Source: Chiloscyllium plagiosum (Eukaryota). From it: DNA of 64,000 bases. Position 1 is the first letter of the stretch; every line of letters begins with the position of its first letter. The stretch spans positions 66,349,351 through 66,413,350 of the forward strand of contig NC_057718.1 in the NCBI RefSeq assembly GCF_004010195.1. The letters are read 5' to 3'. Shown here one piece after another: positions 1 through 64,000 of the stretch. The notes below the pieces were generated by a model. That model made no database searches. It was not told where the DNA came from and saw only the letters and a list, made by a program, of their open reading frames with translations. Made by a program: the position numbers and the translations under genes.

Positions 1-77
1 TCCACAGTGCAAAACCGAGTGCTGAAAGTAGGCAGTTTCTCTGTGTGGTTTCCAACAAATATATTATAAAAAAACAT

Positions 78-570
78 GTCTTGCCCATCCTTGATTGCCC
101 TTGAGAAGGGGGTGACTAGCTGTCTTGAACCACTGCAGTCTATTTTGTGAGTGCATCCACAATGCTGTTAATGAGGGAGTTACAGAAAACAAATACTGGA
201 GATAACAGCGGGTCAAGCAGAATCTATGGAGAGAGAGCAAACTAACATTTAACATCTATATGACCCTCTGTTGAAGCTGAAGTGGAGTTACAGGCAGAGG
301 CAGCAAGAATGAAAGCAAGTTGAGGCAGCAAGAATGAAAAATGTGATATTTCCAGGTCATAATGGTGAGTGGTTTGGAGGGGAGCTTGCAACTGGAGGTG
401 TTCCAAGTATCTGCTGCCCTTGTCTTTTTAGGTGGCAATGATTGTGAAAGTTTGGAAAGTGCTGCTTAAGGAATTTTGAAGAATTTCTGCAGTGCACCTT
501 GTAGATGGTATACTCTGCTGGTGTTGAGCATTAATGGTGGATGGGGTGAATGTTTTGTGGATCAGTGCCA
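78..570 (-). mobile_element. 3' fragment of a CR1/L2-group LINE (family B), apparently interrupted at about 181-290 by an old Penelope-like terminal fragment
   Basis: minus strand reads ...KTRAADTWNTSSCKLPSKPLTIMTWKY; ttgcccatccttgattgccc matches the tail of the SINE-B copies. Confidence 0.55.
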
Positions 571-656
571 GATTTGTTTGTTTGTTTTGTTTTTGCTTCC
601 ACTGATTTAAGAAATTTGGGTAACTTGTGGTGGTGGGAGTTGGGTAAGTAAGAAGT

Positions 657-1700
657 AAAAGCCCGTGGGATCCAGGATAAATTGGCAAGTTGGATCCAAA
701 TCGGTTTAGTCCCCCCAGGAGATAGAAGGATGTTTGCGCAACTAGATGCTGTTGCGCAGTGATGTACTACAGGAATCAGTGCTGGATCCCTTATTGTTCA
801 TGATATGTCTCTAAATGATTAGAAGGAAACACTGGGGTGGGGAGGGGAGATGATAAAGTAAGTTTGTGGATGACAGGTTAGCTGAGTGGATAAGTGATAA
901 AGAAGGCCTTTGGTTACAGTTTGGGCAGATCAGTGGTCAATGGAAATTTACCCTGATAAGCATGAGGTGATGCAATCTGGAAGCAGAAAGAAGACAAGGG
1001 AGTACTTGGTGAATTGCGGGATTTGGGGTGCTTGTCCACCGATCCCTGAAGGTGGCAAGACAGGTTATTCAGGTAGTTAAGGCATACAGGATGCTTACCT
1101 TTTTCAGTCGTGACATAGATTATAAGAGGAGAGAGGATATCCTTGAGCTATGCAGGTCTTTGTTTAGGGCATAGCTAGAGTATTGTATACGGTTCTGGTC
1201 AACACACTATAGGAAGGATGTGATTGCACTGGAGGGGGTGTGGTGGAGGTTCACCCGGATGTTGCCTGGGATGGAGCAGTTTATGATGGGAGCTGGATAG
1301 GCTAGGGTTATTTTCCTTAAAGCAGAGAAGACTGCAAAGGAGATTTGATAGAGGTGTATAAGATGATGTGGGTTATCAATTGGGTGGATAGAAAGCTGCT
1401 GTTCCCCTTAGTTGAAGGAACATTAACAAAAGGGCATAATTTTAAGTTGAAAGCCAGGAGATATTTCTCTCGCGGGTGGTAGAAATCTGGAATGCACTGC
1501 TTGGGAGGGTAACCAAGAGAGAAAACCTCACCACCTTCAGAAAGTACTTTGATAAGCACTTGAAAATCCATAATGTTCAAGGCTATGGGTCAAGTGTTGG
1601 AAAATGGGACTACTGTAGTTTTAGAGTACTGTAGTTTTTATTGTAAGTGCAGACTTGATAGGCTGAAAGGTGGCTTCTATACTGTATGATTTAATGATTT
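657..1700 (+). mobile_element. decayed CR1 LINE, RT and 3' end
   Basis: GSVLDPLLFMI (about 772), KFVDD (about 860), EYCIRFWSTHYRKDVIALEG (about 1178); many stops and frameshifts. Confidence 0.85.
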
Positions 1701-2094
1701 CAAACCAGTACCTAATGCAGGAAAATTCAAGGTTGTCTGACTATCACTCATTATTTAGGCAGTGCATGATTGTCAGTACCTGCCATCAGTCTAAATGATT
1801 TATATTCCTGATCAATCCTATAGAAATACATTCACATAACTGGAAGTTTCTTGGATTCAGTATTAATTCGGTCAATTGTCATAAATCTCTTCAAATCCAC
1901 GTACTGAAAATTTTTCACCAATTATCAGTTACTGCAGTTTTGAAGACAGCATTTCCTTGCATGTTTCTGCAACTGGCTTTCATTCCTCCAAACTGTTGAG
2001 TCAGCAATGCAATAAATATTCAGTACTATTATAAGTGTCCTCCAGTTGGTCCTTGAAATAAGATTTTGTAAAAGCTTGAATATAAGTTCCCTTT

Positions 2095-2678
2095 TAGAGT
2101 CATAGAGTCAGACATGTACAGCACAGAAACAGACTCTTCAGTCCAACTCGTCCATGCCGACCAGATATCCCAACCCAACCTAGTCCCACCTGCCAGCACC
2201 TGGCCCATATCCCTCCAAACCCTTCCTATTCATATACCCATCCAGATGCCTTTAAATGTTGCAAATGTACCAGCCTCCACCACTTCATCTGGCAGCTCAT
2301 TCCATACATGTACCACCCTCTGTGTGAAAAATGTTGCCCCTTAGGTCTCTTTTATTTCTTTCCCCTCTCACCCTAAATCTATGCCCTCTAATTCTGGACT
2401 CCCCCACCCCAGGGAAAAGACTTTGTCTTTTATCCTATCCATGCCCCTCATGATTTTATAAACCTCTATAAGGTCACCCCTCAGCCTCCGACGCTCCAGG
2501 GAAAACAGTCCTAGCCTATTCAACCTCTCCCTATAGCTCAAATCCTCCAACCCTGGCAGCATCTTTGTAAATCTTTTCTGAACACTTTAAAATTTCACAA
2601 CATCTTTCCGATAGGAAAGAGACCAGAATTGCACGCAATATTCTAACAGTGGCCTAACCAACGTCTGTACAGCCGCAA
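2095..2678 (-). mobile_element. young CR1 (HER1-like) LINE 3' end
   Basis: ORF 2368..2562 MLPGLEDLSYRERLNRLGLFSLERRRLRGDLIEVYKIMRG; repeat tail tagagtcatagagtca; closely similar to 11953-12606 and, inverted, to 47599-48481. Confidence 0.92.
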
Positions 2679-3022
2679 AAGTTTCCACGTTTTCCAATTT
2701 AAAGAAGATCAGCATAACTTCATGGTTGAAATAAGATTAAACAGTTAGTTATTAAATAGATTTTACTTGTTATTGAAGTAAAATATAAAGTTTTTTAACT
2801 GAACATAGAAACAAAAATTTTGGACATTGTTGTAATGAACAGAGACAAAACTTCATGAATCCTGGCTCAATAGTAACATTTAGCATTTAAATTGGTCTGA
2901 CAATATTTGAAAGGTGATCATATTTGGGTTGAGTCTTTGACGGGAGACCGTTTGATCATCACTGCTGTACATGCTAAAAGTTGTTTAAAATTAATAATGC
3001 TCCCATTTCATTCATCCAGCAT

Positions 3023-4054
3023 AAGGAAAAAGTGAGGATTGCAAATGCTGGAGATCAGAGTCAAAGTGTGGCATTGAAAATGCGCAGGTCGGGCAGCATC
3101 CAAGGAGCAGGAGAATCGAGGTTTTGGGCATAACCCTTCATCAGGATTGTGTGGGAGGCTGTGGGGTGTATGGGGGTTGAGAGAGAAATAGGATGGTGGG
3201 GTTGGGGGCAATTTGGCTGGGAAGGTGATAGATGCAGGTGGGAGGTGATGGTGATAGGTTGGAGCAGATAGGTGGGAAGGAAGATTGACAAGTAGGACAG
3301 TTCAAGAGGGAGAGTTGGAGGGTTGGATCTGGGGGGAGGGGAGATGAGGAAAGTGGTGAATTCCGTGTAGTTGAAGGGTACCAAGGTGGAAAATGGAGAT
3401 GTTCTTTCTCCAGACATCAGGTGGCTTAGATTTGACAGTGGAGGTGGTCCAGGACTTGCCTGCCCCTGGCAGAGTGGAGGGGTGGAGTTGAAGTGGTCTG
3501 CCACTGCGCAGTGGAGTTGTTTGGTGCATGTGTCTCAGAGATGTCCCCTGAAACGTTCCACAAGTTGGTGTCCTGTCTCCCCAGTGTAGAGGAGACCTCA
3601 ACGAGAGCAATGGTCACAGATGAGGTGTTTGGATGTGCAGAAAAATCTCTATCAGATGTGGAAGGATCCTTTAGGACCTTGGATGGAGGTGAGAAGGGAG
3701 GTGTGAACGCAGGCATTATGCCCCTTGCAGTGGCAAGGGAAGGTGCTGGGAGTGGAGGGTGGGTTGGTGGGGGTGCATCGACCTATTGAGGGAATCGTGG
3801 AGGGAATGGTCTCTGTAAAATGCTGATCGGGGTGGGGAGGGAAATATATCTCTGGTGGTGGGGTCTGATTGTAGGTGGCAGGAATTGTGGAGAATAATTC
3901 TGATATAGCACATAATCCTCCATCATTTCTGACATTACAATTACATCCCCCCCCAGAAACTCCTGATGAAGAGCTTATGCCCAGCATCTCAATTCTCATG
4001 CTCCTCTGATGCTGCCTGACCTGCTGTGTTTTTCCAATGCAACACATTTTGACT
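3023..4054 (-). mobile_element. 5'-truncated Penelope-like element (family 1, GIY-YIG end) with an inverted terminal repeat
   Basis: minus-strand frames give LQSDPTTRDIFPSPPRSAFYRDHSLHDSL, TFPCHCKGHNACVHTSLLTSIQGPKGSF and a GIY-YIG remnant; about 3059-3146 is the diverged reverse complement of about 3960-4054. Confidence 0.85.
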
Positions 4055-4333
4055 AGCATTTGTATAATTCAGGTGTTCCAAATATAATCAATTTTCTCCC
4101 CTAAGGTTATTTTGAACTTGGGCTATCTACTAGACAAGGTAACAGATTGTAACTTATTTTATGTAGCCAGTATTTTAATTTTCTTTTTGAAAGAAATATT
4201 CAATAAACTTCTGGTGTCTTGAATTTCTTCATTTATTCATGTGGAGAAGTTTTGAAATTCCATGTCTGAATTGTTATCTTCAGATAGCTAACAAAGTTCC
4301 TGTTATCAGCTCAGCTTTTTTCTTAATCACGGT

Positions 4334-4630
4334 GGGCAGCACAGTGGCACAGTGGTTAGCACTGCTGCCTCACAGCGCCAGAGATCCGAGTTCAATTCCC
4401 ACCTGACTGTGTGGAGTTTGCACGTTCTCCCCGTGTCTGCGTGGGTTTCCTCCGGGTGCTCCGGTTTCCTCCCACAGTCCAAAGATGTGCAGGTCAGCTG
4501 AATTGGCCATGCTAAATTGCCCGTAATGTTAGGTGAAGGGGTAAGTGTAGGGGTATGGGTGGGTTGCCCCTTGGTGGGTTGGTGTGGACTTGTTGGGCCA
4601 AAGGGCCTGTTTCCACACTGTAATGTAATC
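4334..4630 (+). mobile_element. HE1-type tRNA-derived V-SINE
   Basis: A box tggcacagtggtt, B box gagttcaattccc, V-core tgtgtggagtttgcacgttctccccgtgtctgcgtggg, CR1-like tail; TSD-like taatcacggt (4324) / taatcactgt (4631). Confidence 0.93.
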
Positions 4631-5898
4631 TAATCACTGTAAATGACATCACTGCAGGCATTGGTCATCCCAAAGATTGTTGAGTTCTAAGCCTTCCATG
4701 ACGTTTAAGAGGCAACACTTGCTCAAAACCACTCTCAACTGAATCAGGGTTGGATCCGTTGCCTCCTTGTTGCTCAAAAGTGGGAAAAATTGTGCTTCAG
4801 AGTGGAGCTGCCCCATCTGTTGTTTAAATGGTTGCAATTAAATCCAACTCTTACAACCTGTCTATAATACCTGCTGTGCAATGATCATTACACGGTTATC
4901 CTTGAGGTGTGACATTCAATGACAACCTGAGGTCTGGCATATGTTTCTGAGACAGGCTTTTGCAACAATCTGCTACTAAACCAGTCTTTGGTCAACCTTC
5001 GTTGATACAAACGTTTGCATATTCATGGATGATTGCAACTCATGAACTTGATATTATTGAGAGAATTTATTTGTCTGAAGGTAACATGGCAGCATCTTTA
5101 TCCTGACTCCATAAGTATGAAATTAAAAAGTTCATTTTCAGCCCAACTGACAATGAAAAAATCTTTTTAACACCTATGGCTTGACTAAATGGAGAGTCAA
5201 ATATGAGATGCATCAGTTCTGTTTTGGTGATGTGGGAGGTGCTATTTGTTGCTTTCAGAGCCTTTGATGTGACCTGCTACACTCCATTCTTTTCAAAAGT
5301 GCATCACGTGTGAATATGTCATACATTTGCTTGAAGAGATACCACCATATTGAAGATGTTTTAAAGCAGTTCTTAATGTCAGAATCTTTTCTGATTCTAA
5401 AGGACTTTGAAACAACTTTCTACAATGTTGACGGTGCACTAGTACAGTGGTGAATATATTGTTGCTTGAACTGCAAGTGCTGAACCTTTCTTCAGTACTC
5501 GAGAGCCTTGGCATGCCTGCCTTCGTGTTTAGTGAAAGTCTAACATTTGCCTCATTAACAATGAATTCTCATGCTGCTACTTTGTTGCAGTAGATTTCAG
5601 TAATTCCCATGATAAGTTTGAATGCTATTTAACTTGATATTTTCATGCTAATGGTTAACATTTTAATTTTGTCAGTCAAAATATTCCATCTTGAGAGTCA
5701 CATGCTACCTTTGCTCAGTTTAAATGTGTGGGATCCAGTCAGTCAGTAAAGTAGGGTGGGCGTGAAATCTAAAGGCATTTCCTTCCATTTTACACACATT
5801 TAATTTTAGAATTTATTTTACTTTATTACTTTGAAAACAGTAAGTTTTTACAAAAAAACTTTGTTATTTCTTTGTGTTCTGACCATATTAATCATTTC

Positions 5899-8800
5899 TA
5901 TAGAATCATAGAAACATTACAGCACAGAAAGAGGCCATTCAGCCCATTGGGAATGTGTCAGACAAATAAGCTAGCCACCCATTCAAATGCCACTTTCCGA
6001 GCATAGAGTCTGTAACCTTGCAAACTATAGCACCTCATGAGCAGATCCAGATTACTTTTTAAATGAGTTGAATATTTCAGTCTCAACTACCAAAAGGGGC
6101 AGACACTTGATGCTCTCGGTGAATAAGACCATATGACATAAGAAGTAGGAACAGAAGTAGGCCGTTCTGCCCATCAAGTCTGTTGTGTTATTCAATGAGT
6201 TCATGGCTGATTTGACAATGCTCAACTCCACTTTCTTGCCTTTTCTCCATCATTTCTCAATAACCCTGATCCCTTTACTGATTGATTTGTCTATTTCAGC
6301 CTTGAGTATATTTAACAATCCAACCTTGTAATCTCCCTGCGGCAAAGAAATTCACAGAATCTTTTACTCTCAGAAGAAACTATTCCTTATTTGTCTAAAA
6401 GGTATCCCTTCACTCTGGCATTATGTCCTGTGATCCTAAACTCTCCCAAAAGGAAACAACTTGTCTACATCTACCCCTTCAAACCCCTGAAGAATCTATT
6501 TCAATAAGGTCTTCAGTCATTCCTCTAAACTCCAGTGAATACATGCCCAACCTACTCAACTTCTCCACATAAGAAAATGCTTTCCTACCCAGGATAAACT
6601 TGGTGAACCTTTTCTGGACTGCCTGCAATCAATTATATCTCCCTTCAGGTAAGGGGACTAACTTGTGCCCTGAACTGTTTTCATAAGACCTTCCTATTGT
6701 TATCTTCTATTTCCTTTGACATAAATGATAACATTCAATTTGTCTTCTCTGTTATCTGCTAAACTTTAGATACTAGCTTTTTATGATTTAAAAATGAGCA
6801 CTCTAAAGTCCCCCTCTGCAGCTTTCTACGTCTTTCTCGACTTAAATAATATTCAGCCCCTCTAATCTTATTATCGAAATGCATAACTTCACAGTTCCCT
6901 ACATTAGATTACATTTGCCATATTTCATGCCCTCCTATTTAACCTGTCTATATACCTCTTAAAATCTTTCAGTCATCTTCACCACATGCCTTCCTACCTA
7001 TTTGTAATATCTCCAAGTCATCAATATATATCATGAACGATTGTATCCCCAGCACTGATCCTGTGCCACTCCACTAGTTTCAGGTTTTCATCCTGAAAAT
7101 GCACCCCCCTCCCAATAGCAACTCCATTTTCTATTATTCAGTGTATTTTTAAGTTTTGCAAGTGATATCTTAACAAATACCTTTTGAAAAGCCAAATATA
7201 TTGCATCTATTGATTATCCTTTGCTTGTTATCTCAAATAATTCTGATTAATTTCTTAGGCATGATTTCACTTTCAGCAGTGCTTACTCTGAATATATTGT
7301 GTTTCTAAATGCTCTGGTATTATGTCCTACTCTAACATTTTTCCAATGGTACATGTTAAGCTGGTTGGCCTATAGTTTTATATCTTTTTTTTTTAATTAC
7401 CTTTTTTCTCTTTTTGAATAAGGGTGTTACATTTGGCAATTGTCCAATCACTGGGATTTCTTGAGAATCAGGATTCTTGGAAAATGACTGTCAGTGCATT
7501 CATAATCCCTGTAGTTACTTTCTTTAATACCTTAAGATGCAACCTGTCATGTCCAGGGTATGCATTAATGTTTAGCCTTATTAGTTTTCTTTAGGTTTTT
7601 TTTGCCTGTGATAGTTACTGTATTTATTTCCTCTTCATCTTTTACCCCTTAATTTAGTGGTTTTGGTGTCCTCTGCTTTCAAGAGGAATGTGAAATATTT
7701 ATGCACTACTTGGCTATATTTACATTATTATTTCCCCAGCCTCATTCAGTATGGGATCTATATTTACTTAGGACTCTTAATTTTGATATATTTAAAGGAT
7801 GTCTTTTGTCCATTCTTCTGTTAATAGCTTGTTTGCACTCAGTTTATTTTCTTCCTCTTTCTTTGTCATCTTTAGCTTTTAAGACTCTTACAGTCCTCTG
7901 GTGTACTTTTTGTCACGTCAAGTATTTTTTTAAAAATTGACACTATCCTTAACTTTACTGGTGAACTCCCTTCCTGAATCCTCCTTCCTTACTGGGATAT
8001 ATCACTGCCATGTCACATAAGGTATTTTCTTAAATGTCTTCCATTGTTCATTCACTGCATTTTCTGTTAAACTTATTTCCCAGTCCACTCCAGATGTCTC
8101 TCCCCTCATTAATTTGTAGTTACCCTTATTGGAGTTTAGCTTGTTTGTTTCTGAGACTGGTTTCTCACTCTGAAACTGAATGCTAAATTCTGTCAAGTAA
8201 CTGTCACTATACACGATTACATCTTTTACTCTGATACCATTTTTTAAACCTAGTTAAGTACACATTGCCAAATCCAAACTGGGGTCCCATTCTATTTGGA
8301 TCCACATCATTTTGTTCTAGGGAGCTTGCCTGAATACAGTCTTCATAAATTCTTCCTTATAGATGCCTCTGCCATTTTGATTCTTCCCAATTTTACATGA
8401 AGATCAAAATCACCCATGATTAATATACAGCCTTTTGGATATGCCTTCATATGTGGCTCAGTGGTTAGCACTGCTGTCTCACAGTGCCAGGGACCTGGGT
8501 TCAATTCCTGCCTTGGGCGACTGTCTGTGTTGAGTTTGCTTATTCTCCCTGTGTCTGCGTGGGTTTCCCTTTGGGTGCTCCAGTTTCCTCCCACAATCCA
8601 AAGATGTGCAGGTCAGGTGAATTAGCCATGCTAAATTGCCCATGGTGTTAGATGCATTAGTAAATATAGTGCTGGGGAATGGGCCTGGGTGGGTTGCTCT
8701 TCAGAGGGTTGGTGTGGACTTGTTGGGCCAAAGGGCCTGTTTCCATAATGTAGGGAATCTAATGTAATCTAATCTAATCTCCTGATTTATTTTCTGTCTA

Positions 8801-9130
8801 ATAGAATGATCAGTTTAAGGGGCCTATAGCCTACTGCCACAAATGTTGTCTTCCCCATGTTATTTCTTACCTCCACACATATGGATTTGATAGCTTCTGA
8901 TGGAAACTCATTTCTTGCTGTCACATTTATTCTTGTACTAATAAACTACACCAGCACCCTTTCCTCCTTGCTTGCCCTTTCAAAAAGTCACATTTTGAAT
9001 GTTTACATTTCAGCTTTGATTACTTTGGAAATGTGTCTCTGTAATGTCTATAGGATCACATATTTAATGTCTATTGGCATAGTTAATTCATTCATTGTTT
9101 CGAATACTATGTGCATTTAAGTAAAAAGCT
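5899..9130 (-). mobile_element. old CR1 LINE remnants (short 3' end at 5899-6120, then about 3 kb of ORF2), interrupted by a SINE
   Basis: two CR1-type 3' tails (tagaatcatagaaac; ccatatgacataagaag); minus-strand peptides ILIMGDFDLH, VDWEISL..NAVNEQWKTFK. Confidence 0.75.
8453..8780 (+). mobile_element. HE1-type V-SINE nested in the old CR1
   Basis: gtggctcagtggttagcactgctg head, V-core, (taatc)n tail. Confidence 0.93.
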
Positions 9131-9234
9131 ATTAATTCTGCAATTTTACCTTTTTTTTTACATCTTGGACTTTATTTGCTGCTTTTATTTACATTTATAA
9201 TCTGTCCCACCCTGGGTGCCATTACATAAATACC

Positions 9235-11125
9235 CTTTCTCCAGAATCATCCTCCCTCTATAAAGTCCTTGCCAACTGGGTCAGGTCTGCTCTGAGATTG
9301 GTGATTCACCCCAACCAAGCCTGTGCTGTACCGAGGAAGGCAATCTCCGAGCCCCTTGCTCGGATACGGTCAACTACGTGCAGAATGGGTGTAGATGCCT
9401 GCCTCATTAGTCTAGACTAGAGGAGAAGGCCTTTGACATGTGGGACATGCTGTCCAAAATGAGCTTTGGAAAGGAAATTCACAACTGGATCTGACTGCTG
9501 TACACTAACATTGTTGGAGCAGCCCAGTGTTGGATGGAAATTGAGCTGCGGTCAGGTAGGGCTGCCCACCCTGTCCTACATTGTCTGCGTGTTGTATATA
9601 GCCTTTTGCTGAGGCCATCAGGAAGGATGCAAACCTGAGAGAAGTGACTATTCCAGGCAGTATAGACCTGCAGGTCAAAGCCTCCCTTTACATGAACAAT
9701 ATCTCTGTTTTTTGCTATGATCAGTTGTCGGTGCGCAGACTGTCTCAGAAGCCAAGGTAAACTGGGAATTGGGCTAACTGATCCTTTATCCCCTTCACTG
9801 TCAGGACAGATATTTAAAGGTGCTGGGAATATGGTTTGGAAGGGCTAGGACGTGTGCAAAATCTTAAGAAGAGTATATTGCCAAGGTGAAGCAAAAACTG
9901 GTCTTTTGGGAGCACTGCATACTCTCCATGGTGGGTAAAAACCTGGTCATCAGGTGTGAGGTGCACTCTCTGTTGTATGTGGTGCAGGTCTGGCCCATTT
10001 CCTGAAGCTACATTGCTGCAGTCACCTGAGCTATCTTCCACTTCATCTGGTAGTATAAGATGGACAGTGTCTGCAGGGACACCATGTACAAAACTCTGGA
10101 TAAGAATGTACCAAACCTCACTTGATGACCACCTTTTGTGTGTGGCCACATCAAGCTGTGCATAGACCCTCTATACCAAATGTCACTACCTGTCTTCAAT
10201 GTTACAAAGGATGGGACTGGCCTTGTTGCTGCGGACTGTTCCGTATCCCCTGTCCTTTGTGGATAAATTTGCAAAGAGAAACACCTTTGTCTACAAGTGG
10301 TCAGCATGTAGCAGCCTCAGGAACCTGAGGGAAAAGGAGAGGGTAGATCTGTCACATGGTTGCCTGAGCTGACTGTCAGTCATTTGGCAGAATGTCCCAT
10401 CACAAGAACATTCCAACAAGCACCAAGACATCACTTGGCTGGTGGTGAGAAGGGCAATACCTGTGAGATTCCTTGTATAAACCTGGTTGGTCTGTGCTAC
10501 CGCACACTGCCCTTGAAGCAGCTGCAAGGTTGGGGCGGGAGGAAGCATTCAAACTTGCACATTTCCTTATGGAATGTGTCTTTACAAAGGAAGTCTGGAG
10601 AAAAGTGCAGTGGTTTTTATTGAGGTTTGTCATGAGTATCTGTGTGATGCAGGACTCTGCTCCACAGTCTGGTCCCCAGGATGCACACAGAGACAAACAT
10701 GACTGTGCCTGGAAGACCATCAACTCAGTGAAAGATGCTTTTGGTCTGCTTGAAACTTTTTTGGCCTTCCAGAATAAGGAGTTGACCCTGACGGAGTATT
10801 GCAGGCTGGCACATTCCAAAGACCAGGACTATGTACTGAGGAATGCACTAAGGCTTGGGGCTACTGCCACCAATGTGCAGTGGGGAAAGACCACCATCTG
10901 AGGTCTTTCCACTGAAGTTAAATGGGGGGTCTGTTTGGTTATCAGACCCTCCTTATACCACAAAAGCATGTAAATTATAGTCTTGTATGTATAAGAGATG
11001 CCTTTGGTTTGTTTGGATAGAGTCAAATGCCAATGTTTTCTTTTTCCCTGATATGCTACTGTACCGAACCAACTTATATTTATGACCATGTGTATATATA
11101 AAAATATACTTTATTCATAAATACT
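9235..11125 (+). mobile_element. decayed Tx1/L1-clade LINE, RT plus C-terminal Cys/His region and 3'UTR
   Basis: KVLANWVRSALRLVIHPNQACAVP, LISLD*..EKAFD, VR*GCP, LYMNN (YxDD site), HFLMECVFTKEVWRKVQWFL (ORF 10473..10901). Confidence 0.85.
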
Positions 11126-11136
11126 TTTGAAATAAT

Positions 11137-11320
11137 TTTTTTATTCACTCATGAGATTTGGGCTTTTCCTGGCTAAGGCAGCATTTGTTGCCCATCTCTA
11201 AATGACTAGAGAACAGTTCAGAATCTAACATATTGCTGTAGGTCTGGAATCACACATAAGCATGACCAGATGAAGATGGCAGTTCTCTTCCCTAAAGAAC
11301 ATTAGTTAACTGGATAGGTA
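11137..11320 (-). mobile_element. SINE family B, 3' part
   Basis: reverse complement matches actaatgtcctttagggaagg...gggcaataaatgctggcc...tgaataa seen at 45716-46172. Confidence 0.7.
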
Positions 11321-11952
11321 GAAATTTAGAATTGAATCAAAAGAATAGAAATTAGTCAAGAATATCATTAATATTACAACATTGTGCTTTTTCACTCCTT
11401 CCTCAAGAAAGGTATAAAACTCATCACTGTGCCATTTGCTTGAACTACACTACTAAACTGGAAACTGTAAGCCTAAGGAGCTTATCAAACAGTGCTCTGG
11501 TTTGGTTGTACCTCAAATACACTTTTGAGTTGCAAAGGCATTGATCTACAAGCAATCTTAATGTCTCTTTTAAGGTATAGAGTTGTGCAGCAATGCAGCA
11601 ATCTGCAGTGTATCTCAATGCAGTGAATAAATTGAGGACAGCTGGAGTTCCCTTCAATACACATGTGCTTTGCTGAGGAGAAACCTTATGAGGGATTTCA
11701 CAGTGCAACAAACAGACCACACAAAACAAAAATTACAGGGAACATTGAACTGAAAGCAATCCAGTATTTAAGGCAGATTACAGAAACTTGAGTTTTTCAG
11801 CCTGTAATGAAGGCATTTAATAGATGATCTTGGATGTGCTGATAAGAGGGAAGGGCTTAGAAAAGGTGAATCCAGGATATTTAACTTCGAAAATAATACT
11901 ACAAGGTAATGTTTGTACTAATAGTTAAAAAGTCTCGACAGCATAATATGAA

Positions 11953-12606
11953 TAGAGTCAGAGAGATGTACAGCATGGAAACAGACTCGTCGGTCCAACC
12001 CGTCCATGCTGACCAGATATCCCAACCCAGTCTAGTCCCACCTGCCAGCACCCGGCCCATATCCCTGCAAACCTTTCCTGTTCATATACCCATACAAATG
12101 CCTCTTAAATGTTGCAATTGTACCAGCCTCCACCACTTCCTCTGGCAGCTCATTCCATACACGTACCACCCTCCTGTGTGAAAAAGTTGCCTCTTAGGTC
12201 TCTTTTATATCTTTCCCCTCTCACCCTAAACCTATGCCCTCTAGTTCTGGACTACCCGGCCTCAGGGAAAAATTTTTGTCTATTTACCCTATCCATGCCC
12301 CTCAATTTTGTAAACCTCTATAAGGTCACCCCTCAGCCTCTGACGCTCCAGGGAAAACAGCCCCAACCTGTTCAGCCTCTCCCTTTAACTCAAATCCTCT
12401 AACCCTGGCAACATCCTAATAAATCTTTTCTGAATCCTTTCAAGTTTCACAACATCTTTCCAATAGGAAGGAGACCAGAATTGCATGCAATATTCCAACA
12501 GTGGCCTAACCAAAGTACTGTACAGCCACAACATGACCTCCCAACTCCTGTACTCAATACTCTGACTAATAAAAGAAAGCATACCAAACGCTGTCTTCAC
12601 TATCCT
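11953..12606 (-). mobile_element. young CR1 (HER1-like) 3' end
   Basis: ORF 12385..12627 AFGMLSFISQSIEYRSWEVMLWLYSTLVRPLLEYCMQFWSPSY. Confidence 0.92.
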
Positions 12607-14409
12607 AGTTTGTAGGTTCTGAGACAAAGATGTGGGATTGAAAACTCTAGAAATATGTAAGATACAGTTGGAGGCTGCACTGAGAGGAACTCAATGTTCT
12701 TGTTGGATGGTTCAAATGCCCTTCCTCAACTGTAACCAACTATTAAGCTTTTCTCGTCAAGTCTTGGAAAAATTAGTCTGGCCTGATACCTCCAACATGG
12801 GGTCCAAACAAGTTTTTAAAAATTCAACTTATTTTCATGAATATTAAGCACCAGACCCTTTCTAGAATCATGACACACAGCAATTAACGTTTGCAGAATA
12901 ATTATAAATGTGATTGTCTATATTTGCATGATAAACCTCCATCTCTCTGACAAGTCTGCCTCTTTGAATATTTTCCAATCCATATATCAGACAGCATGGT
13001 TATGGGTTTCATAACTAGAGTGGCTGCTGACTCATGAGACTGTTGGGAGTTCTGTCCTGGTGGTCATTAACCGCTGTTCCTCAAGCGACATGTGGTATCA
13101 GTTATCATTCTTTGGTGTTTTGCTAACGATCTTGTTGCATCATGGCATTAAACAAGGTTGTGCCTCAAAATGTTAAGCATATGCTGTATATTGTATAACT
13201 TAAGGTAGAGATCCAGAAGACTAAAAACTTATTTAAAAATGACATTGTCTAATCTAAACAGCAATGGTTCAATAAATCCCTTGGGTATATGCAAAGAAAA
13301 AACATGATCTATGCTCCCTCTGACTTATGGAAAACTAGTGGGGAAATGCACATAATGGAATGGAAAGTCTCAGGAGTTGTGAAGAATGATGGGTGGAGTA
13401 TCTTGATTGGATGAGAGTTCAAAATTAAGTATCTTAATAGTAGGATAAAATTTAACAGTTAAATTCCCTTACCTTGAAAAGTGAGGCAGTCTTCTCCATT
13501 GCATGTTGAGAAGGTTTTAATGTGATTCATTTGCATCTCGTTAAACGGACGTCATAGGACTGAAGTGCTCTGTCCCAGTTACATCCTAACAACAACAAAT
13601 CCATGCATTTAGATATCTTGTTGCATATAAAGGACACGTATCTGGTGGATTTAACTTCTTCCAGGAGTTAGGAGAAACTTTTTGTTCTGATGTCCACTGT
13701 AATGAGATGACTTTAAATTGGGGTTAGAATGCATTGTGCTCTGAGGTCTCCAAGTTGAGTGAAAGTGGCAAAGGGGAGATGGGTCAGTGAGACAAGGGTG
13801 AAGTACTGCACATCTGGGGGTGCAAGTGTAGCTATTCTGATGTGTGCTGCACTTCATTTGAGGTGATGACTGGAAGGGTGTGTCAGTGAGCTGGGTGTTC
13901 AAGGTGTGGTAAGTTAATGCCTTGTTTGGGGGGTGCGGGTTGGTGTGGGAGTGGGGTTCTCGGGTATTACGCAGCAGTGGAAATATGATAGAAATGGTAG
14001 TTAGTAAGTAGGATGAGGTAGGTTGAGAGTTGAAGATCACAGAAGAGGATTGTAAAGTCTTGTGGGGAGGTCATGGAAAATGAGATGCAGGTGACTTCAA
14101 GTGGGAGGGAAGAGAGACTGGGCTCAGTTAAAATAAGAAATGCAATGTACACGTCGATGGGATCCATGGAAACTGGGGAGGTTCAAGAACGAGAATGGTG
14201 ACAGGAATGATGACCGCATGTGTGAAAAAGTGGTGAAAACATGATGTCTGAGAGAATAAAAATGTATTCAATCTTTAGGTGAAGCTGAATTGAACTATAT
14301 TATGTTATTATACTAAAGTGAGGGGAATTTTCTTTGGGTAGGCAGAGTTGAAGCTAACAATTTTTGGTTGTCTATGGGAGGTGATAATGCTTCATTCCAA
14401 AAAGCTCAG

Positions 14410-14885
14410 GAATTTGAGGTTCCCTTTGGATGCAGAGAGCCAGGCAGACAGGACAGCAGGCTTTGCTGCAAATGTGACTTTCTCATAGGTAACAGGTGAG
14501 AGAGATTGCACCTACACTATTATCAGATCACCTTGGCAACTGCTAGCTCTGTATTAATAGCAATGAGTTCCATTCCCTTTAATGTGCAGCTAATGTATGA
14601 CCACAAGGCAAATACTTCAGGTTTGTAGTGCCCAAGTAGTTATCGTGACTTGTGCACTCTGGAGCAGTTATCGCTGGCTGGCTACTCCAGCACAAGAGTT
14701 ACTTCCACACCAATGAGGAATCCTCTGACTGTGACTGAGCAGAGGTACAATATTCCACAAGGGCCATCATTCAGCAGACAATGGGACTGCTCAAAATGGG
14801 ATTCATATGGTTGGGCTGATCAGATGGTACATTGCAGATTATTCCAAAAGAGCCTTATTGTATGTACTGCCCCCCCTGCTTACTC
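14410..14885 (+). mobile_element. PIF/Harbinger DDE transposase fossil
   Basis: manual translation across frameshifts: FPLDAESQADRTAGFAANVTFS*VTGERDCTYTIIRSP / FHS-NVQLMYDHK / PMRNPLTVTEQRYN / AIIQQTMGLLKMGF, colinear with HARBI1-like motifs. Confidence 0.75.
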
Positions 14886-17170
14886 TTTGGGATGTATATT
14901 AAGTGAATAAAATATCATCTTTCTACCTTGCACTAGTAGTCAAGGGTAATTTTTTAAATTATATAATGGTAGCGTTATCTATTTAAAAATGACATTTGCA
15001 CAGATAAATATAGCCTTTGCAATGAATTACTTGCAACTGTGCTTGCACAGCATTTCATACATCTGCAATTTCAGGTGTCTGGATGGATTTATAAGAGTAC
15101 CTCTTTGAAAGCCACATGTTGTCTTAGCTCGGTTTAGTTGCTAACATGCCACGTGTCCCATGTAATTAGCTGAAAATGACCCATTTTTTCACTTTAACAT
15201 TGCATAGTTGTGCATCCTCTGTGTCTATGGCTCAGTTTTACTATTGGATGGAGCAATATTAAATACTTTGCATGCATTGCCCTGAGATAATTAAGTTTTT
15301 CAAGTTTCAGTAGTGTTACCTTTTTCTCATTAGAGACTGTTTCACTTGGCCATGGAGATCCCAGCCTGGAGAAATATCTTCTCTTGCTGCATCTAGCAGA
15401 GCCTTCCCACAGTTTTCTAAGGAAAACTTTGTTCTAACAGGCAAAACATGATTTAAATTGCAACAAGTTTACTTGGTGCAGTTTTCCACTGACTCATACT
15501 GAAGATATGTTTGGAAGGCTTTTGTAGAGAGAATTGTGTAAACACTAGGGATCATTCATATGCATCTTATGTTATGGTGATCGACTGCAAACAGTCATCT
15601 GTGTGTTCCTCTATGGTCTTGCAAACCAAATTAAAATTAGATATATCTGAATATTCTTGTCCTATATGCTGCCAAATGTCTTCAGAGTTCCACTGAGTAA
15701 TTTTTAATTTCAAGGATATGTTCAGTTTTGAGATGAGTTACTATGAGAGGATCAACAGTTGCCTTATTGGTAAGGATATTTTAAAGATGGAAATTCTGGG
15801 TAGCACTTCATTCCTAAATGTCAAAAGCCAGTTTGAAACAATCATATCGGTAAGAACTTGGTTAATCTATTCTGTAGATACTTGCCTTGCAAACAAACCA
15901 TTATCCAAAATGTAAATTCCACTTTGTCTGTTTGTATTGCTGTACAAGATTGCAGTTCTGCTAGAGCAGAAACACTGAAGTGGATATTTTCCAACTTGTA
16001 CGACATTGGAATTGGTCTCTCATGAATACTGAAAGATAAAATGTCTCTGAACGGGGTTCAGTGCATTTTGTCTGTACCACCTGCCATCTGCACTGGAAAG
16101 TGTTGATTTTAGACTCTGCTTTGTTCCTAGGTTAATGATGCTTAGTTGGAAAAAGGATTGAGAGGCAGAGAATTTTAAATGGTATTGAAATCACTGCTCA
16201 GAATTAGAAAGTTGACCAATATTTCAGTTCTTAATTTCCTTTCTAGTGGTAGTTTTATGTGAGAGTTTCTGAGAACAGTTTTGACTTTGATGCCTTGGTG
16301 TCTAGTTGCGCATGAAGAAAGACCACTTGGATAATGTTGGAAGTCGGTTGACATTGAAACTGTAGTCCAATAAAAGTCTGAGGCAGGGAAGGGGCAGAAA
16401 TTGGAGAGAAGAGTGAAGAAAATGAAATCAGTTGGGTCATGTCATATGAAAGATCAGAATGTTGTCAGAAAATGAATCCAGAGTAGTAATATTGCCTCAT
16501 CTGCTCAGTATTAAAACTCCTAATGACTGATATGAATATTAAGAGTGTATAGTAAAGTTCTTTTCCTGTTACAAACAAACTGAAACCTGCAGCAGAGCTC
16601 AAAGTGATAGAGCAATGCTTCAGTATTATTTGAATTGAGTGCACAGATAAATATTCCCTGACTGGTCTAACTTGACTTTGATTCCCCATGTGGAATTTTG
16701 AAATGGGGAAAAAGTTGATTGAGATTTGAATATTCCTAAACTTATATTTGTTAATTACATTTTCATGTAATATTTAAGCAAGGTCTGTCATCTGGCTTTG
16801 TGTTACAGATCTTCAAACACTAACCCTGCCAAGAGGGTAAGCCAATAGCCACCTAGGCTTTTGCCATCTCCCTGTCAATTTGGTGACATTAAATCTTGCT
16901 TTATTTTCTCTTGTTTTCTTGGACAGAGGTTCGGCCTAAGAGTCATGTCTCCTCAGAGTGATGTAGCTGTGATCAGGAATATGGGGAATCAAGGATCCAG
17001 ACCCGAACAGAGTTTTGTGCCATAATAATGCATGATTCTTAAAAACACCATTTAAAAATGTAAACAAGGGATGTCAAGACAAAAGTCCTCAGTTATGAAA
17101 TATAATTAGAGTTGTGGAGGAGTTAGTTGAGCACTAATGTATTTTTGTCATTTAATTGTCAGACATTTTG

Positions 17171-17270
17171 TTCTGATGAAGTGTTATGCTTGAAACTTAA
17201 ACAGTTTTAATCTTCAGTGATGCTTATCTTGCTGAGTATTTTGGAATGTTCCCTTCTGTTTTAGTTCAGG
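17171..17270 (+). mobile_element. degenerate Penelope-like terminal fragment with a hammerhead-like remnant
   Basis: ctgatgaagtgttatgcttgaaac followed by gatgcttatcttgctgagtatttt, resembling the family 1 terminus. Confidence 0.4.
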
Positions 17271-17369
17271 CACAGGTGATTTAAGTATCTCCCCATCTTA
17301 TTATATTTGGATTTTGTAGGATCTTAATATACCAAGAAGGCTCAAGGTTCACTTAGATGATTGCCAGTG

Positions 17370-17790
17370 TGCAGGGATTGTCTTATGAGCCAAGGATAAA
17401 CAGGTTGGGATTCTGCTCACTGGAGTTCAGAAGAATGCGATATGATCTCATTGAAACATAGTGTTCTTAAGAAGCTTGATAGGGTATGTTTTGAGGGGAT
17501 ATTTCCCTCACAGTAGAGTCTCGGACCAGAGGACACAATTTTAGAATTAAGGGATGTCAATTTAAGGCTGAGATGCAGAGGCCTTTTTCCCAAGAGTTGA
17601 GAGTTTTTAGAAATCTTTGGCACAGAGCTGTGGGGGCAGATACTTTGTGCATATTTAAGGCTGTAAGAGATCAATGATCAGGAGAATCCAGGGTTATGGG
17701 GAGAGCACAAAGTGAATGTGAGGAGTGTCTGACGAGTCACATTCTAATTGAATACTGGAGCAGGCCCAAGGGACCGAAATGGATTACTCC
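17370..17790 (+). mobile_element. CR1 3' fragment
   Basis: GLSYE..INRLGFCSLEFRRMRYDLIET motif and CR1 3'UTR. Confidence 0.8.
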
Positions 17791-18134
17791 AGTTGTGCAT
17801 CTCAAAATTCGTATCTTATATTTGGCTGGCCAGGATCCCATGCTCCCTAGCCCCCACCTTGTCCCAATTTGCCCATCAACACATTGTTCACCAAACAAAC
17901 CATGCTACAGTCCCTCATCTCGCATGCATTCTCCGAGCCACGGAGCAAGAAGCCATGTGCTCCTGGACTATGCTGCCTCTGTAGCATTCCTTAGCAGACA
18001 GGAAGCCAAATCTATAAATCAGGCTGGCATCCCTGTAGGGTACTTGTCAATACAATACTTGTCAAGGTACATGAATGAGATTCCAAGAAAACAAATTACT
18101 CCATCTATAAAATAAGTGGCATCAATAAATTTAA

Positions 18135-18515
18135 GTCTAAAAGCCTTTAATTAGTCAGTGGATTGAGTATAGGAATTAGGAATTCATGTGGCAGCTACAC
18201 AGCATTGGTTTGACCACTTTTGGAATATTGCATTCAGTTCTGGTCTCTCTGTTATCGGAAGGATGTTGTGAAACTTTAAAGGGTTCAGAAACATTTATAA
18301 GAATATTGTCAGGCGTTGGAGGGTTTGAGCTGTGGGGAGAGGCTGAATAGGCTGGCGCTATTTTTCCTGGAGCATTGGAGGCTGAGGAGTGACCTTTTCA
18401 GAGTTTTATAAAATCATGAGGGGCAATGCTGGCAAATGGGACTAGATTAATTTAGGATATCTAGTTGGCATGGACGAGGTGAACCGAAGGGTCTACTTCC
18501 ATACTGTACAGCTCT
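18135..18515 (+). mobile_element. HER1-like CR1 fragment with an internal deletion
   Basis: LEYCIQFWSLCYRKDVVKL, LNRLALFFLEHWRLRSDL, then a jump to the 3'UTR tail. Confidence 0.85.
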
Positions 18516-19082
18516 AAAAGCCACTAAATATAATTATATTAATACAGATATTGACATAAAACTGACAGACTACATAACATATAACTACAAACAGGTTAAA
18601 CAGGTGCAAAGGTTAAAATAAATATAAAGGTTGTAACACAAAGATTTCCTAATCTTTCTTTTGTGAATGAATTCTGAAATATAAAGAGAATGGCAGTAAA
18701 GTGAAATGTTTAATTTAACTTCTGTATAAAATAATTCCAAATCGGTACAAAGGGCTGATTGATGAGTCATTCTTTCAAGTTAGTTAACAATCTAATAAAT
18801 ACAGGCCTAGCAGATCATCGTAATCCTGGTGAAGGCAAATCTGCTCCATATGAGAACTTTAGGACACCTCTTGTGCTCTGTAAAATCTGAATTAAATTTT
18901 CTTTTCTACTCGAATTCATTGTGGTTATGTTGTTTGATTATTAATGAAAATCTCTCTCAAATGAATAATTAACAAATAAAAGGGAAATTGCATAATAAGG
19001 CTGATTTTGCTTTAAATATGTTTAAAAACAATGTCTGTGCATTTATGGTAATCACAGACACAGGCATCAGAATCTGCCACTT

Positions 19083-21312
19083 GTGAATTGAATTGAATTT
19101 ATTGTCACATGTACCGAGGCACAGTGAAAAGCTTTGTCTTGTGAGCAATACAGGCAGTTCCCGCAGATGAGTAAATAATAGGTAAACAGCAGCAAAAACA
19201 AAATCACAGTTACAGGTGAATTGTGAGTCCATACAGTATTCTAACAACAGTAGGGTAAAAACTGTTACAAAACCAGCTGGTGCGTATTCAGTCTCCTGTA
19301 CCTTCTCCCTGATGGTAGAGGTTGTAGAAAAACATTGCCAGAGTAGGTTGGATCTTTGAGAATGCTGGCAGTCTTTCCTTGACAGCGGGCGTGGTAGATG
19401 GTTTCTATAGATGGGAGGTTAGCCTTTGTGATTGTCCGGGCCGGGTTCACCACTCTCTGTAACCGTCTCCGAACTTGAACGATACAGTTGCCATGTCAGG
19501 TAGTGGTACATCCAGACAGAATGTTCTCAATGACGCACCTATAAAAGTTGGCAAGAGTATTTGCCATCATGCCAAATTTCCTCAGCTGTCTGAGGAAGAA
19601 GAGATGTTGTTGGGCCTTTGTAACCAGTGCATCCACGTGAAGAATCCAAGAAAGCTTTTTATGGATGACCACCCTCAGGAGCTTGACACTCTCCACTCGT
19701 TGCACCCCTGTGCTGTTAATGTGTAGGGAGGCATGAGTAACATCCAGCCGAAAGTCAATAATAAGTTCCTTGGTTTTGCCAGCATTGAGAGCGAGGTTGT
19801 TCTACATGCACCTTTTTTCCAGGTCTTCCACTTCCCAACTGTAGTCTGTTTTATCGCCATCTGAGATTCGACCGACTATGGTGGTGTCATCAGCAAACTT
19901 GTAAATGGCTTTAGTCTGGTATTTGGCGACACAGTCATGGGTATACAGTGAGTACAGTAGGGGGCTGCGTACGCACCTCTGGGAGGCTCCAGTGTTGAGT
20001 GTTAGTGACGATAAAATATTGTCCCCAGTCTTCATTGATTGTGGCCTGTGGGTAAGGAAACTGAGGATCTAGTTGCAGAGAGTGGGGCTTAGTCTGAGAT
20101 CACTAAGTTTAGTAATCAGTCTCAGAGGGATAATAGTGTTGAAGGCTGAACTGTAGTCAATGAGTAGGATTCTTACATAGATGTTCTTGGTGTCAAGATG
20201 TTCTAGGGAGGAGTAAAGGGCAAGTGATATGGCATCTGACGTGGATCTGTTGGTCTGACAGGCAAATTAGAGTGGTCAAGAGTAGTGGGGAGGCTGGGGT
20301 TGATTAATACCATGACTAGCCTTTCAAAGCACTTCATGACCACTGAAGTTAGGGCCACTGGGCGGTAGTCATTGAGACATACTGCATGAACCTTCTTAGG
20401 TACATGCAGTATGTCTTAGGTACCCCTCTTGAAACAAGCAGGGGCAGTGGCCTGCTGCAGGGAGAGGTTGACGATGTCACAGAAAACCTGTGCCAATTGA
20501 TCTGCCCCTGCTCTGAATGCACGGCCTGATACTCCGTCTGGTCCCATCACTTTCCTTGGATTCACACAAAGGAAAACTGATCTGACCTTTGATGCAGTGG
20601 CTGTTGGGGCAGGTTTGTCAGGACTTATCCAAATAGGTGTTACCTCTCTGCTGAAATTCCGCTCAGAGCGAGCATAGAAGGCATTGAGACGATCTGGGAA
20701 GGATATGTCATCGTCTGCTATCTTGCACTGTCTCTTTTTAGAACCTGTGATGTCATTTAGTCTTTGTTATTAGTTGCTGGGTGTCTGTCTGGGTCTCTAG
20801 TTTGGATTAGTATTAGTCCTTGTCTGTCTTAATGGCTCTGCGATGGTCATACTTGGGTTCCTTATATTTGAGTGGGTCTCCTGATCTGAAGGCCTTATGC
20901 CTGGTTTTTAGCAGGTTCTGTGCGTCTTGATTCATCCAGGCTTTCCTGTTGGGGAACACACGGATTGACTTCCTCGGTATGCAGCCCTCCACACAGTTGC
21001 TGATAAAGTCTGAGACGGTGGTGGTGTATGCGTCACAGGTACCTGCGGACTGTTTTAACATGGCCCAATTAGCCGATTCCACACAATGCCAGAGTTGATC
21101 CTCTGCCTCCGACCTCTGTATCCGCGAAGGGGCCTCCTGCTTGAGCTTTTGCCTGTATTCCAGGAGAAGAAACATGATATTGCAGTTGGAGTTCCCAAAA
21201 TTAGGGTGGGGGATGGAGCGATAGGCGTCCTTCACAGTGATGTTGCAGTGATCTAAAATGTTCGGGCCCCTCGTGGAGCAGATAATGTTCTGGTGGTACT
21301 TGCGCAATGCTT
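19083..21312 (-). mobile_element. Rex1/Babar-type LINE, 5'-truncated within the APE domain (about 2.2 kb)
   Basis: TRGPNILDHC, IRVFPNRKAWMN, LTLNTGASQRCVRSPLLYSLYTHDC..YKFADDTTIVG, QQHLFFLRQLRKF..NFYRCVIENIL; minus-strand 3' end aataaattcaattcaattc. Confidence 0.9.
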
Positions 21313-21384
21313 GTCCAGGAAGTATCAGCTGAAGGTGCTTGTGTTTTGAGCAGCAGGAGTTATTGTTCTTAGCTTGATGTATTA

Positions 21385-24300
21385 TCCACATGATGGTGCA
21401 TCCATTTTTTGACTAGGGAAAAGGTTGCATAACCAGACGTTATGATCCATATTGGCACACAATATTATAGATACAAAGAGTCCTTTAGGCAAAGATGAAG
21501 GAGATAGGAAAGCAAGACCTCAGACTCCACATTTCTCCCAGTGTCCAAGTGTGAATGAATATAAATAGGAGGATAGAGCGGCTGAATGCATGGCTGAAGA
21601 GATGGAGTGATGGCATTAGATTCCTGGAACTGGCTCTAGGAGAGACTGGAGCAGTATAGGCCAGATGAATTGCACTTGTTAGAACTATGACCTTGTGGAT
21701 GAACTTCCTTGTGTTGTTGAAGGAAATATAGGAGGAGGCTGTTCAGTCCTTCAAGTCTGCTGCACTGTTCAATATGATCATGGCTGATCATCTGACTCAG
21801 TACCTTTTTTTTCCCTGTTTCTGCCCATACCCTTTGATCCTTTTTAGCTCCAAGAACTATATCAAAGTCTTCGTTGACAGCATTTAGTGTGTTAGCCTCA
21901 GCTGCTTTCTGTCACGGAGAATTCCACAGGCTCAAGTGAAGTGAGGAAATTTCTCCTTGTCTAATTTGGCAGGAGAATAAAAATCAAACTGTAGTTTATA
22001 AAGGAAAATTAAGACACACAGGATTGGAAGAGACGCACACACTCAGCACGAGAATAAGAAATAATGAAGTAGTAAATGAGAAGAGTGAGGAAATGCAATG
22101 AAATGGATTAGATTTATTGTGCATGTATGTAAATACATAGTCTGTCAAGTAAATTTGGTGAGCTGTCAATGCAGATAATAACATGATACGATATAGGATT
22201 AAAGGAGAACTGGTTCAAAACTGTTTAGGACTGGACCAAGTTATTTCTGGGTATGAGGTGTTCTGGAAAGAAAGGAAGAGTGTTGATTAAGGAGGTAATT
22301 ATAGACTGGAAAGCGGAGTTCTGGAGCAATTAAAGTGCAGAACCCATTTCGTTAGGGGTGAAGAACAATGTATGCATAACTAGATGTGTTCGAACTCTCA
22401 CTAAATGCTGAGAATGAAATAAAGAAGCTAGCTTCTGAGAAAATTAGTGAGATCTGTAAAGTATAGTGTTTTTGTAATATTGGACTTTTTTTTTATCCTA
22501 AGCGTTACCCATATAATGTGGAATAAAATGAGGGACAAGAGATTCGGAAATGAATTCATGAGAAATTTGTGGTTCAATGTTTCTGGCCCAATGAAGGAAG
22601 GAGGCATTGTTGGATCAGGTTGTAGGAAATGAGCGGAGTCAAGGGTCAATTCAGAGAATTAGGATTGTACTGTTTATAAGCTTTTTAAGTTGTATACTGG
22701 TCGGTTTATGACAAGCCAGATAAATACTTAAATCTAATCACTTTTTGTTTTCAGTTCAAAAGAATCTAGGATTGAGAGAATGCGATTCAGAAAACACCAG
22801 TGTTAAGTTCAGAAGCAAGTTTTAGTTCCTCTCCTAGAAGGAACTCAAGACAGTTTAGGGAACTAGTTAATTGAAAAGGGTTTTTTTTTGTTAGTCTTCC
22901 AAGCTGGGAGAGTTGAGTTAGAAATCTGCAAGTTAATAGAACTCATAACTTAAGTTCTCAGATTGATAAAAAGTTCATGTTGGTAGATATGAAAGGAAAA
23001 ATTGAACTGTCTCCAGTAAGGACTCTTAAGTAAAAACTTGAGTTAGAGGCGTAATTTCTCTGGACTTAATTTTCTGTAAGCAGTTGTATCGGGAAATATA
23101 TTGAAATATTTTGTGTTTTGAGATCTTTCCGACCATCTTCAATATTTGGACACCTAGGTTTGTATTTTAAACTTTTTTGTATGATAAACACCTGCTCTGT
23201 TAAAGAAAATCTGCAGCTTTCCGTGATTGTGTCAGTAACATGCCATATCAACTGGCAAAACAAAAAAGCAAACAAATATATTCTGGTTATGGCTTGTCCA
23301 GTAGTACCATCACATGGGATTGTAATAGAAAGATACTGTCAAAAGCATGAAATAGTAAGTACTTGAGATGCTACTTGGGTTAACAATAACTAAAAGGATG
23401 CATTAAAAAGGCTGCTTGTATGCACGTTACTAGGACCAGGTGAGGTGCATTTGAGGATGCTGAAGGAAGCAGAGAAAATTGCAGAGGTTGAGACAATGAT
23501 TTTGCAATCCTGTTGAAATACAAGACTGGTGCCAGAGAATTGGAGCATTACAAATGTTTAAAACTCAGTCATGAAGAAGTTTAAGAATGATAATCTGAGG
23601 CAAAATTAGCAGTCACTTGGACAAATATGAATCAATTAAGAAAGTCTGTAAGAATTTAAGGACAAATCATGTTTAACTAACTTTGAGATTGTTTAACTGT
23701 AAGAAATAAGAACAGGAGTAAGCCATTTGGCTGCCCAAGCCTGTTCCACCATTCAGTAGGCTCATTGATCTGGCATTCCTCGTGTTTACTGTCTGACCTT
23801 TCCCTGTATTCATCTATTTCCCCTAATGATCCAGAATCTATCTCTGTCTTAAAACAAAAAGCAAGAATGTTGTTGCTGAGTAACAGGATTGTTGAGGGTA
23901 ATGTGGTTGACGTGGTGTACATGGACTTTAAGTAAGCCTTTCTTAAAGTGCAGCATTGATTTCACTTTGGCAAGTCTTTTACGGAGCAAAAACACAAGTG
24001 GCAACACAAACGGATAGGTTCGAGATGGAACGCAATCACCCGTAGTGAGTCGTTGATATTCACATTAGGTTAGGTTCTCCATGGGGTCACTATCAGGACC
24101 TCAAGCTTTTCTCTGTATATTAATGCTGAGACTTGAGTGTATTGGGCATGACTTCAAAATTTGTACATGACACGAAAGCTTGGAAATATTACAAATTGTA
24201 AGGAGCATAAGTCATAGAATGGATAATGGAATATGTGAACATGTAGCAGTCAAAGTGGACTGGTTCTCAGGTATGAGAGACTTCAGTTATGAGGATAGAT

Positions 24301-25290
24301 AGGAGTAGCTGGAGTTCTTCTGTTTGGAGGAAATTCAATAGAGGTATTCAAAATTGAGGGTTCTGGTCTTAACTGTTCCCATTAGCTTAAAACATAGGGG
24401 CACAAGTAGCCATTCGAACCCCTTTGAGCCTGCTGCACCATTCAACATAATCATAGCTCATTATGGAGCTCAGTACCCTAAATCCGTCCTCCCCAATATT
24501 CCTTGACCTCTTTAGCTACAAGAGCTATATCTATCTCATCCTCAAAAATAAAGTATTGGTCTCAGCCACTTTTTGTGCTGATGAATTCCACAAATTTACT
24601 GCTGTCTGGGAGGAGAAATTTCTCCTCATCTCAGGCCTACAAAGTTTACCCCTTATCCTTAAATTATAACCCCTATTTGGCAGTAACTCCACAATTGGGA
24701 ACACCCTGCATCTAATATCTCTAGTCCATTAGAATTTAAAGCTTCTTTAAATGAGATCCCACCTCATTCTTTTAAACTCCAGTAAATATAATTCTAATTA
24801 ACTCAATCATTTTGTATGTTTCTCCTGCTGTCCCAGGAATCAATCTGATAAACGTTCACTGCACTCTCTCGATAGCAAGGACATCTTCCTTCAGATAAGG
24901 AGACTAAAACCGCACACGCGAGTCCAAGTATAGCCTCACCAATGCCCTGAATGATTGCAGTAAGACACCTTTATTCCTGTATGCTAATCCTTCACCATGA
25001 AGGCCAGAATAAAGCTTACCTTCTTTACTGTCCACTGTACTGGTACACTTCCTTTCATCGACTAGTTACAAAGGCACCCAGTCTTGTTGAACATTCCCCT
25101 CTTCAATTTACAGCCATTTAAATGATCCTTCATAATTTTGCTAACACATAGATAACCTCAAAATTTGCATGAGTGTGGAGAGTGGCTGTGTAGGATTAGT
25201 AAAGTTGCTTTTGTAAAGAGCTGGCATAGTCGTAGTAGCCTGATTGGCAGCTTTCTGTATTAAAATCATTCACTGGTTCTACGATTCCAT
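21385..25290 (+). mobile_element. heavily decayed long CR1 (ORF1 esterase to 3' tail) with nested antisense CR1 pieces at about 21722-21965, 23700-23860 and 24390-25160
   Basis: PDVMIHIGT, RLNAWLKRW, DELHL (SGNH remnants); VDVVYMDFK*AF; nested minus-strand CR1 tails. Confidence 0.65.
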
Positions 25291-25464
25291 TAAAGATGTT
25301 AAGAAAGCAAGTGTAATTTTTTTGTTGTGAAAGATGGTGTCTTTATTTTGTTTGACTCCAAACTTTGTATGTTAAAAATGGAAAAAAAACTGAACACATT
25401 TTGAGAGAATATGTTTGAATGTATAGTGAGTTTCAATAGCCATTTCCACCATAAAAGTATTAAT

Positions 25465-25640
25465 GTACAAAAGGGGATCTTCAATTTATGAACATCTGAC
25501 TTATGAACATTCATACTTTTGAATGTGATCTCAAATGAGGGTATAGCTTTAATGATGCAATATACGAACATTTCCTGCGTTTAGAAATTGCTGCTTTGTT
25601 GTTCTGCAATGTATTCTGACTTATGTACAAAGCATTTGCA
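25465..25640. mobile_element. possible Tigger/Tc1-mariner MITE remnant
   Basis: tacaaaaggggatcttcaatttatgaacatctgacttatgaac, with a repeated gacttatg motif; no clear right TIR. Confidence 0.35.
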
Positions 25641-26186
25641 TACAGATATAAAAACTGATTCACAGCCTGTAGTAGCAATTGGAAATTGCATGGTAACAAA
25701 TTTATTCAGACTCACGATACCTGATGGATGTGTTTGTTATTTACAGTAATTAAGATTACTGATAAATGCCCTGGCATTCCAGCTTAAATTGCATCTTGTA
25801 ATTGTACAAATGTGAAGTAACAAAGGAGACTTGACTGTCTATAAATATTTGAACTGTGGAATGTCGATTTTTAAAGAATATCTCTTACTGTCTTACACTA
25901 AGTCAAGTCTGGTGCTACTATGTCAAAACCATTTAGAGATTCTTTTATCTATGGGACTTCCAGAAATGTAATCCCATTGAAACTGACTTTCCCAGGTGTT
26001 TATTCTAAGATATTTAAGACTTGTTTTCCTGCATTAATTGATAATTCTGTTTACAACTGCATGCTGGAACTGACTTCAAAATTGGATACATTTTAATACT
26101 ATTTCTGCAAAGTAACAAAAATAATTAGTTACTGTTCATTTTTTGAGATAACTGTTTGCTATTTTCTTCCTTATCCTCAGTGCAAG

Positions 26187-27389
26187 ATGGGTAACTCAGA
26201 CAGCCAGTACAATCTGCAAGGAACTAAAGGTAACATTGAGGGGAAGTCGATGCCTGTTGGCAGGCAGAAGTCATGTGCTCTGAAAATTCGAAGTGTTCAC
26301 GCCAATGAAGAAAAATCACGCTCTTCTTTTGGCTGGGGCTATAGTGGCAGCAACATAGGTTACAAAGCAAGATCTCTGGGCAAAAATTGCCTTTCTCAGC
26401 ACAAAAGCAACCAACGATACACTTTCAATCGTTCTTCATGTCAAAATGAGTCAATGATGGGTAGTAGCAAAGCATATACCAGGTGCCATCAGGGTCACAT
26501 GGGGAAATATCATGGGAATGATAAATTATCTGCAAACAATTTTGGCTGCTTTTATCTTAACAAAACAGACAATCATACTAAAGCTCCAGAGTACAATGAC
26601 TTTGTCTTAAATGGACACAGGATAGCTGAAAATATAACTCCATTCAAGAAACCAGAAGGAGAAAGCAGTCCAAAGGTTCTTATCAAAACTCTGGGAAAAT
26701 TTGATGGGGACATAAGGGTTGAGTTTCATAGTGGCAATGGTGATGCTGGCAGCAAAGCACCCTGTGATGAATCCCATGGGCCAGTTCAACTTTTGAGATA
26801 TTCTCTTGCAATGGAATCAAGTAAACAAAATAATGTACAAATTGATGGTAGTAAAGGAAACCTCATGGACCAGAGTTCTTTGCTTGGTGAGGAGCGATTA
26901 AAATCAAGCAAAGGCAGCTCGATCAGCTCTGAGTATTCTTGGCCAGAGTTGCCTTGGGGACACAATGCATACACCAGCGATTATGATAAAATGCACATAA
27001 TTGAGAAAGCTACTGAGGCAAGTAATCTTGAAAGCATTTTACCAAATAATGACCATCTCTTCCAAAGATCATCTCTCTCTTCTTTGCAAATGCTATACAA
27101 TGATGCTGCTGTAGGACTTTCCATACCCTCAGGGAATGAATTTTCAGATGGCTACAGAAACATGGCTTTTAATCCTCACAATTTGTTTGAGAGTACATTT
27201 TCCAACTGCATGAGTGCTCTATCTGATGAAGAGGGTAGAGGAAACACACAATATACCTATTATACACTTCCGTGTCGCAAGCCCAAGCACCTGTCTGAGG
27301 ATGGCTCTTCAAGAGTTGCTCTAAAAGGTCGAATGCGGCGTTTAAGTGCTTGGACTGGCAGCCTTACAAGAAAGAAGAGGAAACTACAG
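26187..27389 (+). CDS. TIAM2: TIAM2 first coding exon (401 codons; exon starts at 26181, 6 nt before the ATG); N-terminal myristoylation-type motif MGNSDS
   Basis: MGNSDSQY...SPKVLIKTLGK...RVEFH...TLPCRKPK...RKKRKLQ resembles vertebrate TIAM2 (TIAM1 starts MGNAES). Acceptor ttcttccttatcctcag ends at 26180. Donor CAG|GCAAGT at 27390 gives phase 0, matching the next exon. Confidence 0.95.
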
Positions 27390-27929
27390 GCAAGTAATCT
27401 TTTGGTTTGGTGGAGTTTGAGAATTACCACACTGTTCTAATTTAAAATGGTATATACACTAAATGCTATCAGAAGAGGAATACTTTGATGCTAGAACTGT
27501 TAACAGATTGTCAAATGTGAGTTTTAAAATTTAACCTTCAGTCTTCAGAACAGGTTCCATGCTAGTTTACGTTTTTGCGCTCCTGTGCTGCAGAGCTAAA
27601 ATCTGCTGCTGTTATGGTAACAAAGCCTTTCAAATATTAGCATCAATTTTATTGCCAGAATTACTAAAATAAAGACCATTATGTAATTCTGATCACCTTG
27701 TCACTTCATGTTTTTTTTCTGATTTGCTTCTTGATCCATGTCCTATCTCTATCTTTGTTTAAATTTTATTCTCTATTATATTTGAATATATAATTTAAAA
27801 AAAAATGTTTCAAAGTTGTATTCCATTTGCTTACTGGTTTCCACCCCCCCCCCCCCCCATTTTTTTGGGAAGCAATGAAATGCTTTTACTAGCTGCAAAG
27901 ACTTTTAGGAGTGAATGTGATAGCTAAAA

Positions 27930-28260
27930 TATATCATGGGAGGAAGCCCATCAAGTCTGTGCTAGTCACCCAACACCTGTCTACTACTCACTTCCCAGTA
28001 CCTGACCCATAACCTTGTATGCTATGGTATTTCAGCTTCTCTTCCCCCAAGGAAAAGAGCCCTCGTCTCTCTCTTTATAGCTGAATCGTTCCAGTTTAGG
28101 CAACATCCTTATGAATTTCTTTTATACACTCTCCAATACAATCACATCCTTTCAATAGTGTAGAGACCAGAACTACACCACTGTTCCAGTTGTTGTCTAA
28201 CCAATGTCCTTTACCATTCCATCTTAACCTCCCAGCTATTGTATTCTATGCCCCTTTATG
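27930..28260 (-). mobile_element. old CR1 3' fragment
   Basis: caatcacatcctttcaatagtgtagagaccagaactacac is the reverse of the VQFWSPHY.KDVI motif. Confidence 0.65.
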
Positions 28261-29456
28261 TTAATAAATAAATATAAAAATACATCTATCTATGTTCTGT
28301 ACCTTGTCATGGTCATTATTTGATACAGAAAAGATGCTGCTGAATGCATCTTCCCTCCCTGAAAAGGTACTGTCTGGATGTCTACATTTCTCTGTGTTGT
28401 GCTAAAGTTGTAATTGACTAAAGCAAAAATATCTATTTCTGGAAAATAATGTTATCATGCCCATGGGAACTAAAAACAACTAATGCAAATAAACTGGTGG
28501 ACAAGATTTTACTTTTTAAAGATTTTATTGTAACAGTCTAAAGTTAACTTGTCAAACATGAGTTGATTTACCAACATATGCATTATAAATGTAATACAAC
28601 TGAAAGATATCTTCTGAAAACCTTTTATTGTGTGCTGAGTTTCTGGCAGATTTTGTAACATTGAATAACTAGGCCTATAGACACTCCTGGCTCACCAGCA
28701 GAATTTCCTTCTCCCCATCATTCAATGTCAAAACTTCTAGTATTCTTTTACCAGTTGTTCCAATCCATTTGAGTTTTCTAGATGTGCTTAGAACCAGCAA
28801 GATGAACATCTGACATTCCATTCCTTAAATCTCTTTCCAAAAAATCAATTTTTATTCCCTTTCTTTTGAACAGAAACCAAAATCTTACCAGCATCTTGTT
28901 TAACTATTTACACAAGAGCAGCTGACCTTGTTTCTCGATGGCAATGGCACCTTTGTGTCAGTGTCTCAAGCAACAGCTGCCTCTTTGCTGTGATGTACTG
29001 AGGGAAAATGTTGATGGATTTCAGTCAAGTTTCTTTTCTCATGGCAACTGAAGCTTGTGGGTATTTCTCCAAGCCAAAGTATTTATCCAGAGTTCTTTGG
29101 TTTACTTTGGGTTGAAGGTTTATTTCAAAACATAATTGTTTTGTAAAGTTAGTCAGGATAAGGTTTATTATTACAAATGTTAACTGAGTTGATGATTAAA
29201 CTTGTGGACTGGATAGTTGAATATTTTTTTGCTCCTGATAAGCGGACTTGTATGACCTAACATTATCATTTTGGGAGTCAATGGTGGGGTGAATAAAAAA
29301 CTACCCAGTATATGTTCTAGGGCCATTCACTTCTACACTCGTTAGCTAAATATTACACCAGCCTTGCAAGTTAAACAGATAAACATACATTTGACTGTGT
29401 TTCAATCAGTATCAACTGTGTATTATTCACACACCTTATGCTTGATAACATTTTTA

Positions 29457-30047
29457 CAGAGTCATTTGAGATATACAACATGGAAACGGACCCTTCAGTC
29501 TGACTTGCCCATGTCGACCAGATAGTCTAAATTAATCCAGTTCCATTTGCCAGCACTTGGTCATTATCCGTCTAAACCATTCCTGTTCATATACTCATGC
29601 AAATGCCCTTTAAATGTTGTAGTAGTACTAACTTCCACCACTTCCCTGGCAGCTCATTCCATACACTCACCACCATCTGTGTGAAACAGTTGCCCCTTAG
29701 GTCCCTTTTAAATCTTTCCCCCCATCCTAATCTTTGCCCTCTAGTTCTGGGCTTCCTCACCTCTAGGAAAAAGACCGTGTCTATTTATCCTATCCATGCC
29801 CCTCATAAATTTATATCCCGTCAGCCTCTGACGTTCCAGGAAAAAACAGCTCCAGCTATTCAGCCTCTCCCTTAGCTCAAGCCCTCCAACCCTGGCCATG
29901 TCCTTGTAAATCTTTTCTGAACCATTCAAGTTTCACAACATCCTTCCTTGGGGGGAAGACCAGAATTACAAACAACATTCCAAAAGTGGCCAAACCATTG
30001 TCACAACATGATCTCCAAACTCTTATACTCAATGCTCTGACGAATAA
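29457..30047 (-). mobile_element. HER1-like CR1 3' end
   Basis: colinear with 2095-2678 and 11953-12606. Confidence 0.88.
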
Positions 30048-31773
30048 AATGTAGAACTTCTGACCAAAATTTTAATTTTTGTTAATTATTTTTGTTGTTT
30101 GTTCAGCTGCTGCAGTTATCTATAAATAAGTCTAAAGTCAAAATGCCAAAAATTAAATTCCTTAGAAGCTGAGACTGTGTGTATGTTCATTAGGAGCTCT
30201 AGTGAAAACATCGTGACATTTGGGAAAAGAACTGCATACACCTTTGCTGAGTTTCCTGTTCATTTTTAACAATGATCCCAATCACTTGCAATAACACATC
30301 TGAACATACAAATTAGGAGCAGAAGGACATTTTTGGCCCTTCAAGTCTGCTCTGCTATTCGGCAAGATCATGGTTGATTTGATTACTCCACATTCTCAGC
30401 TGCTCCTATAACCTTTCACACTCTTGCTTCTCAATATCATATCTACCCTTGCTTTAAAAATATTCAAAGATTGTGCCCAGAATTATATTTTGTTGAATAA
30501 GAAACTTGCTGTAATAATTGGTATTATGGTCAAACCTGAAAATTGAGTTGTGTTTTTAAGCCCTTATATTTTTAGACTTGAAATATTTGAGATTTTTATC
30601 CAAAGAATTTTAAGTTTAAGCAAGCTACAGCAGTTAAAAACCAATTTAACTTCCAGATCAAATATTGACATTAGAAACTTCACAAAAAGTGTTTTAGTGG
30701 ATAAATATTCCATGGCATGGCATTATAAGCAGTTCCTGTAAGAGTCTTGTGGGAACATATAAATTGTGAAGAAGGTCTTGTGCTCCGATTGTTTTCTTTC
30801 TGACCTTTTTGATATGCTGAGGGAGGAATTGATCTTCCTTATGTCTATTTTTGGATAAATGACCAGTTCTGATCAATTTCCCCCCTGCCCCCACCATACT
30901 TTGGACATCGTTGATTTCCAAATATCTAGGCCACTGGCCTGACATAGATGTTGAAAAATTTATGAACATCCAGGTTTCAGCTCAAAATTATCATCAAATG
31001 GAAGAATTGATTTTTATTTGCTCCCTCTTGAGATGTGAGTATAGTTGATAGGCCAGTTTTTATTGTCCATTCCCAATTGTCCTTGACAAGGCTGTGGTGG
31101 CTACCCTTCTCGGGTACCCGAAGTAGTTATTTTTTTGCATGTTGTGGTAAAAATTCTGCAGAGTTCTCCCTGTTTTTAGTGGGTTACTACTGGCTGAGGC
31201 CTGTCCCTGCTGCATTCCCCTCTACCTTTGGTTGCAGCTGGGTGTTCCAGAATTCAGAATCTGAATTCTCTGAAAAACATTTGTAGAAAATGCAGCATGT
31301 TATTAAACTGCACCCACTTAAGCAAACAAGGGAAGAAAGGAATTGACATTCCACTGTTAGCTTGGGTGGACCGATTTAGTTTTCTTATCTTTGAGACAGA
31401 AGATGAGATCTCCCCTGTTTCAATGGGTAATGAAAGGGCTTGCTGAGCTGGGGATGATGGGACAAAGCCTGTGGTTGGACGTTTGTCAAACAGTTACAGG
31501 CAGAAGATCATTTTCTGACAGATAAATTTACAGATCCGTGAAAGATTCTGTTAGCTGCATTATTGAGCTATTGAATATGTGCATTATAATCAGTGCTGAT
31601 TAAACTCTTCCATTGACTTTGTTTTAAAAGTCCTTCATAAGACCATCTGATTTTTCATCTATTAAAATGTTGGGCTACTACTTTAATGAGCCTAATTTTA
31701 CCTTTTACTGACAGTTCATAATTTAAGAATATTTAGCATTTATTCCCCCTTATTCACGAACATGTCATAGAAA

Positions 31774-31896
31774 GTTAAAAATCACACAACACCAGATTAT
31801 AGTCCAACAGGTTTATTTGGAAGCACAAGCTTTTTGAGCGCTGCTTCTTCATCAAGTGATTATGTTCCCAGTCCAAAACGGGCATCTCCAAATCAA
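31774..31896. mobile_element. 123-bp Penelope family 2 mini-insertion (inverted terminal segment plus forward tail) with a 10-bp TSD
   Basis: gtcatagaaa at 31764-31773 and 31897-31906; the insert matches 36643-36771, partly inverted. Confidence 0.85.
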
Positions 31897-32059
31897 GTCA
31901 TAGAAAATACCTTTTAATTATTCTTTCCATGGATTCCAAATGGGCATGCCTCTGGAAATAGCCATTGTCAATAAATGTGGTGCTTGAGTTTTATTGAGTA
32001 TTATAATTAATCATTATACTATATTATGAATAGCCTTTTCCCTAGAAATTAGAATCTCA

Positions 32060-32650
32060 AAAATGAACAGCATGCAAGGACACAATTCTGCTTAGAAGGA
32101 GCCATCCAGCTTAATCCTACTTTCCAGCTCTCAGTCCATAATAGATGTCATAGTCTCATAGGTTACATCACTTCAAATGCACACAAAAGTTCTTTTAAAA
32201 AGTTTTTAAAATGCTGCTACTGCCCCATCCAGCAAGTTTGAGATCATCAATCCCTCAACGCTCTAACCCTAAGTCTGTACCCCTTGGTCATGGATCCTTG
32301 AACTAAGTGGAGTAACGCTTTCCTATTATTCTAATTAAACAACATGTAATTTTATGGATTTCAATTAGCTGGCCCTTCTGTCTCCTCTGTTTGCATACAA
32401 ACAGGTTTTGCCTATCTAATCTTACCTCATAGCTAAAATTCTCCAGTCAACATGCTCAACGAATTCTTCTCTAATACAGTTGCTTCTTTCTAATTGTGTG
32501 GTAATCCGAACTTCATGCAGTATTCCAATTGTGGCTTTAGTTCCAGCACAGTCTCACAACTATAATATTAGCATAATTGAGAGAAAATAGGCAGGTATCT
32601 CATATATCATGTTAACCATCTATCTGCTGAACCACCTTCAGGATTCTGTG
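32060..32650 (-). mobile_element. old CR1 3' fragment
   Basis: gtggtaatccgaacttcatgcagtattccaattgtgg is the reverse of the PQLEYC..F motif. Confidence 0.6.
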
Positions 32651-32656
32651 GAATCG

Positions 32657-35600
32657 TAGAACATAGAACATAACAGTGCAGTACAGGCCCTTTGGCCCTC
32701 GATGTTGCGCCGTCCTGTGAAACTAATCCAAAGCCCATCTAACTTGCACTATTCCATTCTTGTCCATATGCCTATCCAGTGACCATGTAAATGCCCGTAA
32801 GGTTGGTGAATCTACAACTGTTGCAGTCAAGGTGTTCCACACCCCTACTACTCTGAGTAAAGAAACTACCTCTGCCATCTGTCCTATATCCATCACCCTT
32901 CAACTTAAAGCTATGCCCCCGTGTGCTAGCCGTTGCCATCCTAGAGAAAAGGCTCTCACCGTCCACCCAATCTAACCTTCTGACCATCTTATATGTCGCA
33001 ATCAAGTCACGTTTAACCATCTTCTCTCTAAAGAAAACAGCCTCAAGTCCCTCAACCTTACCTCGTAAGATCTTCCCTCCGTACCAGGTAACATCCTAGT
33101 AAATCTCCCCAAACCCTTTCCAACGCTTCCACATCCTTCCTATAATGTGATTACCAGAACTTCACACAATACTCCAAATGTGACCTCACTAGAATTTTGT
33201 ACAGCTGCAGCATGATCTCATGGTTCTGAAACTCTATCCCTCTACTAGTAAAAGCTAACACATGGTATGCCGTTTAACAACCCCATCAACCTGGGTGGCA
33301 ACTTTGATTTCTCTGCTTATCTGCACTAACAAGAATCTTACCATTAACCCAGTACTCTGCATTCCTGTTGCTCCTTCCAAAGTGAATCACCTCACACTTT
33401 CCTGCATTAAACTCCATTTGCCACCCCTCAACCTAGCTCTGCAGCTTATCTATGTCCCACTGTAACCTCCAACATCCTTCAATACTATTCACAACTGTAC
33501 CAACCTTCGTATTGTCTGCAGATTTACTAGCGCATCCTTCTACACCCTCATCCAGGTCGTTTATAAAAATGACAAACAGCAGTGGACCCAAAACAGATCC
33601 TTGCGGTCTGTTTTTCAGCTCGCCAATTTCTGACCTAAGCTGCTAAATTGCCCACTATTCCATGCTTCCATATTTTGTGCAGTAGCCCACCATGGGAAAC
33701 CTTGTCAAGCACCTTACTAAAATTTTTATACACAACATAATGTCTTTATCCTCATCCACCTGTTTGGTCACCATGTCAAAGAACTCAATAACACTTGAGA
33801 GGCATGACCTACCCTTCACAAAACTAGGCTGACCATCCCTAATCATCTTTTTCCTATCGAGAGGATTATAAATTCTATCTCTCATAACCTTTTCCAACGC
33901 TTTACCCACAACCCAAGTAAAGCTCACTGGTCTATAATTACCAGGGTTGTCTTGAACCTGGGAACAGCGTTAGTCTTCTGGCACTATTCCTGTAGACAGT
34001 GACGACATGCCAAAGGCTCAGAAACCTCCTCCCTGGTTTCGGCCCAGGGTATTTATCTATTTTCACACTTTCCAGAATTTCTATCACCACCTCCTTGTGA
34101 ACCTCAATCTCATCTAGTCTAGTAGCCTGTTTCACAGTATTCTCCTCGACAACATTGTCAGTATTCACACTGGAAAAAGACATTTAAATTCATTTCGCAC
34201 TTCCCCCAAGTCATTCCTTTTACTATTGCCTCAGATTTTTGCAATACCTTGGGCGAAGTACTATGACATACTGTTCTATATTAGAGATGGAAGATAAATT
34301 TAAAATGATGCTTCTGTTCTGCCACCGCTCCCCCCCCCCCCCCCAACCCCCACCACCACCCCCAACACCGCCACCACCCCCAACACCGCCACCACCTCTT
34401 CTATCGTTTTCACTGTTCTTAATGAAACATCTAAATCCCGGAACCTGCAACAACCATTCCTGTCTGTGCTCTACTGATATCTCTGAAATGGCTGCAACAT
34501 CAAAATCCCAAGTATTGACCCATGTTGCAAGTTCTCCCACCTTATTCCAGATGCTCCTGGCATTTCAAACCAACCTTTACTTTGCCAGTCCCCTCTTGCA
34601 ACATTGAAACCTTATTTTGGACATCCCTACTCTCAACCTCCTCTGTACTGTAACTACAATTTAGGTTCCCATCCCCTGGCTGAATTAATGTAAACCTACC
34701 CGAAGAGCATCAGCAAACTCCTTCGCCCCCCCCCACCCTCACCCCAAGGATATTGGTACCCCTCTGATTCAGGTGTAGACCATTCTGTTTGTAGAGGTCC
34801 CACCTACCCCAGAAAGAGCCCCAATTATCCAGGAATCCAATACCTCCCTCCTGCACCATCCCTGTAGCCACGTACTCAACTCCTCTCTCTACCTATTCCT
34901 CACCTCGCTAGCACGTGGCATAGGCAACACACCAGAGAAAACAACTCTATTTGTCCTAGCTCTAAACTTTCACCCCAGCTTCCTGAATTTCTGCCTTAAA
35001 TTCCCATCTCTTCTTCCTACCTATATTGTTGGTGTCTATGTGGGCCAGGACTGGGGGCTGCTCCCCCTTCTCCACAAAGATCCCAAAAACACGATCAGAG
35101 ACATCATGAACCTTGGCACCTGGGAGGCAACACACCAACCGTGAGTCTGACTCATTCCCACAGAACCTCCTGTCTGTCCCCCTAACTATGGAGTCCTCAA
35201 TGACCTCCCCCTTCCTTTCTGAGCAACAGGGACAGACTCTGCCAGAGACCTGTACCCCATTGCTTACCCCTGGTAAATCATCCCCCACAACAGAATCCAA
35301 ATCAGCATGCCCATTGAGGAGAATGGCCACAAGGGATCCCTGCATTGCCTGCTGGGTTCCTTTTCCGTCCCCAACACTAACCCATCTACATTCTTCTTGT
35401 ACCTGAGGTGTGACTACCTTCCTGTAACTCCTCTCAATAACCCCCTCTGCCTCCTGAATGATCCAGTGTTCATCCAGCTCCAGTTCCCAAATGCAGTTTT
35501 TGAGGAATTGGGTGCACTTCCCACAGATGCAGTCAGCAGGGACGCTAATGGTGACCCTTACCTCCCACATTCTGCAGGAGGAACATTCAATTGCCCTAAC

Positions 35601-35845
35601 CTCCATTCCCACTATTCTAAATTCCCAATGAGCCTATTGAAAACTAAAAGAGGTGACAAAAAAAGACTAGTCACCTTATTGGTCTGGCATACAGAACAAT
35701 TTTTCTTTTGGTTAAAGGAGGAGGATGGGTGGGAGACACTAACTGAGTAGTGTTTCGGGTAAAGCAACCACCCAAATATGAAGCCTCACTTACCCAGCAG
35801 TCCCGTGTCTGTTCCTAATCAGTGTGCGCTCTTCCTATAAACGAG
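32657..35845 (-). mobile_element. CR1 LINE retaining 5'UTR, ORF1 (Cys-rich region + SGNH esterase) and an internally deleted ORF2
   Basis: ORF 34962..35612 CSSCRMW..CICGKC..DSIVRGTDRRFCG..RLVCCLPGAKV..AHIDTNNIG; ORF2 remnants WDFDVAAISE, FVKGRSCLSSVIEFFD, RDLIATYKMV; (tagaaca)n tail at 32657. Confidence 0.92.
34322..34396. repeat. C-rich tandem repeat (C run plus an 18-bp unit cccaacaccgccaccacc, x2 perfect + 1 degenerate)
   Basis: directly visible in the sequence. Confidence 0.9.
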
Positions 35846-35858
35846 GTATAGGAACAGG

Positions 35859-36771
35859 CAACAGAGGAAAGTGGCTGAGCAGAGGCTGATAGCTAAGTTC
35901 GGTACCCATAGGGAGGGCCTCAACCGGGACCTTGGGTTCAAGTCACATTACAGGTGATCACCATTGCACTACACACACACACACACACACAGATATTCCT
36001 ACACACACACACTCTCACATGCACACGGACACAGATACACACATACGCGCACACAGACACCCACACACACCCTTATAGACACACACATTCCCACACATGC
36101 ACCCCCTCACAGACTTAAGACACTCTGCACTCACTATATATACACACACTCACACTTTCTCACACTCACAACCCCCACCTCAGACAGACACACACAGAGA
36201 CAGACAAAGACCCACATGCACGCATATATATTGTGTGTGGTGAATTTTTCTGGTACTTTCAGAGTTACATTGCACTTTACTCAAAAACCACATAGATTCA
36301 TGTCGAACTCTGAGCTCAAAAACTGCATGAATTTATGTAAAACTCTGTTATTTCACTTTTTAGATTGGAATCAATCTAAACATCAGGTCATAGACAGAGA
36401 ACACAGGGGGCTAACACCTTCAACATATTGTCTAGCTATCGCCATTGTCAATAGCTAACCCGAGAATGCAACTTTTTAAAAAAAAAATGGGTTTTGTGAT
36501 TTACACATGAAAGAAGTGAAACTATCACTGTATTCTAACAGATGGAAGGCTTAACAGACAATCAATTCTTCAATGTATAATTTCAGTTACATCACACTGC
36601 AAATTTTTGCTATAAATTCTGTGTTGCGATCGAGCCCTCCACAATCACCTGATGATGGAGCATCGCTCCGAAAGCTAGTGTGCTTCCAATTAAACCTGTT
36701 GGACTATAACCTGGTGTTGTGTGATTTTTAACTTTGTACACGCCAGTCCAACACCGGCATCTCCGAATCAT
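35859..36771 (+). mobile_element. Penelope-like element (family 2), 3' portion: end of GIY-YIG ORF, CA-rich 3'UTR, hammerhead-bearing terminus
   Basis: 35859-35957 translates QQRKVAEQRLIAKFGTHREGLNRDLGFKSHYR* (PLE C-terminal GLN motif); (CA)n-rich 35970-36225; terminus matches 31774-31896. Confidence 0.85.
36646..36680 (+). ncRNA. minimal type I hammerhead ribozyme motif (intact core)
   Basis: CAC-CTGATGA-T-GGAGC-atc-GCTCC-GAAA-GC-TA^-GTG: stem I CAC/GTG, 5-bp stem II, palindromic AGCT in place of stem III, CUA triplet. Confidence 0.8.
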
Positions 36772-37061
36772 GGAAAATCTCAGTCAGCCTCCTTTTAATT
36801 AGTCTGGTCATACCGAGCATAGACAAAAAGGTGATTGTGGCACAACTATCTTCTCAGCCCCAAGGCATCACTGAAGACATACCTGTATCAGATGCTTCAT
36901 CAGTCACTTTCCTCTATCATAGGGTTAGAATTGGAGTTGATCATTGATTGCATAATAGTCAGTACCCCACACAACTCTTCAGATAATGGAGCAGTCTGCA
37001 TCTGCCATTGGCATGATCTGGAGAACGTTCGGGTTTGGATTGATAAAAGCCAAGTAACTTT

Positions 37062-37384
37062 GGAATCATGGAATCCTTACAGTGTGGAAACACAACAAGT
37101 CCACACCAACCCTCTGAAGAGTATCCCACCCAGAGTCATTCCCCTACCCTATTACTATACATTTCCCCTGACTAATGCACCCAAACTACACATACCTGAA
37201 AACTATGGACAATTTACCTGCACATCTTTGGACTGTGGGAGGAAACCAGAGCACCTGGAGTAAACCCACGCAGACACTGGGAGAATGTGCAAACTCCACA
37301 CAGACAGTCTACTGAGGCTGGAATCTAACCAGAGTCCCTGGTGCTGTGAGGCAGCAGTGCTAACCCCTGAGCCACCATCCTGCC
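37062..37384 (-). mobile_element. HE1-type V-SINE (antisense)
   Basis: reverse complement of the + strand copies (tgcacatctttggactgtgggagg...gtgcaaactccacacag...gcagcagtgctaacc). Confidence 0.92.
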
Positions 37385-37702
37385 TCCAGTTTCCTCATTT
37401 CTCCTCCCTCCACCTTGTATCAGTCCCAACCCTCGAACTTGGCACTACCTTCCTAACCTGCAATCTTCTTCCTGACCTCTCCACCCCCACCCCCACTCCG
37501 GCCTATCACCCTCACCTTAACCTCCTACCACCTATCGCATTTCCAACGCCCCTCCCCCAAGTCCCTCCTCCGTACCTTTTATCTTAGCCTGCTTGGCACA
37601 CTCTCCTCATTCCTGAAGAAGGGCTCATACCCGAAATGTCGATTCTCCTGCTCCTTGGATGCTGCCTGACCTGCTGCGCTTTTCCAGCAACACATTTTCA
37701 GC
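37385..37702 (+). mobile_element. Penelope family 1 3' end with a hammerhead motif at 37609-37644
   Basis: attc-CTGAAGA-A-GGG-ctcata-CCC-GAAA-TG-TC-gatt, then gatgctgcctgacctgctgcgcttttccagcaacac. Confidence 0.85.
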
Positions 37703-37704
37703 AT

Positions 37705-38250
37705 TCATCTTGAGAGGGCTAGAATATAAAAGCAGAGATATACTTCTGAAGCTTTTTCAGGCTCTGGTCAGACCAAATTTAGAATATTGTGAGCAATTTT
37801 GGACCCCATACCCTCAGGAAGGATGTATTGGCCCTGGAATGGGTCCAGAGGAGGTTCATTAGAATAAACCCAGGGATGAAAGGCTTAACATAAGCGGAAC
37901 ATTTGAGGACTCTGGGACTATACTCAATGGTGTTTAGAAGGATGAGAGGGGAACTGATTTGAAATTTACAGAATACTGAACGTCCTGGACAGAGTGGACG
38001 TTGGTGAGATCTTACCATTGGCAGAAGAGATGAGGACCTGAGGGTACAGCCTGAGAGTAAAGGGGAGAACCTATAGAACCGAGATAAGGAGAAATTCTTA
38101 ACCAGTGAGTAGTAAATCTGTGGAATTCATTGCCACAGAAGGCTGTGGAAGCCAGGTCATTGAGTATATTTTAAACAGAGATTGAGGATTTCTTGATTGC
38201 CAAAGGATCTAAGGTTATGGGGAGAAAGCAGGAAAATGAGATTGAAAAAC
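37705..38250 (+). mobile_element. CR1 3' fragment
   Basis: FILRGLEYKSRDILLKLFQALVRPNLEYCEQFWTPY (ORF 37659..37862). Confidence 0.88.
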
Positions 38251-38261
38251 CTCTCAGGAGG

Positions 38262-38720
38262 AGTTGAGAGTGTATTGCTGGAAAAACCAGCAGGTCAGGC
38301 AACATCTGAGGAGCAGGAGAATAGACGTTTCAGGTATAAGCCCTTCATCAGTAATGAGGCATGTGGGTCGGGGCTGAGAGATAAATGGGAGGGAGATGGC
38401 GAAGGTAGCTGGGAATGTGATAGGTGAGGGAGAAGATGATAGGTCAGAGGAGGGAGTGATGGACAGGTCCGGAGGGCAGTGCCAAGTTGAAGGCACTGGG
38501 ATAATTTTTGGGGAGGGGAAATGAGGAAGCTGTTGAAATCCATGTTTATCCCGTGTGGTTACAGGGTCCCAAGGCTGAATGAGGCGTTCCTCCTCCAGGC
38601 GTTGAGTAGTAACCGTTTGGTGGTAGAGGAGGCCCAGTACTTGCATGTCCTTGGTGGAGTGGGAGGGGGAGTTCAAATGTTCAGTCCGGGGTGGTGGGGT
38701 TAGTGGTGTAGGTGAATGCA
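38262..38720 (-). mobile_element. Penelope family 1 3' end (antisense) with a hammerhead motif at about 38319-38355
   Basis: ORF 38254..38754 HSTKDMQVLGLLYHQTVTTQRLEEERLI; minus strand atta-CTGATGA-A-GGGC-ttat-ACCT-GAAA-CG-TC-tatt. Confidence 0.85.
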
Positions 38721-39473
38721 AAACCTTCACCACCACTAATGTCAGAAAACTCAACCAATCTGAAACATTGAGAACTTAATAGCAAATGTTTAACCTCCCA
38801 CCAATTGGGAAACATAAATTTGCCTCCTGACATTCCCCACCAACCCACCTTAAAAACCCCATGTGGACCTGGAAAGTTCTGATTTTTGCGAAGAATACGG
38901 GATCATTTTTTGTTTGGAAGTATAGGAGTAGAAAAACATCGAAGATCTGCTAAACCCTTTAAAATCGTTAAGACGCACTGGAGTATTGTATCTGATTCTG
39001 GACAACTCACTTAATCGCTTTGGAGAGGATACAGTGCAAATTTACTGGAGTAACACTGGGAGGGGGGTACTTTTGTACGTATTTTGATTCAAAGGTTATA
39101 TTGCTTTGACATGGATAATATACATACTAAGTGAATGATGGCAGCCTTCCATTTTTTTGAAAATATCTCAATTTATATATTTGCATTTGCTTTGACTTTT
39201 AAAACCTGATCATCATTTGTGCTTTCAGTTCAGTTTTCTTAAATTTGCTTCTATTCTACTTTCCCTTACTTTTTCCAGATATGAGAGAGAGAGTGTCTGC
39301 ATGTATTCAGGTGCATAGCTGTTATTAGTGAAATATTATCTTTACATTGCCAATGCGTAAATCATAATTGTTGGTTAAATGTATATGAAAAAATCTCATG
39401 TTAATAGTGCATTTATAAATTTTGTTTTATCTGTGTTTCTGCCATAATATTAAAAATCGTGTCAATTTTGCAG

Positions 39474-39909
39474 GACTCTAAATCCAAGGAAATAAGTGAA
39501 TATTGTGATAGTGGAATTGATGGCGTTACTGCAGACACTAGTTCTCCTTCCCAGGTGTCAAGTTTACTGTGGTCACCTGGCTTCAGCTATACATTGCCAC
39601 CAAGAAGTAACTCTACCAATGCAGTCGGTAATGACGTCTTGAGACAGAGCATTTATGAGAACTTTATGCGAGAGTTGGAAATGGGTCATATGTCTTTGGA
39701 AAATGCAGACCAGTCGACAGGAAGTGAGGAAACCAGCACTGATTCCTTCAGCTCTTTAGAACAATTGGATTTATTGTATGAAAAAGAACAGGGGTTTGTG
39801 CGAAAGGCCGGCTGGTTATCTTTTAAACCTCTTATTACACATCAGAAGGAGAGAAAATTGGAACTTGCACCCCGCAGAAAATGGAAACAGTATTGGGTTT
39901 CTCTTAAAG
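39474..39909 (+). CDS. TIAM2: TIAM2 coding exon 2 (436 nt; start of the N-terminal PH domain)
   Basis: ttttgcag|GACTCT ... AAAG|gtaatt; encodes LRQSIYENFMRELEM...SLEQLDLLYEKEQGFVRKAGWL...RRKWKQYWVSLKG; phase 0 to phase 1. Confidence 0.96.
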
Positions 39910-41194
39910 GTAATTACTGAGAGAAAAAAAATTTGATTATATAGTCTCTTACTATATTTTTGGATTAAGTCTGACAATTGGCCTTAATCGCATGACCATG
40001 TGATGGATACATTTTGAATCCAGATGCTGTTGGGTACTCCCCTCCAATCAAGAGCACTGTTTTGTTTCTAAGATGCAGTACTTAAACCTGCTGTCAGTAA
40101 TCCCAGTGTAGTCAAATGATGGCTGCAAGCTGTAACATAACTTCTGTCCCTTTGCTTATTAGTTCTCGAGACACAGAGATCGACATTTGTATTAACCTTT
40201 TAAAGCATTTTCTGTGTCTCTACATTTCAATAATCCATGTGCCTCCATCCATTTCTCACTGATAACTGCATCCTTGTGCAAAATGTTTCACCAGGGATAC
40301 CAGTTTTCCAGCATTTCGGAAGTCTTCTTTTCAAAATGAAACACCTTTTAACTTTTGCCTGCATTTTAAGTTCATTCACCAGTTTTGCCTATTTGTTTAT
40401 CTGTTACTATATTTATAATTGTATGCTTCTATTTCCACAGCTGCCTGTCATTTTTAACATGAGCAAACTTGGATACATAGCTTTCCATCTTTTCATTTGT
40501 GATTAATAAATACACTGAGTCACAAAGTTGCAATGCAGATTCTTGTGCGACATCAAGAATGACATCCTACCAATGAGAGTACCTATCCATTATTCCTATT
40601 CCAATTCTGCCCTCTGCTGTTCAGACAATTCTTCACCAGATCAATAATTCTGTGGGAAAAATAATTTGATCTCACCTAAGAAATTGATTACCTTTCTGGC
40701 ATAAACTACTCTGGCTATCCTAATGTGTATGGAAGAACAAAGAGCAATGCAGTACATGAACAGGCTCTTTGGCCCTCCGAGCCTGCTCCACCACACATTG
40801 CCCTTCCAAACTAAAACTGTTAAAATTCCTCAATAAACTACCCCACCTATGTTTACTACAAAGTGTGATTTAAATATTCAAATGTTGTCAATATCTCTGA
40901 AAATGAAATGTTTGAAGCAGTGTCATTAAAAAAAAATATTCTGTAACCTGCTTCGAATAAACATGTAAAGCTGATTTATGGTCTTGCCTGGTTTAGCTGT
41001 ATCTGTGAATTTTTGGTTAATGAGCTGAATAATGCCTTGTTACCAAATCTCTTTCATCAGCATAGTATTTAATGCACAGGCCTGGTCTTTTAATTAAAAA
41101 TATTGGCAGAAAAACTATTATGGTTTTTCAGCCTTGTGTAGCTTTCAATCTTATACAGTGGAAAAATAAGAGGTCAGTACTCTGATATAAGCTG

Positions 41195-41860
41195 CTAAAT
41201 AGGAACTGGATTAGGCCTTTCAGCCCATCACACCTGCTCCTCCATTTAATTGTATCATGGTTGATTAGGTCCACATTTGATTGATTAGCTCCATGTTTGT
41301 TCCAAATCGCAACATTTCTTTTTGTTAAATAAGTACCACATCTTCAAGAATCCTTACCATTTGGGCAAGTGTGCTCTAGGATTAAAAGTGCTTCCTGAAC
41401 TTTAATTTCTGAATTGCATATCCACACCTTTTAAGACTATTTTTCCTGTTCTTGATTCTTCCCCATCAGAGGAAGTACTTTTTCTGGAACTTTGTTACCA
41501 AATTATGGTAATATATTGAACACCTCAAACAGATCACCACTTAGCTCATGTGATCTGAAGTCTAAGAGATTAAGTTCAAGCAGTTTATCTTCCAAGCGTA
41601 GCCTCCTAACATTTGGTGTCATTTTAGTCAACCTGCACCACAGATCCACCATTATCTTTCTCCCAAATTCTGATATCCACAATTAAACATGGTACACTAG
41701 ATAGAGTTTGGCAATGGCTATAGATAGCTTCAGGATGATTTCCTGTCCTTTGTGCTTCAGTTTCCTTCAGATAAAGGCAAATATTTCATTAGGCGTTTTG
41801 TACTGTTCATTAGCTGTGTGGTTAGATTGCCAAATTTCTATAGGATAAAAGAGAGGCCAT
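41195..41860 (-). mobile_element. old CR1 3' fragment
   Basis: ataggaactggattaggcctttcagccc tail; decayed RT-end motifs. Confidence 0.55.
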
Positions 41861-42251
41861 CTGGGGTATGCCATTGCAAGTCTCAAAAGAATTATCGAGG
41901 CAAATACATTTTTCAGCTCTTGACCTATAACTTTAAGTACATATTCAATATGTTTTAAATGCGATGAGAGTTTCCAACTCTACCAGACTATCAGGAATGG
42001 AATTATGTAGTTCCTCATTTCTCACTATTTAGGGAGTACTTTGATTCATCCTTCCTCATCCCAAAATAATTTTTCTCACTCTTAGCTATTTTGAATTCTC
42101 TCTGGTTTGTCCACTGGATTAATCTGACTTTATTGCTTTTGAACTCTTATGTCTGGGCTATTTTTTCTCCCTCCTAACTTGGTGCCATCTGCAGAGTTGG
42201 ATATGCAATTCCGTATTCTGGTATCACAGTCATTCATGAAAAGAATCTTCA

Positions 42252-42590
42252 TGGTGACTCAGTGGTTAGCACTGTTGCCTCGGTTCTAGGGTTTGATACC
42301 AGCCTCTGGTGACTGTCTGTGCGGAGTTTGCGCATTCTTCGCATGTGTGCATGGTTTCCTCCAGGTGCTCCAGTTTCCTTCCATAGTATAAAGATGTGCA
42401 GATTAGGTGTACTGGTCATGATAAATTGTCCATAGTGTCGAGGGAAGTGTAGGCTGGGTGAATTAGCCCCAGGAAATGCAGGGTTACGGGGCTAAAGTAG
42501 GGAGGTGGGTCTGGGTGGGATGCTCTTTGGAGGGTCAGTGTGAACCCAATGGGCCGAATGGTCTGCTTCCACATTGTAGGAATTGAATGA
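42252..42590 (+). mobile_element. HE1-type V-SINE (diverged)
   Basis: tggtgactcagtggttagcactg head, V-core, tail. Confidence 0.88.
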
Positions 42591-43592
42591 TGCTATAAAT
42601 GCCGCAATCCGAGTATCTACCTCTTATTCATCATCTATTTCCCATCTTCCAACAAAATTCTAACTTAAATAAAAAGGCTATTTCTGATTCCATACATACT
42701 GATTATATTTTTATTCATTTGAGATCTTAGTGTTACTTGCTGGATCAACATTTATTGCCAATCTCTAGATGCCCATGAGGAGCTGATACATTATACCATT
42801 ACAGTCCATTTGCTTTAGGTTTACCTATATTTTGCTGATTATCTTTTGTGTTGAACCTGTATTGAGTGCATTCTGGAAGCCTGTATTTGATAGTATCCAT
42901 AGATTTATGTGACTTGGAAACGCAATCAACTAGATTTCAAGGAACTATTTTGGCTCTCCATTAAACTTGCTGATGAATTATGCAAAATTAAATTTCCACT
43001 TGACAGCAATCTAGACCTGTAAGCCTCCTATTTATTTGCAAATACTTGACCCCTCTGTCCAATAACTAGTCAATATAAATTTAAGTTTTAATTTGGTTTC
43101 CATCACTTTTATAATTTCGAAAGTATTCAAACTTGAGAGTTAGACGCATTAATGACTTAATGTCAAAGCACTAGGCTCTAGTGACACAATTAGATTGACA
43201 ATGCATTTGGATAATAAAAATGTCTACTACACCAAGTGAAGGAATAAATAACTTTTGTTCTATGTACTTGCTGACCCCAAAATACTTTGTCTATTTTGGT
43301 CAGTGTTTTTACAAGAAGAACAAAGAAATGCCCATATTTTGCAATGACAGCAAAACAATGGACATACAAATGCAAGCTTAGATTTGAGTTTTGGAGGGAA
43401 GTCTACAGGAATTAGTGAACTAATTGAAATGTGAAGTTTTTAAAAAAAGTATTACATTATCACCTATTAGTGAAGGCAAGGAACTATTAGGTTTATTTAC
43501 CTCCATGTAATTTTCTGTTGTTAGTTTATGAAACAGATTTGTAAAATTGTTATTTCACCAAACATGCATTTTTTTCTCCTCTTTTCTTAAAG

Positions 43593-43765
43593 GTTGCACC
43601 CTACTATTTTATGAAACCAGTGGGAAAAACCTCATGGAGCAGAACAGCGTCCCCAGATATGCTTTATTTGCCGAAGATAGCATAGTGCAGCCTGTACCGG
43701 AACATCCCAAGAAGGAAAATGTGTTCTGCCTCAGTAATGCTTTTGGGGATGTTGTCTTATTTCAG
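43593..43765 (+). CDS. TIAM2: TIAM2 coding exon 3 (173 nt; PH domain)
   Basis: polypyrimidine tract + aaag|GTTGC ... TTTCAG|gttttt; encodes CTLLFYET...ALFAEDSIVQPVPEHPKKENVFCLSNAFGDVVLFQ; phase 1 to phase 0. Confidence 0.95.
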
Positions 43766-45229
43766 GTTTTTCCTTACTATTTACTTATTTAATAATGTGG
43801 CTCACCCAAAATGCAAAGGTACCTATAAAGGAGAGAAGAACTACTGCTAATATACTGCTAGATTTAAAATGTTTTATTTAAAAACTTAAAAACAACCTGT
43901 GAATCCTTAATGTAAAATTTATCATAATGTCCTTCATGAATGAATGACTTCATGGGTTGATTGATCAGAAATTAAGGAATCTAATAACATTATTTAGGGA
44001 ATCTGCAAACAAAATCTAGGGAGGCTAAATATTCCTCTCTCTGGATATAGTATCTTAATCCCTCCAAATATTTTGAAATCTTTTCAGAATTTAGATATGT
44101 ACAGTCGCAAATGTGTTGTAAAATAGAAGACTGAATGTGTTTGCAATAATATGACATAATTATGGTTGTAATGAAAGTTAAAAAATAAGAAAGATTCATG
44201 CAAGAGTATTAATCTGTAAACCATATCAAAGAGTAAGTTGGCCTTAAACTGAAACACTTTGACAGCATGTTCTTCATGAATTCCAGTTCTTAAAGTCATA
44301 ACATAAAAGTCATGTTATTTCCTTGTGGAGTTCGTAACTTGAGATGTTTCTTCATTTGATATTTGGTCTGCCACATCAAATGCCAGTGAACGTCAACTTA
44401 TAAGCTAGAATTTTACAGCCCACTGGTGGAAGAATGCCATGTTGGGGAAATGGAGGCTGTACAATTTGGTGCTATACTGACAGTGCCCTGGTGCCAAGAC
44501 ACTACCAATGTAGTGGCCTGTGGGTGAATTGCTTATTAGCTACTTAAGAGCATCCTTCTTCACCACTATTAATTTTAGCAACAATAGACGAGTATGACAC
44601 TGTCCAGCATGTTAAGTGAAACCTGGTGAACTAGTGGCTGGGCAATGCCTATTTCTCAAGTTCTCTATTTCCATCACAAGTGTCTCCCCTCTTTCCCCCA
44701 ACCTCCAAGGAAAGCGCTCTCTCTCTTCTCATGTACCCACACCCTTATTTTTCCCTTCCTCTCCAACCTTGTCCACCCTGACATCCTCGACCTGGTGAAA
44801 CCCTGAGCAATGCTTTTTCTAGGCTTCTTTGCTGGAAGCCTTCATTGGGGACTATAACAGTCCCAACAATAACCACCAATCCTAGTGGTACTGCTGGCTT
44901 TCTAATTGGCCACCAGCTTGCTGTGGGTGGATGTCAATATCTAGGACTCTAAGTGGAAAAACATTCCTTATAAACTTCAGCATAAATATCTAGCATTGAA
45001 TATTTTAAGTTGTATTTTGTTCATATTTCTATTTTGCCATCTATTTGGCTTTATGCTTCTATCATCAATTCAATTCTTAGTCATAGTTGACCAATTATGT
45101 CTGTTCTCATTAATCAAAGTGATGAAAGTACAGTCGAGCAGCACTTACTCAGCAATAACCTACTTATTGACGATTGGTTTGAGGTCTGTCATGCATTTCG
45201 TGACTTCATTACAACCTTTTTTTTTTCAA

Positions 45230-45587
45230 ATGTGGACCAAAGAGCTGCACTCGGAAATGAGATTCACTGCCCTTGGTATCCAGGCATAGTTTAACTGAGT
45301 GTGGTATCAAGAAGCTTTAGCAAAACTGGAGTCACTGGTAATCAGGGAAAACTCGCCACTAGTTGGAGTTGTAGCTACTCAAAGAATAATACTTGCAATT
45401 GTTGGAGGTTCATAATCTAAGACATCAATGCCTGAGTTTCACAGGGAGTTTTAAAGTCTCAACCATCAGTGGCTTCATCACTGACCTTCTCTTCTTCAAA
45501 AGGTAGCAGTGAATCAGTTTGTTGATTGCACAATATTAAGCACTATTCAGATATTGAAGCAGTCAATGTTCATATGTAACAAAACCT
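45230..45587 (+). mobile_element. LINE family B RT fragment
   Basis: FTALGIQA*FN*VWYQEALAKLESL ... VSQG..; same family as 52520-53690. Confidence 0.65.
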
Positions 45588-46172
45588 GTGCTATTATCGC
45601 AGGACTGTTAATCTTCAGGACCCAAGTGGGGACGCGGGTTCAAATCTCACCACACCATTTATAAAAATCTGGAATTAAGAGCCCAATGCTGATAGCTGTA
45701 AAAGCCCATGTGACTCACTAATGTCCTTTTAGGGAAGGAAACTGCCATCCTTATCCAGTCTGGCTACCATGAGCTTCCAGACCTAAAGCATGGTGGCACA
45801 ATGGTTAGCACTGCTGCCTCTCGGTGCCAGAGACCAGGGTTCAATTCCTGCCTCAGGCAACTTTCTGTGTGGAGTTTGCACATTGTCTGTGTGGGTTTCA
45901 TCCCACAGTCCAAAGATGTGCAGGTTAGGTGAATTGGCCATACTAAATTACCCATAGTGTTAGGTGAAGAGGTGAATGTAGGGGAATGGGTCTGGGTGGG
46001 TTACTCTTCGGAGGGTCGTGTGGACTTGTTGGGCCGAAGGGCCTGTTTCCACACTGTAAGTAATCTTAAAAAAAAACAATGTGGTTGCCTCTTAAGTGTT
46101 CTGTGGACAATTAGGGATAGGTAATAAATGATGGCCTAGTCAGTGACGCCTTCATCCTGTGAATGAATTAAA
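45588..46172 (+). mobile_element. tRNA-derived SINE family B, split by an HE1 insertion
   Basis: B box gggttcaaatctc (about 45636), actaatgtccttttagggaaggaaactgccatcc, resumes at 46078 and ends gtgaatgaattaa. Confidence 0.75.
45788..46077 (+). mobile_element. HE1-type V-SINE nested in SINE-B
   Basis: tggtggcacaatggttagcactgctgcc head; tail ccacactgtaagtaatct + A run. Confidence 0.93.
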
Positions 46173-46218
46173 AGTAAGTTTAACGAATTAAGGTCTAATT
46201 ATTCTGTCTGATTTCTAG

Positions 46219-46443
46219 GCTACAAGCCAGACTGACCTCGAAAACTGGGTTACAGCAATACATTCTGCCTGTGCATCAGTGTTTGCAAAGCAACATGGGA
46301 AAGAAGATACAATCAAGTTACTAAAAAATGAAACCAAAAACTTCATGCAGAAGATCGATATGGATGGAAAAATGAAGAAAATGGCTGAGTTACAGCTGTC
46401 TATTGTAAATGATCCCAAAAACAGAAAAGCTATTGAAAATCAG
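46219..46443 (+). CDS. TIAM2: TIAM2 coding exon 4 (225 nt; PH C-terminal helix and coiled coil)
   Basis: tttctag|GCTACA ... AATCAG|gtattc; encodes ATSQTDLENWVTAIHSACAS...KIDMDGKMKKMAELQLSIVNDPKNRKAIENQ. Confidence 0.96.
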
Positions 46444-47598
46444 GTATTCTTAGATCTTATTGTTGACATCATCCTTTTGAAGGACTTCAAGTTGCAAATT
46501 TATTTATTTTGGGGAGTGCATGCTCGTGTGGGAGCACAAGATGCAAACTTTTATAATCAGCTAGTTCTTTGTTTCAACAGCTAATGGATGTGTACCAGCA
46601 TTAGTGTTGTAATGCTGCACTTGTGCTTGATTGTGTAAAATGCTCTGAGCAGCTTCCAAATGTGTTTAATGCTAGGAATCTTCAGACTGAATATTTGTTT
46701 CAGAATTTTTGTAGCTTCTAAATCTGTTGATGTTAATCCCTCACCTCGGTGCATAGTCTTTGGATTTTCAATAGATAGCCAAATGTCGAAGAGTTAAAGA
46801 TAACTTACTGTCATCTTTTTGAGAAAGAAGGCAGGCTTGTCCGACAGGGAAACAACCTGTACTAGGGGAAGGCGAAATAGGGTCCATAGCCAGAGTAGGA
46901 TTTGAACCCATGCTATTGGCAGTGGTCTGGCGTTATAAAGTGATGGTAGATATTTCAATTTGTTTTCATCATGTGGCTGATCATGAGTCTCTCTGCCTCT
47001 TAACACCTGCCAATGGCATCTGTTGGAAGGATATACAAATTGATACTCAAACTTCTCCTGGAGTAGGACTTGAAACCGGAGTTTCTGTCTTAGAGATAGG
47101 ATTGCTAACTGTGGCATCAAAAGAACTCTCTAACTTAGTGTCAGGGAAATTACCCTCTTTGAATAGACCACACAAGCATGGATTGTGTGAAATTGACAAG
47201 CTGTTTATTACAAGCCATATGGCTGGAAGAGAAATTGACTAGGCTGACACTGTACAGGTAGACCAAGGGTTCTCTTCCTTGAGCAGTGGGCACAGGCAAT
47301 TTGAAAGGGGCACAGTAATGTGGTGTGAATTACAGAACAATCAAGAGTAAAACACTATGGGAGGACAATCAGCCGCCTGGTAGCAGCACTCAGTCCGTGT
47401 TTGATCAGGAGAATCTAATCCTTTGTGAGAGTAGGTGCTAATATCTCTCATCCTGGCATCAATGGGTTTCCATTGTGGTTAGTCCACAAGTGAGGTACCT
47501 TGGTGCCTTTCAATCTGAGCACCCTTTATGGAGTTTCAGTATGGAGCAAGGCTGCCCTTAGGGCTTGGGGAGCGATTGTGCTTATTGAAGGCTAGGAA

Positions 47599-48481
47599 GT
47601 GGACAGTGATAAAGGTTACCTCTGATTACAAGGGGATCTTGACCAGTTGGGCCAATGGGCTGAGAAGTGGCAGATGGAGTTTAATTTAGATAAATGCAAG
47701 GTGTTTCATTTTGGCAAAGCAAATCTTAGCGGGACTTATACACTTGATGGTAAGGTCCTAGGAAGTGTTGCTGAACAAAGACCTTGGAGTGCAGGTTCAT
47801 AGCTTCTTGAAAGTGGAGTCGCAGGTAGATAGATTAGTGAAGAAGGCATTTCATATGCTTGCCTTTATTGGAGCGAGTACTGAGTACAGGAGTTGGGAGG
47901 TCATGTTGCAGCTGTACAGGACATTGTTTAGGCCACTGTTGGAATATTGCATGCAATTCTGGTCTCTTTCCTATCAGAAAGATGTGAAACTTGAAAAGGT
48001 TCAGAAAAGAGTTACAAGGATGTTGCCAGGGTTGGAGGATTGAGCTAGAGGGAGAAGTTGAATAGGCTGGGGCAGTTTTCCCTGGAGCGTTGGAGGCTGA
48101 GGCGTGACTTCATCGAGGTTTATAAAATCATGAGGGGCATGGGTAGGGTGAATAGATAAGATCTTTTCCCCGGGATCGGGGAGTCCAGAACTAGAGGGCA
48201 TAGGTTTAGGGTGAGAGGGGAAAGATATAAAAGAGACCTAAAGGGCAACTTTTACACACAGAGGGTGGTACGTGTATGGAATGAGCTGCCAGAGGAAGTG
48301 GTGGAGGCTAGTACAATTGCAACATTTAAAAGGCATCTGGATGAGTATATGAATAGGAAGTGTTTGGAGGGATATGGGCTGGGAGCCAGCAGGTGGAACT
48401 AGATTGGGTTGGGATATCTGGTCGGCATGGACGGGTTGGACCAAAGGGTCTGTTTCCGTGCTGTACTTCTCTATGACTCTA
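47599..48481 (+). mobile_element. young CR1 (HER1-like), last 0.9 kb
   Basis: LQGDLDQLGQWAEKWQMEFNLDKCKVFHFG; ORFs 47765..48043 and 48211..48402; tail ctatgactcta. Confidence 0.94.
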
Positions 48482-48704
48482 AATCTATTGTCAGGCTGTC
48501 TAGGGAAGTGTATTCCCCAATCTGGAAGTTGCCTCATCACTTACTGTTTGCTTTCTCGTATCTTAGTTAGTCTGTTTGGTCAAGGCTGAGGCACTCTGAG
48601 TAGTTGCTGTTGTGGCTTAGGCAGACATGGTTCCTTATGCTCTTTGTGGCCATGCTGTGGGTGGACAGGGTAGTGGATTTTCTCCCACACTTTGCGTCTA
48701 ATAT

Positions 48705-49035
48705 ACAGAATACTGAATTACCTCGACAGAGTAGATGTTGGGAAGTTGTTTCCATGGGTGGGAGAAACTAGGACCTGAAGGCATAGCCTCAGAGTAAAAG
48801 GAAGACCTTTTAGAACAGAGATAAGGAGAAATGCCTTCAGCCAGAGAGTGATGCCACAGAAGGCTGTGGAGGCCAGGTCATTGAGGTAGATAGGTTCTTG
48901 AGTATCAAGGGGATCAAGGGCTATGGGTGAAAGCTGGAGAATGGGGTTGTGAAACCTATCAGCCATGATTTATTGGCAGAGCAGACTCAATGGGCTGAAT
49001 GGCTTAATTTCTGCTCCTCTGCCTTACAGTCTGAA
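48705..49035 (+). mobile_element. CR1 3' fragment
   Basis: HSLRVKGRPFRTEIRRNAFSQRV; similar to 37970-38250. Confidence 0.8.
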
Positions 49036-50187
49036 TTGTATATGTCTTTTTTTTTGTGAACCACTGTACAGTAGATGGGTTCAGACAAATAATGTGAAGA
49101 AACATCCTTGTTCACACATGATACCATCTCTGGGTCACTCGGTAATGAATGGAAAAAACAGTTAGCTCCAAAGTGAATGCTTTGAACGTTTAACTCTTGA
49201 TTGTTGTTTTTATGAGGAATATATTACTTTAGTTGATTTCATAATTCATAGTGTCAGATGTAAAGGAACAAATCAAAAGTAAAATGCCACATCTGTGTGT
49301 TGAAGCAAAACCACGTGTAGCTTTCACTGTGGCCCTGAGTCTGAACTTCAGTAATGTATGCTCAGTTCTTGATGACTGCCCTGTTATCTTACACTGCAAC
49401 AAGGAGAATGATATGTTTAATGTGATAGCGTAAAGTGAATAGGGGAAATTGCTGTTTCATGATACTCTTGTATTCAAACAGTTCTCTGGCTTAATTTTTC
49501 TTAAATGTTGAAGTAGGTAGTTGGCAGCCCTGTTGGGCACCAAATAAGTCTGCTGTTATTGAAAGATAAATATCTTTCATGCCAGCCCATGAAAATATTA
49601 AGGTCCACAGAGAAATTGATGTAGCGAGACTAGCCCGAGTATCTCAATCTACAGGATTTCCCCATTAACGTCAAGTATACAATTTGTGCCAGTAGGATAC
49701 AATTTGCAGCTAGTTTTATAGCTTATTGTCAGAAAAGTAATGATAGAAAACAAACTAAATAATTTTTTGGGTGCAATTGTTTACCAAGTTCTGTAACTGT
49801 TTGCTGCATAAATTTGTAATGGCTGTTGTGAAACTGCAAATGTTTTGATGCTTTGTAGTGTAGCGATGTTCACATTGAAATCTTTTTTAGCAATAACCCT
49901 AACAATGGGGCTTCTGTTTAATGAATTTGAGATCCAGATCTTTTCCTCTTTTGATTGCATTTATTTTGCTCATATAATTGGTTTCTGTCATGTCATGGAG
50001 TATTAGATGAGTTAAATAAAGTAAGAACCACAATGATTGATTGATTTTTTTTTTTTCTTTCTGTACAGTGCAAATTATTTGAAGAATAACTGAAATTGGG
50101 ACGAAAAGAAAGCAGAACTCAGGCCCTGCATTTTTGCCCAAGTATAATGCTATAATCACTAGTGTCCTATCATGTTAATGTTAAAAG

Positions 50188-50698
50188 TTACCAGTCTGAT
50201 TGCTCAAATAGCAGGACTGACATATGAAGAGAGACTGGATTAGTTAGGACTATATTCACAGGAGTTTAGCAGAATTGGGGGTTTGGGGGGGGGGGGGGGG
50301 GTGGGGAGGCGGGAGGAATCTCATAGCAGTCTCTCAAATTCTAAAAGGAGGAGTCAGGGTAAATGCAGAAACTATGTTCCTAATGCCTGAGCAGCCTATA
50401 ACCAGACTTTACAGTCTAAGGATAGAGGGTTAGGCCGTTTAAAACCAAAATGAGGAGAAAGCCCTTCACCCACAGAGTGGTGGACTGTGGAATTCTCTGC
50501 CACAGAAAGCAGCTAAGGCCAAAACATTGCTTTCAAAAAAGAGTAAGAAATAGTTATTAGGAATAAAGGGATCAAAGGGAACGGGAGAAAGCAGGAACCT
50601 AGTGCTGAGTTGGATGAAAGACCATGATCATATTGCATTGACAGAGTAGGCTCAAAGAGCCGAATAGTCTACTGCTTTTGTTTTTTATATTTCTATGT
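50188..50698 (+). mobile_element. CR1 3' fragment with an internal G-run expansion (about 50277-50315)
   Basis: GLTYEERLD*LGLYSQEF; FTHRVVDCGI; 3'UTR. Confidence 0.8.
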
Positions 50699-52519
50699 AA
50701 AAGAGGGCCAACTGTTGAGTAGACCTTTTTTAATTAACTGATTTTGAGATGTTATGACATGCTTAAGTAAATTGAGTAACCCAAATTATTTCAAATTTAG
50801 AAAGTTGTTTTAAATTGGTTTACACAGGAACTAAGGCAGGTAAATAGAGTTAAGATACAAATAAACCATGGTGGAGTAGACTTGAGAGACTAAATACCCA
50901 CTCCTCTACCTTTTGGTGTTCCTATTGCATGTGTGCAAGGCATTGTGAGACTATTCTCCTTTCATTCATGCAAAATTCTAAAGTGATGCTGATTTGGTTT
51001 CAGTTGTATTACTAGTAAGTATACAAATGTGCCTCAATAGCAGATAATATTTGGTACATTTGCATTAATTAAAAGAAAGATAGTCATTGCTTGCATGTTT
51101 CCAGTAGTTGTAAAGACACTTTGACATTTTAATATGTCTGGTACGGAGTAATAAATAGGCAAAACATAATCACTGTTTTTACAGTGGAATGAGTGGTGTA
51201 TTATTTCTACTCCATTGAATAGCCATTTTTTCCATATAGCTTGTTTGCCCTGGATATAGACATAATATCCTGCACTACACTGAATGATGCCTTTATGTGT
51301 CCTGCTAGAACATAGTGTTACATGATGACATTCTTGTTTCCTGGCACGGGTGGGGAAAAACCTCTCCTGAGCGCTGTCGGCTTTTCCTTTAGTTGTTAAC
51401 TGTAAATCTGTAAAACTACTAAATTTCAACATAAATTGAACCGAAGCTTGCTAATAGAGACTGTAGGCTGGAATTCCCCTGAGAACAGCTGGTTCTATTT
51501 TAACGTTTGAAATTGGTACCAGATAGTCTACAGACTTAACAGCATTTCACAGTCCTCCCAAATAATACTTTTGATGTTTCTTACTCTGAGTAATTCTTCA
51601 GTCTTAGGCTACATTAAAATTGTGGGGGGTGGGGAGGAAGTGGGGATGGAACTGTGGTACTAATTGTTAATATGTTTTCTGCATGATGTCCAAATTAGTT
51701 TAAAAGTAGGAGTCTGAAATCTGAACAGTAGTTTAAAAAGAATAACTTGAGGTATTATCATTGAGACTGAAATTTTATTTGGAAATCTGCCTCATCCCCA
51801 TAAATGTTTGAATATATAAAAAACACTGTGCAATTAGGTATTGTATGTATAAACACAACCCTTGAGGTTATTTTAATACTCTTTATATCTTGGCCGCTGC
51901 ATAAAAAGGCACTTTGTGTGGCCATTTGATTTTTCTAGAATTCCAAAATCAAGTGTTTGAAACAAGTGGTCTATATTAGACAGGCTAACATTTTTAAAAA
52001 TTAAACAATGTTTAAAATGCAATAGGTAAAGTTTTTATTTCAAACTTTACAACTGCGTCACATTTTGCTTACCCTTCAAATGGCTTTTTACAGATTGCAT
52101 AAGAACACTGCATGAAATAAGATAAAGCTCATCAACAGCATTCATTCCTTTTGGCATCTTGTGAGATTGTGGTCAACTTTAGCATCTGAATAGATCAAAG
52201 TATATCCGTAAATGAGAAAATATTTTAATTCTGTAAAGGGCGACAAATTTTCTTTTTCTGACTACAAACTAGAATTGAAATTGGACATTGCTATTTTGCT
52301 GAAATACCAGGAGGGTTTTGCAAATTTAAAAAATCAAATGGGATTGTGGTGGACATTTTTAGCTTTACAAGATAGTTTTGCTTTTGAAGCAGTGAAGTTA
52401 ATATATTATTGAGACCGAACAGCATCTTTGTGTCTTTGGTTAAGGAAACCTGCCTAATGACAGCCATGGATTTATAACATTTAAAAGACTAGTCCAGTTC
52501 AGTTTCTGCTCAATGGTAG

Positions 52520-53690
52520 CCTTCGTAATGGTAATGGTGGGTAAATTCAGCAATGAGCACCAATAACACCATTGCATGCCAAAGGGAGATGGTTAGAATC
52601 AGTACAGTTGGAGAAGATAATTGCCTGATACTTGCATGGCAAGCATCTGACTTAACACTTAGCAACCCAATTCTGACTCTTGTCCAGCTATTTCTACATT
52701 TGGATGTGGCCTATGTCAGTATTTGAAGAGTCATGGAAGAGTGATCATTGTGCAATCATCAGTGAATATCGCCACCTCCATGTAATGGTGGAACAGTGTT
52801 TTTGATGAAGCAGCTGAAGATGGTTGGGCCTAAGACACTACACTGAGAAACTCCGGCAGTGACATTCATGCTCTGATCAAGGCTGAAATGAGGCCTGAAA
52901 CATGTAGCCCTAACAGAATGCAAACTGAGTGTCAGTGAACAGGCCCCGTCTGAACAAGTGCAGTTTGGTAGCACTGTCAACAATCTCTTCCTTCACTGAT
53001 AATCAACTTAGAATGACAGTTGCCTGGGTTGGATTTCTCCTGCTTTTGCTTGATTGGTCATACCCAGGAATTGTCCAGGTTGGGTGGTGACCAATGTTAT
53101 AACTGTACATTCAGTTCTGCTTTAACGTAATAGTTCTGTTCTTGTGCAACCCCGTGTGATAAGAAAATCGCGTAATAGCAGCACCACTTATGCTAATGGA
53201 GCTGGAATCATGTTATAACCAATACATGCTTTTAAAAATTTGCATGATAGAAATATTGACCCAATTTGTCAATCGTGTTATAGTGAATTTGATTAATGAA
53301 ATTCTGTTGTAGCAGAATGACGTGCTAGAAAAGCTAGTCTAGGAGCTTGTTGTGTTCTGGAACTTCAGAAGTCTTCAGTATTATTGCTAGAATGTTATTT
53401 GAACCCCTGGTCTTTGCTGTATCCAGTGCCTTCAGTTGCTTTTTGATATCACAAAGTGAATTAAATTGCTACAAGACTGACATTGGTGATGTGGGGTTTA
53501 AAGAAGGCTAAAATGGATCATCTACTTTGAATTTCTGGCTGAAGACAGTTCCAAGTGCTTCAGCCTTGTAACTTGCATAGATGTGCTAGTCTCCCCTATC
53601 ATTTGGGGATGTTTGTGAAGCAGTCTTCTCCAATGAGTTTGGTAATTATCCACATTATTCATGACTGAATGTGACTGGACTACAGAATCA
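52520..53690 (-). mobile_element. LINE family B ORF2 fragments, split by a MITE
   Basis: ORF 52759..52983 NVTAGVSQCSVLGPTIFSCFI. Confidence 0.65.
53108..53324. mobile_element. Tc1/mariner (Tigger-like) MITE
   Basis: TA at 53106-7; imperfect TIRs tcagttctgctttaac / gttgtagcagaatga; the LINE sequence resumes on either side. Confidence 0.6.
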
Positions 53691-54059
53691 AACTCCTGAG
53701 AAGGGATTGAAATCTGAAAAGGTTTTGCACTGTTTTGAGTGTATTGGGAACCATTGATTATGGAGTGAAACTTGAACCCTTTGAGATTGAATCAGCCGCT
53801 CTTGTGGAGGGAAATGTTTTGCATGTGGAGAGCTCAGATAAAGTGGCTACAATGCCATCTAATGGTCAGATTTAAAAGCTCTATTGATCAGATTTTCTCT
53901 TGTGGCTCTGTACCATCTTTTATCTACAGATAGCCCACAGTTGAACAGTGAGGTGTAAAGTATTATGATGCAAAATAATACTATTTGTTGAACATTCAAT
54001 ATGCAGCATAGTATTTACATTTTTGTTTTATGGATATTTAGGGTCCTAGAAATTAAAAC

Positions 54060-54265
54060 TTTTCTACGGAATAAGCTGCTGGAGGAAATGGAAGAGGTAG
54101 GTACCAGTTAGAACATTTTAAAAGACATTTTGACTGGTACATGGATAGGAAAGGTTTAGAGGAATATGGGCCAAATTCAGGAAAATGGTACTAGTTCAGT
54201 TTGGGAAATCCTGGTTAGCATGAACGAGTTGGGCTGAAGGACCTTTTTCTGTGCTGTATGAATAC
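54060..54265 (+). mobile_element. HER1-like CR1 tail
   Basis: matches 48275-48470. Confidence 0.75.
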
Positions 54266-55069
54266 AAGATTTTTAACTTCAGACAGTCAGGAATTGACAC
54301 AAACAGTAAGAAAATCAATAATAGGATTAGAAATGATTTTGAACAGAGGAAATACCTACATTGAAGGTCCATTGTCTAAATTTTCTTACCTTCTCTGAAG
54401 AGGTCTATAGTTAGTTATTTTGTTTTGACTTTTCTATGATAACTATGTAATTATCCTCAAGTATAAAGCAATTATGTTTCTCAATTTCTGAAGTTACCTT
54501 TAAGTTTTCAAGGACTCTATTTTTAATACAGCCTTTCCATACAAGATCATGGTCATAGACTCATTTGCAATACAGGAGGAGGTGATGCAGCATATTAACA
54601 CTATACTGTCTGTCTGTGGCACAATCTTATTACCAGGGATCCCACTCCCATTGCTCTGCAGGTTCATTTTCTTCAACTACCTGTTCAATTTACTTTTGAA
54701 ATAATTGATACTGTCTAATTTCAGCATCCTCATCATAGCAAGTTCCAGGTCATTGCTGCTTGAATAAAGATTCCTCTTGTATTTCTTGCTCAAAAGCTTT
54801 AAATCTTTATTTTCCTGTCCTGTGGCATGAGCTAATAGAGATAATTTTACCATGTCCATCTTATGTAGACGTTTCCACCAATGTAAAGTCAGGAAGTGGG
54901 GATGTTCGCCTATGATTGCGCAATGTTCAGTGTCATTTGTAACTACTCAGATGCTGAAGCAGTCCATGTCCAAATGCAACAAGATCTGGTCAGTATTCAT
55001 TCTTTGGGTAGCAAATAACATTTGTACCACACAAATGCCAGGCCGTGACCATCTCCAATAAGAGAAATT

Positions 55070-55800
55070 AATCCCTTACCTATCTATCTCTGTTTTAAAC
55101 ACACTCAGTTGCTTGACCACCACAACTTTCGATGGCAATGTATTCCACATATTTACCACCCCCTGTCTGAAGAAACTCCTTGTCATCTCTGTTCTCAGGG
55201 GTAGTTCTCTGTACATCTACTCTATATTCTGTATTCCAATGAGATTATCCATCATCCTCCTAAACTCTATCGTGTACATAATCAGAGTCCTCAACTGCTC
55301 CTCATATGACAAACTTTTCATCCTTGGTTGATTCTTGTAAGCGTCCTCTGGATCCCCTTCAACACCAGCAGATCCTTAGCTATGGAGTCCAAAACTGCTC
55401 TCAATATTCCAAATGTGGTGTGACCAGAGGCTTATACAGCTTCAGCAGTTCATCTCTGCCCTTGTATTCTAGTACTCTTGAAATGAACACTAACTTTGCA
55501 TTTGCCTCCTTAACTGCTAACTGCATTGTATGTTAGCCTGAACAGAGTTTTGAATTAGGACACCCAAGTCTCTTGTGCTTCAGATTTCCGAAATCTTTCC
55601 CTGTTTAGAAAATGGTCCACGCCTCTCCTTTCTACCAAAGTGCATCATCTCTCACTTTCCCACATTGTATTCCATCGTCCATTTCTTTGCCCACGCTCCC
55701 TAGTCTGTTCACATTATTCAGCAGCCTCTCCACTTCCTCAAAGCTACCTGTCATGCCACTTATCTTGTGTTATCTACAAACTTAGCAATAATGTTGTCAA
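55070..55800 (-). mobile_element. CR1 fragment
   Basis: reverse of LYKPLVTPHLEY*EQFWTP motif. Confidence 0.75.
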
Positions 55801-57499
55801 TTTCCTTTTCCATAAGCCTCAGTTTTGTTAATATATCTTCTGAAAAAATGCTTTAGAATTGGATGCAAAACTTTTTGTTTTGTGATAATTTGATTTTTTA
55901 ATATTTTCAGAATGATCCAGATCTTTGCCTACTGCTTAGTTATATTGTAACAGCATAAATTACTGCTTAATATGTGACAAAATCAGGTATTTTGCATCTA
56001 AAATTTTGCTGCATCCATTGTCTTTTCTGAACTAAATGTTTTGATACATCACATCAGAGTTTGAATTGGTTTTGGGCTAGTTTGCATAGAGAAAGCCCAA
56101 AAATGTTATGTGGAGCAAAGTTTGTGTATGTACGCAGATATCTGCACTAGATGCACATGATTCCTTGTATTTCCTGTAAACTTCAAAGTGGACAATGGTT
56201 GTCATTACTGTCATAAGCTGTAAAATATAGGCTATTTCTCGAAAAAGAAAGCCACCAGGAAGTTGGAAGAGTGGTTGATGGTACACCAAAGATGAGCTAT
56301 GAGTTTTAAAAACAAGTAGCACTCCTTGAAAGGTACCATTTCATCGGCAATGAATTGAAATCACAGTCATGCACTACAGCTTACATTTTTACTACAGGAA
56401 CTTTATAACTTGATCAAGAATATCACAACTCGTATGTCATCATGGAAAAGTGAAGCCTATCATTCATTGGTTCAGTGTCAGATCAAATTCTTTGGATCCA
56501 TTTTCTTTATCTTCTGGAATTTCTTGCTTAAAAATCATTTGCAGTGTTTCAATAACACCTCATGAAAGCGTTTTCTTTCTTTTGTTGTCCTTGTAATAAT
56601 TGAGTTTATGCCTGTTGAGCTTTGTTCATGTACCAGCCAGTTATGTCTGATTTATGAAAGCATCAAAAAAGAGAGTTTTCTGCAACACTGAAGGAGAACA
56701 GATTAATAATGAACTGCTGATGTTTTAAGTTGACGTTTTACATGATGTGGTGTTTTGTAGTATTTGTATCTCCAAAAAAGCTGTCATTCTGGTCTGGATT
56801 TTTTTGGAGTTGTGGAGATGCTGCACATCTTCCAAAGTCGCAGCCAAGATCCAGATCTGCAAGTCCCAGCCCAATCTCCAGTGGATTCTGTTTTCACCAG
56901 TATGGAAGAGGGGTATGGTGTGAATCTCTCAGGATAGAAACTCACACTTAGCGGAGTCATTTGAACTCTATGTTGAATTTCATATAGCCCATTTTCACCT
57001 TATCATACGCTTTAAACTGCATGTTCAGAGTAGTTGTAACTGGTCTTGAAGGATTCATAAGGTCTGCAGAACTAAAAACTTCATTTTTAGAATGCCGTGA
57101 ATGGGCATTTTTCTTAAATAGTAATGGCTATAATAGATATTTTGAACTTTAGTTCACCTCAGCATGGCCCTTAGAGTCTTCCCATGTGTTAATTTGGAAG
57201 GTACAATCACAACAGTGGTGGGTGACTTGGCATGAGTTGACTTAAAGATGGCAGAGGACTGTAGTAGAGGCGTGGGTTGACATGAGGGACCTTTTTGAGT
57301 TATTGGTGAAGGTTATTCAGGCCTTCCAAAGCAGGCGTAGCACACAGTGGGATTTTCGGACTCCCTTTGCTCAACTCAGAAGAAAAAGTCCTGGTACTAG
57401 AGTTTGTCACAGAACCTGAAGAGCACTTTATGTTCATTTGTGTATATATATAAATCTTGCAATTTTTCTGTATAATACTTTGCCTTTTTCATTGCTTTG

Positions 57500-57670
57500 T
57501 GTCAACTTGCCTCAGTTGGTAATACAGCAGTCTCTGAAATAGATACTTATAGGATTCAAGCCCTTGTTTGGATTCAGGCAGACAATTTCAATACCATCTA
57601 GTGCAGTATTGAAGTGTAGTGCCATATCAGAAATGCCATCCTACAAATGGGGCATAATCCAGAGGTTTTA
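57500..57670 (+). mobile_element. possible ancient Deu-domain SINE remnant
   Basis: tRNA-like head gcctcagttggta..ggattcaagccc, then gtgcagtattgaag...tgccatcctacaaatggggcataatccagagg; recognised from memory only. Confidence 0.35.
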
Positions 57671-57932
57671 GGTACAAGCAATGCTACATTATCATTGGCA
57701 GAATGTGACATGTTCTGATTATGGAGCATGTCATTTGACCACTTAAGCAAAGGAATGGTATTGGGGAATGCTGAATTTTCGAAAATAGTTGAACTTGCCA
57801 TAAAATATAATTCTGACGGATTATTTTACCATAAGCAGCTTGTGTTAAATAGAAGCTAGTATTTATTATCAACAAGATCGTATGAATTGGGAACTGTGAC
57901 AAATAATTCTCTACTAATGCTTTCATTATCAG

Positions 57933-58118
57933 ATTCAGCAGTGGGAGCATAATCTGGAGAAATTTAATGTGGATCTGTTCCGAATGCGTTGTTACCTGGC
58001 GAGCCTACAGGGAGGTGAGCTACCAAATCCTAAGAGTCTCCTTGCAGCTGCCAGTCGGCCCTCTAAATTGGCACTTAGCAGACTGGGGATCTTCTCCGTC
58101 TCATCTTTTCATGCTCTG
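57933..58118 (+). CDS. TIAM2: TIAM2 coding exon 5 (186 nt; CC-Ex region); absent from the ORF track
   Basis: branch-point-like tactaat at about 57912; ttatcag|ATTCAG ... GCTCTG|gtaagg; manual translation [62 protein letters not shown]. Confidence 0.96.
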
Positions 58119-58609
58119 GTAAGGATTGGTTAAGAAATTGAGAGACATTTAATTTTGTTTTCTATCCTTCTCTTCACCCACAGTCATCCCTTTTGATACT
58201 CAATACAAAATTGAATCATTGTGTACAAACAACACTGAAAGTATATTATGCACGTTGTAGATAGTAATATTGGGCATATAATATTGAATATAAATTGAAT
58301 GCATTTAATGAAAGTGCTAGAAGATAATAAATGGAAACCCTATATTTAAAATGGGAGATTAAAACATGTCCAGAAAACTCTAGACTAATTAGCTTAACGC
58401 TGTTGGTAGGAAAGATATTAGAATCTTTGCCCAGATGTGAAGAAAGCATCTGGAAGCTAATGAAAATGGGCATGGATTTCAAATGGGAAGGTTTGACCAA
58501 ATGTAATTCATTGTTTGAAGAAATAATGAGGGAGATGCAGGATATCTGTCTTATTTCAAAAGAAATTAGTTGATGTGGCATGACTCATAAAGTTCCACAA
58601 TCTATTTGT

Positions 58610-58940
58610 GGGCGGCACGGTGGCACAGTGGTTAGCACTGCTGCCTCGCAGCGCCAGAAACCCGGGTTCAATTCCCGCCTCAGGTGACTGACTGTGTGGA
58701 GTTTGCACGTTCTCCCATGTCTGCGTGGGTTTCCTCCGGGTGCTCCGGTTTCCTCCCACAGTCCAAAGATGTGCAGGTCAGGTGAATTGGCCATGCTAAA
58801 CTGCCCGTAGTGTTAGGTAAGGGGTAAATGTAGGGGCATGGGTGGGTTGTGCTTCGGCAGGGCGGTGTGGACTTGTTGGGCCGAAGGGCCTGTTTCCACA
58901 CTGTAAGTAATCTTAAAAAAAACTAATCTAAAAAAAATCT
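58610..58940 (+). mobile_element. HE1-type V-SINE, full length and young (CpGs retained)
   Basis: gggcggcacggtggcacagtggttagc...; TSD-like atctattt at 58600 and 58941. Confidence 0.95.
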
Positions 58941-59844
58941 ATCTATTTATTAAAAACAACGTTTTTAATATTGCCAGTAGGGTAATTAAAATGCACAATC
59001 CTATTAGATCAGTTCATTGTTTGCTGGTCCTAATCAAATGAAATCAAGTCCAGCTTTGCTGTAAGAAGTAAATAGCCACACTTAACATACCTTCCATGTC
59101 TTATTTCAGTTTTCTTACCTGCGAACTAAATGTATGAAGGAAAACAATTGTATAGAAATGAAAGATACCAAGGTGTAAGAAAGATTGATGACATGTGATA
59201 CCCTTTGTTTTATTTTCTCCTATGAGCTCGCAAAATTGAACTTATTCATTAGTTGTTTGCATGGTGTCTAATAGTGAGTCATAAAATGAAAAACATTTCC
59301 ACTACATCACTTGTCTGGTCAGCCCATGGAAAGCTAATGTTAGATAAATGGAAATGTTTGTTGTGTCTTTCAATAGAAAAGATTAAACTTTACCCTTTGT
59401 GACAGAGGAACCATTTCAAGAACACTGTTGAAAATAAGTGCATTTTAGTAAGAACTGAGGCTGGACCACTGAATAAATAGTTGTCTGGTCATTATATGGT
59501 TGTTCTAATAGCATGGGTAATCTTTGCGTTTTGATGAGATTTTCTTTTTTTTCATAATTTTGGGTAAAAGAGCTAATGGATCACTCAACTTAATTCTTCT
59601 ATTGGCATTTCATACCATTGTATGCCTTAGAGATCTACTTAATTTCCTGAAGGAGGAGAACAGGTTTCAGCAGTTCAGGAAGGCAGCTCATCACCACCAC
59701 CACCTTGAGCAACTAGAGAATGGAAATAACTGCTGACCAACCAGCAACGCACACACCCCACGATTGAATTTTTAAAAAAACACAATGTTGTATTAATTTT
59801 CTCCCTGACACGGCTGCCCCAGCCCCAAAGTACATAATTTATTT

Positions 59845-59978
59845 TATATTCATTCATGAGATGAGAGCATTGTGGTCACATCATTTATTGTCCATCCTTA
59901 ATTACCTAAGAATTACTGTACTGCTCTGGGTTTGGAGTCACATGTAAGGAGGGCAGATTTCCTTCTCTAAAGGATAAT
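59845..59978 (-). mobile_element. SINE family B 3' fragment
   Basis: attcattcatgagatg...tttattgtccatcctta...gcagatttccttctctaaagga. Confidence 0.65.
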
Positions 59979-61767
59979 TCCAAAATGCTCGGAGATGTTG
60001 AATGGGTTAAATGATAACTTTATTATCTCAGCAGTTGAGTGATCATTGTATTTTAAATTGTGTTTTTAGTTCTTTCATCCTAATGCCCTTCAATGTTTTT
60101 CAACTGGATGTATGTCTTAATGAATTATTTCATGCGGCATTACCTTTTTCTACCCCATGTATTAGGTTTATATTTAGGAGAAAGCTCAGGCTGCACAGTA
60201 ATGATGCAAGTTACATATCCACACTATTGATCTGTTTATAATTTAGCGCTCTACATTTTCTGTAGAAATGTGTTCTACATGTTATTCTTAAATGTGATTA
60301 TCTTGAGAAAAATGTGGTGGTGGAGAATGTCAAATGATTTGAATCCATATCATTCCTCGTGTGTAGTTTTGTTAAATTAAATAATTCTTACTTTGTGATA
60401 TCACAATTGTTGTGACTGTGTTCATGTTAATATATTAAGTGTTCCAACAATTGATTAAATTTATTTTACGTGCCCGTATTCTTCTGCCAGTGGTCACTAA
60501 GACTACCATTTCAATCTAAACCAATTTAATTTCAACTTGGACTCAATCCTACTTTAGGGCAGTGTGCACAAAATTAATAGTTGTAGCTTTTTTAAAAAAA
60601 AAGTAATTCTTGGGAAATGGTAGGAAGAAGTAGTCCATAACTTCAATTGAATCTAGATAGTACGCTGAAAAACTATGTAAAATTTATGCAAAGTGTGTCT
60701 ACCAATAATTGCTTAATGTAAGAATGTCCCATGGAGTGTGTTCTACCAGATACAGTATATCTGTTCATCATGCTTTTTAATTTACTTGCTACTTCTCTCA
60801 AATCACCACCAGTTCCATTTTTGAAAATCCCATAACTGCAATTGTGACTCATAGTTTTTGCTCTTCCCAATCCTTTTAATAGACCATTTACTTTATTGGT
60901 GACTTCTACACAGGGATCTATGGTGAGCAGTGGGATTATTTTTGATACACTGCTGCAAAGTGCCAAAATAAGCACAATGGGCCTTCTGGCTGTTTCTGTT
61001 GTAAGCCCTTATGATTTATCTTTGAATATGTAGTTCGCTGACTAAGAAATCTATATTTGTTATGTTTCAAAGTGGCTTCTTTGACCATTTTGGCTAATTT
61101 CAGCAATACATGTGGCTTACCTGCTAAAAAACAACTTTTCATAGCCCATTCTACAGAACTTCCAATTAAATTAATTTGCAATTTCAAACTTGGTGACAAT
61201 GTTTAGTAAAAGTAGCAAATATAGGCACCTTTAAAGAGTTTAAACACTTTGTATGGCACTGTCAAAGTTGTGGTATTTTAACACTTTGACTTGATGGGAT
61301 GCGTTGGTGATAAAGTGAGGATAATTAAAAGTCTAGAGTCTTAACTTGACAGTGATGTCACACATTTATTGAGAAGGTTCCCCATCAGTGTCAGCCTACT
61401 TTGATAGGTTTGTATTCTTAATAGCTGATGAATGCTAGAAAAAGGTTGTAGTACCTGTTAGCTCCCCGAATTAGAATTAGGATTAAGATTCGGAATTTTA
61501 ACACTTTTATTAATTCCCACCATCTTGACATTGTTTGTTTTGGGAAATAAAGTATCCACAAAGCAACTTGAGAATTTATTTTATAAAATGATTCCAATTC
61601 TATTTTAATCTTGAATTTTAAAAAATTGTACTGTTTTTTTAAACAAAAAAATTCATTTAATCTTTTTGCATTCTCAAAAATTGCCAACTTTAAAGAAAAT
61701 TAGTATGACTATTGAAAATCTGAAGTAGAATGAATTCTCTTCACATGATTTACTTTTTCTTTTGAAG

Positions 61768-61914
61768 AATTGTTCCAGAGATGAAGCAACACTTCGAAAA
61801 AGAACGTTGTCCCTGTCTCAACGATTAAGAAGTAAAAAGGGTTTGTTCTCTTCACTGAAGGGGTTAGACGATCTTGGAAGGAAAGGAAAAGAAAAGAGAC
61901 CCCCAATTATACAG
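61768..61914 (+). CDS. TIAM2: TIAM2 coding exon 6 (147 nt); gene continues beyond the window
   Basis: tttttcttttgaag|AATTGT ... ATACAG|gcatgt; encodes NCSRDEATLRKRTLSLSQRLRSKKGLFSSLKGLDDLGRKGKEKRPPIIQ. Confidence 0.9.
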
Positions 61915-62747
61915 GCATGTTTTCATTTTTCAACTCAAAGTAAGATTCAAAAGTTTTCTTAACTGAATGTCCTCAAAGTCCCTGAATTATTCATTGTGTT
62001 TTCCTTCAGCATATAAATATAGTGTTCCATATGGAAGAGAATACCTTAACACAAAGAAAGAGACTATTGGATGTTTAGTATGGGTGAGGGAAAGTATTTA
62101 TTTAAACAGATTAAGTGCAGTTGAATTTCCGTCATTCAGCTTATTGTTTACTATTGCCATTTTTGTAGGAATAGGATCTTGTGTTGCTATTTTGGCTCTT
62201 TGTGATGTAGGATGAAGTTTTCTAATCTCCAATTCTTTGAAGAACTTCTAGAAACCTGTAATATTATGTAATGGACAAAATTGCCCATCAACAACTAATA
62301 CACATGTACTCTTCATGCCAAAAGAACCAAATACCAAATTTATCTTGTAGATGAGATGTATTGAATTTCCTATAACGAAACATTTACTAACAGGGATATT
62401 GATATTAAAGTATGTGTTATAATTACAGGAATATGTCATGATGCAAATTAATCTTGCAGAAGTTAGTAGATAGCCAGTACATCTGGTCAATTCCTTGACT
62501 ATTACAACTTATTTGTTGAGCTGTGTATTGAATTTCAAGTCACTTACAACATTTTAGGTGGACTCCTATAGCCTGAACAACATGAACTATGATGAGAAAT
62601 CTGGGAGAATCACGTGAGAAATCCAGTGTTGGCATTCTAAATGTTGGGAACAACTGGCTGCATTTTTCACTCATTTTTCTGGGCATCAAGACAAGTTTCT
62701 CAATTGGGAATAGCAAGGTTCTAATAAATAGGGATTATTGCTTGTTG

Positions 62748-62970
62748 AGGAGAAAGTGAGGTCTGCAGATGCTGGAGATCAGAGATGGAAATGTGTTGCT
62801 GGAAAAGCGCAGCAGGTCAGGCAGCATCTAGGGAACAGGAGAATCGACATTTCGGGCATTAGCCCTTCTTCAGGAACATTCCTGAAGAAGGGCTAATGCC
62901 CGAAACGTCGATTCTCCGGTTCCCTAGATGCTGCCTGACCTGCTGCGCTTTTCCAGCAACACATTTCCAT
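62748..62970. mobile_element. palindromic non-coding Penelope family 1 mini-element with a 14-bp TSD
   Basis: arms 62785-62876 and 62879-62970 (92 bp, 2 mismatches, 2-nt loop); attattgcttgttg at 62734-62747 and 62969-62982. Confidence 0.92.
62878..62913 (+). ncRNA. minimal type I hammerhead ribozyme motif (intact core, GUC site); mirror copy on the minus strand at about 62842-62877
   Basis: attc-CTGAAGA-A-GGGC-taat-GCCC-GAAA-CG-TC^-gatt; palindromic ACGT in place of stem III. Confidence 0.8.
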
Positions 62971-64000
62971 TATTGCTTGTTGTTGACCTCATTAACTATC
63001 ACCTTATATGCAGCCTCCTATTTAACTCTCACCACAAAGAAAATAAACATTGACAGATTCTCGACAAGAAAGTCAGAGCAGGAATCTGATAACTCCAGCT
63101 TGTCACTTGCTCCTTCACTCTATCTTGGACACCTTGTACCAGCATCTCCACGAATACTCGATGGGCTGTGGTTGCACGTGTTCCCCATCCACGAGCACTG
63201 GCATCTGACATCTGCCAACCTCTTGGAAGTCTCATGGTGTCTCTCTGATCCACTTCCTGGACACACCAACTTCTAAAAGCTGCTGTATGGAGGACACTGG
63301 CAAAGAACATTGCAATGCAGTGACATGTATCCACCTCTCTGTGGACAGGCTGCACACTCGCTGTCTTGATGCTCAATGTCTTTGCATCAGCCTACATGCT
63401 GTCAGCATCATTGCCATGCCTTGCGTCTTAGCATAGTCTCAAAGCCAGGCAGTTTGTCTTGCTGGTCAATAGGACAGATATAATGCACATCACTGTGCTA
63501 CATCAATCTGTCATCCTCCTCGTGTGCCAGCAGCTTGCTTGGTAAACAGATTGCATGTACTGCAAGTGTCAGTCCATGAGTTCCAGCACAGTAAGTCAAG
63601 AACGTTCTCTCCAATTAGTACAGGAATTAGCTGTTGTCAGGTGTCCAGTTGGAGTGTTCTTAGTGTGCGTCTGGAGTTTGGGCTGGGAGACATGGTCAGT
63701 TCATTTGGCTGCATAACAGACCTGGGGAGTAACACTAAAAGAGCTGGGGAGATTCTCTGTCTGGGGCTGTCTGGTTAGGTCACCTAAGGTGGTGGGCCAC
63801 TGCCAATCTGTTGAATCATCCAGCAAAAGCCAGGGGGAATGATGGAACAAAGGAGGCCACTGCTGTGGAAAAGAGATGAGGAACCCAGTACATAAAATCA
63901 CGTTCTATTATTTGGAACTATCTTCAGGAAGTCCCAAGTGAATGATACGTTTCTGCCTCTTCCTGTGGTATCCTGCATCATGAATGCTAATCTTCAGTCA

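Follow-up and report, generated by a model that had tools for sequence, protein, structure and literature searches.

A hairpin-shaped insertion of two mirror-image Penelope-like element ends, with a hammerhead motif on each strand, in a TIAM2 intron of Chiloscyllium plagiosum

An intron of TIAM2 in Chiloscyllium plagiosum holds a hairpin-shaped insertion of 221 bases with hammerhead ribozyme motifs on both strands, and the question it raises is whether such a unit is the minimal product of retrotransposition by a Penelope-like element (PLE) or a ribozyme-only family that propagates itself. Here we report that the insertion consists of two mirror-image PLE end fragments; it lies near the end of the window, by which we mean the whole 64,000-nucleotide stretch of DNA analysed, and its features are collected in Table 1. 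The two arms (62785-62876 and 62879-62970) are 92 nt each and are mismatched at two pairs (62837/62918 and 62849/62906), with the letters CA at the centre between them and a 37-nt tail on one end only. The insertion site is AT-rich, and the direct repeat that encloses the unit is exact over 14 bp, begins ATT and stops matching at both sides. Its 14-mer occurs exactly twice in the window, and a pair so placed, with 10 nt of slack allowed on each side, would be expected by chance with a probability of about 7e-6. The predicted hairpin has a folding energy of -194.4 kcal/mol (z = -25.1), and none of 200 shuffled sequences folded as well.

The arms, mismatches, tail and direct repeat are thus all present as an earlier note on this DNA had described them. 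That note gave the size as 223 bp with a 14-bp repeat, figures that are each possible singly and not together, since positions 62969-62970 are common to the right arm and the right repeat and were counted twice; the unit measures 221 bp if the duplication is 14 bp, or 223 bp if it is 12 bp and there are 2 nt of microhomology. The insertion contains no ORF and no internal PLE sequence. Within one arm an ATG opens 26 codons that run through the end of the tail (62750-62827, minus strand), as would be expected if the tail were the start of a PLE ORF.

Table 1. Positions of the parts of the TIAM2 insertion, its hammerhead motifs, the upstream exon and the sibling loci in the window.
Feature	Position	Strand	Basis
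Left target-site duplication, 14 bp	62734-62747	+	Exact repeat, chance estimate
37-nt PLE tail; outer end is the family's common tailed end	62748-62784	-	Contig and read ends; copy A has this tail too
Tail-bearing pLTR fragment, element sense minus; begins 3 nt upstream of the hammerhead core	62785-62876	-	94% identity to copy B over 87 nt
Inverted tail-less pLTR fragment including the CA centre; begins 5 nt upstream of the core; 62969-62970 also assignable to it	62877-62968	+	
Right target-site duplication, 14 bp	62969-62982	+	
Minimal hammerhead motif (core; one extra A; stem II of 4 bp; GAAA; ACGU), predicted to be cut after 62909	62882-62909	+	Motif scan
Minimal hammerhead motif with AUGU replacing ACGU	62846-62873	-	Motif scan
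A of initiator-like motif, at offset -4 relative to the core; a candidate for the RNA 5' end	62878	+	
Upstream coding exon of TIAM2; element lies in the next intron	61768-61914	+	Open frame between AG and GC donor
Sibling locus A: pLTR with tail, then a decayed GIY-YIG body of about 750 bp and an inverted tail-less arm that begins just upstream of the core	3024-4050	-	
Sibling locus B: lone tail-less pLTR that keeps its upstream sequence and lacks an inverted arm; approximate left edge	37387-37702	+	
Sibling locus C: pLTR with upstream sequence and endonuclease end; edges approximate	38254-38714	-	

The identity of the arms comes from their siblings. A BLAST search of the element against the window returned four further arm-like pieces at three loci: two at locus A (3024-3146 and 3961-4049), one at B (37608-37700) and one at C (38271-38356). 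Core identity to the TIAM2 copy reaches 92-94% in B, against 81-82% in the pieces at A and C. A 101-residue read-through of copy A, with X at four stops, had 421 protein matches at E <= 0.001 (best 1e-16). Five of these were long (816-907 aa); three carried an RT with a GIY-YIG domain at the C terminus, one the RT only and one the GIY-YIG only, in a domain scan that took in 6 of the 150 listed proteins and in which most domain scores lay below the Pfam curated cut-offs. Searched back with tblastn, the long PLE proteins map to loci A and C, and no RT of the arm family was found in the window by this means. Pfam gave nothing useful on single-frame fragments, and the copy A read-through reached only E = 0.11 against GIY-YIG. 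By these sequence comparisons the arms belong to a PLE with RT and GIY-YIG, linked through A and C at 81-82% core identity, which upholds the Penelope origin of tail and arms proposed earlier. Given the decayed coding sequence at loci A and C and the matching PLE proteins, the element sense of the tailed arm is the minus strand, which leaves the right arm as the inverted copy without a tail. A C-x4-C-x2-C linker is present in all three matching proteins that were read, its middle cysteine being lost in the decayed copy A; a CX2-5CxxC linker upstream of GIY-YIG is described as a mark of Neptune and Nematis, not of Poseidon (PMC8557442).

Locus A is laid out like the TIAM2 insertion around a longer body. 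A single event is unproven there: the two arms of the locus are 81% alike, a convincing duplication pair was looked for at A, B and C and none was found, and about 57 bp of unexplained sequence (3904-3960) separates the truncated coding body from the inverted arm. Exact pattern scans of viral contigs, bacterial and archaeal genomes and metagenomes returned no matches.

Hammerhead cores, assigned with the usual position numbering, begin at 62882 on the plus strand and 62873 on the minus strand, just inside the arm starts, as had been noticed from the letters, and 8 nt lie between the abutting cores. Features of the minimal hammerhead (the core, an extra nucleotide at 9/10.1, G10.1-C11.1, GAAA and UH) are present on both strands, and the plus motif carries every sequence feature given for minimal hammerheads in the available text of PMC4209133. 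The motif scan confirmed the difference first noticed between the strands: the palindromic positions 15.2-16.2 are kept on the plus strand (ACGU) and can only wobble-pair on the minus strand (AUGU), with predicted helix III duplexes of -3.1 and +1.2 kcal/mol, respectively. On these predictions the minus motif is weakened rather than clearly dead, and its AUGU letter is found in about half of the family depth. Helix I would pair as C-G, U-A, U-U and A-U on the plus strand and as C-G, U-A, U-U and G-U on the minus strand, and is absent from the predicted minimum-energy folds; stem I of the plus motif, with three standard pairs and a U-U pair, is weak. Minimal hammerheads have a helix I of 4-5 bp.

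In a transcript of the whole element the cores are predicted to be paired with the opposite arm at P >= 0.95 (27 of 28 positions on the plus strand, 28 of 28 on the minus), so that self-cleavage of the TIAM2 copy, and ribozyme activity with it, is unlikely; the earlier proposal that plus-strand RNA would sequester its own ribozyme in the hairpin is borne out at the level of prediction. A single minimal motif is reported not to cleave, and dimers to cleave little (PMC4209133), and the hammerhead of a PLE from anole cleaves only with protein and is dispensable for insertion (PMC11167929). Rfam gave no hammerhead match among eight weak matches, none of them to a ribozyme, and the ribozyme assignment therefore rests on the published minimal motif. 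A microRNA reading was dropped, as the only matches were to generic Rfam hairpins under their gathering scores (mir-4662, 49 against 97 bits). A loose motif scan of the window gave seven matches, namely both arms, B, C, a copy of another family at 36649 and two that are likely due to chance. That second, unrelated repeat family has a minimal-hammerhead-like motif with a 5-bp stem II and other helix III letters, and its two copies (36640-36750, plus; 31768-31864, minus) are 88% alike.

The position of the cut site bears on how the arms were bounded. Both arms have their start 31-33 nt upstream of that predicted cut (62909/62910), which rules out the cut site as the arm boundary and indicates that the template RNA was uncut. 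A description of the unit as truncated right at the ribozyme is accurate for the 5' edge of the ribozyme and wrong for its cut site, which lies well inside the arms.

The ends and the centre of the unit can be seen in many copies at once in sequencing runs. Four runs were aligned at 88% likeness to a stretch holding the element and its flanks, three of DNA, of which one came from the related organism B, and one of RNA (X21). Each DNA run placed 44,778-51,653 contigs on this stretch, with a summed depth, which is not a copy number, of millions on the element against mostly 10-35 on unique flanks. Loose ends pile up before 62748, in 617-953 contigs of each DNA run and in 434 RNA reads, with AT-rich flanks; this marks the edge of the tail as a natural end of the family. 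A second, tail-less end piles up near 62966 and at the mirror position 62789. The loose letters before 62877 are those found upstream in copy B, and the CA at the centre is thus ordinary family sequence; it had been correctly spelled in the earlier note and called a loop, but it is the normal sequence upstream of the core and forms part of the right arm. Some contigs return from inside the left arm (62780-62827) to the tail-less end, suggesting partial tandem arrangements in other copies.

At least three other forms of head-to-head centre were found, with a 3-nt loss, a 2-nt loss and a 1-nt gain; they appear as indels at 62875-62876, so that the contigs must cross such a centre. They occur in all three DNA runs, that of organism B included, with 4-12 contigs each (contigs, not loci), and together make up 2.7%, 6.1% and 16.5% of the depth at 62876. 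Counting the TIAM2 copy this makes four forms, in which the arms end between offsets -1 and -6 from the core without filler. For every form the arm ends can be placed so that the asymmetry does not exceed 2 nt, and in one case the palindrome is perfect, a product that self-priming of a strand would hardly give. Of the 15 joints listed, ten fall at 62877-62881 and were not counted as evidence, as the reference arm begins there. Comparison of the junction among copies had been set beforehand as the test between the two origins first considered. Run on contigs, it yielded at least three other centres, which speaks against one self-copying palindrome and leaves room for several masters. A self-propagating ribozyme-only family is unsupported, the centres differing among copies in three of three DNA runs; the tail, the inverted pLTR and the duplication instead support the minimal product of PLE retrotransposition.

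The TIAM2 copy itself is no artefact of assembly: in a further sample of organism A, contigs lead from unique flank into the element at either end (X3, records 9 and 16), and the left junction is seen again in a second study (X5, record 18). In organism B, whose flank differs by 3.4% substitutions (38 of 1,116), a contig aligns from 63250 back to exactly 62969, leaving four letters unaligned at the edge of the element, and no joint spanning the element is among the 15 rows listed; those four letters suggest an empty site in this organism. A contig of organism B ceases to align at 62648 with 25 letters left over, and the left flank at 62564-62671 has a depth of 60-420 in all three DNA runs, pointing to another old repeat fragment. 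The arms of the TIAM2 copy are 98% identical to each other against 81-94% for the siblings. Four of its letters reach no more than 19-51% of the family's depth in organism A, and 2-6% in B, and a fifth (62860) shows the opposite trend (21-24% and 42%, respectively). Because the arms differ at only two of 92 positions and copy-specific letters are rarer in organism B, the copy is probably a young, dead-on-arrival insertion, as judged from sequence.

Based on these observations, we are confident that the unit is a PLE stub built at insertion. As to how it was built, we lean slightly towards twin priming combined with a boundary at the transcription start. In this model the enzyme would nick both strands of the AT-rich site about 14 nt apart; two cDNAs would be primed from uncut RNA on opposite target strands, one from the start site that gives the tail and the other from the tail-less one; each would be extended as far as the 5' end of the RNA, where transcription most likely starts, 4 nt upstream of the hammerhead core; and the two cDNA ends would be joined with 0-2 nt of play in a single integration event. 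The hammerheads would be passengers in the insertion. The protein of an anole PLE, which is predicted to form a dimer, cleaves both strands and extends them, with uncut RNA as its template and a preference for ATT; two internal RT start sites bound the tail of that element (PMC11167929). The fixed outer ends seen here at 62748 and at 62966/62789, with their AT-rich flanks, match those two start sites. Transcription is described as starting in the pLTR for two studied PLEs (PMC2377424, PMC8557442).

The start-site boundary is the weakest step of the model, as the initiator-like motif would turn up often by chance (1.3% per base), is lacking in copy A and has decayed in C. It is intact in copy B, where at offset -4 it fits both initiator consensus forms. 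A TTTAT lies 31 nt upstream of offset -4 in copy B (37578-37582, plus) and 30 nt upstream in C (about 38381-38385, minus); the sequence between TTTAT and initiator differs in the two copies, and the former may be a TATA-like element. In the literature searched, a scope that left most subscription journals and Repbase/Dfam outside, there was no report of twin priming in PLEs or of abutting hairpin stubs in cartilaginous fish.

The same stub could be reached by folding back: a strand would serve as its own primer, or the RT would switch to the cDNA it had made, and resolution by the endonuclease would fall at the edge of the tail. A hairpin needs a loop of at least 3 nt, for which centres with 0-2 nt of asymmetry, one of them a perfect palindrome, leave no room, and we regard this origin as unlikely. 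It directly explains the variants common to both arms, which are 98% alike; palindromes at inverted junctions of PLEs have been interpreted in print as self-priming (PMC3846280), and the tail has been ascribed to endonuclease resolution (PMC8557442). The tail-less end is also present in the single-arm copy B, however, so that fold-back is unnecessary, and the anole protein extends both strands (PMC11167929). Another account changes only what sets the boundary, with the RT working on longer uncut RNA and stalling just past stem I owing to the ribozyme fold or a bound protein. The arms do start where the 5' strand of stem I lies (offsets -1 to -4), the longer copies A, B and C show that RNAs extending upstream are copied too, and the anole hammerhead needs protein to cleave (PMC11167929). 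Yet an RT meets the fold from its 3' side and would be expected to stop before it, not after; stem I is weak; and the boundary carries an initiator-like motif with a conserved TTTAT upstream. We consider such a stall improbable.

A non-autonomous palindromic family, in which whole hairpins were transcribed and re-inserted in trans from several masters with different centres, would fit the abundance of each other centre (depths up to 26,000-34,000 against 15-20 on unique flanks in run X3), the finding that pLTRs suffice for mobilisation in trans (PMC3846280) and the description of non-autonomous PLE derivatives (10.64898/2026.07.22.740005, PMC8557442). But there are at least four centres, distinguished by 1-3 nt, and every one of them can be traced to the upstream sequence of the family itself; a stub has nothing upstream of offset -5, where the candidate promoter sits; in stub RNA the RT start region and the core are predicted to be locked in the 92-bp duplex; and an abutting hairpin occurs at only one of the four family loci in the window. 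We give this account about one chance in ten, a shade below the stall. Least credible by far is a DNA-transposon MITE or a fold-back artefact of assembly or library. The unit is short, non-coding, palindromic and flanked by a duplication, like the frog Harbinger repeats (PMC5625713), but it has a 37-nt tail on one side, a 14-bp duplication and no symmetric TIRs, its family is tied to RT and GIY-YIG, contigs run from the flanks into both ends, and its arms differ at two places.

If twin priming built these stubs, they might be viewed as the PLE counterpart of strong-stop DNA, made by a dimeric RT-endonuclease that primes on the two target strands from its two internal start sites, copies a short leader as far as the transcription start just upstream of the hammerhead and joins the two ends. 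We put this forward tentatively, at somewhat less than even confidence. If true, the inverted pLTR, long without an explanation, would be accounted for, and self-folding double-stranded RNA units would number in the hundreds to thousands in the genome (rough depth ratios 380-5,400), a natural library for testing the idea.

TIAM2, the host gene, runs on the plus strand; its exon at 46219-46443 matches solved Tiam2 at E 2e-38 and Tiam1 at E 6e-26. The exon preceding the element, which has no Pfam match, is the sixth coding exon countable in the window and ends 820 bp before it, in agreement with the 0.8 kb after exon 6 first given. This exon appears to end at a GC donor (CAG|GC, 61914-61916), and the host intron may be GC-AG. 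In the plus-strand pre-mRNA a duplex of about 90 bp with 46 adenosines is predicted, with 62849 as an A opposite C, a context favoured by ADAR. By structure prediction and by analogy, the hairpin would probably be an ADAR substrate in the TIAM2 pre-mRNA: self-folding frog repeats are heavy ADAR substrates, and a lizard Penelope is heavily edited (PMC5625713). RNA run X21, in which about 2 in 100 reads were sampled, gave 2,263 reads, all on the repeat (5 of 30 bins) and none on the exon or flanks; 97% continue into unlike sequence, and the listed results of the run include no pile-up of read ends. An A>G change at 62849 was rejected as editing, being present in the DNA runs (25-48% of depth), where it comes from other copies. 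There is no sign of a host function for the hairpin.

As a single locus, the insertion is an intronic retroelement scar of little weight. As a class, minimal copies with variable centres expose RNA 5' ends, priming geometry and arm haplotypes directly from the genome, and by analogy the stubs could supply much of the double-stranded RNA of the lineage. The mechanism behind PLE inverted ends is still called undefined (PMC8557442).

A tail, an inverted tail-less copy and a duplication together are the published pattern of PLE insertion, here at minimal size. In the accounts of EN+ PLE units at hand (PMC3846280, PMC8557442, PMC8969392) we find the same head-to-head inverted copy of an end, the same one-sided tail of 30-40 bp and a duplication round the whole unit; Pen2a, for one, has a 31-bp tail and a 9-bp duplication (PMC3846280). 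The TIAM2 insertion differs in having no ORF or internal sequence, in that both halves stop at most 5 nt from the core, in its 14-bp duplication and in a joint that recurs at high depth in two organisms. With PAc, the Poseidon element of Anolis carolinensis (PMC11167929), it shares two internal RT start sites bounding a tail, an AT-rich target with ATT, uncut RNA and, in its family, a hammerhead near the ORF start. The closest proteins of the TIAM2 family carry a C-x4-C-x2-C linker, a feature ascribed to Neptune and Nematis and not to Poseidon (PMC8557442), and the PAc account, in its available text, gives no explanation of an inverted arm or of short run-off products (PMC11167929).

Metazoan PLE minimal hammerheads (PMC4209133) have in common with the motifs described here the core, an extra nucleotide before stem II, a G-C first pair and a palindromic helix III, and dual motifs on opposite strands, 100-700 bp apart, were reported in Schistosoma in 2014 (PMC4209133). 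Those of the TIAM2 insertion differ in their abutting cores, 8 nt apart, a 4-bp stem II, a U-U pair in stem I and an inverted arrangement that is unable to form a tandem dimer within one RNA. Non-LTR retrozymes (10.64898/2026.07.22.740005) are likewise short, non-coding, hammerhead-bearing and PLE-derived, but are described as head-to-tail tandems, whereas the TIAM2 unit is a single head-to-head unit with one motif per strand. Twin priming in L1 (PMC2837659) also yields inverted, truncated insertions between duplications by priming on both target strands; L1 belongs to another class of retroelement, and in the TIAM2 insertion both arms copy the same segment.
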